Of a stretch of DNA of 64,000 nt, positions 1-64,000 are shown piece by piece. This stretch comes from an uncultured delta proteobacterium (GTDB lineage: Bacteria > Myxococcota_A > Polyangia > Polyangiales > Houyiibacteriaceae). The notes beneath the pieces are model-generated. The model was not told where the DNA came from, ran no database searches, and was given only the letters and a program-made list of their open reading frames with translations. The stretch is taken from the NCBI GenBank assembly GCA_963699755.1, contig CAVOVB010000001.1, positions 576,001-640,000 on the forward strand, given 5' to 3'. Position numbers and translations under genes: made by a program. Every line of letters starts with the position of its first letter. The stretch's first letter is position 1.

Positions 1-2105
1 TCCGCGGAACACGCGCATACGTGACGTTCGACCTAGGCAAGACGACAGCGATCGAGGCCGCGTACCTCCAAGGGGACAACAACGATCGGTTTATCCTCGA
101 AACCTCGGAGGATGGCGCGCGGTTCGCGACGCTCTGGGAGGTACCCGCCGTGGGCCCGCAGGGGCTTCGCGCCCGCTGGGCCGCTGGGCTCGGCGGAAGC
201 GGCCGCTTCGTGCGGCTGAGCGCCATCGGTGGGGACCCATGGGTGAGCGTCAGCGAGATTCAACTTTTCTCGGCGACGCCGGCGGTCTGGCCGCCGAAGA
301 TCCCCCTGCGAACGGAGCTGCGCTCGTCACTTTGGGCGCGACTCGCGATCTTGTTGTTCGGGGTGATCGCGACCCTGGCGGTGGTCTTCCACCGTCGGGA
401 CTCTCGGAGGCTGCTATCGAACATCCTCTGGGTGGCGACCGTCGTTTGCGCAGGGTTTGTCGCCTATCTGATTTCCGCGATCTGGCCGGCGGAGGTCAGC
501 GTGATCGATGCGTCGCGCGCCATCTGCGCTGCAGTGTCGTGCGCGGTGGTCTTCCGGCTCGGGTTCCGACCCGAGCAGGCGCGAAAACAACTGCTAACCG
601 GCTTACTTGCCTCCATGGCCTTCGTGTCGATCCTGACCTTCTACAACTTCGGCCACCCGCAGTTCTACGATGTCGCGGCGAAAAAGCCCTCCTACGTCCA
701 TACCTGGGACCTGCGTGTCTACTTTCCGTTCGTGAAGTACTTCGACGAGCTGGGCTACGACGGAGTCTATCTCGCAAGCGTGAAAGCCTACGCCGACGAC
801 GAGCTCGGTGGGTCGCTAGACCGCATCCAGGACACCCAGCTTCGCGACCTTCGAGACTACGAAATGCGCGGTGTTTCCGAAGTTGCAGAAGAGATCCACG
901 GCGTGAAGAACCGCTTCTCGGCCGAGCGGTGGACCGAGTTCAAGCAGGACATGTCCTACTTCTGGAACACGATGGGATCACGGGCCTACTTGGAGAGCCT
1001 GCGCGACCATGGCGGCAACGCCACACCCGCCTGGTTGCTCGTCGCTCACCTGATGTACGGCTCCGCGGATGCGAGCGAAGCGACGTTCCTCTGGGGTGCG
1101 CTCGTGGACCCGCTCCTCCTGCTGATTTTTTTCTTCGTGGCGTGGCGCACCTTTGGCCTGCGAGCGGCGCTCGTCTGCCTGGTCGCCTACGGAGCGACGA
1201 CGATCTATCAGTTTGGCAGCAACTGGGGCGGCTCCACACTCCGAAACGATTGGATGGTCTTGCTAGGGCTCGGCGTGTGCGCGCTCGAGTCACGGCGGCT
1301 GTTTCTTGCGGGGGTGCTCCTCGGCTGGGGCGCTATGATTCGGGCGTTTCCCGTGCTGGCGCTCGTGTTCTTGGCGGCGCCCATCGCTTGGAGGCTGCTG
1401 GTGGTCCATCGGCAACGCCGTGAAGAACCGAACGCCGACGCGCGTCCGTTCGAGCAATTGTTTCCGCTATTCAAAGTCGCGGCCGGGGTTGCCGTGGTGG
1501 TCGTGGCGCTCGGAGCCTTGTCTGCCGGCAAGTTCGGAATCGAGGAGTCCTGGGGCGCCTGGTCCCAGAAGATCTCGATGCACGCGACCAGACCCAACAT
1601 CAATCACATCGGGCTCACCGCCTCGCTCAGCTACGAGCCCGACAACCTTTGGGGCAACCTCCGCGCGCGAGGCATCGACCCGGAGCAGTGGGGACCGCTG
1701 ACGGCGCAAACGATGAAAGACCGACGATGGCTCATCGTCACCGGCATGCTGTTCTACACCTTGCTCGCGGTATTCGCTTGCCGGAGATCGAGACTCTCGG
1801 ACGCAGCCGTGATCGGCACCATGATGATCCCCATCTATTTCTACCCGGCGAACTACTACCTACACATCCTCTTCATCTGGCCGCTGCTTCTCGCCGCGAG
1901 GACCGGGCCGAATGGGAGTCGGGATTGGTCACTGATCGCGGCAGCGGTACTCGGATTCTGCTCACTTCAGTGGTTTGGTTGGCTCATACCGGGCCGTTAC
2001 GGGCAGTTCACGCTCTGGAGCGGAATGCTCCTCGGCCTGATCGCTGTCCTGCTCGTCATCGCAATCGCTGCGAGCAGGAGGTCACTTATTTCCGAAACTG
2101 CTTGA
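1..2105 (+). CDS. Polytopic membrane protein (5'-partial): discoidin/F5-8C-like domain followed by a GT-C-like glycosyltransferase membrane region
   Basis: Frame is open to the window edge (RGTRAYVTFDLG). FDLG...SEDG...RFVRL...VSEIQLF is a discoidin-like pattern, followed by many hydrophobic segments and an acidic loop (KYFDELGYDGVY). Confidence 0.55.
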   Translation, partial: RGTRAYVTFDLGKTTAIEAAYLQGDNNDRFILETSEDGARFATLWEVPAVGPQGLRARWAAGLGGSGRFVRLSAIGGDPWVSVSEIQLFSATPAVWPPKIPLRTELRSSLWARLAILLFGVIATLAVVFHRRDSRRLLSNILWVATVVCAGFVAYLISAIWPAEVSVIDASRAICAAVSCAVVFRLGFRPEQARKQLLTGLLASMAFVSILTFYNFGHPQFYDVAAKKPSYVHTWDLRVYFPFVKYFDELGYDGVYLASVKAYADDELGGSLDRIQDTQLRDLRDYEMRGVSEVAEEIHGVKNRFSAERWTEFKQDMSYFWNTMGSRAYLESLRDHGGNATPAWLLVAHLMYGSADASEATFLWGALVDPLLLLIFFFVAWRTFGLRAALVCLVAYGATTIYQFGSNWGGSTLRNDWMVLLGLGVCALESRRLFLAGVLLGWGAMIRAFPVLALVFLAAPIAWRLLVVHRQRREEPNADARPFEQLFPLFKVAAGVAVVVVALGALSAGKFGIEESWGAWSQKISMHATRPNINHIGLTASLSYEPDNLWGNLRARGIDPEQWGPLTAQTMKDRRWLIVTGMLFYTLLAVFACRRSRLSDAAVIGTMMIPIYFYPANYYLHILFIWPLLLAARTGPNGSRDWSLIAAAVLGFCSLQWFGWLIPGRYGQFTLWSGMLLGLIAVLLVIAIAASRRSLISETA

Positions 2106-2859
2106 AGTCGGGCGAGCGCCTCTCCATGAATGCGGAGAATGCTTCCATGTTGGCTACCGAGCCCATCAGCTCGGCGAAACCGTCCATTTCGAGCTTCCGC
2201 GCGAGCGCGACCTTGTCGTCGTGCATCGCCTTCATGATGCGTTTGATCGCCACCAGCGAGTCGATCGGCCACTGCGCCATCTCGCGGGCCTTTTCGATCG
2301 CCTTCGGCAAGAGCTCGTCATCTGCGAATACCTGGGTTGCGATGCCATACTCAAGCGCCTTGTCTGCCCCGAAGAGCTCGGCGGTGAACAAGAGCTCGGC
2401 GGCCTGCTTGGGGCCGATCGTGGCCGGACCCAGGTACGCGGCAGCAGCTTCGGTGACGAGCCCGAGGCTGACGAATGGGAAGCGCAACTTCGCACTCTGC
2501 CCGAGGTAGACGACGTCGGCATGAAAGAGCACGGTCGCGCCGAAACCAATCGCGCATCCCTTCGCGGCACAAACCAACGGCTTATCGAACGCGCAGATCG
2601 AGTCCATCATCAGCTCGAACGGCGGCTCCTGGTCCCGGTTCATGTCGATCGCGGAGAGATCGAGCCCCGAGCTGAAATCCTCGCCTGCGCCAGTGAGCAA
2701 GACCACAGCAACCCGCGGGTTCTCCATCGCTTCAGCAAACGCATCCCGAAGCGCAAGGAACGCCTCCGAGTCGAAAGCGTTCCGTCGTTCGGGGCGGTTC
2801 ATGGTCAGCGTGAGAACACCCTCGTCGTCGAGATGGGTCAAGACCTTTGCGTCGGACAT
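2086..2859 (-). CDS. Crotonase-family protein (enoyl-CoA hydratase/isomerase)
   Basis: LTMNRPERRNAF, FSSGLDL and KPLVCAAKGCAIGFG motifs; single Glu in LVTEAA resembles delta3-delta2 isomerases. Confidence 0.9.
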   Translation of the reverse strand: MSDAKVLTHLDDEGVLTLTMNRPERRNAFDSEAFLALRDAFAEAMENPRVAVVLLTGAGEDFSSGLDLSAIDMNRDQEPPFELMMDSICAFDKPLVCAAKGCAIGFGATVLFHADVVYLGQSAKLRFPFVSLGLVTEAAAAYLGPATIGPKQAAELLFTAELFGADKALEYGIATQVFADDELLPKAIEKAREMAQWPIDSLVAIKRIMKAMHDDKVALARKLEMDGFAELMGSVANMEAFSAFMERRSPDFKQFRK

Positions 2860-2931
2860 GGGAGCTCAGTAGCACATTCGCGGACGAATCGCGGCGCGAC
2901 CGAATGCGTCAGCGACTGTGTTGCGCGACTG

Positions 2932-3573
2932 CTAAAAAGCCCGTCCCCCGTTCTCCCGCATCAGCATCAGCAAGTTCTTCAAGATCACCGGGCGCACCTC
3001 CCCGCTCTCGAGCGTTCCCGCATGCAGCAAATGGACCGGCCGAAAGACGTGTGACGCGCCGATGAGCTCGCCATCTTGACTCCAGGCGGTGGCCCCGAAC
3101 TCGGAGCTGAGCTCGGATGCGGGGAAGCGGTCTCCCGCTGGGAGCGCGAGACGGAACTTCGTCGGCAGCCCCGCGAATAGCCCCTCGTTCGCCGAGCCGA
3201 TATCGACCAAACGGCCGTCGACCCGGTCCTCCGAGACGTCAGCGCGCTTGGAGCCGAAGAATTCGGCGACGGGCAGGACGGCCGATCCAACCGCCAGGAC
3301 TGTTGCACCATTCCAGCACAGTTGGTGCGTCCATTCTCGCAGACGCTCGGCTCGCGTGGCGCCGGGTCGCGTCGCGATCACCGCGAGACCGCCTGGATCG
3401 GAGAGCACGCTCGAAGAGGAGAGCAGAGGCGCCTCGGCCACGTCAAAACCGTGGACACGAAGGTCGACCGCGAGCTGGAACGCCGAGCCGTCATGCACGA
3501 CGGTCGCCTTTCGCTCTCGTGCTCTGATTCGGGAATGTCTGTCCTGGGCTTGTTTTCTATCTGTTCGTGCCAT
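2932..3573 (-). CDS. Class I glutamine amidotransferase (TrpG/PabA)-fold protein lacking catalytic residues
   Basis: Aligns by eye to TrpG throughout (IATRPG~ISPGPG, GLFAGLP, TAWSQDGELIGASH~TAWTEDGEIMGVRH, ILKNLL), but GVCLG reads AVGSA and FHPE is absent. Confidence 0.7.
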   Translation of the reverse strand: MARTDRKQAQDRHSRIRARERKATVVHDGSAFQLAVDLRVHGFDVAEAPLLSSSSVLSDPGGLAVIATRPGATRAERLREWTHQLCWNGATVLAVGSAVLPVAEFFGSKRADVSEDRVDGRLVDIGSANEGLFAGLPTKFRLALPAGDRFPASELSSEFGATAWSQDGELIGASHVFRPVHLLHAGTLESGEVRPVILKNLLMLMRENGGRAF

Positions 3574-3620
3574 CGTTTGGGCTCCCAGCCCCTCTCACGA
3601 CAGCCTCAGATGGTTAAATC

Positions 3621-3648
3621 AAAAAGGCCGCCCTGAGAGGCGGCCCTT
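3621..3648 (-). terminator. Rho-independent terminator of the attenuator
   Basis: Minus strand AAGGGCCGCCTCTCAGGGCGGCCTTTTT: GC stem followed by a U5 tract, upstream of the TrpG-like start. Confidence 0.85.
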
Positions 3649-3672
3649 GAGCGACAACGCGCGCAGGCCACC

Positions 3673-3720
3673 TCAGTCGGTGAACCAAAAAAAGTAGCGG
3701 TTGTCGCGGTAGGTATTCAT
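3673..3720 (-). CDS. Attenuator leader peptide MNTYRDNRYFFWFTD (15 aa)
   Basis: ATG AAT ACC TAC CGC GAC AAC CGC TAC TTT TTT TGG TTC ACC GAC TGA; five consecutive aromatic codons, located between a promoter and a terminator. Confidence 0.85.
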   Translation of the reverse strand: MNTYRDNRYFFWFTD

Positions 3721-3730
3721 CTCTGGGGTG

Positions 3731-3758
3731 ATTTTACGGCAGTTGACGGAGGCGTCAA
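3731..3758 (-). promoter_or_regulatory. Sigma70-type promoter of the leader
   Basis: TTGACG-N16-TAAAAT on the minus strand, ending 10 nt before the leader ATG. Confidence 0.7.
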
Positions 3759-4609
3759 GCACCCGACCAGCGGCCCGCGGAAACTAGTGGAAACTCAGCC
3801 GCATTACCTAGAAAGACGTACGTCCATGCGAGCACTGGTCCGCCGGACGTCGCGGCGGTGATGAGGGAACGTCGGTAGAGCGAGCCATCGATGTCATAGC
3901 CCGTGAAGTCCTCATAAGAGTCGAGCTCTTCGAGCGTCGCCGTGATGTCGTCGACTCCGTAGAGCTCCCCGTGAACCGTGCCGGAGTCGCTGAGCACGAG
4001 CCCTGGGTACCAGTCGATCTGAACGAGCGTTGCATTGGCCACGCGAGCGGCGCCGTGCGTGCGTCTGACTCTGGGTGCCAACAAATCATGGCTACGCTCG
4101 CCCTTCATCAGAGTGCCGTAGGTGAAGATCGTATCGGGTTGCGGCGAAGCTGCGATCCCATCGGCTGCAGCCAGGAATCCATCGTGCCGATGCCCAAACC
4201 TCGATAAGCCACGCGTGACGATCTTCCGATACTCCGCCCCGGGGGGCACGAACGGCCCCAATCGCTCCTCGCAAACGCAGTAGGTCCTCGCCGAGTGAGC
4301 ACGCCCGTCTTCGGTCAACGCCGTGACGGAAACGCGGCGGTAGTAGCCCCCAGACACGCCTTCCTTCGCGTCGAGGCCATCCCAATCATGGACGCGAAAG
4401 AGAGCGCCCGGAATCGCGGCGCCGAGCCGCGGACGAACATCGAGAGCCCCTCCTTTTCGAAGGCGTGACCGATAGTGAAAGACCAGCTCGTGATCGGGGA
4501 GCCAAGCGGGCCCGAGCGCTTCGATCGAGCTCGGGTCGTAACCTTCCTTGGCGCACCAGAGGTTCCAGTTCTCGGAGTCGAGATTGGAACCGTAGGCGAA
4601 GTAGAGCAT
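3755..4609 (-). CDS. Tandem two-domain gamma-glutamylcyclotransferase (AIG2-like) protein
   Basis: Two GGCT signatures (LYFAYGSNL...LDAKEG and IFTYGTLMKG...LDSYE); start moved to ATG 4609. Confidence 0.85.
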   Translation of the reverse strand: MLYFAYGSNLDSENWNLWCAKEGYDPSSIEALGPAWLPDHELVFHYRSRLRKGGALDVRPRLGAAIPGALFRVHDWDGLDAKEGVSGGYYRRVSVTALTEDGRAHSARTYCVCEERLGPFVPPGAEYRKIVTRGLSRFGHRHDGFLAAADGIAASPQPDTIFTYGTLMKGERSHDLLAPRVRRTHGAARVANATLVQIDWYPGLVLSDSGTVHGELYGVDDITATLEELDSYEDFTGYDIDGSLYRRSLITAATSGGPVLAWTYVFLGNAAEFPLVSAGRWSGA

Positions 4610-4686
4610 GCCGCAGTGTAGCACCGGCGCAGATGCCAACGCTGGCACTGGCACTGTCGCTGTCCCTGACATAGGCTCGGCCCGCA

Positions 4687-5304
4687 ATGGCGCGAGACCT
4701 CTCAGGGCGATGCGGAAGCTGCGGTTGGTACATCCGCAAACGCGAAGAGCCCGACGGGTCATGGGTCGGCGATTGCCGACTTGGACAGGGCCGCTGGCCG
4801 CTCAACGACATGGCGACCTGTTCGAGTCACAAGTCCAAAGACATTCCCTGGGACCAGGCCCTCAAGCGAAAACCGGCGGCGGGCACGCCCCGGCACTATC
4901 GGGATGAGCCGGCGCCGAAACCGCGGCCGATCATTCCTTCAGAGATTGGAATCGACATGGATCAAGAAACCTTTCGACAAGTGCTGCGCGAAGTTCTTCT
5001 CGACGAGCTCGGTATTCGCGAGGTCGAGCTGGGCGATCGCTGGAACGATGGCGAGCTGGTGCTCGTTCCCGGCAAAGAGGGAACCCAAGAAAAGCGGATC
5101 CCCTTGGACGTCTTCTTCAAGAAGATAGTAATGGTCCGCGACAAGCTCCGCGTTCTCGAACAAAAGGTGAACGGCAACAAGAACCTGAGCGACGAAGAGA
5201 AGGTCCAGCTTCAGCAATACATCACCGGCTGCTATGGATCGCTGACGACCTTCAACGTGCTGTTCAAGAGGAAAGAGGACCAGTTCGCTGGTCAGAAGAA
5301 GTAG
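4687..5304 (+). CDS. Hypothetical protein with an N-terminal Cys-rich putative metal-binding motif
   Basis: CGSC...C...C at the N-terminus, helical C-terminal domain, clean coding bias. Confidence 0.7.
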   Translation: MARDLSGRCGSCGWYIRKREEPDGSWVGDCRLGQGRWPLNDMATCSSHKSKDIPWDQALKRKPAAGTPRHYRDEPAPKPRPIIPSEIGIDMDQETFRQVLREVLLDELGIREVELGDRWNDGELVLVPGKEGTQEKRIPLDVFFKKIVMVRDKLRVLEQKVNGNKNLSDEEKVQLQQYITGCYGSLTTFNVLFKRKEDQFAGQKK

Positions 5305-5367
5305 TCCGGGAAGGGTCAAACGAACGAGCCGGTCTCCCATCTTGCGATTGACGCGCGACGCGAGCGC

Positions 5368-5832
5368 CTAGATCATCCCCAGCTCGAGCCTCGCCGCCTC
5401 GGTCATCCGATCCGGCGTCCAGGGTGGGTCCCAGACGAGCTCGACGTGCGACGTCGACACTCCTTCTACGCGACCCGACTTTTCGGCGACCTCCTCTACG
5501 ATTGCGCCGGCCACGGGACAGGCTGGCGCAGTGAGGGTCATGCGGATTTCAGCCCGGCCGTTTTCGTCGACCTCGACGCCGTAGATCAAACCAAGATCGT
5601 AGATGTTGACGGGAATCTCTGGGTCGTAAATCGTTTCCAGCGCTTCGACGATCGCAGCTTCGACGAGCTTCGGATCGATTGGCGTGGCCGGCTTCTCCCC
5701 GCTCCCGCCGAGGGCCTCGGTGATCCGCTCCGTCGGCGGATGGTGCGGCTCGGTCACGGGCAGGAACACGTGGTCCGACGTGCTGCGCGGCTGGATCTTG
5801 TGGATCTTCAAGCGTTCGATGTCGTCGCCCAC
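5368..5832 (-). CDS. sufT: DUF59 Fe-S assembly protein SufT
   Basis: IYDPEIPVNIYDLGLIY, MTLTAPACP, VWDPPW; probable GTG start at 5832. Confidence 0.9.
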   Translation of the reverse strand: MGDDIERLKIHKIQPRSTSDHVFLPVTEPHHPPTERITEALGGSGEKPATPIDPKLVEAAIVEALETIYDPEIPVNIYDLGLIYGVEVDENGRAEIRMTLTAPACPVAGAIVEEVAEKSGRVEGVSTSHVELVWDPPWTPDRMTEAARLELGMI

Positions 5833-5836
5833 AGTC

Positions 5837-6286
5837 CTACTCCGTCCTTGCTTCGCCACTCTCGTTGCGAAGAGCTTGGTTGAGGGTGTGCCAGCCAAGC
5901 GTCGCGCATTTGACGCGCATTGGGAACTCGCGGACACCGGCGAAGACGGCCAGCTTGCCGAGGTCTTCGACGTCGTCCTCGGAGCTGTCTTCGCTCGTGA
6001 GCATCCTGTGAAACGTCGAAAACAGTGCCTCGGCTTCGGAAACCGTCTTGCCTTTGATCGCCTCTGTCATCGTGGAGCAGGACGCTTGGGAGATGGCGCA
6101 TCCCTGCCCGATGAAACCGACATCGGTAATCGTTTCGCCGTCGAGCTGGAGGCGGAGTGTGATCTTGTCTCCGCAGAGAGGGTTGTAGCCACGTCCTTCT
6201 CGATTGTACGGCTCGGGAAACCTGTGGTTCCGAGGGTTCTTTCCGTGATCGAGGATCACTTCCTGATAGAGCTCACGAAGGTCCAT
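5837..6286 (-). CDS. sufU: SufU (NifU-type) scaffold / sulfur-transfer protein
   Basis: LYQEVILDH, NPLCGD, GCAISQAS, RVKCATL. Confidence 0.95.
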   Translation of the reverse strand: MDLRELYQEVILDHGKNPRNHRFPEPYNREGRGYNPLCGDKITLRLQLDGETITDVGFIGQGCAISQASCSTMTEAIKGKTVSEAEALFSTFHRMLTSEDSSEDDVEDLGKLAVFAGVREFPMRVKCATLGWHTLNQALRNESGEARTE

Positions 6287-7542
6287 CAGCCAAATAGCTC
6301 CTGCACTTTGTGAAGTGCGCGGACCAGGACGTCGATGTCGTCTGTCGTGTTGTACATGCCCAGCGAAGCACGCGCGGTCGCGGCGAGGCCGAAGTGCTCC
6401 ATGACCGGCTGCGCGCAGTGGTGCCCGGTGCGAATCGCAACGCCCTCGGAATCGACGATCGTCCCGACGTCATGCGGGTGCGCTGAATCCATCAAGAACG
6501 AAAGGACCGCCCGCTTGCCCGGCGCCGTTCCGATGAAGCGCAGCCCCGGCACCGCCTCGAGCCTTTCGGTCGCGTACCGCAAAACCGCTTCCTCGTGCGT
6601 CTGGACCAATGCCGCGTCAAAGGAAGACAAGTAGTCGATGGCGGCCCCGAGGCCGATCGCGCCAGCGATGTTCGGCGTCCCCGCCTCGAACTTGTAGGGA
6701 AGGTCGTTGTAGATCGTCTCTTCAAAGGTTACCGAGCGAATCATGTCACCGCCGCCCTGATACGGCGGCATCCTGTCCAGGAGCCGTTCCTTGCCGTAGA
6801 GCACGCCAATGCCGGTTGGGCCGTAGAGCTTGTGGCCACTGAAGGCATAGAAGTCGCAGCCGAGCGCCTGCACGTCGACGTCGACGTGCGAAACCGCCTG
6901 CGCCCCGTCGAGCAAAACCAATGCGCCGCGCTCGTGTGCGAGCGCGATCAGCTCGGACACCGGAAGCAAAGTACCGAGGGCGTTCGAAACGTGTGCCATT
7001 GCGACCAAGCGTGTGCGATCGCTGAGCTTGTGCTCGAAAGCCTCTCGCAGTATTTCGCCTCGGTCGGTCATCGGCACGACGACGAGCTTCGCGCCCGTCT
7101 GCTGGCATAGGATCTGCCACGGCACGATGTTCGAGTGGTGCTCGAGCTCGGTCACCAAAACCTCGTCGCCTTCTCGAAGCGAGCTGCGCCCCCAGCTTTG
7201 CGACACGAGGTTGATTCCCTCGGTCGTTCCCCTGGTGAACACGATCTCGGACTTCTTCGCTGCGTTCAAGAAGGCGCGGACTTTCTCGCGCGCATCTTCG
7301 TATCGGAGCGTCGCCCTCTGCGAGAGCAGATGAACCCCTCGGTGGATGTTGGCACAGTCTCTTGCATAGACCTCGTCCACCGCATCGATGACCGATTGCG
7401 GCTTGAGGGAAGTGGCTGCGCTATCGAGATAGACCAAGGGCTTGCCGTGCACATCCTGGTGAAGCGCCGGAAAGTCTTCGCGCACACGCCGAACGTCGAA
7501 CATCACAGGCGCGCAAGCTGTCATGGGCAACACCTCGGTCAC
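6286..7542 (-). CDS. sufS: Cysteine desulfurase SufS
   Basis: YLDSAAT, FSGHK (PLP Lys), RTGHHCAQP (group II). Confidence 0.97.
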   Translation of the reverse strand: MTEVLPMTACAPVMFDVRRVREDFPALHQDVHGKPLVYLDSAATSLKPQSVIDAVDEVYARDCANIHRGVHLLSQRATLRYEDAREKVRAFLNAAKKSEIVFTRGTTEGINLVSQSWGRSSLREGDEVLVTELEHHSNIVPWQILCQQTGAKLVVVPMTDRGEILREAFEHKLSDRTRLVAMAHVSNALGTLLPVSELIALAHERGALVLLDGAQAVSHVDVDVQALGCDFYAFSGHKLYGPTGIGVLYGKERLLDRMPPYQGGGDMIRSVTFEETIYNDLPYKFEAGTPNIAGAIGLGAAIDYLSSFDAALVQTHEEAVLRYATERLEAVPGLRFIGTAPGKRAVLSFLMDSAHPHDVGTIVDSEGVAIRTGHHCAQPVMEHFGLAATARASLGMYNTTDDIDVLVRALHKVQELFG

Positions 7543-8756
7543 GTAACCCCTCGAATCTCTTCTCCGTACGGAATTCGCGCGAGTAGCGCCTCCCGCATGC
7601 GCGCCCGTGTCGCGTCGTGGCTGACGCGGTCCACGATCGACTCCAAGAACGCATAGGTCAGCATCGCGCGAGCAAGATCTTCGGGGACGCCACGAGCGCG
7701 GAGATAGAAGAGCTGGCTGTCGTCGAGCGCGCCTACTGTAGCCCCGTGGCTGCAGATCACGTCGTCTGCGTCGATCTCGAGGTGCGGCTTCGTGTGAACG
7801 GTAGCCGTGTCGGAGAGAAGCAGGTTGCGATTCTCCTGATGCGCCTCCGTCTTTTGAGCATCGCGATGGACGATGACGACGCCGTCGAACACGGCGGTGC
7901 CCTTCCCCGAAACGATTCCGCGGTAGGTTTGCGTGCTCTGGCAGTGAGAGGCCTGATGCTCGACCAAGGTGTGATGGTCGACGTGGTCATCTCCCTCGAG
8001 CAGATATGCGCCGTCGAGCTGGCATTGCGCGCCCTTGCCTTGCAGCAGGCAGCGAACATCGAAGCGCAAGAGGGCGCCGCCCAAGGTGATCACGGTCGAG
8101 CGGTATCGGCTGTCGGCAGCCTGGCGGACGTCGACACGGCCGACCTGCAGGCCGGCGTTCTCGTGCACGCGAACGTGGCTCATCTTGGCATTGCGACCCA
8201 GGTCGACCTCGACCACCGCGTTGCTGAGCTGCCCCGACTCGGTCCCCGAGTAGGTTTCAATCAGAGTCAGCTCGGCGCCCTCACCCAAGGTGACGAGCAC
8301 CCGCGGGTAGACGACACCAGGCTCTCTGGACGTCGGAATCCTGTGGCTGATCTCGAGCGGCTCCGACGCAAGCGTATCGGGGGGAACGTCGATCCAAAGC
8401 CCGTCGCGGAACAGAGCTGTGTTGAGCGCAGCGAAGTGGCTGGGCACGCCTCCCAAGTCCAGCCGCGCTTGTAGAAGCTCGGGCTGTCCTTCGAGGACCT
8501 CGGCCAGATGGCGGACTGAGACCCCATCTGGAAGCGCCGAGACCAGCGACGGAACACCCCGGTCGTCGACGGAAAACTCGGTCTCGACGAGCGACCGCAC
8601 CGGCGTGAAGCGCCAAGCTTCGGTGCGTTTGGTCGGAAGGCCTTGCTCGCGAAGCGCATCGGCCGCACGCCCCCGAAGCACCCGCAACCAATCGGGTCCC
8701 GTATCGAAGGAGGAGGGAAGGCTCGCGAGCAGCGTCTGGCGGTTCGCGTCCGTCAC
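7539..8756 (-). CDS. sufD: Fe-S assembly protein SufD
   Basis: EAWRFT, KPHLEIDADDVICSHGATVG, LFYLRARG. Confidence 0.95.
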   Translation of the reverse strand: MTDANRQTLLASLPSSFDTGPDWLRVLRGRAADALREQGLPTKRTEAWRFTPVRSLVETEFSVDDRGVPSLVSALPDGVSVRHLAEVLEGQPELLQARLDLGGVPSHFAALNTALFRDGLWIDVPPDTLASEPLEISHRIPTSREPGVVYPRVLVTLGEGAELTLIETYSGTESGQLSNAVVEVDLGRNAKMSHVRVHENAGLQVGRVDVRQAADSRYRSTVITLGGALLRFDVRCLLQGKGAQCQLDGAYLLEGDDHVDHHTLVEHQASHCQSTQTYRGIVSGKGTAVFDGVVIVHRDAQKTEAHQENRNLLLSDTATVHTKPHLEIDADDVICSHGATVGALDDSQLFYLRARGVPEDLARAMLTYAFLESIVDRVSHDATRARMREALLARIPYGEEIRGVT

Positions 8757-9504
8757 AGCCGAGATGCTTCCCGGACCTCGCTGTACCCCTCTTTCTCGAG
8801 ACGCTTGGCGAGGTCCTTGTCGCCGGTTCGAACGATCTGTCCGTCGATCAGCACATGCACGACATCTGGAACGATGTAGTCGAGCAGACGTTGGTAGTGC
8901 GTGATGACCAACATGGCCCGATCCGGAGCGCGCAGGCCATTTACCCCTTCGGCCACAACCTTGAGCGCATCGATGTCGAGACCGGAGTCCGTCTCATCGA
9001 GCACTGCGAGCGAGGGCTCTAGCATGGCCATCTGAAAGATTTCGTTGCGCTTCTTCTCGCCACCGCTGAACCCATCGTTGACCGAGCGCTTGGTGAGCTC
9101 GTCAGGGAGCTGAACCAGCGCCGCTTTCTTCTTCGCGAGCTTCATGAAATCGATCGCGTCCAGAGGAGCCTCCCCGCGGTGCTTTCGAATCGCGTTGAGC
9201 GCGGCCTTGAGGAAGTAGATGTTGCTCACACCTGGAATCGCGACCGGATATTGAAAGCCCAAGAAGACGCCCTCCGCGGCGCGTTGCTCTGGCGGCATCT
9301 CGAGTAGGTCTCGGCCTTTGTACGTCACGCGGCCTTTCGTGACTTCGTAGCCATCGCGGCCAGCAAGCACATATGCAAGCGTGCTCTTCCCAGAGCCATT
9401 CGGCCCCATGATCGCGTGCACTTGCCCTGCCTCGACCTCGAGATTGATCCCCTTGAGGATGGGCTTGCCATCTACCTCGACGTGCAGGTCCTCGATCTTC
9501 AACA

Positions 9505-9505
<1 letters not shown>
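8753..9505 (-). CDS. sufC: Fe-S assembly ATPase SufC
   Basis: GPNGSGKST, FSGGEKKRNE, LDETDSGLD; start at MLKIEDLH (9505). Confidence 0.97.
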
Positions 9506-10953
<1,448 letters not shown>

Positions 10954-10966
10954 GAGTCACTCCAAC

Positions 10967-11458
10967 TTAGCGGACATCGCTGCTCTGGGTGCCGGCGGCG
11001 CGCATCCGCTCAGCGTCTTTGCTCGAGCGGGCAATCGACACGAGCTCCGCCGCGCCGTGGAACGCCATGTCGGCCAGGCTGATAGAGGAAAGCGCGCGAT
11101 GAACCGCGAGGTTGATACGCTGCCAATTGGCCCGCACCCCGCAGTTTGTTTCGTACTCGCAAGAAGAGTGGGCGCTGTCGTCCGAGCACTCGGTCACCGC
11201 AATAGGGCCTTCGATCGCTTCGATGACTTCGTTGACGCCGATCTCCTCGGCAGGGCGAGCAAGCGCATAGCCACCCTTCGCTCCCCGCTGCGAAATCACG
11301 ACGCCAGCACGCGCCAGCTTCTTCAGGACCTTGCTCGCCGTCGGCTCCGGGATCTGGGTCTGCAAGGCCAAGTCGCGGGCTGCATGTGCCCCATCGGCCG
11401 CGGCCAGCTGCGTGGCCAGCATGACTCCGTAATCGGTCATTTTAGAAATTCGCAGCAT
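10967..11458 (-). CDS. Rrf2-family (IscR/SufR-like) regulator of the suf operon
   Basis: MLRISKMTDYG, SQRGAKGGY, three Cys in ECSDDSAHSSCEYETNC; first gene of the suf operon. Confidence 0.93.
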   Translation of the reverse strand: MLRISKMTDYGVMLATQLAAADGAHAARDLALQTQIPEPTASKVLKKLARAGVVISQRGAKGGYALARPAEEIGVNEVIEAIEGPIAVTECSDDSAHSSCEYETNCGVRANWQRINLAVHRALSSISLADMAFHGAAELVSIARSSKDAERMRAAGTQSSDVR

Positions 11459-11470
11459 TTTCAGAGACTT

Positions 11471-11529
11471 ACATATCGGACTGCATCGGTCCCATATGTG
11501 GATCTAGAGTACGGCTGCCTGAGTGTCAA
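11471..11529 (-). promoter_or_regulatory. suf promoter with adjacent palindromic operator
   Basis: TTGACA-N17-TAGATC (11529-11501), then inverted repeat ACATATCGGAC-N7-GTCCCATATGT (11471-11499, one mismatch). Confidence 0.7.
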
Positions 11530-11538
11530 GGTAGGCCA

Positions 11539-12093
11539 ATGGCCAAGACCTTCGACGCGTTCAACGAGAAGCTCCGGGGCTTCATCGATCAGCAGAAGAT
11601 GTTCTTCGTGGCGACCGCACCGTTGACGGCAGACGGCCACGTCAACGTCTCGCCGAAAGGTCTCGCGGGAACCTTGGCCGTGCTCGACGACCGGACCATC
11701 GCGTATTTGGATTTCACCGGGAGCGGCGTCGAAACGATCGCGCACCTCCGCGAGAACGGCCGCATCTGCGTGATGTTCTGTGCATTTGAAGGCCCGCCGA
11801 GAATCGTCCGCGTGCACGGCGTCGGAGATGTCGTGGAGCCAAGCGAGGACGAGTTCGGAGGCTTGCGTCAGCAGTTCGAGGACTACCCTGGGGTTCGCTC
11901 GATCATTCGCGTTCGCGCAAGCCGCATCAGCGACTCCTGCGGCTACGGCGTACCCCTATACGACTACCGAGGCGAGCGCGATCAACTTCCGCGCTGGGCG
12001 CATAACAAGGGCGAGGTTGGTCTCGCCAACTACCAGCAGGAGAACAACGCCGAGAGCCTCGACGGACTACCGAGCCTGCTCGGGAACCATTAG
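11539..12093 (+). CDS. Pyridoxamine 5'-phosphate oxidase-family FMN-binding protein
   Basis: FFVATAP, VNVSPKG, YLDFTGSGVETIAHL, SCGYGVP. Confidence 0.9.
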   Translation: MAKTFDAFNEKLRGFIDQQKMFFVATAPLTADGHVNVSPKGLAGTLAVLDDRTIAYLDFTGSGVETIAHLRENGRICVMFCAFEGPPRIVRVHGVGDVVEPSEDEFGGLRQQFEDYPGVRSIIRVRASRISDSCGYGVPLYDYRGERDQLPRWAHNKGEVGLANYQQENNAESLDGLPSLLGNH

Positions 12094-13002
12094 GATCGGC
12101 ATGGGAGAGACCCGAAGGCAACGCGCAGCCGTGCTTCCGACCAGCAATCGGCCGAGCACACCCTGCCGGTGCGTGCCAACGACCATGATGTCGGCCTGCA
12201 CCTCCTTGGCCGCTTTACACATCGCATGCGAGGCATAATCCGCTGAAACGACTTGATGAAGCTGGGCGCCAGGCGCGTGCTCGTCGATGTACGCCTCGAG
12301 TTTCTTACCGGCTTCGAGCTTGCTTTGGTCGCGCAAGACCTGGCGCCAGGTGCGCTCCTCGTCGGGCTTTTCCTCGCCCCCCGCGGGGATCACGACGTTG
12401 GCAATGTGTAGCTCGCCGTGCACGCGCGCAGCCGCGCGCTTCGCCCAGGTGACGGCAGCCAAAGACGATGCCGAGAAGTCGGTGCCGACGAACCAGGTGG
12501 CGCCCTCGAGAGCTTCGGGAATCGGACTGTCCCCGGTCGCGACGAAGACCGGGCGGTCGGCCGCGCGGATCACACGCTCGACGGTCGATCCGAGAACGAG
12601 CTCGTTGGTCCCTCTACTTTCGACCGATCGAGACCCGCTCGACCCATACGCGCCGATGATGATGAGGAACGAACCGCGTTCGCCCGCCAGCTCGGGAATG
12701 ATTCGCCAAGGACGTCCACGGACGACGAACGCTTCGCACTCGACGCCGGCCGCGAGGCAACGCCCCTGCTCTTTTCGAAGCTCGGCCTCGAGGGAGGCCT
12801 CGTAGATCGTGGCATCTTGCCTCGCTGCTTCGGTCGCCTCCTGAAGCTCCGGGGACTCGGGCCACCAAGAGTCCGCGTCGTCGAGAACGTGGACCAGGTC
12901 GATCCGCGCCCCAAAGGCTTTGGCCGCCGCAATCGCAAGATCAACGGTTCGGGGACCCGCCGAGGTCAGATCGTCTGCACAAAGGATGCTCGCTCCTGCC
13001 AT
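12067..13002 (-). CDS. Universal stress protein (two USP domains)
   Basis: LVLGSTVERVIR and LLVGSTAARCLR; start moved to 13002. Confidence 0.9.
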   Translation of the reverse strand: MAGASILCADDLTSAGPRTVDLAIAAAKAFGARIDLVHVLDDADSWWPESPELQEATEAARQDATIYEASLEAELRKEQGRCLAAGVECEAFVVRGRPWRIIPELAGERGSFLIIIGAYGSSGSRSVESRGTNELVLGSTVERVIRAADRPVFVATGDSPIPEALEGATWFVGTDFSASSLAAVTWAKRAAARVHGELHIANVVIPAGGEEKPDEERTWRQVLRDQSKLEAGKKLEAYIDEHAPGAQLHQVVSADYASHAMCKAAKEVQADIMVVGTHRQGVLGRLLVGSTAARCLRVSPMPILMVPEQAR

Positions 13003-13052
13003 GGGCAAAGCATAGATCAACCCGTTGGAGGCGCACATGGTCAGCGCTAGGC

Positions 13053-14270
13053 TTGATGAAGCCGATGGACCACGCGCCGATTTACATGGACCACCACGCA
13101 ACGACCCCCGTCGACGAGCGGGTCCTCGGGGCGATGCTTCCTTACTTCACCGAGCGGTTCGGCAACGCAGCCAGTCGAACCCACGCCCACGGCCGGGCAG
13201 CCCGGGACGCGACCGAGCACGGACGGGCGGAGCTTGCCGACCTGATCGGGGCCAAGCCCGAAGAGTTGATCTTCACCTCCGGCGCCACCGAAAGCGACAA
13301 TCTGGCGATCCGCGGAATGGCAGAGGCGCGCAAGGGCGACGGCAAACACATCGTCAGCGTCCGCACCGAGCACCGGGCCGTTCTCGACAGCTGCGCCGCC
13401 CTAGAACGAGAGGGTTGGCGCATCACACGGCTTGAAGTCGATGAAGAGGGACTCCTCTCGCCGGACGCGGTCTCCGAAGCGCTCACTGACCAGACCGTAT
13501 TGCTCAGCGTCATGCTTGCCAACAACGAAGTAGGCGTCGCGCAGCGACTCGCGGAAATCGGCGCGATCGCGCGGGAGCGCGGTGTCACATTTCATTGCGA
13601 CGCCGCACAGGGCCTCGGCTACTTGCCTTTCTCGATCGAAGGGATGTCGATCGACTTGGCGAGCTTCTCTGCGCACAAGATGTACGGTCCTAAAGGCGTG
13701 GGCGCGCTCTACGTCCGGAAGGCGTTCCAGACGCGTGGAATGCCGTTGGCGCAGATGCACGGGGGCGGTCACGAGCGCGGGCTTCGTTCCGGCACCCTCA
13801 ATGTGCCCGGCATCGTGGGCTTTGGCGCTGCGGCGGCGATCATGAAGAACGAGGGCAAGGCCGAGGCGGCGCGGATCGAGTCCCTTCGGGACGGCTTGCA
13901 GGATCGGCTCCTCGATTCCCTCGAGGAGGTTCGCCTGAACGGCGCGGCGGGAGCGCGGCATCCAGGAAACCTCAATCTGTCGTTCGGCTACGTAGACGGT
14001 GCGCGTCTGCTCCTCGAGCTCAGCAAAATCGTGTCCGTCTCCACCGGGTCGGCCTGCAGCAGCGCGACCAAAGGCCCGAGCTATGTGCTCGAAGCAATGG
14101 GCGTTCCGAAGGCCTGGAGTGCCGCCTCGGTGCGCTTTGGCCTTGGGCGCCACACGACTGCAGACGAGGTCCAAACCGTTGCCGGTGCCGTGATCGAGAC
14201 CGTAGGCCGGCTCAGGGAGCGCTCCCCGCTCTGGGCGCGGAAGGCGAGTGGAAAGCCCGTCGACTGGTGA
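13053..14270 (+). CDS. iscS: Cysteine desulfurase, IscS type
   Basis: YMDHHATTP, FTSGATES, SAHKMYGPKG, STGSACSS (group I). Confidence 0.9.
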   Translation: MMKPMDHAPIYMDHHATTPVDERVLGAMLPYFTERFGNAASRTHAHGRAARDATEHGRAELADLIGAKPEELIFTSGATESDNLAIRGMAEARKGDGKHIVSVRTEHRAVLDSCAALEREGWRITRLEVDEEGLLSPDAVSEALTDQTVLLSVMLANNEVGVAQRLAEIGAIARERGVTFHCDAAQGLGYLPFSIEGMSIDLASFSAHKMYGPKGVGALYVRKAFQTRGMPLAQMHGGGHERGLRSGTLNVPGIVGFGAAAAIMKNEGKAEAARIESLRDGLQDRLLDSLEEVRLNGAAGARHPGNLNLSFGYVDGARLLLELSKIVSVSTGSACSSATKGPSYVLEAMGVPKAWSAASVRFGLGRHTTADEVQTVAGAVIETVGRLRERSPLWARKASGKPVDW

Positions 14271-14320
14271 CGGAGCGTTGATGCTGGCGAAACCCGGCCT
14301 CCCGCCTTACATAGAGAGAG

Positions 14321-14665
14321 ATGAGCGAAGCGAAGGGCATCACATTGACACCCAAGGCCGTTCAAATGGCCAAACAGAAGGTGGCGGACGCCGGCGAGCC
14401 CGTCGAAGGCTTGCGACTCGGCGTCAAAGGCGGCGGCTGCTCTGGGTATTATTACGTGTACGACTTCGCCAAGAAGATTCGCCCCAACAAGGACCTGGTG
14501 TTCGAGTTCGACGGCCTCAAAGTAATCGTCGACGACCGGAGCATCGAGTTCCTCGCAGGCGCAGTGCTCGACTGGGAGTCCGGCTTGATGAGCTACGGCT
14601 TCAAATGGAAGAACCCGAACGCCACAGGTGACTGCGGCTGCGGCGAGTCTTTTGAAGTCAGCTAG
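14321..14665 (+). CDS. iscA: A-type Fe-S carrier (IscA/HesB)
   Basis: GVKGGGCSG and CGCGESF. Confidence 0.92.
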   Translation: MSEAKGITLTPKAVQMAKQKVADAGEPVEGLRLGVKGGGCSGYYYVYDFAKKIRPNKDLVFEFDGLKVIVDDRSIEFLAGAVLDWESGLMSYGFKWKNPNATGDCGCGESFEVS

Positions 14666-15882
14666 AAACCCTCTTCGAGCGGCACTGGGATTGGATTGGG
14701 GAGGTCGGCGTAGGGCCGGAGGTCCTCAGCGCTGCAATCTCCGGGAAGCGCCGCGGGCGAGCTCAGCTCGACCGAGCGACAGCAACGGCCGAACGCAGGC
14801 TGGGCGCCGCCACTCGCCTCTGCGCAGGGCTCGGGAAGGGGGAGCTCGACCGGGGCAACTCGGTCGGCGATGCGCGCCCGAATTCCCTGGAAGCTGAACG
14901 CGATGCCGATTGCAGTGCAATCGTCATCCGGGCTCCCGACGGTTGGATCCGCGCGGAGATCCAGATTGTCGGTGAGCAGGCCAAGGACGCTCCCTTGGAG
15001 AGTTTCGTCACAAATGCCAAGTGGCCCTAGGGCGCCAACCAGCTTGCCGGCCGGGAAACGGCCTGCGATCAGGCCCTTGTCCAGGGTTTGTCCGTCGTCA
15101 CTGATATCCGCGACCACGAAGCCGTTGAGCGCAATGGAGAAACTGCCGGGGCCGGTCAGAAACACGAACGTCGAGCCCGCATCCAAGGGAAACACGATGC
15201 GACCGTTGCTGACATAGGCGTCGGTCTGCCAAACCACCGAACGGTCGAGGTCTCCCGTAATCAGGGTGGACGGATCGACGAAAAAGTAGTCGTCGCCATC
15301 CCAGGCTGGGTTGGGAGCCTCTCCCGCGGAGCCAGGCAGCATCAGACTGGAACCGTCGCTCCCCCCCCACTCCAATTCGGAAACATCGTCGAGGGAAGTT
15401 CCATCGACGGCGGAGAAGGTGGACATGTCGACCTTCGCGTCGTTCGGGGTACCGTTCCATCCGCGCAGCCGGAGAAGGACGGTCCCACGACCGAGCCCCT
15501 GGTGCAGGGCAATGTTGTCCTCGAGGCAGGCGAGCAAGCTCACGACCGTGGGTAGAACGTACTGACCGAACGCGTTGTCGATCCCCTTTTCCCCGTCGAG
15601 CGGAGGGCTCCCGTTGGCCGCAACACATTCAGCGGCGTCCACGATCGTCGTCGTATTCATCCCATCCAAGTCGAGCCCAAAGCGGCGCCAACGATCGCCC
15701 GATTGATCGAGCGAAACGTTGCGGAAGGCAAAGACTGCTTCGACATCGTCGGCCTCGCTGCTCGTGGAAGAAGGAGGCCTGTCCGGAACCCCGGCGAGTC
15801 CCTTCTCGACCAGCTGGGCGTCGTAGACGCTACAGGCGGTGGCAAACAGCAGAAGCAGCGGGAGATGGAGAGGAGTCTTCAT
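14662..15882 (-). CDS. Lipoprotein of unknown function (GLDLDG...GIDN family)
   Basis: Lipobox FATAC, GLDLDG and GIDNAFG motifs, several Cys. Confidence 0.75.
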   Translation of the reverse strand: MKTPLHLPLLLLFATACSVYDAQLVEKGLAGVPDRPPSSTSSEADDVEAVFAFRNVSLDQSGDRWRRFGLDLDGMNTTTIVDAAECVAANGSPPLDGEKGIDNAFGQYVLPTVVSLLACLEDNIALHQGLGRGTVLLRLRGWNGTPNDAKVDMSTFSAVDGTSLDDVSELEWGGSDGSSLMLPGSAGEAPNPAWDGDDYFFVDPSTLITGDLDRSVVWQTDAYVSNGRIVFPLDAGSTFVFLTGPGSFSIALNGFVVADISDDGQTLDKGLIAGRFPAGKLVGALGPLGICDETLQGSVLGLLTDNLDLRADPTVGSPDDDCTAIGIAFSFQGIRARIADRVAPVELPLPEPCAEASGGAQPAFGRCCRSVELSSPAALPGDCSAEDLRPYADLPNPIPVPLEEGF

Positions 15883-16010
15883 GGGTCCACGCCCAATCCA
15901 GGGCGCCAAAAATATGATTACAACATAATGTCACAGTGAAAGAAGAGCCGGCAAGACTGAGAGATACCTCACGAATACTCGGCTGAGACAGGTCCGGAGC
16001 TCGAGTCCGG

Positions 16011-16973
16011 CTAGGGGTCGACCGGGGCATCGGATGCCGGACGGCGCGACCAGACCGCGGCCAGCGCGCTTCCGATGATGCAATGGGTGACCGCGGAGAT
16101 CGCGCTTGGAATGGCGGTGAGCGGGTTGGCGAAGTGAGCCTGCGCCAGCACCGCGGCCAAGCCCGAGTTTTGCATGCCGACTTCGATCGAGGTCGTGCGT
16201 GCGACGCTCCCAAAGCCTCCACTCAGACCTCCGAACAGGTAGCCCAAAAAGAAGCCCAAGGCGTGGGCGGTGACCACGGCGCCGAGCAACTGCAGGCCGG
16301 ATTCGAGCACCGCGTCTTTGCGTGCACCGAGGATGGCCGAAACGATCAAGACGATCATGAGCACCGCCGCGGCGGGCGCGACCGGGAGCAGCTTCTCGGT
16401 GAGCTTTCGCAAATAGCGGCGCATGAAGAGCCCAACTGCAACCGGCAGCAGGACCACCTTCGCCGTGCTGAGGAAGAGGGCCCAGCCATCGACCTCGACG
16501 CGACTGCCCACGATCCACGTCGTGAGCAGGGGCGTGCACGCTGCTGCAAGCATCGTCGAGAACGCGGTCATCGAAACCGAGAGCGCTACATCCGCCTTCG
16601 CCAAGTAGGCGATCACGTTGGACGCGGTTCCACCCGGACAGCAACACACGAGCACCAGGCCAACCGCAAATGCCGGCGGCAGTTGAAACAGGCAACCCAC
16701 GCCCCAGCCGAGCGAGGGCATGACGGTGTACTGCAGGAGCACTCCCCAGAGAATCGGTGCCGGAGCACGAAAAATGCGGGAAAAATCGGAGAGCTCGAGA
16801 GTGAGCCCCATCCCAAGCATGATGACCTGGAGCCCTGGGCTGATGAGTCCATACTCGAGGAACCACTCGAACGCCGGCGGGTAGACGAGCGCGAAGACCG
16901 CACCGAGGGTGACCCAAAGGGGAAAGAGCCGAACGAACGCAGCCACGATCTCGCGATGTAGCACAGCGCGCAT
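16011..16973 (-). CDS. Bile acid:sodium symporter (BASS) family transporter
   Basis: MLGMGLTL, CCPGGTASNV, SIEVGMQNSGL. Confidence 0.93.
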   Translation of the reverse strand: MRAVLHREIVAAFVRLFPLWVTLGAVFALVYPPAFEWFLEYGLISPGLQVIMLGMGLTLELSDFSRIFRAPAPILWGVLLQYTVMPSLGWGVGCLFQLPPAFAVGLVLVCCCPGGTASNVIAYLAKADVALSVSMTAFSTMLAAACTPLLTTWIVGSRVEVDGWALFLSTAKVVLLPVAVGLFMRRYLRKLTEKLLPVAPAAAVLMIVLIVSAILGARKDAVLESGLQLLGAVVTAHALGFFLGYLFGGLSGGFGSVARTTSIEVGMQNSGLAAVLAQAHFANPLTAIPSAISAVTHCIIGSALAAVWSRRPASDAPVDP

Positions 16974-17027
16974 CCTGCCGGGCCACGCGAGACGTGGACG
17001 CGCTTCCATGCTAGAAGTCCGGCTCTC

Positions 17028-18095
17028 ATGTTCCGCCCACCCACCGACGATGTTCGGATCGAAGGTCTTCGCCCGCTGATCCCACCTGCCATCTTGATGG
17101 AGGAAATACACCCAGGCGACGAAGCCATTGCTCGGATTGCAAAGGCACGACGGGAGATCAGCGACATCGTGCACGGCAAGGACGACCGGCTGCTGCTCGT
17201 CGTCGGTCCTTGCTCGATTCACGACTCGGACGCGGCGCTCGAGTATGCCGAGCGGCTCAATGTGCTGCGCGAGCAGCACGCCCAGGACCTGCTCATCGTG
17301 ATGCGCACCTATTTCGAGAAGCCACGCACCACGGTCGGATGGAAAGGGCTGATCAACGATCCCAACCTCGACGGAAGCTTCGACATCAATCGCGGCCTGC
17401 GCGTGGCGCGTGGTTTTCTAAGCGCGCTCGCAGAGATGGGGCTGCCAACCGGAACCGAGTTCCTCGATCCGATTTCGCCCCAGTTCGTCGCGGACCTCGT
17501 GTCCTGGGGAGCGATTGGCGCGCGAACCACCGAGAGCCAGGTACATCGCGAGCTGGCGAGCGGCTTGTCGATGCCGGTGGGCTTCAAGAATGGGACGCGA
17601 GGGACGGTTCTCATCGCGGTCGAAGCCGTGAAGGCCGCCCGCAACCCACATCATTTCCTTTCCGTCACCAAGCAAGGCCTGACGGCCATCGTCGCGACGA
17701 AGGGCAATTTGGATTGCCACGTCATCCTGCGAGGCGGCGGCGGCAAGCCGAACTACCAGCCCGAGCACATCGCATCCACGGTAGAGATGCTCGAGGCGGC
17801 CGGGCTCGAGGGTCGACTCATGGTGGACTGTAGTCACGCCAACAGCCAGAAGGATCACGAAAAGCAGGTCGGCGTCGCGATGGCAATCGGCCAGCAAGTC
17901 GCGCAAGGCAGTCGCGGGGTATTCGGTGTGATGCTGGAGAGCTTTCTGGTCAGCGGCCGTCAGGACATCAAGCCCGGCACCGAGCTCACCTACGGGCAAA
18001 GCATCACCGACGCCTGCATGAGCTGGGATGCCACCGTGCCAGTCATCGAGGGCCTCGCCGATTCCGCGCGAAAGCGCCGCAACGCGGGGGGCTAA
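17028..18095 (+). CDS. aroG: DAHP synthase, type I-alpha (AroF/G/H family)
   Basis: GPCSIHD, YFEKPRTTVGWKG, IGARTTESQVHR, DCSHANS, YGQSITDAC. Isoenzyme assignment uncertain. Confidence 0.95.
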   Translation: MFRPPTDDVRIEGLRPLIPPAILMEEIHPGDEAIARIAKARREISDIVHGKDDRLLLVVGPCSIHDSDAALEYAERLNVLREQHAQDLLIVMRTYFEKPRTTVGWKGLINDPNLDGSFDINRGLRVARGFLSALAEMGLPTGTEFLDPISPQFVADLVSWGAIGARTTESQVHRELASGLSMPVGFKNGTRGTVLIAVEAVKAARNPHHFLSVTKQGLTAIVATKGNLDCHVILRGGGGKPNYQPEHIASTVEMLEAAGLEGRLMVDCSHANSQKDHEKQVGVAMAIGQQVAQGSRGVFGVMLESFLVSGRQDIKPGTELTYGQSITDACMSWDATVPVIEGLADSARKRRNAGG

Positions 18096-18108
18096 GAGGC
18101 CCGGGGCT

Positions 18109-18690
18109 CTAGAACCCCTCGGGTACGGGTACGGAAATCCGGACGGCGCCGGAGAGCGAATCGAAGCGTGCTGCTTCGAGGGCCTTCTCGGGAGCGTCGC
18201 AGGCGTCGAGGCGGGCCTTGCCCGCGAGCCATTGGCTTGGACAACAGAAATCAGGCGCGATCGAGCTCGGTTGCGTCGTTTTTGGGCGAGCTCAGGATGT
18301 CCGCGAACTGGTCGATGAGGGACTCCATCAGCTCGCATCGAAGCTGCAGAGGCCCACCTTCGGCGTGATGTCGGTGAGTCTTTCGAGGGTCAACCGACCG
18401 GCGAAAAGACCGTGATGGAGCTGTATATGTCTTCGCTACTGGTGCGTCGACCGAGTTGGTGAGCGCGACCGTGACGCTCGCATCGGTGCCGGTCCCGTTC
18501 CAAACTCGAACCCAAAGAAGGACCGCGCCGATCCCGCGCCCTTGCCTCAACGCCAGGTTGTCTTCGAGGCAGGGCAGAGCGACAGTCGTCGTAGGGAGAA
18601 GATGTTTACCAATCGCGTTGCTGAGCGCGCGCACTTCGTCGCAGCTGCTGCCCGCTACGACAGGGTAGCGAGCCAGGCATGGAGGCAAAA
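18109..18690 (-). pseudogene. Degraded paralog of the 14662-15882 lipoprotein
   Basis: LPCLEDNLALRQGRGIGAVLLWVRVWNGT matches LACLEDNIALHQGLGRGTVLLRLRGWNGT; C-terminus VPVPEGF* (another frame) matches VPLEEGF*; about half the length and no signal peptide. Confidence 0.8.
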
Positions 18691-18695
18691 AAACC

Positions 18696-19697
18696 CTAGG
18701 CCGAAGGCGCCATCGTGCGAATGAACATCTCCACCATCTCCCAGGGGAGATTCGACGGGAGATTGAGGATCGGAAGGTCGATTCCGTACTCGCGGCGGCG
18801 TTTCAGCTCCAAAATGCAGTATTGGGGGTCGCCCGCAATGCTGAGCGCTTCGATCATCTCGTCGGAGACGGCATCGGCTGCCTGCGAGCGGGTCTTCTTG
18901 TCTCGGTAGAGCTCCTCGACCCGCTTGCACTCGTCGGCGTATCCAAAGCCACTGAGAAGCTCCTTGTAGTAGTCGCCCATGCCGCCGATGTAGAAGGAAA
19001 TGATCTGGCGGGCCTCACGAACCCCTGCATCGCCGAGAGGGATGACCGTCGTGAACGGCGCCGTGACGATCTCGCTCGGGTCACGGCCCGACTTAGCGGC
19101 GCCTTCGGCGATCCAGGCGTGCCCTTGGTCGAGCTTGGTATAGGGCCAGAACGTGGGAATCCAGCCATCGGCGAGCTCACCGATCGAAGTGATCGATTTC
19201 TGTTTGAGCGCGGCCACGTAGATCGGTACCTCGGCGCGCAGTGGTTTCATCGCCAGCTCAAATGGGCGGTAGTCGTGAAGCTTCGCGCCGCTTTCGGTGA
19301 GTTTCTTGCCCGCTAGCAAGGTCTTGGTCACCCGAATCACATCGCGCAGCTGCGTGAGTGGCTGTTTGAACTCGCGTGCGTGAAAGCCTTCGATGACCCG
19401 CTTCCCGCTGGTCCCCATGCCGAGGATGAGCCGGCCTTCGCTAATCTCGTCGACCGTTGCGGCGTTCATCGCCATGAGACCCGGCGACCGGCTGAAGCAA
19501 TTGACGATGGCGGTGCCGATCTTGATCTGCTTGGTGTGTACCGCTATCTCGGTCAGCAGGGAGAAGATCTCGTATCCCCAGGCCTCGGGAATCCAAAACG
19601 AATCGTAACCGAGCTCCTCCGCGAGAACGGCAGCTTTGAGGTAGAGCTTGCGGTCGTAGTTTTTCCAAAATGGGAGAAGCCCGGTTGGTTCGGTCAT
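18696..19697 (-). CDS. LLM-class (luciferase-like) flavin/F420-dependent oxidoreductase
   Basis: [42 protein letters not shown]. Confidence 0.9.
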
Positions 19698-19812
19698 CGA
19701 TTGCCTCCGGAGCTCGGAGTAGACCGTTTGAGATGCGGATTCAAGAGCCCGCTGCCCTTGACAGTCTCCTCCGATCCATGCCACGAGCCTCCCTTCGCAG
19801 GAGCCCACAGGC

Positions 19813-20850
19813 ATGAAGATCGACGCTGGATTGCTGGTCACCGACATGAAGCAAGTCCCGAGCCGAGTCCGCGAGCTCGAAGAGGCGGGGTTCGACGGAT
19901 GCTTCACGTTCGAAGGGCCGCACGAACCGTTCATGCCGCTGGTGCTTGCAGCGGAGCATTCGAAGCTCGAGATCGGAACAGGGCTCGCCATCGCATTCGC
20001 GCGCACCCCCATGACGGTTGCGAACCTGGCTCATGACCTCCAGCAATTTTCGGACGGGCGCTTCTGGCTCGGCCTCGGCTCTCAAATCAAGGCTCACATC
20101 GAGGCACGCTACAGCATGCCCTGGGCGAAACCGGTCTCGCGTATGAAGGAGTTCGTTCGCGCGCTTCGGGCGATCCTCGCGAGCTGGAACGGCAACGAGA
20201 AGCTCGACTTCCGAGGCGAGTTCTACACGCACACCCTGATGCCACCCATTTTCAATCCCGGGCCGGCCAAGGGGGGCCCGCCCGCGATCTATCTCGGGGG
20301 TGTGGGGCCGAAGATGACCGAAGCGGCCGGCGAAGTCGCCGACGGGATGCTCCTACATCCATTCCACACCGAACGCTCGCTCCAAGAAGTCATGCTGCCA
20401 AACTTGCGCAGAGGCTTGGCCGCCTCGGAGCGCAGTGTCTCCGACTTCACCATCTGCGCGCAGGTGCTGGTCGTGACCGGCGCGGACGAGGCCGGCTTCG
20501 AGAACGCGCGGGCGATGACGCGGAACCAGATCGCGTTCTACGCATCGACGCCTGCTTACCTCAGCGTGCTCGCGGCCGAGGGCTGTGGCGAGCTTCAGCC
20601 GGAGCTACGTCGGCTCACCAAGGAGGGCCGTTGGCACGAGATGTCGGCCCTGATCGACGATGAGCTCCTGAACCGAATTGCCGCAGTCGGCACCCCTGGC
20701 GAAGTCGCGGAGATTCTCCATACGCGCTATGGATCATTTGCCGGGCGGCTTGGTTTTTCCTCTCCGTTTCCACTCCCGCAGGACTGCGCATCCGAAATCA
20801 TCAGCGGGCTGCGAAACCGCGCGAAGCCTGCATCAACGACGCCCGTATGA
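19813..20850 (+). CDS. LLM-class, probably F420-dependent, oxidoreductase
   Basis: [40 protein letters not shown]. Confidence 0.9.
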
Positions 20851-23225
20851 ACGAACCCCGTTGCATCCCGCTCGAGGCGATTTCCGACGAAGCGGTCGGC
20901 GGCAAGGCCGAAGGGCTCGTTCGTCTCCTTCGGAACGGTTTCGACATTCCTCCGGGCTTCGTGGTGCTGGGCGCAAGCGTCGGCCGCATTCCAAACGACC
21001 TCGACGAGCACTACGCCCGTCTCGGAGCAGGCAGAGTAGCGGTTCGCTCCTCGGCGATCGGGGAGGACTCCGGCGAAGCGTCGTTCGCCGGGCAGTACGA
21101 AACGGCTCTAGACGTCGAAGGCAACGAGGCGCTTCGCGCGGCCGTCGAAGACTGCCTTCGTTCTCTGGAGAACGCGAGTGCCGTTGCGTACCGCGAAGAA
21201 AAGGCGCGCGACCGAGAAACCCAGATGAATGTCCTCGTGCAAGAGATGGTCGATGCGCGTGCGGCCGGTGTCCTCTTCACCGCACACCCGGTCAATGCGC
21301 GACGCGATCGCGTCGTCGTCGACGCCGTTGCTGGCCTCGGCGAAGCACTGGTCAGTGGACATGCTATGCCGGACCATTGGCTTCTCGGGAGGGACGGGGC
21401 GGTGCTGGAGAGCGAGCTGCAGAGCGAGGTGCCCGTCTTGAGCAACGCTGAGCTCAACCTATTGCTCGACGGGGCCCTTCGAGCCGAAGCGCTCTATGGC
21501 GCGCCCCTCGACATGGAGTGGGCCATCGACCAGGCCGGCGAGCTTCGATGGCTTCAGGCCCGTCCGATCACACGGCTTCCGGCCGACCCGAACGAGCTCG
21601 ACACCAAGCCCGATCCGAACGATGTCTACACCTGGTGCAACATCGGAGAAATGATGCCGGGTGCGGTCACGCCGCTGACCTATTCGGTGACCGGCCGTGG
21701 CATCGACCTCGGCATGCAGCGGGCCTACCGGCGCATGGGAGCGAACGTGCCCCACTGCCAGGGACTTCGCTACGTAGGGATGTACTTCGGACACCTGTTT
21801 CTCAACCTCTCGACACTGTCCGAGCTCGCGTCGGCCGTAGCGGGATCCACCAAGAGCCAGATGTGCATCGCGCTCTGTGGCAGGGACATCGAAGAGGTCG
21901 CCGAGCCGACGCCAGAGCCGACATGGAGGCGCGCGATGAACGGCGCCCGGTACTTCTCGCTCCTCGTCGCGGCAACCAAGCACCGCAAGGACCTGGACGA
22001 GCTCCTCGCGGGCTTGAGCCTGCCGAAGATGGGCACCGCGAGGCAGCTGTATCGCGCAATCGACGAGAGCCTTCCGCAGCTCTGGCGAGCCTACGAGCTC
22101 CATCTCTTGTCTTCGTCTTCGTCAGGCGCGCTAGGCCCGATCTTGCTCGCAATCCTGGCGAAAGGAGAGGAGCCGACCCAAATGCATCACGCGGAAGTCG
22201 CGGAGATGCTCGCCGGCGCGACGAACGTCGAGAGTGCGGACATCGCAGAGGGTGTCGAGCGAATCGTCGATCTGCTGGTCGAACACGAAGACGCTGGAGA
22301 GGCATTCGCCAAAGCCGACCCCGAAGCGGCGCTTGCCTGGCTTTGCTCGAGCGATGCCGGCGCAGCGAGCGAGGAGTTCGGACGCTATCTCGATCGGCAC
22401 GGTCATCGCGCGGTTCGCGAGCTAGAGCTTCGGCAGAAGGAATGGGCTATCGATCCGGCACCACTGATCATCTCTTTGCAGTCCGGCCTACGGGCCCGTC
22501 TCCAATTCGGCATGCGTCCTCGAGCCGAACCCGGGCCACGGAGCTCGTCGCAAGGCCATCCGATCCTTCGCAGGCTCCTCCCCCTTGCGCATGCAGCCAT
22601 TCGGACTCGCGAGCACACGAAGTCCGCGCTAGTGGCGGTGACAACGGCGTTCAAGCATGCCTACAGGGCTCTCGGCTCGCGGATGACGGAAGAAGGCCGA
22701 CTGCCGGACCAGGACGCGGTGTTCTTTTTGACCCACCAGGAGCTTGGCGAGCTGCTTCGTGGCCGCCGCGAGCTATCCGACCTCGCGGTGTCACGGCGGC
22801 GGGTCATCGCCTATCAGATGCCACTTCACTTCCCCGAGGTGTTCCGCAACCGACCCGAGCCGCTAGGGCTCGAGCGGATGGAAGGCAGAGATGGGGCGCT
22901 CGTCGGTAAGCCGGTGAGCCGAGGCAAGGTCACGGGGCGCGCACGGGTCGTCGAGACCCTCGAGGAGGCGGCCGCGCTCGAAGCAGGCGAAGTCCTGATC
23001 GCGCCCATCACCGACGTCGGCTGGACGCCCTATTTCAGTCTTATCGCTGGGCTGGCCACCGACGTCGGGAGCGCGGTCTCGCACGGGGCGGTCGTCGCTC
23101 GCGAATATGGCCTTCCGGCGGTCGTGAACCTCCGAGTCGCGACCCAGCGCATTCAAACCGGGGACCTGGTCACACTCGATGGCGACCAGGGCACGCTGAC
23201 CTTGGTCGAGCCTGAACCTCGTTGA
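20847..23225 (+). CDS. PEP-synthase-like three-domain enzyme (ATP-grasp / substrate domain / swivel His domain; rifampin-phosphotransferase/PigC-like architecture)
   Basis: VGGKA, AVRSSAIGED, SFAGQY, LQARPIT, SHGAVVAREYG. ATGA overlap with the upstream LLM gene. Confidence 0.88.
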   Translation: MNEPRCIPLEAISDEAVGGKAEGLVRLLRNGFDIPPGFVVLGASVGRIPNDLDEHYARLGAGRVAVRSSAIGEDSGEASFAGQYETALDVEGNEALRAAVEDCLRSLENASAVAYREEKARDRETQMNVLVQEMVDARAAGVLFTAHPVNARRDRVVVDAVAGLGEALVSGHAMPDHWLLGRDGAVLESELQSEVPVLSNAELNLLLDGALRAEALYGAPLDMEWAIDQAGELRWLQARPITRLPADPNELDTKPDPNDVYTWCNIGEMMPGAVTPLTYSVTGRGIDLGMQRAYRRMGANVPHCQGLRYVGMYFGHLFLNLSTLSELASAVAGSTKSQMCIALCGRDIEEVAEPTPEPTWRRAMNGARYFSLLVAATKHRKDLDELLAGLSLPKMGTARQLYRAIDESLPQLWRAYELHLLSSSSSGALGPILLAILAKGEEPTQMHHAEVAEMLAGATNVESADIAEGVERIVDLLVEHEDAGEAFAKADPEAALAWLCSSDAGAASEEFGRYLDRHGHRAVRELELRQKEWAIDPAPLIISLQSGLRARLQFGMRPRAEPGPRSSSQGHPILRRLLPLAHAAIRTREHTKSALVAVTTAFKHAYRALGSRMTEEGRLPDQDAVFFLTHQELGELLRGRRELSDLAVSRRRVIAYQMPLHFPEVFRNRPEPLGLERMEGRDGALVGKPVSRGKVTGRARVVETLEEAAALEAGEVLIAPITDVGWTPYFSLIAGLATDVGSAVSHGAVVAREYGLPAVVNLRVATQRIQTGDLVTLDGDQGTLTLVEPEPR

Positions 23226-23292
23226 GCGCAGGCCTTGGGGCTCTTGACTTCCAGGGGCAGTATGCGATCCGCAAGCCCCGAAGGAGCTATCC

Positions 23293-24447
23293 ATGGTCGC
23301 CACGATCGGACTCACCGGCTTGCGCCCGAACCCGTCCCGCGTCTCTCGAATCGCGTCCCCCCCGTACGATGTGATCAAACCAGGAACCCCACTCGAGAAG
23401 TGGCTCGCAGGCGAGCCGAGCTCGCTCTATCACATCAGCTTGGGAGCAGAGCCGGCAGCGGCGCGTGATCGCTTGCTCGCCGAGGGGTCACTCGTCGAAG
23501 ACGACGAGCCTTCGTACTACGTCTACGAGCAGACCTGGCCCGACGGCCGGCGAACCGGAGTCTTCGCGGCGGCGGAGGTTTCTCCCTATGGCGCCAGGCA
23601 GATCATCCGGCACGAGAAGACTTTCGACGACAAAGTGAAAGGGCGAATCGAGATGCGCCGCGCCACCGGTCTTCACGTCGGACCGGTATTCGTCCTGACC
23701 AGAGCACCGATCGCGTCGGTCCTCGAGGAGGCAAAGCAGGAAGCCGACCCGATCTACGACTTCACGAGCGAGTTCGGCGGCTACAGCGAGCTCGAGGGGA
23801 TTCGAAACAAGGTTTGGCGCGTGCCAGAGGCAAGCCAGACGGGTCGGGCGCTTCAAGCTGCGCTCGACACCGAGCCTTTCTACATTGCCGATGGTCACCA
23901 TCGTTACCACGCGAGCCTCTTGAACGAGCAGACCCATTTTCTTTGCTACGTCACCGAAGAAGCGGTGATCCAGGCCTACAACCGCGTCATCAATGGCGTT
24001 CGCCCATTCTCCGAAATCGCGGGCGACCTCTACTTGAGGCCGGTGGATTCGTTCCGGACGCCCAAAAAGCACAGCTTCTGCATCTACACGAAGAACGGCT
24101 GCTTCGAGCTCGACGCGAAAGAGGTTCCCGGCGACGTCGTCGGGCGCCTCGACTGCGCCATCCTCGAGCGCGAGCTCTACCCGAAGCTTGGACTGACCCA
24201 CGATATGGTCGTCGATGCCGATCACTTCGACTACTACTCGGAGGCGGCGGTCGACGAAATGAAGGCGGCGGTCGATCGAGGCGACTACGACATCGCGATT
24301 GCGCTGCACCCGGTGAGCCTCGAGGAGCTCATGGCGGTGGCCGATGCAGGCCTCGAAAATCCCGAGGTGGTCATGCCTGAAAAGAGCACTTTCTTTCAGC
24401 CCAAGATCCTCTCCGGTCTTTTTCTGTACCGGCTGGCCAAGAAATGA
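23293..24447 (+). CDS. DUF1015 family protein
   Basis: PPYDVI, HEKT, YIADGHHRY, MPEKSTFFQPK. Confidence 0.9.
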   Translation: MVATIGLTGLRPNPSRVSRIASPPYDVIKPGTPLEKWLAGEPSSLYHISLGAEPAAARDRLLAEGSLVEDDEPSYYVYEQTWPDGRRTGVFAAAEVSPYGARQIIRHEKTFDDKVKGRIEMRRATGLHVGPVFVLTRAPIASVLEEAKQEADPIYDFTSEFGGYSELEGIRNKVWRVPEASQTGRALQAALDTEPFYIADGHHRYHASLLNEQTHFLCYVTEEAVIQAYNRVINGVRPFSEIAGDLYLRPVDSFRTPKKHSFCIYTKNGCFELDAKEVPGDVVGRLDCAILERELYPKLGLTHDMVVDADHFDYYSEAAVDEMKAAVDRGDYDIAIALHPVSLEELMAVADAGLENPEVVMPEKSTFFQPKILSGLFLYRLAKK

Positions 24448-25427
24448 GCGCCCTCCCGCAGTACGGTAAGCACCTGCATCCAAGCGCGACGATGCGAGCC
24501 GTGGTGATCGACCGATACGGTGGTCCAGAGGTGCTCCGACAGGCACGCGTTCCACGTCCGGTTCCAACGCGCGGCCAAGTTCTCGTCCGAACGCGCTTCA
24601 TCGGAGTGAATCCGAAAGACGTGATCGTCCGCAAAGGAAAGTTTCGCATCGCGACAGGCAAGAAATTTCCGCTGATCCTTGGACACGACATCGCTGGGGA
24701 GGTCGTAGAAGCCGGGGACGGCGCTGATCTCGCCGAAGGCGAGCGGGTTTATGGAATGATCAACGACTTTGCGGGACGCGCATACGCCGAGTACGCCGCG
24801 GTCGACACAAAGCAAGTCGCCAAAGCGCCTTCGTCGATCGAGCTGCGCGCCGCTGCCGCAGTGCCGCTCGCGGCCCAGACCGCACTCCAAGCGCTCCGAG
24901 ACGACGCCCACGTGAAGTCAGGTCAGAAGGTCCTGATCAACGGGGCATCGGGTGGCGTCGGGGTATTCGCCGTGCAGATCGCGAAGATCCTCGGCGCAGA
25001 GGTCACCGCGGTGTGCAGCCATCGAAACGTCGATCTAGTGACTGACCTCGGCGCCGACCGCGTCATCGACTACACGCAAACCGAGCTCGTCGACCTCGAC
25101 GAACGGTTCGATGCGATCTTCGATGTTTTCGGCAACTACAGGTTCGACAGCTTGAAAAACCAGCTCTCCCCGCGGGGCACTTATGTGAACACGATTCCGA
25201 GCGCAGGCATCTTCAAAGACGTAGCCCGAACGTTGCTAGGCCCAAAGCGAGCCAAGTTGGTGATCGTCCGTTCTCGACGAGGCCAGCTGGACTGGCTGTG
25301 TCAAGAGATCGATGCGGGGCGTCTCCGCGTCGTCGTCGACCGCTCCTTCCCCCTCCAGGATGCTGCCGAAGCCCACCGATACATGGAAACCAAACGTGCC
25401 CGCGGCAAAGTCGTTTTGGAAGTCTAG
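24444..25427 (+). CDS. NAD(P)-dependent MDR-family oxidoreductase (quinone-reductase-like)
   Basis: YGGPEVL, GHDIAG, INGASGGVG, RARGKVV. Confidence 0.9.
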   Translation: MSALPQYGKHLHPSATMRAVVIDRYGGPEVLRQARVPRPVPTRGQVLVRTRFIGVNPKDVIVRKGKFRIATGKKFPLILGHDIAGEVVEAGDGADLAEGERVYGMINDFAGRAYAEYAAVDTKQVAKAPSSIELRAAAAVPLAAQTALQALRDDAHVKSGQKVLINGASGGVGVFAVQIAKILGAEVTAVCSHRNVDLVTDLGADRVIDYTQTELVDLDERFDAIFDVFGNYRFDSLKNQLSPRGTYVNTIPSAGIFKDVARTLLGPKRAKLVIVRSRRGQLDWLCQEIDAGRLRVVVDRSFPLQDAAEAHRYMETKRARGKVVLEV

Positions 25428-25442
25428 GCTAAAGGGAGCGCA

Positions 25443-26660
25443 ATGAATTTTACGTATAGCGACAAGGCACAGGCACTGATCTCCCGCCTTCAAGCGTTCA
25501 TGGAGGCGAACATCTATCCGAACGAGGCAGCCATCCGCGTGCAGCATGACTTGCTTCCTGATCGCTGGGATACACCGCCCCTGCTCGAGGAGCTCAAGAA
25601 GAAGGCACAGGATGCCGGCCTTTGGAATCTCTTTTTGCCCGAGAGCGAGCGCGGCGCCGGGCTGACCAATCTCGAGTATGCACCGCTTTGCGAGATCATG
25701 GGCCGCGTCTGGTTTGCGCCCGAGGTCTTCAACTGCGCTGCGCCCGACACAGGCAACATGGAGGTGTTGGACCGCTACGGGACCGACGCGCAAAAGGCCC
25801 AATGGTTGGATCCGCTGCTCGCCGGACGCATTCGCTCGGCATTTGCGATGACCGAGCCGGACGTCGCCTCTTCGGACGCGACCAACATTTGCACCGAGAT
25901 TCGACGCGACGGCGACGAATACGTGATCAACGGTCGCAAGTGGTGGACCTCCGGCATCATGGACAAGCGCTGCAAGATCATGATCGTGATGGGCAAGAGC
26001 GATCCTGACGCCTCTTCGCACCTGCAGCAGAGCATGATCCTCGTGCCCCGGGATGCGAGGGGCGTGACCGTCGAGCGCTATCTCCCGGTGTACGGCTTCG
26101 ATGATGCGCCTCATGGGCACGGGCAGGTTCTTTTCGACGACGTGCGTGTGCCGGCGAGCAACATGCTGCTCGGTGAGGGCCGCGGATTCGAAATCGCGCA
26201 GGGACGTCTTGGTCCGGGCAGGATTCACCACTGCATGCGGCTCATCGGCGTCGCCGAGCGCGCGCTCGAGAAGATGTGCGTGCGACTCATGAGCCGGACG
26301 GCATTCGGCAAGAAGATCTACGAACATTCGGTCTGGGAGGAGCGGGTGGCAGACGCCCGGATCGACATCGAGTGTGCGCGGCTCCTGACGCTCAAGGCCG
26401 CCGACATGATGGACAAGGTCGGAAACAAGGCGGCGCGCGCGGAGATCGCGATGATCAAGGTGAAAGCGCCCATCACCGCGCTGAAGGTCTTGGACGATGC
26501 GATTCAGGCACACGGTGGCGGGGGGGTCACGACAGACTTCGGGCTGGCGGAAACCTGGGCTCAGAGCAGGACCCTGCGACTCGCCGACGGTCCGGACGAA
26601 GTTCACCGCCGGACCATCGCGCGAATCGAGTTCAAGAAGCACGCGGCGCGCAGCCGCTGA
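25443..26660 (+). CDS. Acyl-CoA dehydrogenase
   Basis: [44 protein letters not shown]. Confidence 0.96.
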
Positions 26661-26703
26661 GCTGGCTTTGTCAGCCAAGCGGGATCGGTTACCATCCGCC
26701 GCG

Positions 26704-28785
26704 ATGACTCTGAGAAGGCTTTCTTGCGTCCCGCTCGCCATCATGATCGCCTGCAGTAGCGATCGCAGCGCCAACAGCAACCCTCTCGAAGATCGCGTCG
26801 ACGCGCTCCTCTCTCAGATGACGCTCGAAGAGAAAGTCGCGCAGATGGCCGGGAACACCGCATTAGGGGCGGACTACGGCCGAGAACTTTGGAACGTCCC
26901 CGGCCTCGAACGTCTCGGCATTCCTCCGTTTCGAATGTCGGACGGCCCGAGGGGCGTCGGAGTGCGCGATGGCGCAACCGCGTTTCCTGTGGCCATGGCG
27001 CGCGGCGCGACCTGGAACCCTGAGCTCGAACGTCGTGTGGGTGAGGCGATGGGGCGAGAGCTCCGCGCCATTGGCGGCAACGTCTTGCTAGGACCGACAA
27101 TCAACAATCTGCGGCACCCGAGCTGGGGACGATCCCAAGAAACCTACGGAGAGGACGTCCATCTCTTATCACGCATGGGCGTCGCCATGGTTCAGGGGCT
27201 CCAGCAGTACGTGCTCGCCAATCCCAAGCACTTTGCGCTCAACAGCATCGAGGACACCCGCTTTTCGGTCGATGTGACCGTGGACGAGCGTTCGCTTCGC
27301 GAGATCTACCTCGCGCACTTTCGGGCGGCCGTTCATGAAGGCGGCGCCGCGTCGATCATGAGCGCCTACAACTCGGTCAACGGACAGTTCTGCGGCGAAA
27401 ACGAGGTCCTGCTGCGCGGCATTCTCAAAGGCGACTGGGGCTTCGATGGTTTTGTGCTCTCAGACTTCGTCCTTGGGACGCATCCGAGCTCAGCCCTCAA
27501 CGGCCTCGACCTCGAGATGCCGGCGGCCGCCGTCTTTCGGACTCTTCTGACTCAAGTGCAGACCGGAGAAGTCCCCGAAGAGGTCGTCGACGACGCCGTT
27601 CGGCGAATGGTCCGAAAGAAGCTGGAGTACGGGCTCGACAAGCCCAGCCCTGTCGATGAAAGCGTGATCGCAAGCGATGCGCACCTCGCCCTGGCACAGG
27701 ACGTTGCCACCGAAGGCGCGGTTCTGCTCAAGAATCAGCGAAGCGTTCTCCCGCTCGATGTCTCCGGGCTGACGCGGATTGCGGTGGTGGGCTCACTCGC
27801 CGGTGCGATCAACATCGGCGACACCGGTAGCAGTAGCGTGCGTCCTTCCTTTGTCATCACCCCTCTGCAAGGCATCGTGGATGCGGTCGGCGATGAGGTG
27901 GCCATCGACCAGATCGGCAGGGACGTCCTCGGGGCCGACGACCTCGCGCTGATCGCCGCCGCAGATGCGGTAATCGTCGTCACCGGCCTCAGCGCTGAAG
28001 ATGAAGGAGAAGGAGGGATCGGCGCTGGAGACCGCCTCGACCTAGGTCTATCAGCGGAGCGGGTGGCATTGCTCCAAGACTGTGCCGCCGCAAACGAACG
28101 TACGATCGTCGTGCTCGAGGGCGGCAGCGCGATTACGATGGCCGACTGGCTCCCCGACATCGAGGCGCTCTTGATGGTCTGGTACCCAGGGCAAATGGGC
28201 GGCGAAGCCATCGCAGATCTTCTCTTCGGCGACGCCAACCCGTCGGGCAAATTGCCGATCACCTTTCCCACAGGGGTCGATCAGCTCCCCCCGTTCGACA
28301 ATGTGTCGGATGAAGCGACCTACGGCTATTTCCACGGCTACCGGTACCTCGACCGGAACGGCTCGACCCCCGAGTTCCCGTTCGGGTTTGGCATGAGCTA
28401 CACGACATTCTCCATCGAGAACCTTCGGGCGAGTCAAACCGAGGCCCGGGCGGGCGATGTAGTCCGCTTCAGCGTCGACGTGACGAATACCGGTTCGGTG
28501 CCCGGCGCCGAGGTCGTGCAGCTCTACGTGGCCTACCCGGGCTCGGCCGTGGAGCGCTCCGAGCGCGACCTCAAGGGCTTCGCCAAAGTGATGCTGGAAC
28601 CGGGTGCAAGCCAGACCGTCGAGATCGCCTTGCCGGTAAGCGAGCTCGCGTACTACGATGTCTCCGCTTCCGCCTGGGCCCTAGAAGGGCTGGAGCACGC
28701 GATTCACGTCGGCAGCTCTTCACGAGATTTGCCCCTGTCTGCGACCCTGACTGTCGCCGCCCAGGCTCCCGTTTCGGTGTACTGA
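26704..28785 (+). CDS. GH3 beta-glucosidase, probable lipoprotein
   Basis: IMIAC lipobox, SDGPRG, WGRSQETYGED, KHF, FVLSDF nucleophile motif, C-terminal Fn3-like domain. Confidence 0.93.
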   Translation: MTLRRLSCVPLAIMIACSSDRSANSNPLEDRVDALLSQMTLEEKVAQMAGNTALGADYGRELWNVPGLERLGIPPFRMSDGPRGVGVRDGATAFPVAMARGATWNPELERRVGEAMGRELRAIGGNVLLGPTINNLRHPSWGRSQETYGEDVHLLSRMGVAMVQGLQQYVLANPKHFALNSIEDTRFSVDVTVDERSLREIYLAHFRAAVHEGGAASIMSAYNSVNGQFCGENEVLLRGILKGDWGFDGFVLSDFVLGTHPSSALNGLDLEMPAAAVFRTLLTQVQTGEVPEEVVDDAVRRMVRKKLEYGLDKPSPVDESVIASDAHLALAQDVATEGAVLLKNQRSVLPLDVSGLTRIAVVGSLAGAINIGDTGSSSVRPSFVITPLQGIVDAVGDEVAIDQIGRDVLGADDLALIAAADAVIVVTGLSAEDEGEGGIGAGDRLDLGLSAERVALLQDCAAANERTIVVLEGGSAITMADWLPDIEALLMVWYPGQMGGEAIADLLFGDANPSGKLPITFPTGVDQLPPFDNVSDEATYGYFHGYRYLDRNGSTPEFPFGFGMSYTTFSIENLRASQTEARAGDVVRFSVDVTNTGSVPGAEVVQLYVAYPGSAVERSERDLKGFAKVMLEPGASQTVEIALPVSELAYYDVSASAWALEGLEHAIHVGSSSRDLPLSATLTVAAQAPVSVY

Positions 28786-28833
28786 GGCGAGGTTTCGCGC
28801 TAGCGTCGGATCGGTTTTGGGTAGGAGTAGCAG

Positions 28834-29622
28834 ATGCGAAGATTGACCTGGGCCATCGCAGCGCTTGCCGTGATGCAGGCTGGCCACGCGGGCGCGGCCC
28901 TTGCCGATGCCGGATTCAGGAGTATCGACTTCCCCGCCGAGGGTGGCATCCAAGGACGAGCCGACCTCTATGGGTCCGAGGAGTCGGCCACGCTGATCCT
29001 GCTCTTTCACCAGGCCGGCTGGAGCCGCGGGGAGTACAGAGAGATCGCCCCAAAGCTGGTCGCGCGGGGGTATCGTGTGATGGCGGTCGATCAGCGCTCG
29101 GGCGGCGCTATCAACCGGGTGCAGAACGAAACCCATCGGCGGGCCACGAAGATGGGCTTGGCTCGAAGCTATCTGGATGCATACGTCGATCTGGAAAGCG
29201 CGCTCCGCTATGCGCACGAGAAGCTCGGCGCTGAGCGAATCATCGTATGGGGCAGCTCCTACTCGGCATCGCTTGTCTTTCGTTTGGCCGCCGAGCATCC
29301 GGACCGGGTGACAGCGGTGGTGGCGTTCGCTCCAGGCGAGTACTTCGAAAAGCAGAAGGGCCCGATCTACATCCGGGACTTCGCCAAGCGCGTGAAGCAA
29401 CCGCTTTTCGTCACCTCCTCGAAGAAGGAGCGTGAGCAAGTGAAGCCGATCTTCGATGCGTCCCCTGCCGAAAAGAAGATCCTCTTCACCCCGGCGTCCA
29501 GCGGCCAGCACGGCTCTCGCGCCTTGTGGGAGAAGTTTAACGACCACGACGTCTACTGGGCAGCGATAAACGGCTTCCTCGGCAGCTACGCTCCCGCGAT
29601 TTCCCCAGCGCCGCCCAACTGA
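28834..29622 (+). CDS. Secreted alpha/beta hydrolase
   Basis: Signal peptide ending ALA; FHQAG, WGSSYSA elbow, C-terminal HG. Confidence 0.85.
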   Translation: MRRLTWAIAALAVMQAGHAGAALADAGFRSIDFPAEGGIQGRADLYGSEESATLILLFHQAGWSRGEYREIAPKLVARGYRVMAVDQRSGGAINRVQNETHRRATKMGLARSYLDAYVDLESALRYAHEKLGAERIIVWGSSYSASLVFRLAAEHPDRVTAVVAFAPGEYFEKQKGPIYIRDFAKRVKQPLFVTSSKKEREQVKPIFDASPAEKKILFTPASSGQHGSRALWEKFNDHDVYWAAINGFLGSYAPAISPAPPN

Positions 29623-29663
29623 GCCCGCTGGAAACGCCACCTAGCCGCGCTAAAGCGAGGCCC

Positions 29664-31091
29664 GTGGGCACGACCCCCAGCCAGCCTGTCTTGGATCTCG
29701 ATCACGCGCGACGAGCGGGACGACAGCTCGGGCTCGAGATCGATATTGCAAGTCAGGTGCAATCGTACCAAGCGCATCGTTGGCACCGAGGCGACACGCC
29801 GCACCCGACCCTGCAGCTCGACGACGTGTCGGCGATTCCTTTCCTCGCCGAGATCGCAGGCGTCGAGGAGTATCAGCACCGAGGCCGTCTCCGCGCGGGT
29901 GATGGCGACCTCTACGTCACCGTCACGCCCGCCGTCAGTGGCTACGAATCCTACTGTCACGACACCCTCGTCATGGGTGCACCAGAGCATCTGGTAGCTG
30001 ATCCCGTCGGACCAGCGATTGCGGTCGCCCGTGCCTGCACCAGAGGGCACTGTCATGCCCATCTCGTCGAAACCGCCGCGGCGGCAGGCGGGCTGACGAT
30101 TCATCCCTACATGGGCATCGAGGACGTCTGGGAGCTTGCGGCGATGCTCAGCGTAGACAGTCGCTGCCCAATCCGTGTGCTCGCGCCACCGCCTCCCGTC
30201 ACGTGGATCGCCAATGACAAGGCCCTCTTCGGCGAGCTCGTCGCGCGCGTGCTCGGACGCGAGGCGCTGGTCGAAACGCGGATCTCGCGCGACGCCGCGG
30301 GGATCGCCACCGATCTTCGAACGCTATCAGGCCGGCACCGGCGCGTCGGCCTCAAGCGAACCCGATGCGCATCGGCGATGGGCAATGCCGTATTCGCATC
30401 AAGCAAGATCGACTCGGATCGCGCAGCCGCACAGATGGTGCAAGAGTTCCTTCGTCGCACCGAATGGCCCGACGGCGAGGAAGTGCTGGCGGTCGCCTGG
30501 CTGGACACTGACCTCTCGCCATCGACTCAGCTTTGGATCCCGCCTCTGGGCCTTGGCGAGCCGCGCCTCGACGGCATCTACGAGCAGATCTTGAAAGGCG
30601 AAGAGAAGGTCTTCGTCGGCAGCCGCCCCTCGACCCTCCCCGATGCGGTCAACCGGGAGCTCGGATCCGCTGCATTGATGTTGGGCGCCGCGCTTCAAGA
30701 GCTAGGGTACGTCGGTCGCTGCTCGTTCGACCACCTGGTGATCGGTGATCCGAACGGTGCCTTTCGAGTCCTGTTCACCGAATGCAACGGGCGTTGGGGT
30801 GGCACAAGCACACCGATGAGCCTGCTCGACCGCCTGGTCGATGGCCCACGCCCGGCATACCGCGCGCAAGACGTGGTCTATCCCGAGCTCATCGGGGCGA
30901 GCCTTGCCGACCTGCTCGAGCTCCTCGGCGATCTGCTGTTTCGAACCGATAGCGGCCAGGGACGCTTCATCCTCTACAACCTCGGCCCCCTCGATGGGCA
31001 CGGCAAGTTCGACGTGATTTCGATCGGCTCCGATTCAGAAGACGCCGAGCGAGGCGTGCTCGAAATCCTTCCGAAGCGCCTCGGCCTGTGA
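29664..31091 (+). CDS. ATP-grasp ligase (preATP-grasp / PGM1-like peptide ligase)
   Basis: ANDKALF, SAMGN, SPSTQ, GYVGRCSFD, ECNGRWGG. Confidence 0.75.
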   Translation: MGTTPSQPVLDLDHARRAGRQLGLEIDIASQVQSYQAHRWHRGDTPHPTLQLDDVSAIPFLAEIAGVEEYQHRGRLRAGDGDLYVTVTPAVSGYESYCHDTLVMGAPEHLVADPVGPAIAVARACTRGHCHAHLVETAAAAGGLTIHPYMGIEDVWELAAMLSVDSRCPIRVLAPPPPVTWIANDKALFGELVARVLGREALVETRISRDAAGIATDLRTLSGRHRRVGLKRTRCASAMGNAVFASSKIDSDRAAAQMVQEFLRRTEWPDGEEVLAVAWLDTDLSPSTQLWIPPLGLGEPRLDGIYEQILKGEEKVFVGSRPSTLPDAVNRELGSAALMLGAALQELGYVGRCSFDHLVIGDPNGAFRVLFTECNGRWGGTSTPMSLLDRLVDGPRPAYRAQDVVYPELIGASLADLLELLGDLLFRTDSGQGRFILYNLGPLDGHGKFDVISIGSDSEDAERGVLEILPKRLGL

Positions 31092-31134
31092 AACCGGCTT
31101 GCCGCGACGATGGCTATCTGCCTATGGTCCCCGC

Positions 31135-31578
31135 ATGAGCGTGCAAGGCCCGTCCAACCGCCGAATTCAACTGATTCGTCTAGTCTGCTTCTTTTTCGCG
31201 GCGTCCTCGTTCGTCATCGGAGGATGGATGATGCTCGACCCCGCCTCGGCCTGGGCTTCGATGGGGCTCCGCATCGGCGACGATCCGTTCGTCCAAGCGC
31301 TCTACGGCGGCGCTATCATGGGCGAAGGCGCCATGTTCGCGCTCGGCGCGATCTGGCCGGTTCGCTACCTGGTCTTCTTCCAGTATCTGGTCATCTACAA
31401 GGCCTTGGCCTGCGTGGCGGGAATCGCCGTGTTGCTCCGCATGGAGCCAGCCCCGATGGGCGCATGGCTCGTGATCGGCGGCTGGGCGTTCGCGGGCTTG
31501 GTTTCTGCCCTGGTATTCCCTTGGGCAGCGTGGCCTCAGGTGGAGAGCTGGTACGGCGTCCGCCGAATGAAACCATGA
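31135..31578 (+). CDS. Small four-TM membrane protein
   Basis: Four hydrophobic segments; no recognised family. Confidence 0.7.
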   Translation: MSVQGPSNRRIQLIRLVCFFFAASSFVIGGWMMLDPASAWASMGLRIGDDPFVQALYGGAIMGEGAMFALGAIWPVRYLVFFQYLVIYKALACVAGIAVLLRMEPAPMGAWLVIGGWAFAGLVSALVFPWAAWPQVESWYGVRRMKP

Positions 31579-31604
31579 CCGCTTGGTGCTAGACTCACCG
31601 TCCG

Positions 31605-32387
31605 ATGTGGGAATGGTTGCGTGAGATCTACAGCGAGCCGATGTTCTGGCTGTTCCCCGTCGCCGGGACGGTCCTCGGAGTGGTGGCGTTCCTAGCGTTC
31701 GCCGTCCCGTTCACGATGCTCGCCTGGAAGCAGCCCAAGTGGGCAGAGCCCTACCGCATTCAAGCCCGCAAGACCGGCCGCCGCTCGATCGTAGGGCCGG
31801 CATTTTGGCACGTGGCCCGCAACAACGCCGTCATGGCAGTCGTCACGCTTGCCGCCTGGCCCTTGCTTCGGCTCTCGAATGTACACGCCGGTCCCCTGCC
31901 CGCCTGGTGGGTCATCGTTCTGCAGATCTTCTTCTTCGTCGTGCTCGACGACTTCCTGTTCTACTGGATGCACCGCGGCCTTCACGAAAGCCGCTGGCTC
32001 TTCAAGAAGATCCACGCGACACACCATCGAATTATGACCCCCTGGGCGATTACCGGTCACTACATGCACCCGGTGGAGCTCGTGCTGACCGGGACGGTGA
32101 TGCTAGCCGGCCCGATCCTCGTCGGCGCGCACGTCGTGACCCTTTACATCTGGATCGTGCTCCGCGAGTGGGAGGCCGCCGAGGGCCACTCGGGCTACGA
32201 CTTCCCCTGGAGCCCCACCCACCTGATCCCCTTCAGCGACGGCGCCACCCACCACGACTTCCACCACGCAAAAGTCAAAGGCAACTACGCGGGCTTCTTC
32301 CCCTGGACCGATGCGGCCTTCGGCACGATGTGCGCTGGCTACGCCGCTCACCTGGAAAAACGGAGGAAGCTGAAGGCAGCGGCGTAA
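31605..32387 (+). CDS. Sterol desaturase / fatty-acid hydroxylase family di-iron enzyme
   Basis: His boxes HRGLH, IHATHH and HHDFHH, plus GHSGY. Confidence 0.92.
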   Translation: MWEWLREIYSEPMFWLFPVAGTVLGVVAFLAFAVPFTMLAWKQPKWAEPYRIQARKTGRRSIVGPAFWHVARNNAVMAVVTLAAWPLLRLSNVHAGPLPAWWVIVLQIFFFVVLDDFLFYWMHRGLHESRWLFKKIHATHHRIMTPWAITGHYMHPVELVLTGTVMLAGPILVGAHVVTLYIWIVLREWEAAEGHSGYDFPWSPTHLIPFSDGATHHDFHHAKVKGNYAGFFPWTDAAFGTMCAGYAAHLEKRRKLKAAA

Positions 32388-32389
32388 GA

Positions 32390-32730
32390 ACCGGGGCGCG
32401 GAAAAAACGCGTCACGGGGTTCCATCGAACGGCTCGGCTTCGGTTGTGGGGGTGTACAAGTGTCGCTGTTCGGCTTTGCTGCCGCGGATGTTAGGGGACG
32501 GGTCTTGGGCGGGTTGCCTGGTCAGGTTTAGCTACAGCGCCCGCCCACCCCCACCCGTAATCCTCCCTGGAGCGGCAATCGCTTCGCTCTGCCTTGCCGG
32601 CGCATTCGCGCCGGGCTTCGCCCTTCGGGCTCGCGCTGCCGCCTGCCGTTTGGGAGCCGGGTTCGCCCTGTCTCCGTACGGAGGGGCGCCGGCGAACGCG
32701 ATGGGGGGGTTTGGCGGCGCCCCAGTTGCC
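32390..32730. repeat. Highly palindromic intergenic element (REP-like, MITE-like or structured RNA)
   Basis: Nested inverted repeats (ACGGGT/ACCCGT, TGGGCGGG/CCCGCCCA), several TTCG-containing hairpins, perfect palindrome CTCCGTACGGAG. Confidence 0.45.
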
Positions 32731-32731
32731 T

Positions 32732-33958
32732 CTACTGCACCTCTTTCCGCTTCTTGATATCGAGCGCGGCCCGGATCCCCTTCTCGCGGATCACTTTCAG
32801 CTTCAGCCCCGTCTCGGTGAGCTTGAAAAATCGCTTCCCGTACTTCCGAAGCTTCTTCTTGTCGATCTCAAAGCCGAGCCCCGGGCGCCGGAACGGCGGC
32901 AGCATGCCGTTCTTGTTCGGCAGAATCGGGTCGATGATGCCTTCGCGGAGCTCTGGAATCCAGGACGGTTCTTCGAGCGGGTACTCCAGTGGGTGGCTGT
33001 TCTTTCGATCGGCCAACGCCATGTTCCAATTCACGTAGAAGCCGATGCCGTTGGTCCAGGTGTGTGGCGAGTAGATGCGATCGTGCTCGTGGCAGGCGTC
33101 GATGACCTTTTTCACCTGGGCCATGCCACCCGCGAAGCAGGCGTCCGGCTGGTAGATGTCCAGGCAATCCTTTTCGAACATGATCTTGATCTCGTCCCAG
33201 CCGTGGTTGAGCTCGGCCCCGGCGATCTTCACGCTCGAGGCCTTTTTCAAAGCCGCAAGCCCGTCGTAGTCGTGCCAGTCGAGCGGCTCTTCGAGCCAGG
33301 AGATCCCGTTGTCGTGACAGGCAGCGGCGAAGTCGCTTGCTCGCTTCAAATCCCAGGCCGGCACGCGATCGACGATCGACACCAGCCAGCCCTGATTTGC
33401 ATCGACGCCGAGCGCGAGGTCCTCACCTATTCCTTTTCGCACGACTTCGATCTGACGGATGTCCTCGGCGAGGTGAGGACTCTTCACCCTGAGCTTGGCC
33501 GTGCGGTAGCCGCGCTCCATCATCCGAAGCAGCTCGTCCACGCGCTGCTCGGGCGGATGCACCTCACCGGTCGAGAGGTAAACCGGAAGCGGACGCGGCG
33601 TCCCGCCGAAGAGCTCGTAGACAGGCTTGCCTTCGGCCTTGCCCTTGATGTCCCAGCAAGCCGCCTCCAACCAGAAGTTCCGCCACCCGAGAAAACCAGC
33701 CTGCTTCAGCAGGTCCTGCACCCGATCGATGTCGGTCGGGTCGCTGCCTAGCAGGTATCCACCGAGGAGGTCTCCGAGGCCCTGCCGCTCCTTGCCCATC
33801 GACTGCCCAGCCGCGTAGCCCTCGATCCCGTCCTCGGTGACGAGCTTCGCGAGCGTGAAGCGATTGTGCGTCTGCGGGTATCCCGGGATCCACGACGGCC
33901 AGAAGGTCTGACGAAGCGGAACCGAGACGTGAAAGAGCTCGATGGAAGCGATGCGCAT
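32732..33958 (-). CDS. Mandelate racemase / muconate lactonizing enzyme family (enolase superfamily)
   Basis: WDIKGK, KLR, VDANQG, WLEEP, GAE, QPD, PH. Confidence 0.92.
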   Translation of the reverse strand: MRIASIELFHVSVPLRQTFWPSWIPGYPQTHNRFTLAKLVTEDGIEGYAAGQSMGKERQGLGDLLGGYLLGSDPTDIDRVQDLLKQAGFLGWRNFWLEAACWDIKGKAEGKPVYELFGGTPRPLPVYLSTGEVHPPEQRVDELLRMMERGYRTAKLRVKSPHLAEDIRQIEVVRKGIGEDLALGVDANQGWLVSIVDRVPAWDLKRASDFAAACHDNGISWLEEPLDWHDYDGLAALKKASSVKIAGAELNHGWDEIKIMFEKDCLDIYQPDACFAGGMAQVKKVIDACHEHDRIYSPHTWTNGIGFYVNWNMALADRKNSHPLEYPLEEPSWIPELREGIIDPILPNKNGMLPPFRRPGLGFEIDKKKLRKYGKRFFKLTETGLKLKVIREKGIRAALDIKKRKEVQ

Positions 33959-33975
33959 CTTCGCTACGCTCTCAA

Positions 33976-35352
33976 TCAGGCCGCCGTTGAAGGGATTTCG
34001 GGGGTGTCGATTGCAGCGATTGCCGCGTCGACGTCCTCCTGGCTGAGCTGATGCCGATGCAGCTTGCCCGAAAAGTAGGCCTCGTACGAGGACATGTCGA
34101 AGTGACCGTGACCGCAGAGGTTGAAGAGGATGACGCGCTTCTTCCCCTCTTGCTGGGCCTGTTTCGCCTGGCGAATCGCCGAAGCGATCGCGTGGTTGGC
34201 TTCGGGCGCTGGGATGATGCCCTCCGCACGCGCGAAGAGCACCCCCGCTTCGAAGCTCTCGATCTGATCGACCGCCTCGGCGTCGATCAGCTTGTCGTGA
34301 AGAAGCTGGCTGACCAGCGCGCCGGCGCCATGATAGCGCAAGCCGCCCGCATGGATCTTCGCCGGCACGAAGTTGTGTCCGAGGGTGTACATCGGAATCA
34401 GAGGCGTCATACCGATGCTGTCACCGAAGTCGTAGCGGAACACGCCGCGCGTGAGCTTCGGGCAGGACGTCGGCTCGCTCGCCAAGCAGCGGATGTTCGT
34501 CCCCTCTGCGAAATTCATCCGAAGGAACGGAAAGCTCAGGCCTGCGAAGTTCGAGCCTCCACCAAAGGGCGCGATCACGACGTCGGGGAGCTCGCCCGCT
34601 TTTTCCATCTGCTTGACCGCCTCTTGTCCGACGACAGTCTGGTGCGTCAGCACGTGGTTGAGCACGCTGCCAAGAGAGTACTTCGTGTCCGGGTCGGTCG
34701 CCGCGCGCTCCACCGCTTCGGAAATCGCGATGCCGAGACTTCCGGGCGAATCGGGATCCTCGGCGAGAATCTTCCGACCGGCTTCGGTCCTGGGGCTCGG
34801 CGAGGGAAACACCTCCGCGCCCCAGGTATTCATCATGAGCTTCCGGTAAGGCTTCTGATCGTAGCTGATGCGCACCATGTAGACTTCGCAACCTACGCCG
34901 AAGTGCTGACAGGCGAAGCTCAACGCGCTTCCCCACTGCCCGGCGCCCGTCTCGGTCGTGATCCGCTTCACGCCCTCCTGCTTGTTGTAGTACGCCTGCG
35001 CAACCGCCGTGTTCGGCTTGTGCGACCCGGCCGGGCTCCCACCTTCGTACTTGTAGTAAATGTGCGCCGGTGTATCGAGCGCCTTTTCGAGCGAGCGGGC
35101 TCGGTACAAGGGAGACGGACGCCACTGCGTGTAGAGCTGCCTCACCTCCTCGGGAATCGGAATCCAACGCTCTTGGCTCACCTCCTGCTCGATCAGAGCC
35201 ATCGGAAAAAGCGGTGCCAAGGCCTCGGGGCCGATGGGCTCCTGGGTTGCCGGATTGAGCGGCGGCAACGGCTTGTTCGGCATGTCCGCTACGATATTGT
35301 ACCAACGCTCAGGGATTTCATTCTCTTCGAGAGTGATCTTGGTTTGCTTCAT
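33976..35352 (-). CDS. trpB2: TrpB2 (stand-alone tryptophan synthase beta-like PLP enzyme)
   Basis: [38 protein letters not shown]. Confidence 0.95.
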
Positions 35353-35424
35353 GGCGTCGCGGAGCCTACCAGCGCTTTGCGTCCCAGACGACCCCTAGCT
35401 AGCCGAGAAAGGCGCTTTGGCCCG

Positions 35425-36726
35425 ATGACCGACTCCCAGCCAGCCCAGCTCAGCCGATCCCTTGGATTTTGGGCGCTCGTCTTCTACGGCGTAGGGGACA
35501 TCCTAGGCGCCGGGATCTATGCCCTGGTCGGAAAAGTGGCAGGCGTCGCCGGAAGCGCGAGCTGGGCGGCCTTTGGCGTCGCGCTCTTGGTCGCGGGCCT
35601 CACCGCCCTCACCTACGCCGAGCTCGGCGGCCGCTTCCCGCGAAGCGCCGGCGAGTCGTTCTTCACCGAGCAAGCGTTCGGTCGCCCTGGCCTGGCGCTC
35701 CTAGTTGGCTGGATCGTTCTCTGTTCTGGAATCCTCTCGCTGGCCACGGTCTCGGTCGCCTTCGGCGGCTACATGAGCGGGCTGGTTCCCTGGCTTCCAC
35801 CATCGCTCACCGTCGTCGGCATTCTCCTCTTGCTGGCGGCGATCAACTTCCGAGGCATACGAGAGTCGTCGACCACGAACATCGTCGCCACCATGGTCGA
35901 GCTGACGGGCCTGCTGATCGTGATTGTGGTCGGCGCCGTCTTTCTAGGGCGCACGCCCGACGCAAGCATCGCACAAACCATCGAAGCGGGCCGCACCGTC
36001 GGTTGGACGGAGATCGCATCTGGCGCGGCCCTCGGCTTCTTCGCCTTCATCGGCTTCGAAGACATGGTCAACGTCGCCGAAGAGGTGAGGGATCCAGAGC
36101 GCAACATGCCTCGTGCGATCCTGATTGCGCTTTGCGTCACGGGTTTGGTCTATTTACTGGTCGTCGTAGTCGCAACAAGTGTCGTCGCGCCGGCCGTGTT
36201 GGCCGACTCCGAAGCGCCCCTTCTCTCCGTGGTGCGTCGAGCCACCGACGTCGTTCCCGACCGACTGTTCACCTTGATCGCTCTCTTTGCAGTCGCCAAC
36301 ACTGGCTTGCTGAACTTCATCATGGGCTCCCGCCTGATCTACGGCATGTCGCGTCAGGGGCTGCTGCCTGCAGCGCTCGGCAAGGTGCACCTCAAACGCC
36401 GCACGCCGCACCTCGCGATCCTCTCGGTACTGGCAGTCGCGCTCGTCTTGGCGCTCTCGGGCACGCTTACCTATCTGGCAGGCACGACCAGCCTGCTATT
36501 GCTTCTGGTTTTCTTTACCATCAACGTCTCCCTCGTCACGATCAAGCGGCGCGATCGCGAGGCGCTGCGCACATTTTGCGCGCCTCGGCTGGTTCCGATC
36601 GCAGGCGCTCTGAGCTGCCTCGGGTTGATGCCGTTCGTGCCCACAGGATCGCTCCTAACGGCCGGAATCATCCTCGGCTTGGGTGCGAGTCTGGTTGCGG
36701 TACGCGGCGAGCGCCGGTCCGCCTAG
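35425..36726 (+). CDS. APC-family amino acid permease
   Basis: GDILGAGIYAL, YAELGGRFP, FFAFIGFE; about 12 TM segments. Confidence 0.93.
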   Translation: MTDSQPAQLSRSLGFWALVFYGVGDILGAGIYALVGKVAGVAGSASWAAFGVALLVAGLTALTYAELGGRFPRSAGESFFTEQAFGRPGLALLVGWIVLCSGILSLATVSVAFGGYMSGLVPWLPPSLTVVGILLLLAAINFRGIRESSTTNIVATMVELTGLLIVIVVGAVFLGRTPDASIAQTIEAGRTVGWTEIASGAALGFFAFIGFEDMVNVAEEVRDPERNMPRAILIALCVTGLVYLLVVVVATSVVAPAVLADSEAPLLSVVRRATDVVPDRLFTLIALFAVANTGLLNFIMGSRLIYGMSRQGLLPAALGKVHLKRRTPHLAILSVLAVALVLALSGTLTYLAGTTSLLLLLVFFTINVSLVTIKRRDREALRTFCAPRLVPIAGALSCLGLMPFVPTGSLLTAGIILGLGASLVAVRGERRSA

Positions 36727-36998
36727 TCGCCCTTGGGCTTCGGCCTCTCGGGCGGAAGCGAGGGCCGAAACTCAGCTTGTCGCAGGTCGATAATCACGAT
36801 GACCAGGAACAGCGCGAATGATAGCGTGCCAATACCTTGGCCGACCGACATTGCCATCATGACGGGAATCCAACCCTGGTCGAAAAGAGACCAGCTCATC
36901 AGCGCCAGGGCGATCAGGCCGAGCACGCAGGCGTATACCATCAGTCGCGACCGGGAAGCCGTATCGAGGAACTTCTCGATCTTGGCTCGAGCGTTCAT
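36723..36998 (-). CDS. Small two-TM membrane protein coupled to the NapC-like gene
   Basis: Two hydrophobic helices; ATGA overlap at 36995-36998. Confidence 0.7.
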   Translation of the reverse strand: MNARAKIEKFLDTASRSRLMVYACVLGLIALALMSWSLFDQGWIPVMMAMSVGQGIGTLSFALFLVIVIIDLRQAEFRPSLPPERPKPKGD

Positions 36999-37672
36999 CC
37001 GCCCTCCGGCGCTGGGGCCTGGAGCGCCGAATGAGCCGCGGCCTCCGATGGAGTTTCCTCGCCCGATTTGCTAAAAGGATGCGCGTATCCGTGGCAGCCG
37101 GCGCTGGCACAACTCGTTTGGTCGGTGCGCAGGTCGTCGAGAAGTCCGTTATGGTCCGCCACTTCGTTCCATACCTTGCCGGTCGTACTGTGACACTGCA
37201 TGCAGTTGTCGTTCTTGAAGGGTCGCGCGATGTGAATCTTCTCGATGACCTCGTCCCGGTCGTACCACATCCACTCGGAGACGAACTTGTACACGTGGCC
37301 CATGCCCCCGAGCTTGGTCATGGCGTAGCCGAACATCCCATAGTCCTTGTGGCAGACGTAGCAGCTCTCACCCCCGAACTTGTGGGTGCGAGAGTGAATC
37401 GCGGCGAGCGATTCGCTGCTCGGGTCGTTGGCGTCCTCGATCCACATGTCCATCGTGTGGCAGCTTCCGCAGAACCCTTGACGCTCGGTTGCGGCGAAGC
37501 CCTCCAGGTTGCCAATCATGGCAACCATGATGGGCAGCACGCCCACGCCAAGCAGCATCACCGACTTGCCCGCCGCATCGAGAGGCGGCCTCTTGACCAG
37601 GTAATAGAGCATGATGCTGGCCGCAACGACGGCACAAGCGAAAGCGATCCAAGACAGCGGCGATACGTGCAT
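36995..37672 (-). CDS. NapC/NirT-family tetraheme cytochrome c (quinol dehydrogenase, CymA-like)
   Basis: Two N-terminal TM helices; FCGSCHTM, CYVCH, CMQCH and atypical CASAGCH. Confidence 0.88.
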   Translation of the reverse strand: MHVSPLSWIAFACAVVAASIMLYYLVKRPPLDAAGKSVMLLGVGVLPIMVAMIGNLEGFAATERQGFCGSCHTMDMWIEDANDPSSESLAAIHSRTHKFGGESCYVCHKDYGMFGYAMTKLGGMGHVYKFVSEWMWYDRDEVIEKIHIARPFKNDNCMQCHSTTGKVWNEVADHNGLLDDLRTDQTSCASAGCHGYAHPFSKSGEETPSEAAAHSALQAPAPEGG

Positions 37673-38995
37673 GATTCAAGGGGCTCGTCACGTCCGTGGC
37701 GGTTCGAGCCCGATGAACATGATCCACGATCGGGTCGCAGTGCAAGTGGGCAGATCAGCCGCTCGAAGCATTGGCGGGTCGGCCTTGCCGCGGCCCTTGC
37801 ACTGACCATCCTAGCACCCTTTTCTCCGGCACTTGCCCAGCCCCACAGCGTGGGCGTCGAGGGCTGGGGGCAGCTCGACCCCAACGTCGGGCTGATCGTC
37901 GTCGAGGCGTCCACGCGCAAGTATCCGTACGTCGACGCCGAAGCGCTGATCTGGGGGGGAGCCGGATCGCCTCAGTACGGCCTGCGTGACAATGAATTCA
38001 CCTTCGAGGCGCTCGTGGCGACGATCAAAGTGAGGGATCCAAAGGGGATCAGCGACGCCAGACTGGGCCGGTTCATCCTTGCAACGGGCGCGGTGCGCGC
38101 CCAGCACGTCGATGGCGGGCATTTGATCCTGCGCGCGCCCTCCAAGACCCACTTCGAATTCTTCGGTGGGGTGCCCGTCGACGGGAACATCGAAGGCCGC
38201 AGCTACGACTGGATAGCAGGGGGCCGGGTCTCCCAGGGGCTCGGCAAAATTGGGGTCCTCGGCGGCTCGTACTACAACCGGTACAACGCCGGTCAGCGCT
38301 CCGATGAAGAGGTCGGGGTCGATTTCTCGCTACGAGCCGCGAGCTGGCTCGACATGGCGGCCAAGTTCTCGTGGGAGATCGTGAACCCGGGCCTTGCCGA
38401 AGTGCTTGCGACCATTTCTTCGCAAACCAACAATCGGAAGTTTCGCGCCGAAGTTTTCGCGAGCAAGCGCAACGTCACCCGCCTCCTGCAACAGACCTCG
38501 CTGTTCACCGTGCTCGGGGACCCGGGAATCTTCGCGACCGGCGCAAATCTCTTCTGGCGTGCTGCGCCACGGCTCGACTTGACAGTGGAAGGGGCCGGGC
38601 GGCAGGCAGAAGACCAATGGGGCTGGAGCGGGTACCTGCGTGGGCTCCTCCGCACCGACGACGAAGGCAAGGGGAGCGTCCTCGGTGAGCTGCGGCGCAT
38701 GCAAGTCGCCACGGCTCGCTGGACGGGGATCCGCCTCGCTTCGGTCATCCAGCTCTTCGAGGACGTCCAGCAGAGCGTGGGCCTGATGCCTGAATTCGAG
38801 GTCATCATTCCCGATGACCGCAACTCCATGACTGGCAGGGCCTGGCCCTGGGGTCGGCTCGCGCTCCGATACCGGCACCAAAGCGGTTGGTCCTTCGCGG
38901 CGGCGGCCGAAGCGAGCGCCAACCAGGTCCAACGACTCGACGTGCGAGGGCTGGCGCGCGTCGCTTTTCAGCGTACTTGGCACGGTCAGCAATGA
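37667..38995 (+). CDS. Predicted outer-membrane beta-barrel (porin of a porin-cytochrome complex); start uncertain
   Basis: Signal-like LAAALALTILAPFSPALA followed by about 390 aa of alternating amphipathic strands, no heme motifs. The nearest in-frame canonical start upstream of the signal is GTG 37667. Confidence 0.7.
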   Translation: MHDSRGSSRPWRFEPDEHDPRSGRSASGQISRSKHWRVGLAAALALTILAPFSPALAQPHSVGVEGWGQLDPNVGLIVVEASTRKYPYVDAEALIWGGAGSPQYGLRDNEFTFEALVATIKVRDPKGISDARLGRFILATGAVRAQHVDGGHLILRAPSKTHFEFFGGVPVDGNIEGRSYDWIAGGRVSQGLGKIGVLGGSYYNRYNAGQRSDEEVGVDFSLRAASWLDMAAKFSWEIVNPGLAEVLATISSQTNNRKFRAEVFASKRNVTRLLQQTSLFTVLGDPGIFATGANLFWRAAPRLDLTVEGAGRQAEDQWGWSGYLRGLLRTDDEGKGSVLGELRRMQVATARWTGIRLASVIQLFEDVQQSVGLMPEFEVIIPDDRNSMTGRAWPWGRLALRYRHQSGWSFAAAAEASANQVQRLDVRGLARVAFQRTWHGQQ

Positions 38996-40050
38996 AACAG
39001 ATCGTCGCCATCGCAGCCCTGATCCTGCTTGCCGCCTGGTCGGGAGCCTGCGCCAAGATGCTCGGCCTCGATCGAGAAGAACAGGACCACCCTTTTGAGC
39101 ATCGCGCGCACGTCATCGAGGGCATCAATTGCTTGGAATGTCACGGGGGGATTCAAGAGACTGGAGACACCGGACCGTTACATTTTCCGACGACCGCAGA
39201 CTGCGTCGAATGTCACGAGGAACCCCACAATCCAGATACTTGCTCCGACTGCCATGGGCGCGCGAGAAATCGTCAGGCGGCAGAAATGGCTCGCAAGCAT
39301 CTGCGCTTCTCGCATCTGACGCACAGCGAAGAAGGCGCCGGTGACTGCGTGCGATGTCACGTCAACGTGACCAGCAATTCCGACTACGTTCGGGTCAAGC
39401 ATCCGACGTGCTTTAGCTGTCACGCGCACAAAGGCCAATGGGACACACGTGACTGCGGTGGTTGTCACGTCGATCTGCCCGGCGAGATGGCTCCGCCCGA
39501 GAGCCACGTCATCCACGACGGCAACTTCCTGCGCGAGCACGGCGTGCAGGCGAACGCGCAGGGCGACCTCTGCACCGCTTGCCACACCCAGCGCCAATGC
39601 GCCGCCTGCCACGGCGTGACCGTGCCCACGATCCCCTCACGATTTCGTTTTGATGACCCTATGCGGGATTCGATGCACCGCGCGAACTTCATCTCGGTCC
39701 ATGACCAGCAGGCCGTCGCCGACCCCGCGCAGTGCATCGTCTGTCACAGCGAGCTCTTCTGCGTCGACTGCCACACGAGGTTGGGAATCTCAGGCCAGAA
39801 TCCGGTTCGCGGGAATCCGCATCCGCCCGGCTGGTCGGGCCCGCCGGGCTCGTCGAATACCCATGGGCAAGCGGCCCGCCTCGACCCGCTCTCTTGCGCG
39901 AGCTGCCACGGCGGCGCCGGCGAGACCCTCTGCGTGAGCTGCCATCAGGTCGGCGGACCAGGGGGCAATCCACATCCGCCGGGCTTCAATAGCCGCTTGA
40001 GCAAAGCCAACGATCTCCCGTGTCGGCTCTGCCATATCGGAGGACTATGA
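38992..40050 (+). CDS. 13-heme c-type cytochrome, probable lipoprotein
   Basis: SGAC lipobox-like motif; 13 CxxCH counted; ATGA overlaps at both ends. Confidence 0.92.
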   Translation: MKQIVAIAALILLAAWSGACAKMLGLDREEQDHPFEHRAHVIEGINCLECHGGIQETGDTGPLHFPTTADCVECHEEPHNPDTCSDCHGRARNRQAAEMARKHLRFSHLTHSEEGAGDCVRCHVNVTSNSDYVRVKHPTCFSCHAHKGQWDTRDCGGCHVDLPGEMAPPESHVIHDGNFLREHGVQANAQGDLCTACHTQRQCAACHGVTVPTIPSRFRFDDPMRDSMHRANFISVHDQQAVADPAQCIVCHSELFCVDCHTRLGISGQNPVRGNPHPPGWSGPPGSSNTHGQAARLDPLSCASCHGGAGETLCVSCHQVGGPGGNPHPPGFNSRLSKANDLPCRLCHIGGL

Positions 40051-41561
40051 AGCGAGCCGCCATCCTCGTCGGGATCTTCGCCGCGCTCGGAGTCGTGGCC
40101 GGCTTTCTCGTTGCGAGGCTCAGCACCGACGTCTTCCCGACGATGAAAGAACAACGCAATGCCGGGCCCACCCGGACGGTGCCGAAAAACTGGCCCCAAG
40201 TTCGCCTGTCTCCGGGGCACTCTCAGCACATCATCAACGAACGGGTCAAATGCGACGAATGTCATGACCCCGCCGACGAGACCTTTCGGGCTCCCGACAC
40301 CGGGGTATGCACCCAATGCCACGAAGAGCAGGCGTCGTTGGCGCACGTCAACCTCGATGGCACGCCGATGGACTGTTACACCTGCCACATCTTCGGCGCG
40401 GAACCCGAAGTGTTCGGGCGATGGCACTGCACGCGCTGCCACGGGCCGTTCCAAAGCGATGGCATGGAAGGCCTCGCCATGCACAACACCGTGCCATGCG
40501 AGACCTGCCACAACCCGCATAAGGCCATCGACGAGACGATTCGTGAGTGCGGCGAGTGCCATGAGAAGATGAATCTGCAGCATGGCCAAACGAAACTCAG
40601 CGGAACATGCGCCGATTGCCATGGAGGGCATCAACTCGCTACCGATGCAGCGTCGTGTTTGAGCTGCCACGCGACGAAGTCGCCGATCGTTCCTGCTTCT
40701 GCGACCTTTGGAGGGGGACATGATTCATGCGCAGACTGCCACAAGGCTCATGCGTTTTCGGCAGAGAGCGCACTGCGGTGCAACTCCTGCCACGCGGGCG
40801 TGCGCGTGCTTGCGCAGAGCTCCGCGCCGGAGCACCGCGATTGCACGAGCTGTCATTCACCCCACGACGTGCGCGCAGCGGGAGATCAGTCCTGCAAGGG
40901 GTGCCATCGAGATGTGGCTTCGACCCATGCCGCACAGAGCACCAAGGACTGCGTCGGATGCCACGAGCCGCATCCGCAGCGTGTCGCGCAAATCGCGCTG
41001 CAGTGCTCGAGGTGCCACGAGGAGGCTAGCTCGGAGCGAGCGTTTCACGCCGGAAACATTCCCTGCACCGGTTGCCACGAGCCCCATCGATTCGACCTCA
41101 GCGGCCTCAGCGATCGCGCCCTGTGCAGGCGGTGCCACGTCGCTCAGGTTCGTCTAACCCGTCGAAATTTGGGGCATTCCAGCTGCTCGGGCTGCCATCA
41201 GGGAACGGTGCACGAGCCCGCTGGAGTTCTGACCTGCGGCAGCTGTCACGAAGAGAAGCTCGCGCGAAGCCCGGCTGGCCACCGTGAGTGCGCGTCGTGC
41301 CACGAGCCGCACGGCGGCACGGTCTCGGCACAAACCAGTTGCACGGGATGCCACAAGGTTGCGCAGCTACCGGGGCTGCACCGCCTGGCCGACGTGCCGA
41401 TCGGTGAGGGCCACACTAAGTGCGCGGCTTGTCACGACATTCACGAATTGAAGGTTCGCGCCGGCCGCGCAGACTGCATGACCTGCCATGAGGACGTCGC
41501 CGATCACCAACCCGATGCCAAGGTCTGCACGGGATGCCATACATTCATCCGCGCCCGTTAG
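40047..41561 (+). CDS. 23-heme c-type cytochrome with N-terminal signal/anchor
   Basis: 23 CxxCH counted in 504 aa; recurring CxxCHxPH units. Confidence 0.93.
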   Translation: MKRAAILVGIFAALGVVAGFLVARLSTDVFPTMKEQRNAGPTRTVPKNWPQVRLSPGHSQHIINERVKCDECHDPADETFRAPDTGVCTQCHEEQASLAHVNLDGTPMDCYTCHIFGAEPEVFGRWHCTRCHGPFQSDGMEGLAMHNTVPCETCHNPHKAIDETIRECGECHEKMNLQHGQTKLSGTCADCHGGHQLATDAASCLSCHATKSPIVPASATFGGGHDSCADCHKAHAFSAESALRCNSCHAGVRVLAQSSAPEHRDCTSCHSPHDVRAAGDQSCKGCHRDVASTHAAQSTKDCVGCHEPHPQRVAQIALQCSRCHEEASSERAFHAGNIPCTGCHEPHRFDLSGLSDRALCRRCHVAQVRLTRRNLGHSSCSGCHQGTVHEPAGVLTCGSCHEEKLARSPAGHRECASCHEPHGGTVSAQTSCTGCHKVAQLPGLHRLADVPIGEGHTKCAACHDIHELKVRAGRADCMTCHEDVADHQPDAKVCTGCHTFIRAR

Positions 41562-42803
41562 TCAAAACGGAGGCAGCGTTCGAATCTTGATCGCGACGCC
41601 GAGCGTGAGAATGAGAAGTAGCAGCGTGCTGATTGCAAGCCCCCGGCGTCGGCCATCGAACGCTCGCAGCTGCGCGTATCCCACCTCCAATGCGGCCGCT
41701 TGGTTCTGGGAGATTTCGGAGACTTTTTCCTCCATCACGGGCTTCGAGAACGCATGAATCAAGGTGCGGGCCTGAAGGAGGCCCTGCCGCGCTGCCTGCT
41801 CGTAATCCTCTGCTTCGGTGACGTCCATGCCCTTCGTCTCGGCTTCGGCGAGCAAGTCATCGATCTCGTCGAAAGATCGTCGAACTGAACCGAGCGTATC
41901 GGCGTAGTAAAGTGCGAGATCCGATCCTTCATCACCGGTTTCGTGGCACTTGCGGCACGCGCCATCAGGCTCGTCGGCGAGCCAGTCGTCGGACACATGC
42001 GTGATGAGGTGCTTTCCGTGACATGCCACGCAGTCGGCAAGCGATTTCTCCTTGAAGTCCGGGGCCAAGGGACTCCCTAGAAACAGCTCGGCGTTGTAGC
42101 TGTGGCACGTGCCGCAGATGTTGCTGATCGCATCGATCGACGGAGGAGCCGCGCCGTGGTTGCCGTGGCAGTCATTGCAGGCCGGTGCCCCGCGCACGTC
42201 GTGCTTCTCGAGGAGCGCCTTTCCATGGACGCTCTGGGTGTACTCTTCGTATTGATCGGTTGGAATGTCGAAATCGCTCATGTACTCCGCGTCAGCGTGG
42301 CAATGCGCGCATGTCGCCGGAACGTTCTCGGCATAGACCGGCGACTTGGCATCGTTGACTTCCCGCACTCCATGGGCGTGATGGCAGCTCACGCACTGGG
42401 CCACTCGAGTTTCTCCCTTGGCGAGAAGCTTTCCATGCACGCTTGTCCTGTACTTCTCGAGCTGATCGATCGGCAAGAGCGGCTTGCGCGCCTTCATGTA
42501 CCCGATATCAGCGTGACAGCCGCCGCACGAGAGGACGATTTCTTGCGCAGAAAGTGTGCCACGATAGTTGGTGCCGCGACGTTTGGCGAGATGACTGTCC
42601 CCCTGCGTCGGATCGCCGCCGTGACATGCATCGCATCCAATTCCGGCATGCGCATGGACATCGTCCTGCCATAGCTCAGCCACCCCGTCATCGGTGGTGA
42701 GATGGCATTCCAGGCACTTGCCTCCAGGAAGCTCCTCGGCGCTTGCGCTCGAAGCAAGTGCGACAGACAACACGATCAGAGCGGAGACAAAAACGTTCTT
42801 CAT
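41562..42803 (-). CDS. 9-heme c-type cytochrome with C-terminal membrane anchor (c subunit of the Rieske/cyt b complex)
   Basis: Signal ending ASA; 9 CxxCH; helical stalk and C-terminal TM; ATGA overlap with cytochrome b. Confidence 0.9.
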   Translation of the reverse strand: MKNVFVSALIVLSVALASSASAEELPGGKCLECHLTTDDGVAELWQDDVHAHAGIGCDACHGGDPTQGDSHLAKRRGTNYRGTLSAQEIVLSCGGCHADIGYMKARKPLLPIDQLEKYRTSVHGKLLAKGETRVAQCVSCHHAHGVREVNDAKSPVYAENVPATCAHCHADAEYMSDFDIPTDQYEEYTQSVHGKALLEKHDVRGAPACNDCHGNHGAAPPSIDAISNICGTCHSYNAELFLGSPLAPDFKEKSLADCVACHGKHLITHVSDDWLADEPDGACRKCHETGDEGSDLALYYADTLGSVRRSFDEIDDLLAEAETKGMDVTEAEDYEQAARQGLLQARTLIHAFSKPVMEEKVSEISQNQAAALEVGYAQLRAFDGRRRGLAISTLLLLILTLGVAIKIRTLPPF

Positions 42804-43885
42804 GCGAAGTGCCCCCGATAGGTCATGATCGAGAGGAACAACAGTGCGGCGATGCCCGCAATCATGACGATGGTGGTGACCCGGCGACTCCGCCCTGTGT
42901 CGATCCACGGAACCAAGCACCAGAGGAGCCCGCCAAACGAAATCATCAGCAGCCCGAGCTTTTCTCCTTCAATCGGCCCGACATGGGCGGGCATGTATTT
43001 GAGAAACTCGAAGGTGGCGAGGAAGTACCACTCGGGCTTGATGCCCGCAGGAGCGGGAGCAAAGGGGTCGGCCTCGACGCCGAGCTCGGCGGGAAAGAAC
43101 ACGGCCAAAGCCGCCAACACGTTCAGCGTGATCAACCAGAACAGCAGCTCGCGCATGAAGAAGTGCGGGAAAAACGGCATCGTCTTCCGGCGGTCTGGCT
43201 GCGTTTCCCATACCTGCGGCTCGTGGATCCCCTGAAGCTGGATGAAGAAGAGATGGCCCGCGACGAAAAGGGTCAGCAACGCCGGAAAGAGGGCTACGTG
43301 AAGTGCGAAGAAACGGGGCAGCGTCGAACCCGTGACGTCTTCGCTACCACGCAGCACGTACATGATGGGCTTACCGATCAACGGGACGACCCCGACGATG
43401 TCGGTGCCCACTTTCGTTGCAAAAAAGGCGAGCTCGTTCCATGGCAAAAGATAGCCGCTGAACCCGAAGCCGAACAGAATCACGAGGAGCACGATCCCGG
43501 AGAGCCAGGTGAGCTCACGCGGCTTTCGATACGCGCGCATGAAGAACACGCTGAACATGTGGATGCACGCAGAGAGGATCATCAGGTTCGCCGACCAGGC
43601 ATGCACCGATCGAATGAGCCAGCCAAACGGAACCTTGGCGGAAATGAATCGCACGCTCTCGAAAGCCGTGTCGGCGCTTCCCTTGTAGTAGAACATCAAC
43701 ATGATTCCCGTTCCCACCTGAATGAGGAACAGAAAGAGCGTGATGCCACCGAAGTAGTACCAAAACGCGCCCCTGCCGACCGGCACGGTCTTGTGCTTGG
43801 CCCACTCCTGAAACTGCGCGATGGGGTAGCGGTCTTTTGCCCAGCCGAAGAAGGAACGCTTAGGATTTCTGGGTGACATAGACAT
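42800..43885 (-). CDS. Cytochrome b of a bc-type complex (PetB/QcrB family)
   Basis: RSVHAW...IHM and FFALH...GHL heme ligands, GYLLPW, IKPEWYF (Qo site). Start may be 43879. Confidence 0.95.
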   Translation of the reverse strand: MSMSPRNPKRSFFGWAKDRYPIAQFQEWAKHKTVPVGRGAFWYYFGGITLFLFLIQVGTGIMLMFYYKGSADTAFESVRFISAKVPFGWLIRSVHAWSANLMILSACIHMFSVFFMRAYRKPRELTWLSGIVLLVILFGFGFSGYLLPWNELAFFATKVGTDIVGVVPLIGKPIMYVLRGSEDVTGSTLPRFFALHVALFPALLTLFVAGHLFFIQLQGIHEPQVWETQPDRRKTMPFFPHFFMRELLFWLITLNVLAALAVFFPAELGVEADPFAPAPAGIKPEWYFLATFEFLKYMPAHVGPIEGEKLGLLMISFGGLLWCLVPWIDTGRSRRVTTIVMIAGIAALLFLSIMTYRGHFA

Positions 43886-44291
43886 CGTCCCCCTGCGTGT
43901 GCACTTCGAGGGCGTCCAGCGGCCGCGGCGGCGGGCCCGACACGTTGGTTCCGTTCAAGTCATAGACCCCGTTGTGACAGGCACACCAGATGTCCTCTTT
44001 CTCGGAGCGGTACTGCACCGTGCAATCGAGGTGGGTGCACTGGGCGAGATATGCAGCGAAGTTACCGTCGGGTCGGCGCACCAGAAGGGCCGGCTTTCGG
44101 CCAAACTTGAACACCTTCCCCGAGTTCGGCTCCATTTCCGTGAGCGTCGTTGCCTTCACCGAAGAAACCGCCGCTTCTTGCTCAGGGGGCGGGCTCAAGA
44201 AACGAAGCACCGGATAGATGACCGAACCAAGCCAGGCGAAGGTGCTTCCCCCGAGAAACCAATTGAGAATCGACCGCCGGTCAAACTTCAT
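43860..44291 (-). CDS. Rieske 2Fe-2S subunit (PetA/QcrA family)
   Basis: Tat-like DRRSIL, CTHLDC, CACHNGVY, GPPPRPL. Confidence 0.95.
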   Translation of the reverse strand: MKFDRRSILNWFLGGSTFAWLGSVIYPVLRFLSPPPEQEAAVSSVKATTLTEMEPNSGKVFKFGRKPALLVRRPDGNFAAYLAQCTHLDCTVQYRSEKEDIWCACHNGVYDLNGTNVSGPPPRPLDALEVHTQGDDVYVTQKS

Positions 44292-44353
44292 CAGGCTCGC
44301 CTCTCCGCCAACTGCGGCCGAGCCTATCGGATTTCGCGACCGAATCGCAACGA

Positions 44354-45415
44354 TTATCGAAACGCGTCGACGCGTCCGTTGATATGCGGAGCTTCGATGG
44401 TCAGCCGAGTACCGGCGGCGTTGATGCCCACGTGGCAGTTGTTGCATGCGATCTTCGCGTGGCCCACCGGCGGATTCTGGTGGCAGGAGTTGCACTCCAG
44501 TGCGAGCCCCTCTTCATCCCAAGCGACGACAGGCGTGGTGCCACCGCGCACATGGCAGCTGGTGGCGCAGACACGGGTCTCGGGATCGTAGCTCGCGTCG
44601 GGTCCCCAGGCGGGCTGGAAGACCACGTCGATGTCACCGTTGGCGTGGCGTCCGCCGAGCATCGAGTAGTCCTCCCCGAAGTGGCACGCCTGGCAGTCGA
44701 GGCCGCGCGGGTTGTTCGCTGAGGACTGCACGTGAGGCGCATGAGCGTAGCCCGCGGGTGGCCCAGGAAAGTAGCACTGGTCTCGCGGCGGATAGGGACG
44801 CAGGCCATCTCCGTGGCAGGTTCCGCACGCCATGACACCACCCGGTACGTCGTGACAATCGGTGCAATCGGTGGCGCCAGGCGGGTAGATGGTCACCTCC
44901 TCGACCGGCGCCGGTGACCCCGCATGACAAAGACCACAAGCATCAGTCCGCTCGGAGTCGATGATGGGCTGCCAGTCGGTCTCTCCCAGGTAGCTGCCGT
45001 GCCAATCGGCGGCACGCGGATCGGTCCACTGGCCAGGGTGGGTGCTTCTCGCATCGGGAAAAGCGCCGTCGCTGACCCAGGTCCTCAGGGTAAACGCATC
45101 GTCGGCATCGAGCAGGTCCGAGTGACTCGGCTCCTGAAGCACGGCGAGGATCGGCGCCATCTGATCAGGCGGCGAGGTCGCCGGCTGCCCTTCGGGGTCG
45201 GGGATACATCGGATGGTCGTGAAATAGTCCTCGACCCGATAGTCAGCTTCCGCGCCTGGGCCGCTGTGGCACCCCAAGCAGCGCTCTTGGAGAATCGGAT
45301 TTACATCCGCAAACACGACCGGCGGTTGGTCGCGATCGCGCGCCTCGTTGCAGCCAAGAACCGCAACGTTGAACCACACGAGCCCGGCAAGCCAAACGCT
45401 CGTCCCGCCCCTCAT
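44354..45415 (-). CDS. Multiheme cytochrome c lipoprotein (7 CxxCH + 1 CxxxCH)
   Basis: VLGC lipobox; paired CATSCH...CNSCH with H-x-NG repeats as in Geobacter-type CxxxxCH/CxxCH domains. Confidence 0.88.
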   Translation of the reverse strand: MRGGTSVWLAGLVWFNVAVLGCNEARDRDQPPVVFADVNPILQERCLGCHSGPGAEADYRVEDYFTTIRCIPDPEGQPATSPPDQMAPILAVLQEPSHSDLLDADDAFTLRTWVSDGAFPDARSTHPGQWTDPRAADWHGSYLGETDWQPIIDSERTDACGLCHAGSPAPVEEVTIYPPGATDCTDCHDVPGGVMACGTCHGDGLRPYPPRDQCYFPGPPAGYAHAPHVQSSANNPRGLDCQACHFGEDYSMLGGRHANGDIDVVFQPAWGPDASYDPETRVCATSCHVRGGTTPVVAWDEEGLALECNSCHQNPPVGHAKIACNNCHVGINAAGTRLTIEAPHINGRVDAFR

Positions 45416-47499
45416 GGCGCGGGGGGGTTGGGCAGTAGGTTGGCATGGCAGGTGCCGCACGCGTTGGTGAAAGCGACAGGCTGCTCAAGCGGCTCACCAA
45501 CCTCCCGCCAACGGGTCATCGTCAACCGATGGCTCGCGATGTCGTTCCAGAAGTACTGGACGGGCAGCGATACGCTCGAGCCTGGATCGAAAAGCGCGGG
45601 CACTCCTGCGCCGGAGCGGGCGGTCGGCACCAGATGGCAGTCGGCGCAGAGGAGCCCGAATCCGGTGTGGACCGTATTGCCGGTCGCGAATTGGACGTGA
45701 GCATCCAAGTTGCCCGATTCCGCCAAATCGCTGTGGCAGGTGGTGCACAGAGCGTTGGGATTGCCCGAGGTGTCCGTGGAAGCGATGTCGGCATCGTTGG
45801 CGTGCGGGCTGTGGCAGTTCGTGCAAGATACGAGCCTGGATCCGTTTCGGTAGTGCTTCGATTCTAGGTGTCCGGAGTACTGCTGATAGTCCGCCCGCGG
45901 GTCGCCTGAGGCATAGAAGTCATCCGGCGCGCCGCTGACGCGCGACGTATGAAGGAGGGCGAAATCGCGACGGCGGATACCGGCCGGCGGCATCTCGTCA
46001 TCGGCCGAGAGCGGCAACCCGGTCATGCCCCCACCGATGCCGAGGGGTCGCGAGTGGCAGGTTCCGCAAAGCGCCGCCCGGCGACCCGGAGTCAAGAGCC
46101 CGGGGGACACCATGAACCTGCCATTCGGGCTTGGCGTCAGATGGTCCGAACCCGGGCCGTGACACGACTCGCAGCCGACGTTGATGAGCTCCAGCCTACC
46201 GTCGCCGTCATAATCAAACGCACCAGCCGAATCGACGACGGCGCTCGCAGACCAACCGTCCGCCTCGCTACCGCTCAGATCGTAGCCCGTGAAGTGACAG
46301 CCCGCACAGTTGTTGTCGAAAGACTCGCCTGAGGGAGGTGAGAAGTCCGGATCACGAAGTAGGTCGGAGCTGAAGTCGTACCAAAGGTCGGATCGGTAGT
46401 CGCGCCAGGGCCAGTCATTCGAGCTGCCGTTGCCCGGAAGGCTCCCGTTGTCGAAGTCGCCCTCGTAGTTGTATTGCATGGGGAGCAGGAAGTAACTGAG
46501 GCTGCCGTCCCTGTTGCTCCGGCGCGCTAGATACTGTTGCGTGCCCAAGGCTCCTCCGTAGGTGAGGACGACATCGTAGCTATGCGTGGGCTGCGCGTTG
46601 ACGAGATTCTCTACTTCAATGAAGTAGGCGCCGATCGCGCCGACCGGCTTGTTTGAGTCCCGCCGCAAGTCGATTCGAAATCTCGTGCTTGAGCCCGGAT
46701 CCTGAATCTGCACCTTGCAGCTCGACGGATCGGCATGCGTCGAGGCCGACGCATCGCAATCGTAGTAGTAGAGGGACGTGCCCGCCTCGAACGCCGCCAA
46801 TCCGGCATAGAAACCAGGCCAAGGCTCGACGTCTTGCAAAATCGAGGGCGCACCTGGTACCTGAAGGCCTACGTTGTGCGCGGTTCGGGAGGTGGTGTTG
46901 AGGGCATGACAGCCCAAACAGGTCGATGAGCCGACGTAGGTTGCTCGCTCGCTCGGCTGAGGGCTCACGCGGATGTCCAGCTGCATGCCGATCAGTGACG
47001 CAGTATCGATGGCGACGCTGCTGTTGTCACCGCCTGGCAAGTGCACGCTGTCATCCTCCGCGGGTGTCCAAACGACGAAGTAATTTCCCTCGGGAAGCGT
47101 TTCGAACCGGTATTCGCCGGATTCGTCGACCGCGGCCTGCTCGTAGTCTGCGCCGGCGTCGAGGAGGTCTTCGATCGGTTCGTCGACTTCGAGCATCGCA
47201 GTCGCCTCCGGCGACAAGGAGATATCGATCCGCGTCTCCGACAGCGCCTCGACGTCGCTTGCAGGCACGAGGTAGACAGTGCCGCCGGGCACCGGGAGCA
47301 TGCTCGGCTCCATGACCCGGCCCACCAAGCCCTCCAGCTCGGGATCGATCCCAGCGTCCGGCGTCGCTCCTGGAGGCCCTTGTGGCCCCTCCGGGCCCTC
47401 TGGCCCTTGCTCGCCCGTGTCACCCTTGCAGGCGCCGATCATGAGACATGTGCAGACGAGAAGCGGGAGCCACGAGAACCGTGAGATGGAAAGCATCAT
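45412..47499 (-). CDS. 8-heme cytochrome c lipoprotein with collagen-like linker
   Basis: IGAC lipobox, GDTGEQGPEGPEGPQGPPG, YVGSSTCLGCH, VGCESCHGPGSDH; 8 CxxCH. Confidence 0.9.
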   Translation of the reverse strand: MMLSISRFSWLPLLVCTCLMIGACKGDTGEQGPEGPEGPQGPPGATPDAGIDPELEGLVGRVMEPSMLPVPGGTVYLVPASDVEALSETRIDISLSPEATAMLEVDEPIEDLLDAGADYEQAAVDESGEYRFETLPEGNYFVVWTPAEDDSVHLPGGDNSSVAIDTASLIGMQLDIRVSPQPSERATYVGSSTCLGCHALNTTSRTAHNVGLQVPGAPSILQDVEPWPGFYAGLAAFEAGTSLYYYDCDASASTHADPSSCKVQIQDPGSSTRFRIDLRRDSNKPVGAIGAYFIEVENLVNAQPTHSYDVVLTYGGALGTQQYLARRSNRDGSLSYFLLPMQYNYEGDFDNGSLPGNGSSNDWPWRDYRSDLWYDFSSDLLRDPDFSPPSGESFDNNCAGCHFTGYDLSGSEADGWSASAVVDSAGAFDYDGDGRLELINVGCESCHGPGSDHLTPSPNGRFMVSPGLLTPGRRAALCGTCHSRPLGIGGGMTGLPLSADDEMPPAGIRRRDFALLHTSRVSGAPDDFYASGDPRADYQQYSGHLESKHYRNGSRLVSCTNCHSPHANDADIASTDTSGNPNALCTTCHSDLAESGNLDAHVQFATGNTVHTGFGLLCADCHLVPTARSGAGVPALFDPGSSVSLPVQYFWNDIASHRLTMTRWREVGEPLEQPVAFTNACGTCHANLLPNPPAP

Positions 47500-47590
47500 C
47501 CGGATAATATGCAACCGGGGCAGGCCTTCAAGCGAAGACATGCCCCGGACCGCTGTTTCTGGGCTTCGATGGCCCTATGCGTCCCGCTGG

Positions 47591-50134
47591 CTAAGGCCGA
47601 GTGACGCTCGGTGTCCCACCCATTTTGACGATGGAATCGACGAGGATCTGCTTGATGTAGGCCCCGTTGTGTATGTACGCGCCTGGGTCCTTCGCGGCCA
47701 CCTGGTAGTTGTAGGCCGCGGTCAGCATGTCGAAGTCGAAGTCGAGGTATCGGTTGGGATAAATCGCTGGCACGCCACCCTTGAACCAGTATGGGTAGGC
47801 GACCGGGTCGTACTGCACCGGCGAGTCCTTGGGCAGCCCCGTAGAGGGATTGCCCGTTGTGGCGTACGCCTGGATCGCTGCCAGCAGCTCGGCTTTCAGG
47901 GTCTCAATGTCTTCGAAGTTCGTGTTCAGCGAGCCGCTCATCGTTGGGAAGCTGCTGCCAATGTGGCAGCCGTTGCAGTCCGCGACCTTGGGCAAGAAGG
48001 TATGCTTCTTGTCCTGGGCGTCGTCGGCGTTCATGTGACAGCCGATACAATCGATGAGACCCGCAGCAATCGGCAGCTGCGTGTGTGTAAGGAAGCGGTT
48101 CTTACCGAGGTAGCTCTCTCCCTCATACTGGTATCCACCCCGCACATCGTTGCCGAAGAAGGTCGCCCCGACGGCATAGTAGTGGATATTGATGAAGCTG
48201 TAGGAATCGTAATCCTCGTTCTCACCGTTTGGCACCGCTGCATTCACACTATCGGTCGAGGCATTGCCCTGGTGACAGGTGATGCAGATGTTGCTGGCGT
48301 TGTTGAGCGTAGCTGTCTCGCCAGACGGAAACGCGACCGGTTCGAGCCGTGGGTTGGTGCCGACGGCGGCATAGCGCGTCTCCGCGTTGGCGAAGAGGTT
48401 CGGATCGTTGTGACAGGATGTGCAACCCACCGCAGTCAAGGGCAGCTGGGGAGTCAGTGACCCACCCATCGCGTAGATGCCGAAGCCGTTGGCGTTGTGG
48501 CACTTCGTGCACGTGGCCTCCACCTCGAGCTCCGGATCCCAGTGACGGAAGACCTCGGAGCCGGAGTCGCCATGGCCGCTGATCTGCCATTGCTCGGTCT
48601 TGGAGGCCGATCCAATGGCCGAGCCGTCGAGCGTCAGGTTGCCTCGACCGATCACCGGGACGGCGGAGGTTCCACCGAGGTCCACGATCGAATCGTACAG
48701 GATTTGCTGGAGGTAGGTCCCGTTGTGGATGAACCCATTCGGGTCTTCCTGGGTGACCTGGTAGTTGTACGCAGCAGAAAGAAGGGCTGCATCGAAGTCT
48801 TCGTACGCGTTGGAGCGGCCACAAGCCATCCCGTTGTCGTAGCAGAATCGGCCGTCATAGATGATGGGCTCTCCGATGACGGTGTCTGCGTAGTCTTGGA
48901 TCTCCGCATAGAGCTCTGCCTGCAGTGCCTGAATGTTGTCGTAGTTCCGCTTGGGCGAGCCGTCGAGCGTCTGGAAGCTCGTGCCGCCGTGGCAGTCGAT
49001 GCAGGTGTCGACAGCCGGGATCCAGGTGTGATTCTCGCCGTTCTCGGCGTTGGTCATGTGACAGCCCTCGCAGGTCGACAGATCATCGGGGTGCGATGGG
49101 AAGGTGTTGCGGGTGACGTACTCGTTGCCCTCGTACTGATACCCTGGATTGGCTTCACTTCCGAACAAGCTTGCAGCCGCGCCAAAGTGGTGGATGCTGA
49201 CGGCCTCGTACGGCCCTGGGCCCGCGTCGATCTCCTGCTGCACTGACCTGCCGGACTCACGCCCCTGGTGACAGACCAGGCACATGTTGCTGCTGCCAAA
49301 GAGTGAGAGGTGCGCATCTTCGGGGAGCTCGTCCACGGGAAACTGCACGGGCTCGAGCGCAGCGAAGGACGGGTTATAGTAGCTCGAGGGCGAGCCGGTG
49401 TGGCAAGCCACACACTCGAGACCAAGTGACGGCGCGTTGGCTTGAGTCACCAGACCGTCAGGCGCATAGTCGAGGAAACCCGCCGCGGAGTGGCACTGGG
49501 CGCAACCGGTGGAAACGGGGCCCGGATCAAAGCGACGCCACGTTCCTGCTGTCAAGTCGCCGTGTCCGCTCGTTGCCCACTGCTCGTAGATCTCGGACGC
49601 GGGTCCACTGGCTAGGGTGTAGCCTTCGGACTCCTCGCCTGTGTCTGCGGGAGAGGGAGCACCGCCGGCGCCACCTGCACCGCCCGCGCCGGAGGCGATC
49701 GCTCTAAACTTCAGCACTGTGGTCTCGGTGAGCGTGATCGGCCCGGCGTACGCTGGGCTCGGGTTGTCAGGGTCTGCAGGGTCGACGTCCGTGAGATCGG
49801 TGGTGAAGTAAATGGTCGCGCCAGCGCTCTCGGGTCCGCTGGCGATCAGCCTGACCGTGATGTTTGGATCGAACGTCCTCCCGGAGGGATCCGCATTGAC
49901 GCAGAGGTCTTCCACGCACGCGGGGATGCTGCCGCCCGTGCCGCCCGTGCCGCCTTCGCCGCCGCCGCCGCTACCCGCAGAGCCACCGCTACCCGCGGAG
50001 CCACCGCTTCCTGCGGAGCCGCCGCTTCCCGCAGCGCCGCCGCCGTCGTCGGAGCTACAACCCATCACTGCGACCGTGAACGACAACATCGCGAACAACA
50101 CGCAACGCGAAACCAAAGACTTATTCATTTGCAT
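47591..50134 (-). CDS. 10-heme cytochrome c lipoprotein built from two tandem pentaheme modules
   Basis: VMGC lipobox, Gly/Ser linker, CHB_HEX_C/Fn3-associated-like domain (ATIYFTTD...TVLKFRA), two modules of 5 CxxCH each ending AAYNY...IHNG.Y..Q.L.DSI. Confidence 0.92.
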   Translation of the reverse strand: MQMNKSLVSRCVLFAMLSFTVAVMGCSSDDGGGAAGSGGSAGSGGSAGSGGSAGSGGGGEGGTGGTGGSIPACVEDLCVNADPSGRTFDPNITVRLIASGPESAGATIYFTTDLTDVDPADPDNPSPAYAGPITLTETTVLKFRAIASGAGGAGGAGGAPSPADTGEESEGYTLASGPASEIYEQWATSGHGDLTAGTWRRFDPGPVSTGCAQCHSAAGFLDYAPDGLVTQANAPSLGLECVACHTGSPSSYYNPSFAALEPVQFPVDELPEDAHLSLFGSSNMCLVCHQGRESGRSVQQEIDAGPGPYEAVSIHHFGAAASLFGSEANPGYQYEGNEYVTRNTFPSHPDDLSTCEGCHMTNAENGENHTWIPAVDTCIDCHGGTSFQTLDGSPKRNYDNIQALQAELYAEIQDYADTVIGEPIIYDGRFCYDNGMACGRSNAYEDFDAALLSAAYNYQVTQEDPNGFIHNGTYLQQILYDSIVDLGGTSAVPVIGRGNLTLDGSAIGSASKTEQWQISGHGDSGSEVFRHWDPELEVEATCTKCHNANGFGIYAMGGSLTPQLPLTAVGCTSCHNDPNLFANAETRYAAVGTNPRLEPVAFPSGETATLNNASNICITCHQGNASTDSVNAAVPNGENEDYDSYSFINIHYYAVGATFFGNDVRGGYQYEGESYLGKNRFLTHTQLPIAAGLIDCIGCHMNADDAQDKKHTFLPKVADCNGCHIGSSFPTMSGSLNTNFEDIETLKAELLAAIQAYATTGNPSTGLPKDSPVQYDPVAYPYWFKGGVPAIYPNRYLDFDFDMLTAAYNYQVAAKDPGAYIHNGAYIKQILVDSIVKMGGTPSVTRP
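49935..50045 (-). repeat. In-frame 18-nt tandem repeat encoding a (GGSAGS)n linker
   Basis: ccgctacccgc(a/g)gagcca-type units encoding GSGGSAGSGGSAGSGGSAGSGG. Confidence 0.85.
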
Positions 50135-50350
50135 GGCCCTCTCACCAATCTCCACCCGATGCTGGACGTGCTGATTCTGTACAATTCGCACGAGAAATCA
50201 AAGGATTGTCACTGAAAAACGTTTTCAACAACCGATACCGATCGCTGCCTTCACGTGCGCGCAAAATCTGCGCGCACAAACTTATTATGCGCGTCGTACT
50301 TGCGGCGTCGGCAGACATCATCTGGGAATCCTCATCTGGTGCGCTTGCTA

Positions 50351-50366
50351 TGCAAGCGCGGTACCA
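50351..50366 (-). promoter_or_regulatory. Candidate sigma54 (-24/-12) promoter for the cytochrome operon
   Basis: TGGTAC-CGCGC-TTGCA on the minus strand; exact GG-N10-GC spacing, one mismatch to TGGCAC-N5-TTGCW. Confidence 0.55.
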
Positions 50367-50377
50367 AGTTGAAGCGC

Positions 50378-50902
50378 TCACTCCTGGTCGACGACGCCCA
50401 CTGCAACCGGTGCGTCGAGCGCGTCGACGCATGCACGGTCGATCAGGCTACGCATGACATGCATCTGTTCAGCGCCGAGACCCTGACCGATCAAGGTCGC
50501 TCCGTACACGAAACCGAAAAGCGCGACCGACGCGGGCACGATCCAAAACGCCCAGGGCGACTGACCCAGCGTCAGCTGAACGATGCCGTACGAGAATCCG
50601 CCGAGCGCAGCGATCGCCAGCAAAATGTAGACGCCCATGAACATCGTCCAGACGTTTGGATGCGGCGAAAAGCGGCCGCGAATCGCCGAGCCGTCCGGCT
50701 CGTCTTCGACTTCGAGGTTGAGATACGGTGACCAAAACGTACGCTCTCCGTCGCGCATCAAGACGACCGCATGTTTCTGAAAGACCTGACCACGCAGCGA
50801 GCCCGGGGCGTTTTGAAGCTGCGATTTCAGCGCGCCGAGCCAGCGCTCACGCTCCACTGGGAGCTGTAGCTCGAACCGAGGTCGCATGCGTGGGGGCGCC
50901 AT
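50378..50902 (-). CDS. Hypothetical membrane protein (2 TM)
   Basis: Soluble N-terminal domain (FWSPYL, GRFSPHPNVWT) followed by two TM helices. Confidence 0.75.
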   Translation of the reverse strand: MAPPRMRPRFELQLPVERERWLGALKSQLQNAPGSLRGQVFQKHAVVLMRDGERTFWSPYLNLEVEDEPDGSAIRGRFSPHPNVWTMFMGVYILLAIAALGGFSYGIVQLTLGQSPWAFWIVPASVALFGFVYGATLIGQGLGAEQMHVMRSLIDRACVDALDAPVAVGVVDQE

Positions 50903-50977
50903 ACGGGTGAGGATACCGGATTCATTCTCCGAACCGACGCGAAAAAAATGCGCGTGATCGCTGGCCTTCGCTCGAGG

Positions 50978-52717
50978 TCACGCCGGTGGTGGCGCGGAGG
51001 ATGGGAACACCACTTGGGACGGCGTCATGAATGGGCGCTTCTCGATGTCGACCTGCCGCTCGGGGAAGAAGTCTTCGAAGCAGAGCTTGCTGGTCGTGCG
51101 CAACTGGTCGGCAACGACCTCCGCCATCGAAGTGTCGAGGAGCATTCCCTGCTCGGCCAGGTCTCCCCGGAGCCGATGGCAAAGCTGGTCGATTCGTTGC
51201 AGCGCCGATAGATAGGAGCCGCGCCAGATCTCGAGATACGGCCGGTGGTCCATCGGGTTGGTCGAGAGCAAGCGGCGCAAGGTGTTCGACGGGAGAAAGG
51301 TGTACGAGCTGACCTCAGGATGTTTTCGAAGCGTGGCGTTGCGCGCTCGTTCGAAGCGAGTGAACGTAATGGTCCGAATGTCTTGGTCGATGTTGTAGAG
51401 CACGCCACGTCGATGGGCGACGCCCGGAAGCTTGGACACGTACGGAACGAATGGATCCAAGGTCATGACGAGCGTCGCATTTCGTTGGATCGCTTCGACG
51501 AAGTTGGAGGTTCGGGTGATCGCGCCGTCTTCGTAGTAGCGGCCCTCGATGGGCACGGACGAGAACGCTGGGTTGACGCTGAGCGAAGCTTGAACGGCCT
51601 TGCTGATCGGGACGTGGTCGTAGCCTTCGGAGCCGAACAGGACGTGCGATCGGGCGTCTTGATCGGACGCACCGACGTAGAGCTCGATCGGAAGCTTTCG
51701 AAAGTCGTTGGTGCTGCCGGCCATCTCTATGATCCGGCGCAGGATTACCTCGAATTCGGCGGAGTGAAACGGAGCACCGACCAGGCTCGTATACTCGAGA
51801 AAGAGCTTCTCGGCGGTGTCTTCCCCACGCCCTCGAACGCTATCCCAGAAGGCGCGAAGGGCAGTCTTGGCCGCGCTCGTCATGCGCCAGCGCATGTCCT
51901 GGTGATTGAAGTGCGAGAGGCGCAGGAGGCTCAGCGACAGCGGCGGGACGCGACCACCCTGCTCGTTCGCGATGCCGGCCATCAGCTCGTCGGGCGTGTA
52001 GCCAACCGAGAGAAGGCTCGTGACCACGGCGCCGGCACTGATGCCGAACATCATGTCGAAGTCGTTGACGCCGCAGTTGGTGAGGCAGTCGTCGATGCAC
52101 TTGAGCACGCCCATCTCATAATAGATACCAGTGATGCCTCCGCCCGACGCGCAGATCGCGGTCTTGCCAATGCGACGCGAGCTGGTGAGCTCGTCAGCGG
52201 TGCGAAGGATCTGCTCGGCGAAGCGCTCGTCGCTCGACCAGGCGGGAACGTCCTCCTGAAAAGCTTGCCGAACGACGTAGCGGACGCCTATGGCGCCGAG
52301 CTCGATGATCAGATCGTCGAGACGCTTGGCATCCGGACCCGACACCAAAACGACGATGCGGTGAAAGCCGTACCGTTGCTCGACGTCCTCGTCGTGGTCG
52401 AGCTCCCTCAAGAGCTGGCGAATCTCGGCGACGCGGTTTTCGAAGTTCTCGCACCAGCGAAGATCGACGAGCAACAGATTCACATAGGCGGATCGAAGTG
52501 CGCCGGTGGCACCTAGGGTGTCCCAGACGGGCACGAATTCGAGCTCGTGGCCTCGGATTCGAATCACGGGGTAGAGGTCGGACCGGACACGCTCGGCTCG
52601 GGGAGTAGCGCCCATGTCGTTGATGAGCGATTCGAAGCACTGCAGGCCCGAGCCGACGTAGAGCACGCGTTTGCGCGTTTTGCCTGGCTCATACTGGCAG
52701 GGGGCATCACGAGTCAT
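50978..52717 (-). CDS. Patatin-like phospholipase with N-terminal receiver-like domain
   Basis: SGGGITG, GISAG and EDGA motifs; the N-terminal ~170 aa have a CheY-like strand order. Confidence 0.85.
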   Translation of the reverse strand: MTRDAPCQYEPGKTRKRVLYVGSGLQCFESLINDMGATPRAERVRSDLYPVIRIRGHELEFVPVWDTLGATGALRSAYVNLLLVDLRWCENFENRVAEIRQLLRELDHDEDVEQRYGFHRIVVLVSGPDAKRLDDLIIELGAIGVRYVVRQAFQEDVPAWSSDERFAEQILRTADELTSSRRIGKTAICASGGGITGIYYEMGVLKCIDDCLTNCGVNDFDMMFGISAGAVVTSLLSVGYTPDELMAGIANEQGGRVPPLSLSLLRLSHFNHQDMRWRMTSAAKTALRAFWDSVRGRGEDTAEKLFLEYTSLVGAPFHSAEFEVILRRIIEMAGSTNDFRKLPIELYVGASDQDARSHVLFGSEGYDHVPISKAVQASLSVNPAFSSVPIEGRYYEDGAITRTSNFVEAIQRNATLVMTLDPFVPYVSKLPGVAHRRGVLYNIDQDIRTITFTRFERARNATLRKHPEVSSYTFLPSNTLRRLLSTNPMDHRPYLEIWRGSYLSALQRIDQLCHRLRGDLAEQGMLLDTSMAEVVADQLRTTSKLCFEDFFPERQVDIEKRPFMTPSQVVFPSSAPPPA

Positions 52718-52725
52718 GAGAGGAG

Positions 52726-53058
52726 TCAGCTCTTCGGGGGTAGCGACCTGGCATAGGACAAACCCTGCTCTAGCCAGGCCTCGAGGCTAGGCGCCGGCCG
52801 GATACCGCGCGGGCCGACATATACCATGCCTTTCATCGGTCGGCCCGTGAAGTCCATCGCGCGTGCACCGGGCTTCTTCAGAGCCGCGTCGTACGCCTCG
52901 GGCCCCACACGCACCATCAGCTCGTCGCCGATGATCCCGCAGGCCATGTGCCCATTCACCAAGAACGCCAGCCCACCGAACATCTTCTTTTCGCCTATGC
53001 CGCGCCGACGTTTCAGGAGCTCACGTACTCGCTCAGCGAGCTTCTCGTCGTATGCCAT
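52726..53058 (-). CDS. TfoX N-terminal-domain protein
   Basis: MAYDEKLAERVR, EKKMFGG, GRPMKG, SLPPK. Confidence 0.9.
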   Translation of the reverse strand: MAYDEKLAERVRELLKRRRGIGEKKMFGGLAFLVNGHMACGIIGDELMVRVGPEAYDAALKKPGARAMDFTGRPMKGMVYVGPRGIRPAPSLEAWLEQGLSYARSLPPKS

Positions 53059-53062
53059 GGGC

Positions 53063-54550
53063 TCAGATGTACTTGATGCTGAGGTCGATGAGGAGCTGCT
53101 TGAACTTGGTGAATGGCGCCGTCATCAGATCGATCCCACTGAGGGGCAACCACTGCTTGAGCACGCCGCGTGCGTTCGAGAACGCCTCGAAGCCGAAGAA
53201 ACCGTGGCCCTTGCCTATGCCGCTATTGTTGGAGCCGCCGAAGGGCAGATCGCTGTTGAAGAAGTGGATCGCGTTGTGATTGATGCAAGTGCCACCCGCG
53301 CGGGTGCTGGAGATGATCTGGTCGATGTTCCGTTTGTTCTTGCTGTAGATGTAGAGCGCGAGTGGCTTTTCCTTCGAATTGATCATCTCGATCGGCTCGT
53401 CGAGCGACGAGTAGCCGTACACCGGAAGCATGGGCCCAAAGATCTCCTCGGTCATCAGGTCCGATCTCGGATCGACGTCGGTCAACACGGTCGGCTCGAT
53501 GTAGTCCTCGCTGCCTTCGGTGCCGCCGCCGTAGGCCAGCGTGGCGCCCCGCTGCTTGGCGTCCTCGAGATATTTGGAGAGCCGTTGGTAGTGTCTGTGG
53601 TTGACGATCCGTGCGTAGGAGTCCGAGCGTCGCGCGTCGAGCCCATAGAAGTCCTCTATGTTTTTTTTGAGCTTCTCCAGAAACTCTTCCTTTTTGCTCT
53701 CGTGCACGAACAGATAGTCGGGAGCGATGCAGATCTGACCGTTGTTGGTGAATTTGGCCCAAGCGATACGCTTCGCGGCAACGTCGAGGTTTGCGGTTTC
53801 GTCGACGATGGTGGGCGACTTGCCACCAAGCTCGAGCGTCACCGAGCAGAGATGCTTCGCGGCCGCCTCCATCACGACCTTGCCGATCGCCGGGGCGCCC
53901 GTGAAAAAGATGTGATTGAACGGCTGGCTCAGAAGAGCGGTCGAAGTTTCGACACCGCCTTCGATGACTGCGACTTCGCTTTCGTCGAAGACAGATTCGA
54001 TGATCTTTCTGGTGAGCGCGGAGGCGTGAGGCGTGTGTTCGGAGGGTTTGATCACGACCGTGTTCCCGGCCGCAAGCGCGGTCACGAGGGGACCAAAGGT
54101 TAGAGTGATGGGGAAGTTCCAAGGGGCGATAATCAACACAACGCCTTTGGGCTCGTAGTGAATGTAGGAGCGCGTCCCCAGCAGCATCAGGGGCGTCTTG
54201 ACTCGGTGCGGGCGCGTCCATTTCGAAAGGTGGCGCACCGTGTGCTTGATCTCGCTGGTGACCGGAAGGATCTCGGTCAGGTCGACCTCGCTCGGATTCT
54301 TTCGAAAATCCGAATAGAGCGCATCGCGAATCTCCTGCCTGTGGGCCAGCACCGCTTTGCCGAGCCGCTTCAGCTTCTCCTTGCGCTCCCGCGCGGTGCT
54401 CCGGGCGATCGCGTATTGTCGACCTCGTTGAAGTGCGAAAATCCGCTCGACCTCAGCTGTGTTGGAGTCGATTCCACGCTCTATTCCTGAAGCCTGATGG
54501 GCGCCGTTGCGGCTCACCTCGGTGCTGACCGGAGCTGGGGACTGCGACAT
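53063..54550 (-). CDS. Aldehyde dehydrogenase (ALDH3-like)
   Basis: PWNFP, KPSE, FTG, LELGGKSP, GQICIAPDY, EEIFGP. Confidence 0.95.
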   Translation of the reverse strand: MSQSPAPVSTEVSRNGAHQASGIERGIDSNTAEVERIFALQRGRQYAIARSTARERKEKLKRLGKAVLAHRQEIRDALYSDFRKNPSEVDLTEILPVTSEIKHTVRHLSKWTRPHRVKTPLMLLGTRSYIHYEPKGVVLIIAPWNFPITLTFGPLVTALAAGNTVVIKPSEHTPHASALTRKIIESVFDESEVAVIEGGVETSTALLSQPFNHIFFTGAPAIGKVVMEAAAKHLCSVTLELGGKSPTIVDETANLDVAAKRIAWAKFTNNGQICIAPDYLFVHESKKEEFLEKLKKNIEDFYGLDARRSDSYARIVNHRHYQRLSKYLEDAKQRGATLAYGGGTEGSEDYIEPTVLTDVDPRSDLMTEEIFGPMLPVYGYSSLDEPIEMINSKEKPLALYIYSKNKRNIDQIISSTRAGGTCINHNAIHFFNSDLPFGGSNNSGIGKGHGFFGFEAFSNARGVLKQWLPLSGIDLMTAPFTKFKQLLIDLSIKYI

Positions 54551-54641
54551 GTTCTGAACCTTCTGTGAGGAGGGGTAGGCCCGAGTGATGCGACTCGGAT
54601 TTGAGGGTGATCAAGAGGATGATTGGCGGCGCTTCAGATTG

Positions 54642-54876
54642 TCAAGCAGCGACCTCTGCGGCGATCTTCTCCGATACTTCCCAGAGCTTGGCGGCCATCT
54701 CTTCATCCCGGCCGTGCGTGCTCGACTCGTCGCAGCCCGCGAAATACTTGCCCGACAGCCCTTGGACTTCCGGATGGACGGCGAGATGGCACAGCGTCGC
54801 CCGTTACGTCCTCGGCGCTGCTTCCATCGCCAAATCCGCTCGGACCCTTGCCCTTGAACATCGAGAGTAGGGACAT
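54642..54876 (-). pseudogene. Internally deleted short-chain dehydrogenase (retinol-dehydrogenase/Tic32-like) remnant
   Basis: N-terminus MSLLSMFKGKGPSGFGDGSSAEDVTG is joined out of frame to C-terminus ATLCHLAVHPEVQGLSGKYF...AAKLWEVSEKI; the Rossmann and YxxxK core is missing. Confidence 0.75.
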
Positions 54877-54893
54877 GCTCGGTTTTCTAGCGC

Positions 54894-56291
54894 TCAGTAG
54901 AACCCGGTACAAGCGTCGACGTCGATGCAGTTCTGGAGCGCGCAATCCGAGCACTCTTGGGAGCCTGCGTCCGCCAAACAAGGCGAGAGGCAGAAGGCCG
55001 TCGAGCAGGCGGCGATGGAGCCGTAGCAGCCCGTGCAGGCGGTCGAAAGCCCACTTTGGTCGCTGATGCACTCAGCAATGCAGGTGCCGAGCGCGTTGCG
55101 CGTCGTCTCCGAGCGATCGCCGAGCACGGCCACGATCTCGGCACCGCAGGCACTCTGCGGACAGCCGGCGGCAAGCATTCCCACGATTGCGGGCCCGCTC
55201 TGCTCATCGGTTGCCAGTGCCTCGAGCGCGGCCTGGTCGGCATCGTTCAAGCACTGGTCCAAGGGCGTTGGGATGACCCCGGCGCCACCCGTGCCACCGC
55301 TACCGCCTGCCCCGCCCCGGAGGGTTTCGCTCACGATGAAGGCCTGGACCCCGCCAAACCGGAACATCGTGCTGAACGAAGTGCAGAGGCCGCTGCTTTC
55401 GTCGTAGTCGCCGTCTGCAAGCTCGGCCATCGCTACCTCGAACTCATCGATCGTGAAGTTCGCGGCATTGTCGTTGTCGGTCGTCGGCACGCCGATGATG
55501 TCTCGAATGTTGGCCACGTCCCAGTAGCCGGAGACCGTTCCCTCGAAGGCGTCGTCTCGGAGCTCGACCCTCAGCCAACTATCGTGAAGCAAGAGCTCAT
55601 CGCGCACGATCATGATGTCAATCGGAAAAAGGAGATCGAGCGGGCCAGCTACCAGTACGCCGTCGACCACGGCCCCCTCGACCGAGCCGCTGTGATATCG
55701 GGAGTCGGGGTGAATGCCCAGCGTGGCGCCAGGCAAGACCGAGTTGTCTGTACCGAGCGCGGGCGCGTCCTCACTGCTGAAGATCTGCACGCGAACCTCG
55801 TCGTCGTTCCGAGGGTCGTCGAGGCCCTCGACCTGCAGAAGAATCGTCATCGAGCCGTTCTTGACCGCCCCTGCGATGACACCGTCGACCAGTTGCCCTT
55901 CATGAAAGCCGCCGAAAACCGGCTTTCCGTCTTCGCGGAGCGCTTCGTTGCGAATGATTTCGAGAAAGCCGTAGTCGACGCCGGGGACCTGCGCCCGGCT
56001 CGTCCAGTCGTCGTGAGCGCACTCATCGCTTCCCGGCGCGTCGCTGCTCGAGACACGGCCGTCGAGATCAAAGCCATCGATGCCGGCCGCAGGGTCCTCG
56101 GGGTAGTAGAAGCCAAACGAGGACGCCACGAAGCCGAGGCCGGGCAGGACTTCTGGCCCCGCTGCTTCGTTTGTGCCACCGCTCCCAACGCTGTTGGGTG
56201 CCGATGAGGTGTCGCCGCCGCAGCCGAACAAGAACACGCCAACGGCCGAAGCGACGACACATTGGACTGCGTTGGTGACGCGCTTGTTCAC
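54894..56291 (-). CDS. Lipoprotein of unknown function (GFDLDG family) with Cys-rich C-terminal domain
   Basis: LFGC lipobox, GIDGFDLDG, GVDYGF, Gly linker, repeated CxxC/CxxxC without His. Confidence 0.8.
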   Translation of the reverse strand: MNKRVTNAVQCVVASAVGVFLFGCGGDTSSAPNSVGSGGTNEAAGPEVLPGLGFVASSFGFYYPEDPAAGIDGFDLDGRVSSSDAPGSDECAHDDWTSRAQVPGVDYGFLEIIRNEALREDGKPVFGGFHEGQLVDGVIAGAVKNGSMTILLQVEGLDDPRNDDEVRVQIFSSEDAPALGTDNSVLPGATLGIHPDSRYHSGSVEGAVVDGVLVAGPLDLLFPIDIMIVRDELLLHDSWLRVELRDDAFEGTVSGYWDVANIRDIIGVPTTDNDNAANFTIDEFEVAMAELADGDYDESSGLCTSFSTMFRFGGVQAFIVSETLRGGAGGSGGTGGAGVIPTPLDQCLNDADQAALEALATDEQSGPAIVGMLAAGCPQSACGAEIVAVLGDRSETTRNALGTCIAECISDQSGLSTACTGCYGSIAACSTAFCLSPCLADAGSQECSDCALQNCIDVDACTGFY

Positions 56292-56300
56292 GGCCGTTCC

Positions 56301-57164
56301 TTAGTTGAGCTTGTCACAGGTCATGAGAGCATTGCTCGCCACGGGTGAAACCGCGACGTACCCGTTGAAAAACGCTTCGACATCGTTGGGAGGGGCAGTC
56401 ACCTCGGATTCGCAGTCTTGCGGGCCGCCAATGATAGGCCAGTCGTTCGGATTCTCGGTGGCCAGGGGCACCTCGAGAGTGCCCCGAATCGAGCCCGTTT
56501 CGCAGCTGGGGATGTTGATGCTGCTGATGTTCTCGACGGAGGCGTTGCCGGCGAGGAGTGAAGCCCGATTGGCCTGCAACCAGACCAAGACTGCGGCGAC
56601 CCCGGCCTCGTAGTCGAGGGGCCCATCCCCGGCGACCCCGCCCTGTGAGGCGGCCAATGCCGGAACACCAAGGCACGCGGCGGTTTTCGCTGCTCCGACG
56701 GTGCCCGAAAGACCAGATGCCAGAAGGGTCTGTCCGATCGGGATGGCGCCGAGGTTCTGGCCTTCGTTGATGCCGGACAGAACGACGTGAGGAGCCGCGT
56801 CAGTGAAGAGGTTCTCGAGCGCATAGATGACCGAATCGGCGGGGGTACCTTCCACTGCAGTTGCGGGATAGCCGCTTGCGGTCGTGGCTTGTGTGGCCTG
56901 AAGCGGAGGCGGGCTGGTCGAGTCGCCCGTGCCGCTCTGGTCCATCGCGGGTGCGGAAACGGTGAGCACGATGCCGGGGTCGTCTCTCAAAGCTTCGACG
57001 ATCGCATCGATGCCCTCCGCGCCCACGCCGTCATCGTTGGTCACCAGAACGCGGATAGGAGCGGCGGGAGCTTGGTCTGAATCGCTGCTGCAGGCGAGGA
57101 GCAAGGTCATCGTGACGCTCAGAGCAATAAAAAGCACGAGCGATAATCGTTCAATTCCAACCAT
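56301..57164 (-). CDS. surE: SurE-family nucleotidase/phosphatase, predicted lipoprotein
   Basis: VLVTNDDG, QSG, GTPAD, SGINEGQN, SGTVGAA; LLAC lipobox. Confidence 0.88.
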   Translation of the reverse strand: MVGIERLSLVLFIALSVTMTLLLACSSDSDQAPAAPIRVLVTNDDGVGAEGIDAIVEALRDDPGIVLTVSAPAMDQSGTGDSTSPPPLQATQATTASGYPATAVEGTPADSVIYALENLFTDAAPHVVLSGINEGQNLGAIPIGQTLLASGLSGTVGAAKTAACLGVPALAASQGGVAGDGPLDYEAGVAAVLVWLQANRASLLAGNASVENISSINIPSCETGSIRGTLEVPLATENPNDWPIIGGPQDCESEVTAPPNDVEAFFNGYVAVSPVASNALMTCDKLN

Positions 57165-57522
57165 GCACGCGATACTAGAAACAAGCCCTGGCGAGCGCAA
57201 TAGGCGCCAGATGCGGAGATGGGAACCAGGCCAACCAGGGCAGATCTGATCTGGGTCGCTTGCCGGGAGAATTAGGGGAGGAATGGCTCAGCAGAGCGTT
57301 GCAAGCCGAGCTGAGTGGTCACGACAGCAGTGACCAGGTCATCGCGATGCTCAGCGAGTCATTCGGTGACGCCCATCGACACATCAGGGTGGGCGAGCAC
57401 GTCGTGGCGGCGGAGCCCGATGGAAGGCCGCTCGGACCGCTAATTCCGAGAAATACAGCGGAAACAGCCCCGGACCTTCGTTGCCCGAGAGCAAGAGTCG
57501 GGCTAGAACACGCAGTGAATTT

Positions 57523-58815
57523 ATGAGTACAAAAGCAAAGCTCGACTACGACAACACCAACTACGAGATGCCAATCGTCGAAGGCTCTTACGACGAACGC
57601 GCGATCGACATTCGCAGGCTACGTAAGGACACCGGCCTCATCACCCTCGACTCTGGGTTCATGAACACCGGGGCAACCGAAAGCCAAATCACCTATATCA
57701 ACGGTGAAGAGGGGATTCTGCTCTACCGCGGCTACCCCATCGAGCAGCTGGCAGAGCATTCGTCGTTCACCGAGACGAGCTACCTGCTCATCTATGGTGA
57801 GCTTCCCACGCAGACGCAACTCGACGACTTTTCCGAGATGCTGACCTATCACAGCATGATCCATGAAGACATGCGCCATTTCTTCGACGGCTTTCCGTCA
57901 CGTGCACATCCGATGGCGATCTTGTCGTCGATGGTGAGCGCGCTATCCGCGTACTATCCGGACAGCCTCGAACCGGACTCTCACAACATCACGCACATTG
58001 CCCGACTCCTTTCGAAGCTTCGTACCATCGCCGCATTCAGCTTTCAGAAGGGCCAGGGGCGACCGGTCGCCTACCCGAAGAACAGCCTCGGCTACTGCGC
58101 GAACTTCCTCTACATGATGTTTTCCCATCCTGCCGAGCCCACGTACGAGCCCGACCCAGAGATGGTCAAGGCGCTCAACGTGTTGTTGATCCTGCACGCC
58201 GATCACGAGCAGAACTGCTCGACGTCGACCGTCCGTCTCGTCGGATCGAGCCAGGCAAACTTGTATGCGGCGATCAGCGCGGGCATCTCGGCCCTCTGGG
58301 GGCCGTTGCACGGTGGAGCCAACCAGGCCGTCATCGAAATGCTGAACGAGATCCGGAATGAAGGCGGCGACTGCAACGCGTTCATGGAGCACGTGAAGAA
58401 CCGCGAACGACGATTGATGGGCTTTGGGCACCGCGTGTACAAGAACTTCGACCCACGCGCGACGATCCTCAAGAAGTACGCAGACCGTCTGTTGAGCCAT
58501 CTGAAGATCGAAGACCCGCTCTTCGACATCGCGCGGCAGCTCGAAGAGGTCGCGCTCTCCGACGACTACTTCATCAAACGCAAGCTCTACCCCAACGTGG
58601 ATTTCTACAGCGGCATCCTCTATCGTGCGATGGGCATCCCGACCGATATGTTCACTGTGCTCTTCGCGCTGGGGCGAATCCCAGGGTGGATCGCGCACTG
58701 GAAAGAGATGATGGAAGACCCGGACGTTCGTATCGGACGTCCCCGCCAGATCTACACCGGCGCGACGCGGCGCGACTACGTGCCTCGAGAAAGCCGCCTG
58801 CCCCCGGCGCCCTAA
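57523..58815 (+). CDS. gltA: Citrate synthase (type II-like)
   Basis: LYRGYPIEQLA, HADHEQNCST, GPLHGGANQ, GFGHRVYK, YPNVDFYSG. Confidence 0.97.
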   Translation: MSTKAKLDYDNTNYEMPIVEGSYDERAIDIRRLRKDTGLITLDSGFMNTGATESQITYINGEEGILLYRGYPIEQLAEHSSFTETSYLLIYGELPTQTQLDDFSEMLTYHSMIHEDMRHFFDGFPSRAHPMAILSSMVSALSAYYPDSLEPDSHNITHIARLLSKLRTIAAFSFQKGQGRPVAYPKNSLGYCANFLYMMFSHPAEPTYEPDPEMVKALNVLLILHADHEQNCSTSTVRLVGSSQANLYAAISAGISALWGPLHGGANQAVIEMLNEIRNEGGDCNAFMEHVKNRERRLMGFGHRVYKNFDPRATILKKYADRLLSHLKIEDPLFDIARQLEEVALSDDYFIKRKLYPNVDFYSGILYRAMGIPTDMFTVLFALGRIPGWIAHWKEMMEDPDVRIGRPRQIYTGATRRDYVPRESRLPPAP

Positions 58816-58830
58816 CGACTCGGGGAGCGC

Positions 58831-59262
58831 TTAGGGCATGTTGAAGACGTAGCTCTTCTCTTCGACTCGTCGGCTAATCCTCCAGCCGGCCCCGGTTCGT
58901 CGATATTCGTCCACGTACCAGAGGCCGCACATGAAGATGTGCGTCTTGCCGTCGGGCATCGAAATCTCTTGGGGGTTGAAGCACATGACGCGACCCGTCG
59001 CCTTGTCGCCATCGACCCGGATCTGGGCGTTGGCGTTGAGGTGTTGATGGTTGGGAAACATGCCCATCACTTGATGCAGAAACGCGATGATCTCGTCGCG
59101 GCCGCCGACCGGCGCCCCGAATGCGCTGTAGTCGATGTGTGCATCCTCGGTGAAGACCTTTCGAAGGTCGTCAAACCGCTTCTGATCGATGATGGAAGAG
59201 TAGTCGTAGATGAGGTCCTGGATCTCGAGACGGTCGGAGATCTCCTGCAGTGACAAGGTCAT
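58831..59262 (-). CDS. SnoaL/NTF2-like protein
   Basis: ISDRLEIQDL, VFTEDA, WYVDEYRRT...WRI. Confidence 0.88.
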   Translation of the reverse strand: MTLSLQEISDRLEIQDLIYDYSSIIDQKRFDDLRKVFTEDAHIDYSAFGAPVGGRDEIIAFLHQVMGMFPNHQHLNANAQIRVDGDKATGRVMCFNPQEISMPDGKTHIFMCGLWYVDEYRRTGAGWRISRRVEEKSYVFNMP

Positions 59263-59388
59263 CGATGCTCCTTTTTCTTGGGCTCCAAAGCTGAGAGTAG
59301 ACCTCGAGCATTGGGCCGCAAGATGGCGGACTGAGAACCACTTCCGATCGCGCGCCCGAGCTCCTATACTCGGAGCGCGACCGGGGAG

Positions 59389-60180
59389 ATGGCTATGAAG
59401 GCACTTCTCTTCGACATGGACGGTGTGCTCTATCAGGGTGATCGGGTCATCAAGGGCGCGGTGGAAACTCTACACTGGTGCGAGCAGCGCGGAATTCCGC
59501 ATCTGTTCGTGACCAACACGAGCTCCAAGCCGAGACGGGCTCTGGTCGAGCGCCTCTCGGCCATGGGGTTGTCGGTATCGGCAGAAGAGGTCTTCGCGCC
59601 GCCCGTTGCTGCGCACGAGTACCTGACTGCGAAGAAGGCAACGCCCGCCGCACTCTTCGTTCGCGCGCCGACGCGAGAAGACTTTGAAGGGCTCGAGGTC
59701 GTCGGCGATTCGGATGAGCAGGGTGCACGGAGCGTGGTCATCGGCGACATTGGTGAGGCATGGGACTTTCGCACTTTGAATCGTGCGTTTCGTCTTCTGA
59801 TGGCAGAGCCACGGCCGGTGTTGATCGCGCTCGGGATGTCGCGGTATGCGCAGGGCGAGGACGGGCTGGTCTTGGATGTCGCGCCATTCGTCAAGGCCCT
59901 CGAGCACGCGGCAGACTGCGAGGCGGTCGTCATGGGAAAGCCGGCGAAGCATTTCTTCGATGCCGCGATTCGCAAGCTCGGGACGACCGCGGCCGAGACT
60001 GTCATGGTCGGCGATGATATTTGGAGCGACGTGGCGGGGGCACAAGCAGCCGGGCTCGCTGGGGTTTTGGTCCGGACAGGCAAATTTCGACCCGCAAACC
60101 TCGAAGGAGACCTCCGGCCAGATGCTGTTCTGGATTCTGTGGCCGATCTGCCTCGATGGTGGGAGAATCAGCATTGCTGA
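59389..60180 (+). CDS. HAD-IIA hydrolase (LHPP-like)
   Basis: FDMDGVL, VTN, MGKP, MVGDD, LVRTGKFR. Confidence 0.92.
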   Translation: MAMKALLFDMDGVLYQGDRVIKGAVETLHWCEQRGIPHLFVTNTSSKPRRALVERLSAMGLSVSAEEVFAPPVAAHEYLTAKKATPAALFVRAPTREDFEGLEVVGDSDEQGARSVVIGDIGEAWDFRTLNRAFRLLMAEPRPVLIALGMSRYAQGEDGLVLDVAPFVKALEHAADCEAVVMGKPAKHFFDAAIRKLGTTAAETVMVGDDIWSDVAGAQAAGLAGVLVRTGKFRPANLEGDLRPDAVLDSVADLPRWWENQHC

Positions 60181-61238
60181 TGAGTGAACCCTTCAACGCA
60201 AGCCTCAAGGCACACGAGCTCCCCCGCGAGACCCTCGTCGACTTGTGGCATCGGACCGTGCAGGCTCACGAAAAGCTATTCGAGACCTGGTTTGCAGCTG
60301 TTCGTGAGAAGTACGGAGAAGACCTGGCGAATGCGGTAGCGCGCCGCGGCTGGCCGCTCACAGACACCGGCGCGACCCCGAAGGAGCTCTTCTTGGACGA
60401 TTTGAGATTCATCGTCGCGGCAACCGAGCTCAAGCCCGACATGCTCACCGTCGCCGTTCGGGACCAAGCCGAAACCCCTGCGGAGCTATCGAGCGGCCGC
60501 TCTTGGTTCCAGCTGCTCGTGTCGGCTTCGCGCCTGTCGAGCGGCTGGGCAAAGTCCTCCACAGGGAGGCCCGCCTGGGTGGGCAGTCCGGGCCGTCTTC
60601 GCGGCTTTGCGCGGGGCAAAGGTATCGACCTCGGGTTCAAGGTGCTTTTGAAGGCGTGGCAGGTGTCGCAGGGCACGCGGGTCTCTGAGATCGACATCGA
60701 GGCTTTCGAACAGAAGGTGGCGAGCGTCTACGACGAAAAGACTCTTGCGCTCTTGTGGAACTACGCCGCGCTTGCGTACATGCTCGGTACCGACCGTTGG
60801 TACACCGGCATACGTGACCGCTACGGGTACGACGCTGCGCAGAAGCTCGAGAAAGACGTGTGGATCGATCGCGGCGCCGCCGAGCACGACCTGCGCATTG
60901 GGCAGGAGGCAATGGGAGTGACCAGTGACGATGTTGAAGGCTTGCTTCGTAGCTTCCAGTTCGCGCCGGGCGAGGTGGGCATCCTGGACGTCGAGTTCGA
61001 GCTGGTCGACGAGAACCACGGGATCATGACACACCGCGCCTGCCCTGCCCTGGATCGCTTCGAGCACTTCGACGACGTCCGACTCAAACACTGCTGCGAC
61101 ATCTGCATTGCGGGCATGCCGATCTCCGGCGAGATGCTCAACCCGAAAATCGAGTGTAAGCCCTTGAAGCTCCCGCCCCGTGTCGACGCAAATGACATCG
61201 CGTGTCGCTGGGAGTACCGCTTACGCGATCAGTCCTGA
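60180..61238 (+). CDS. DUF6125-like protein with a duplicated N-terminal subdomain
   Basis: Repeated W...(V/I)R..YG...A segments and a Cys-rich end (CP, HCCDIC, LNPKIECKPLKLPP, CRWEY). Start overlaps the HAD stop. Confidence 0.6.
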   Translation: MSEPFNASLKAHELPRETLVDLWHRTVQAHEKLFETWFAAVREKYGEDLANAVARRGWPLTDTGATPKELFLDDLRFIVAATELKPDMLTVAVRDQAETPAELSSGRSWFQLLVSASRLSSGWAKSSTGRPAWVGSPGRLRGFARGKGIDLGFKVLLKAWQVSQGTRVSEIDIEAFEQKVASVYDEKTLALLWNYAALAYMLGTDRWYTGIRDRYGYDAAQKLEKDVWIDRGAAEHDLRIGQEAMGVTSDDVEGLLRSFQFAPGEVGILDVEFELVDENHGIMTHRACPALDRFEHFDDVRLKHCCDICIAGMPISGEMLNPKIECKPLKLPPRVDANDIACRWEYRLRDQS

Positions 61239-61381
61239 AGGGCGAGCCGAGCGGCGCTCTGGCTTTCGGCGAGCTCGAGGAGCTTGCCGAGCGCGATGGA
61301 ACAACCGGGCCCCGGGCTCGTCGCAGAGGAAGAATCTCTCCCAGGTCGCGACGGGAACAGGATAGGCTCCGCGGAATTGTC

Positions 61382-62302
61382 ATGAAACGACCTTCATTCC
61401 GATTGTCATTGTTCGTGCTTCTCGGCGGAGCGCTCATCGCAACGCCATCTGGAGCTCGCGCCGAAGAAGGCCAAGAAACCAAACCGGCGCCAGCCATGTT
61501 TGATGCGTCGTATCCGGTGCGCTTTGCCCGTAGACCTTTGGTCCTGAATGAGGGAATGGTTCGGGCCGACGGCCGGGTCACCGTGGGAGGCGTGTTCGGG
61601 CCGGGCACGTTTTCCTCGCTAGACATCGGCGGAGCGGTGAGTCCAACGGAGAGTCTCGAGGTGGGCCTGAGCGCCGAGCTCACGGGAGCGATCCCCTCTC
61701 CGGGCGGCAACGCCTTGCTCAGCGTCATCTTCTCGCCAAGCGCAAGCTACGGCGACATCCCCATCTACGCCCGCTATCAATACGCTCAATCGAAGACAGC
61801 CCTTGCCGCGGTCGACCTCGTTTTGGTCTTGCCAAGCAACACTGATTTCTCGCTCACCGCTGGCGCACCGCTTCGTATCTTGGAGCTCTTTGGCCTGTTC
61901 ACGATGGACATGAACATCAACGTTCGTTACAGGAACGGCGACAAATACGCTAGCTTCATCTCGAGCCCATCGAAGAATACCGCTGATTTCACGTTCTCGG
62001 GAGCGAGCATCACCAACATCACGGACAAAGGCTACATCGAGATCGGCGGAGGCGTCGGGCTGGTCAACGTCGGAGGCGGAGACGGCGCCAGGAACGTGGT
62101 GGAGCTCCCGTTTTTCCTAGGCGGCGGATATACCTACAAAGGCAAGATTTTGGCCGATATTTTCGCCCAGTTTGGTTGGCAACCCTTGATGATCGCCAAC
62201 GGACCTCCGAACGTGGACACGTTTAGCGTCGGCGAAACCTGGTACGTCACCGTCGGTGCGACAGTCCACACCAAGGCGCTTTTCGGCAAGAGCAAGCAGT
62301 AG
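61382..62302 (+). CDS. Secreted / outer-membrane beta-strand protein of unknown function
   Basis: Signal ending ARA, then RPLVL and alternating beta strands. Confidence 0.65.
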   Translation: MKRPSFRLSLFVLLGGALIATPSGARAEEGQETKPAPAMFDASYPVRFARRPLVLNEGMVRADGRVTVGGVFGPGTFSSLDIGGAVSPTESLEVGLSAELTGAIPSPGGNALLSVIFSPSASYGDIPIYARYQYAQSKTALAAVDLVLVLPSNTDFSLTAGAPLRILELFGLFTMDMNINVRYRNGDKYASFISSPSKNTADFTFSGASITNITDKGYIEIGGGVGLVNVGGGDGARNVVELPFFLGGGYTYKGKILADIFAQFGWQPLMIANGPPNVDTFSVGETWYVTVGATVHTKALFGKSKQ

Positions 62303-62303
62303 C

Positions 62304-64000
62304 TCAAACCTCGGTTGCGCCGAGTCGCTCGAGCAAGGCCTTTGTCATGTCGGCGACTTCTTGCCGCCCGAGCTCACGACTTTCACTGCTTTCGTAGCTT
62401 TCCGTATCGGCGTCGGGAAGGCCCTGCAAAAAGCGGCTCGGTGTGATCTTGATGATACGTCCGCGTGCAACGCGATCCCTGTGCCGCGTGAGGTAAAGAA
62501 GGTCGCGCGCCCGGGTGATGCCGACATAGAACAAGCGTCGTTCCTCTTCGAGATCGGTCACCGAAGCATCGGTGATCTTTGGGTCAGTGGTCCGTGCATG
62601 GGGCAACACGCCTTCCACGCAGCCAATCAGAAACACGACGGAGAACTCGAGCCCCTTCGCGGAATGCAATGAAGATAGCGTCACTTGCCCGCCTTGCGCT
62701 TCGGGCTCCTCGGGGTCGGTAGAATCGAGCGCAATGTGGTGCAGGAGCCGCTGCAGGCCTTCGCGGTCGGCATCGCCGCGGGCCTCGAGTCTCGCGATGC
62801 TACGGACTAGGAAGTCGATGTTGGCGCGCATTCGTTTCGCGTCGGGGCTCTGGGCCGCGTCGTCCTGCAGCATGCCGACCCCCCGCAGCAATGAGCTGGC
62901 CGTATCGGCGAGCCGAGCCGCCTGGAATCCCTTGCCTGCCCTTTCGATCGCTTCACTCAAGCGTACTGCCGCGGCTTCGGCGCGGTCGGAAAGCGGCTCG
63001 ATGCTCCCTGCGTTCTGCAAGGCCCGAAAAAGACTCATCCGATGCGCTTCTGCATAGTCGACGATGTGGCGAATAGACTGCGCGCCAAGGCCCCTCGGTG
63101 GAGTGTTCACGATCCGTCGAAGCGAGAGCTCGTCGCGCGGATTCAAGGCAACACGCATGTACGCGATGCCGTCCTTGATCTCCTTGCGATCGAAGAACTT
63201 TGTTCCCCCGAAAACGCGGTACGCGATCCCGGCGATGCGGAGCTCTTCTTCGAGCAGCTTGGCCTGCGTGTTGGAACGGTAGAGCACCGCAATCTCACAC
63301 GGGTCGGTGCCTTCTCTTTGGAGCTTCCCGATCTCGGAGGCGACGAACTTCGCTTCCTCTTGGGGCTCGGGAAGCGCGCAGAGGCGCACGGGCGGCCCAA
63401 CTTCGCGCACGGGCTTCAAGAACTTGGCATAGGGCCGCTTGCTCGCTTGCTCGATCGCCGCGTTGGCGACGTTCAAAATCGAGGCATGTGACCGATAATT
63501 CTCCTCTAGCTTCTTGACGACTGCCCCGGGAAAGTGCTTCTCGAAATCGAGAATGTTGTCGACGCAAGCGCCGCGCCAGCCGTAGATCGACTGGTCGTCA
63601 TCGCCGACCACACAGACGTTCCCGCGCTCGTTCGCTAGGAGGCGAACGAGCGCTAGCTGCGCCAGATTGGTGTCCTGGAACTCGTCGACGAGTATGTGTG
63701 CGAACCGCCCACGCCACTTGCGCCGAACCCCAGGTCGTTCGCGCAGCAGTGAGACCGGCTTGACGACCAAGTCGTCGAAATCGACGGCGTGCATTTGTTC
63801 GAGAGCGGCGTCATAGGCGCCATAGATGCTGGCGGCGGTTTGGTCGTACTCGTCGGCCTTGGCCCGCACCTCCCCGGGCTTGAGCATCGCGTTTTTCCAA
63901 AGCGAGATTCGAGAAAGGATGGCCTGCGCATCGAGCCGTCGGTCCGCTATCGCCTCAGTTCGAAGAAGCTCCCGAACGACGCCGAGACTGTCACCCTGAT
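62304..64000 (-). CDS. UvrD/Rep/PcrA-family helicase (5'-partial)
   Basis: VDEFQDTN, VGDDDQSIYGWRGA, LEENYRS, HSAKGLEF, EEERRLFYVGITRA. Confidence 0.96.
   Translation of the reverse strand, partial: QGDSLGVVRELLRTEAIADRRLDAQAILSRISLWKNAMLKPGEVRAKADEYDQTAASIYGAYDAALEQMHAVDFDDLVVKPVSLLRERPGVRRKWRGRFAHILVDEFQDTNLAQLALVRLLANERGNVCVVGDDDQSIYGWRGACVDNILDFEKHFPGAVVKKLEENYRSHASILNVANAAIEQASKRPYAKFLKPVREVGPPVRLCALPEPQEEAKFVASEIGKLQREGTDPCEIAVLYRSNTQAKLLEEELRIAGIAYRVFGGTKFFDRKEIKDGIAYMRVALNPRDELSLRRIVNTPPRGLGAQSIRHIVDYAEAHRMSLFRALQNAGSIEPLSDRAEAAAVRLSEAIERAGKGFQAARLADTASSLLRGVGMLQDDAAQSPDAKRMRANIDFLVRSIARLEARGDADREGLQRLLHHIALDSTDPEEPEAQGGQVTLSSLHSAKGLEFSVVFLIGCVEGVLPHARTTDPKITDASVTDLEEERRLFYVGITRARDLLYLTRHRDRVARGRIIKITPSRFLQGLPDADTESYESSESRELGRQEVADMTKALLERLGATEV

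Follow-up and report, generated by a model that had tools for sequence, protein, structure and literature searches.

Examination of a 64,000-nucleotide stretch of DNA (hereafter the window) from an uncultured bacterium revealed a cluster of 11 contiguous genes (Table 1) that, judging from sequence and structural models, most likely encodes an electron conduit with 75 hemes in a myxobacterial group without known extracellular electron transfer. The cluster is probably a porin-cytochrome system through which menaquinol electrons reach the cell surface and serve the anaerobic respiration of extracellular acceptors, for which metal oxides, humic matter or partner cells are proposed. The DNA comes from a member of the Polyangiales (Myxococcota), in agreement with an original prediction that had tentatively placed it in Polyangia from its letters. 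Uncultured myxobacteria are usually regarded as aerobic predators and degraders; if the conduit reading holds, minerals, humic matter or other cells would serve them for respiration or electron exchange.

Table 1. Genes of the cluster, with positions in the window.
Positions	Strand	Product	Basis or remark
36723..36998	-	2-TM protein, 91 aa, no His, no Pfam	constant napC partner; probable accessory membrane subunit
36995..37672	-	NapC/NirT/NrfH-family tetraheme quinol dehydrogenase, 2 N-terminal TM	PF03264
37667..38995	+	predicted 22-stranded plug-free outer-membrane beta-barrel	AF2 and fold matches
38992..40050	+	13-heme lipoprotein, predicted barrel-threading	lipobox, CxxCH count, complex model
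40047..41561	+	23-heme cytochrome, N-terminal hydrophobic helix	CxxCH count; homologues
41562..42803	-	9-heme cytochrome c, signal peptide and C-terminal TM anchor	c-subunit, accessory Rieske/cytochrome b cassette
42800..43885	-	cytochrome b, unsplit, 8-TM	PF00033 and PF00032
43860..44291	-	Rieske [2Fe-2S] protein, twin-arginine signal	PF00355
44354..45415	-	8-heme (7 + CX4CH) lipoprotein, Geobacter CxxxxCH/CxxCH domain	TIGR01904
45412..47541	-	8-heme lipoprotein, collagen-like stalk, +2 Lys	variable member
47591..50134	-	10-heme lipoprotein, two pentaheme repeats; candidate surface terminal reductase	AF2, Foldseek

All 11 predicted open reading frames were found in place, and a recount of the 73 CxxCH and two atypical motifs (about 75 hemes) gave 73 CxxCH (3 in the NapC-like protein, then 13, 23, 9, 7, 8 and 10 in the order of Table 1) and two CX4CH sites, in the NapC-like protein (amino acid 188) and in the 44354-45415 lipoprotein. 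In six frames, CxxCH occurs 73 times in the 13.4-kb island and once in the remaining 50.6 kb of the window, with a mean of 0.59 and a maximum of 4 in 100 base shuffles. The genes form three transcription units: napC diverges from the barrel gene with a 6-nt head-to-head overlap, and the converging units do abut at 41561/41562. ATGA overlaps had been described at most junctions and are present at five of the eight co-directional ones (2-TM/NapC, barrel/13-heme, 13-heme/23-heme, cytochrome b/9-heme and 8-heme/8-heme); Rieske and cytochrome b genes overlap by 26 nt, and the two other junctions are gaps of 49-62 nt. The GC content of the island (59-64% in 2-kb bins) is the same as that of the rest of the window, so that "island" here means a gene cluster and not compositionally foreign DNA. 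A permease gene flanks the cluster.

The barrel and the 13-heme lipoprotein are the invariant core of the locus, the remaining genes being exchangeable modules. The AF2 model of the 37667-38995 product (pLDDT 87.9) is indeed a barrel, with 22 strands, no plug and long loops on one side. Its top fold matches are all barrels of the outer-membrane type, including FyuA (Z 18.0, rmsd 4.8, 344 aligned) and MtrB (Z 14.9, rmsd 5.2, 328 aligned, 6% identity in the structural alignment). The start codon is uncertain, with GTG at 37667 and a non-canonical ATC at 37754 as the two candidates, and the mature protein begins near 37838. Within the host's genus, 30 of 36 genomes contain the barrel. It matched no Pfam or NCBIfam family, and homology-based screens would therefore miss it; none of 13 distant barrels matched an NCBIfam family, and a cluster look-up of 10 distant barrels returned no cultured organism among the named members.

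The 13-heme protein has 352 amino acids (333 when mature, 27 per heme) and a lipobox Cys at 39049 that is invariant in 59 of 59 alignment rows. Its 13 CxxCH motifs are kept in 65 of 66 homologues, and strong orthologues occur in 65 of the 301 sampled Myxococcota genomes. Pairing was scored in a sample of 128 loci, about five of which overlap another locus; nine lay too near a contig end and four had no barrel match. The 13-heme gene is directly downstream of the barrel in 113 of the 115 others, and the last two carry both in one reading frame; one of them, L187, is a fusion whose junction shows no lipoprotein signal. The predicted complex agrees with the proposed porin-cytochrome pairing: it scored 0.85, against 0.00 for the best of three controls. 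That mark is attained in 116 of 157 solved complexes and in 2 of 215 mismatched pairs, although these numbers apply only approximately to self-made alignments. The runs shared at least 89% of contacts with a partner pLDDT of at least 73, and the modelled contacts involve alternating residues of most barrel strands plus the long loops. The score may partly reflect the solved MtrAB architecture. The 13-heme lipoprotein is predicted to thread the barrel lumen, with c7-like N-terminal hemes in the periplasm. This two-gene core is small enough for direct expression and testing.

These observations bear on the idea that the cytochromes are a periplasmic electron store, or capacitor, at oxic-anoxic boundaries, the barrel mainly anchoring or exporting them. 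The 75 hemes, the inner-membrane-type signals of two members and the facultative respiratory gene set of the genome would suit such a store, but the modelled 13-heme protein fills the lumen and reaches the outer loops, heme number and barrel adjacency are invariant, and a barrel-cytochrome fusion occurs. Storage is moreover compatible with a conduit, and as the main function of the cluster it seems very improbable.

On the inner-membrane side, the NapC-like protein (PF03264, 36.5 bits, cut-off 24.1) combines three CxxCH and one CX4CH with an N-terminal TM anchor, a 3+1 motif pattern found in 72 of 73 full-length homologues. It is the sole PF03264 match in the genome, where no NapA or NarG genes were found and NrfA gave weak partial matches only, none typical; no other client is evident for it. 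The 2-TM gene adjoins napC in 16 of 21 long distant loci, all 21 of which hold NapC, 13-heme and 23-27-heme genes together (about 35-55% identity). The 23-heme cytochrome (21.9 amino acids per heme; homologues with 23-26 CxxCH) has no lipobox and is not a lipoprotein; it is probably an inner-membrane-anchored periplasmic wire. It is among the more variable members (51-78% identity within the genus), which might, if anything, speak against a buried relay.

Three further lipoproteins are encoded in the converging unit. The 44354-45415 protein matches TIGR01904 with 41.8 bits (cut-off 27), and its relatives carry 12-36 hemes; the 45412-47541 protein is absent from 3 of 15 same-genus loci, and a sequence search with it gave no solved relative. 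The 10-heme protein, which may resemble OmcB of Geobacter, consists of a Gly/Ser linker, an Fn3-like domain and two pentaheme repeats (a doubled OcwA/OmhA/NrfA fold). The AF2 model of its C-terminal repeat (pLDDT 93) contains the pentaheme core and three-helix bundle of OcwA/OmhA-type reductases. OcwA is the best Foldseek match (E 7e-4, TM 0.49). By VIA, however, it ties with NrfA and an octaheme nitrite reductase, the Z values differing by no more than about 1 (12.2 for NrfA, 12.1 for OcwA), and OmhA reaches 11.1. The fold modelled here and shared with the surface reductases OcwA (PMC6703420) and OmhA argues for a conduit and makes the protein a candidate surface terminal reductase.

The same tie could be read in favour of a conduit or periplasmic chain dedicated to a substrate that is soluble or toxic (nitrite, hydroxylamine, S(0) or selenite). 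The enzyme would then be the 10-heme lipoprotein, and NapC would play the part of NrfH. The NapC-like protein matches the NrfH model weakly (32.8 bits, cut-off 134.2), a typical NrfA is missing from the genome, and the porin, Rieske and cytochrome b cluster extH-S of Geobacter affects selenite and tellurite reduction. An NrfA-type nitrite reductase was nevertheless rejected for the 10-heme protein: CxxCK occurs in 0 of 78 rows, a KxRH or KxQH string, which we take to be an NrfA motif, anywhere in only 4 of 78, PF02335 did not match, and the profile of the 10-heme protein reached solved NrfAs at only about E 1e-3. CxxCH-type NrfAs exist, according to PMC10716430, and OcwA itself reduces nitrite slowly. 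The 10-heme gene is also replaceable, with 50-69% identity within the genus and other cytochromes in its place in relatives, unlike a dedicated enzyme, and a soluble anion requires no 13-heme plug inside a porin. Searches of the cluster proteins gave no molybdo-enzyme or oxidase Pfam/NCBIfam domain and no CxxCK, in line with the original prediction, and no soluble-substrate terminal reductase was found in the cluster or the related loci examined. We regard a dedicated system of this kind as improbable.

In Myxococcus xanthus, Ala at +7 is described as a matrix signal and Lys at +2 as an inner-membrane signal (PMC3222651). None of the four cluster lipoproteins has the former, and the 45412-47541 protein carries the latter, as do 8 of 12 cleanly parsed homologues; some cluster lipoproteins may therefore face the periplasm.

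The Rieske/cytochrome b/9-heme cassette is an accessory part of the locus. Cytochrome b has His95, His109, His196 and His211 and a PEWY motif, with no Cys at what we take to be the heme ci position of b6-type proteins. The Rieske boxes are CTHLDC and CACHNGVY, the Gly of the latter standing where high-potential Rieske proteins presumably carry Ser, and the protein appears to be of menaquinol type. The 9-heme gene is always accompanied by Rieske and cytochrome b genes in same-genus loci, but the cassette occurs in only 9 of 16 same-genus islands and a cytochrome b orthologue in 12 of 36 same-genus genomes. It follows a different phylogeny and is found again next to related conduits in three other genomes, which makes the presence of two quinol interfaces optional. 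The complete two-interface island thus stands as far as its 11 genes are concerned, but is one configuration of a mosaic locus and not a conserved system: all 11 are present in 6 of the 15 same-genus loci seen end to end. Presence and absence of the cassette among close relatives offers a natural comparison of how quinol oxidation is matched to acceptor potential.

The rest of the genome bears on the direction of flow. Maturation genes for heme c, expected elsewhere in the genome, are there (3 PF01578 matches), together with menB, heme-copper oxidases (5 COX1-family matches) and NO reductase-like and NosZ-like genes. Such oxidase, NO reductase-like and NosZ-like genes might be served by inward flow. 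Fe(II), reduced humics, conductive minerals or partner cells would then donate electrons through the 13-heme/barrel pair, NapC or a reversed Rieske/cytochrome b complex would reduce quinone, and O2, NO or N2O reduction would be fed. We consider this unlikely. A menaquinone pool (menB) and a menaquinol-type Rieske favour outward flow, and a search for RuBisCO in the host genome found none. Descriptions of Fe(II) oxidisers in PMC5566968 and PMC4245776 report no Pcc-type clusters, whereas CymA-type proteins are described as able to work as quinone reductases (PMC6295460), PCC3 clusters with similar 21-heme periplasmic wires have been proposed for uptake (PMC5566968), and the genome couples its oxidases and NosZ-like gene with the lack of NapA and NarG.

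In the preferred outward conduit, the NapC-like tetraheme protein and its 2-TM partner would oxidise menaquinol, a role suggested by family, and the anchored 23-heme protein would relay electrons across the periplasm. The 13-heme lipoprotein would have its lipid anchor in the inner leaflet of the outer membrane and pass through the barrel; in the model, approximately hemes 1-5 are periplasmic, while hemes 6-13 occupy the lumen and extend past it. The CxxxxCH and OcwA-fold 10-heme lipoproteins may then take electrons at the surface, the weakest step. The cassette could be an optional second entry, gained by lateral transfer and swapped between lineages; with a high-potential acceptor, it would contribute a proton-translocating Q-cycle.

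More tentatively, and with some doubt, these loci might represent an unrecognised phylum-wide family in which a lipid-anchored 13-heme protein within a 22-stranded barrel is wired to the inner membrane by an anchored 23-34-heme protein and served by plug-in quinol entries. No soluble shuttle would then operate between inner membrane and barrel; NapC would serve low-potential acceptors, and the proton-pumping cassette high-potential acceptors or reverse uptake. Quinol modules would be traded among lineages, the genus often having both and switching by redox potential, and about one fifth of sampled Myxococcota genomes would be electroactive by a route that current porin models miss.

Conduits that unite porin, cytochromes and quinol modules in one locus are known from earlier work on Geobacter extH-S (PMC5877670) and Rhodoferax mtr (PMC6295460). 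The Geobacter extHIJKLMNOPQS cluster likewise has Rieske and cytochrome b genes beside those for a porin and several multiheme cytochromes, and its loss is reported to leave Fe(III) reduction unaffected; its porin ExtI has 12 predicted strands (PMC5877670). The rhodanese (ExtH) and selenoprotein (ExtKL) are absent here, cytochrome b is unsplit, and Ext model scores stayed below their cut-offs (ExtP 201 bits for cytochrome b, cut-off 290; ExtQ 24, 150; ExtM 15, 800). In Rhodoferax ferrireducens, the mtr cluster includes mtrH and two copies of cymA, and it resembles ours in having several quinol interfaces in one locus (PMC6295460). MtrAB/MtrCAB with CymA of Shewanella (PDB 6R2Q) also threads a cytochrome through a barrel and uses a NapC-family quinol dehydrogenase. 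Membership in MtrAB/MtoAB was rejected: there is no MtrB-family match, the barrel has 22 strands against 28 predicted for MtrB (PMC4245776), and the 13-heme protein has 13 hemes, not 10, falls below the DmsE/MtrA cut-off and does not match TIGR03508 at E 0.01. No MtrC orthologue accompanies it.

The PCC3/PCC4 clusters of He et al. (2017) likewise combine a porin with an inner-membrane redox protein and a periplasmic cytochrome that binds about 21 hemes at few amino acids per heme; their PCC3 porins are described with up to 42 strands (PMC5566968). The 23 hemes at 21.9 amino acids per heme fit the PCC3 periplasmic cytochrome, assuming a periplasmic location, but NapC takes the place of the 5-TM di-heme inner-membrane protein, whose SGxxG and Wx3Hx13H motifs gave 0 matches in the 2-TM protein, NapC, cytochrome b and flanking permease. 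OcwA (6I5B) and OmhA (6QVM) of Gram-positive metal reducers share the pentaheme core, three-helix bundle and CxxCH at the first heme with the 10-heme protein, which differs in its tandem duplication, Fn3-like domain and diderm lipoprotein form (15-19% identity). A second family, with 13-14 hemes, a weak barrel match and no other cytochrome, comes closer to the description of Pcc group IV. Pcc systems (OmbB-OmaB-OmcB) pair porins of 18-22 predicted strands with multiheme partners of 5-14 hemes, and the group IV partner of Anaeromyxobacter (338-344 amino acids, 12-14 hemes) has been suggested to cross the membrane by itself (Shi et al. 2014, PMC4245776). By description, our 22 strands, 352 amino acids and 13 hemes in the same phylum are most like group IV; the published group IV clusters are given without outer-membrane cytochromes (PMC4245776), whereas our 13-heme protein is itself a lipoprotein, encoded together with NapC, a 23-heme wire and three additional lipoproteins.

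Reexamination of the cluster confirmed the eleven genes and the heme counts of the original prediction, with 73 CxxCH and 2 CX4CH motifs; the rest of the window holds a single CxxCH (mean of 0.59 in 100 shuffles). Three transcription units can be distinguished: (i) a minus-strand unit made of napC and the 2-TM gene, (ii) a plus-strand unit coding for the barrel, 13-heme and 23-heme proteins and (iii) a minus-strand unit coding for the 10-heme protein, the two 8-heme proteins, the Rieske protein, cytochrome b and the 9-heme protein. ATGA overlaps were found at five of the eight co-directional junctions. Housekeeping genes identified with Pfam (amino-acid permease, enolase-family enzyme, patatin) flank the cluster, and promoter and terminator scans gave numbers close to chance (5 vs 2.2 and 10 vs 9.3, respectively). 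Contigs from an RNA run containing 0.06 of the sampled words (86 contigs at ≥85% identity, most <95%, over all 30 bins and the flanks) were set aside because they derive from relatives without a silent control, and so indicate neither transcription nor habitat. A 174-amino acid membrane protein without a known family adjoins the cluster end in most same-genus loci (76-99% identity). A suf-type Fe-S assembly run (SufB/C/D/S/U-like, Rrf2 regulator, second cysteine desulfurase and IscA-like), named from translated starts and one Pfam match, lies 22-30 kb from the cluster.

Coordinates of the features discussed (window positions unless a homologous locus, L, or a contig of the host genome, C, is named)
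Feature	Position	Strand
2-TM gene	36723-36998	-
napC	36995-37672	-
Barrel gene	37667-38995	+
napC-barrel start region	37667-37760	
ATC in barrel start region	37754	
13-heme gene	38992-40050	+
23-heme gene	40047-41561	+
9-heme gene	41562-42803	-
Cytochrome b gene	42800-43885	-
Rieske gene	43860-44291	-
CxxxxCH 8-heme lipoprotein	44354-45415	-
Second 8-heme lipoprotein	45412-47541	-
10-heme lipoprotein	47591-50134	-
174-aa membrane protein	50378-50902	-
suf-type run	6286-14665	
Single barrel-13-heme frame	L187:9803-12403	-
Exported ~240-aa protein	L110:8249-9049	+
Host relative of the ~240-aa protein	C2:797809	
Further multiheme cluster	C1:1796337-1801996	
Further multiheme cluster	C7:196703-204724	
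Borderline barrel-profile match	C1:1802233	
Rejected NrfA candidate	C7:414289	

No Pfam or NCBIfam family matched the product of the barrel gene. Its AlphaFold2 model, built from 70 sequences, has 22 antiparallel strands and no plug domain (mean pLDDT of 87.9), and its best fold matches are all barrels, including FyuA (Z 18.0, rmsd 4.8, 344 aligned) and MtrB (Z 14.9, rmsd 5.2, 328 aligned), at identities of 12% or less. Because of this model and these matches, the beta-barrel initially proposed remains the predicted structure. Chains of the OmbB/ExtB type, absent from the barrel fold matches, may still be kin. For the barrel, all clusters returned by the ESM Atlas were unnamed Myxococcota ones, with a recognition value under the mark of the tool; those returned for the 10-heme protein were generic and of the c7 type.

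A total of 128 loci were fetched, of which 115 have a barrel match and sufficient downstream room. The 13-heme cytochrome is encoded by the next gene in 113 of these, an adjacency that extends to other families whose barrels are merely 22-27% identical (20/20 loci). The other two carry barrel and cytochrome in a single reading frame. One of them, L093, retains the lipoprotein signal and may have lost a stop codon. Judging from its sequence, the 866-codon frame of L187, in which the heme domain follows the last strand after a short linker that lacks both a signal and the lipobox Cys, is a probable natural barrel-cytochrome fusion; it is a single case, since no second fusion was found in 37 genomes of its family. 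Thirteen CxxCH motifs are present in 65 of 66 full-length homologues of the 13-heme cytochrome and the lipobox Cys in 59 of 59.

The predicted complex of barrel and 13-heme cytochrome scored 0.85, and the best of three controls 0.00; among solved complexes, 116 of 157 attain this mark, as do 2 of 215 mismatched pairs, although these figures are only rough for alignments made here. At least 89% of contacts agreed between runs, with a partner pLDDT of at least 73. Since the predicted contacts involve alternating residues on most barrel strands as well as long loops, the model reads as a 13-heme protein threading through the barrel lumen. Residues 131-328 (hemes 6-13) are those in contact, with residue 170 at the periplasmic half and residues 184-190 at the outer half, provided that the barrel has its N- and C-termini in the periplasm, as is usual. 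The hemes of the N-terminal part, similar to c7 domains, would remain in the periplasm. As MtrAB is a solved complex of similar architecture, the pass may in part mirror it. Models and conservation support the predicted barrel and its pairing with the 13-heme cytochrome, and these two genes are the invariant core. Weighed between the abundance of hemes in the cluster and this conserved pairing, a function in electron storage appears very unlikely.

Head-to-head starts of napC and the barrel gene share a common hexamer (RTGCAT). In the window, no ATG, GTG or TTG is found upstream of the barrel signal peptide, and there is an ATC whose aligned codon is ATG in two relatives and ATC or ATT in most. 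The spacer is open in the barrel frame, and in 23 of 25 distinct relatives its length differs by a multiple of 3. Two elements within it, CATG(A/G)T and GCAAG, are conserved. Either the barrel gene uses a non-canonical start codon or its product carries a leader of 55 residues.

Among 301 sampled Myxococcota genomes, the barrel profile matches 41 and the broader 13-heme profile 110 (E 1e-40), 65 of which form a strong tier (≥228 bits, counted from the match list). The barrel occurs in 30 of 36 same-genus genomes and in 3 of 24 genomes from the rest of the order. All 21 long distant loci contain NapC, 13-heme and 23-27-heme genes, accompanied by the CxxxxCH lipoprotein (20/21), a single-repeat relative of the 10-heme protein (17/21) and the 2-TM gene (16/21); Rieske, cytochrome b and 9-heme genes were found in none of them. 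Twelve weak-tier loci (L161-L172) constitute a second, more distant family, with a 13-14-heme protein (27-32% identical), a weak barrel match in nine and no other cytochromes. The lipobox is missing in all three of these 13-14-heme proteins whose sequences were inspected.

Recurrent neighbours in 36 distant loci are PAS histidine kinases, sigma-54 regulators, Usp proteins, transporters and an exported protein of unassigned family. Recurrence of the kinases, the sigma-54 response regulators and the Usp genes beside the distant conduit loci (L092, L103, L107, L110, L112 and neighbours) suggests redox or oxygen control. The expectation that no soluble reductase is linked to the cluster was borne out, none of the 24 scanned neighbour representatives being a molybdo-enzyme or oxidase; the ORF filter retained 493 of 4497 frames, and 286 singletons lay outside the annotation. 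An exported protein of ~240 amino acids that has a Pro-rich linker and belongs to no Pfam family is encoded at L110 and 24 other distant loci, adjoining the 2-TM/napC genes in most Polyangiaceae-type ones, and has a 37% identical relative in the host genome.

The NapC of the cluster is the sole one in the genome. The 23-heme protein reads as an inner-membrane-anchored wire, since it combines a hydrophobic N-terminal helix with the absence of a lipobox and 22 residues per heme. Of the two quinol interfaces originally proposed, both are present in the window, but the second is optional: the Rieske/cytochrome b/9-heme cassette occurs in 9 of 16 same-genus loci, and genome-wide searches found its cytochrome b in 12 of 36 same-genus genomes. 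Cassette presence differs between sister loci, its position is different in L029, and its tree conflicts with that of NapC, barrel and 13-heme protein (10 taxa; AU tests of the exchanged topologies gave p of 2e-9 and 5e-52). The nearest outside homologues (58-65% identical) are labelled Bdellovibrionota, Fidelibacterota, Ignavibacteriales and Zixibacteria; other Polyangiales cytochromes b are 28-40% identical and cluster separately. The cassette was likely gained laterally, and the second interface is optional and mobile. Its link to the conduit is not accidental, because a divergent Rieske-cytochrome b-9-heme set with a 33-34-heme gene adjoins barrel/12-13-heme pairs in three other genomes (L175/L194, L173/L181 and L189). 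BLAST of the window NapC gave no match in these genomes, two of which have unlabelled 3+1-heme ORFs some kb away.

The Rieske protein has a Tat signal and a Gly where high-potential clusters typically have Ser; cytochrome b has PEWY, the four His residues and no Cys at the heme ci position. A menaquinol-oxidising Q-cycle complex feeds only acceptors above the Rieske potential, and NapC-type proteins serve low-potential acceptors. The ImcH/CbcL pair of Geobacter is a known parallel for such a split (PMC6295460).

The C-terminal repeat of the 10-heme protein gave a predicted fold with a pLDDT of 93. Foldseek placed OcwA on top (E 7e-4, TM 0.49), and VIA-align tied NrfA, OcwA, octaheme nitrite reductase and OmhA (Z 11.1-12.2; the best unrelated structures scored below 5). 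CxxCK was found in none of 78 rows of the 10-heme protein, nor was there an NrfA Pfam match, and a PDB sequence search with the 10-, 8- and 9-heme proteins returned no solved relative and one low-complexity match. OcwA is described in PMC6703420 as a surface reductase of the same fold with CxxCH active hemes. Placed between the nitrite reductases among these folds and the missing CxxCK, a soluble-substrate role is improbable. Within the genus, the 10-heme and second 8-heme proteins are 50-79% identical, vs 68-94% for the 13-heme protein, in agreement with the fast change of Geobacter cytochromes reported in PMC12977616. The +7 Ala that marks matrix lipoproteins in Myxococcus is missing from all cluster lipoproteins, and a Lys at +2, as in inner-membrane lipoproteins there, is present in the second 8-heme protein; both features would speak against surface location, by rules of another order that may not apply here.

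The host genome (5.35 Mb, 100% complete, 9% contaminated) carries heme-c assembly genes elsewhere, together with menB, five COX1-family matches and a NosZ-like gene below the model cut-off. Searches of the genome gave no NapA or NarG and only weak partial NrfA matches, one NrfA candidate proving wrong; the eight molybdopterin matches, neither NapA nor NarG, all lie away from the cluster. Several near-identical pairs of respiratory genes on C1 and C7 (molybdopterin proteins, COX1-family, NorC-like) are consistent with the contamination. Two further multiheme clusters, with up to 29 CxxCH per ORF, are unrelated to this barrel by profile, bar one borderline match.

We consider it fairly probable that the cluster is a conduit from menaquinol to an extracellular acceptor and that the Rieske complex is a further point of entry. 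Electrons would pass from menaquinol to NapC, the 23-heme wire, the 13-heme protein in its barrel and the surface lipoproteins before reaching the acceptor, and the Rieske complex would provide an extra energy-conserving entry. We infer the relay order, surface exposure, acceptor and direction. The same parts could run inward, a reading that seems rather unlikely in a genome whose searches gave no RuBisCO.

Among the literature matches listed, subscription papers being outside their scope, none describes this locus. In bioRxiv 10.1101/2022.03.26.485925, Myxococcota are at the top of the ranking for novel EET cytochrome clusters, and the supplements of that paper, PMC11475568 and PMC5566968 may already include these proteins. 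The arrangement is not categorically new, because it is preceded by Geobacter extH-S, with porin, cytochromes, Rieske and cytochrome b in one locus (PMC5877670), and by a single Rhodoferax mtr cluster with several quinol interfaces (PMC6295460). On the features tested, the cluster falls outside Mtr, PCC3 and extH-S. In size it is nearest to Pcc group IV of Anaeromyxobacter, compared by description only, with an 18-22-strand porin and a 338-344-amino acid cytochrome of 12-14 hemes (PMC4245776). The weak-tier family, with 13-14 hemes and no further cytochrome nearby, fits that published description, and the cluster itself would work like the MtrAB and Pcc conduits.
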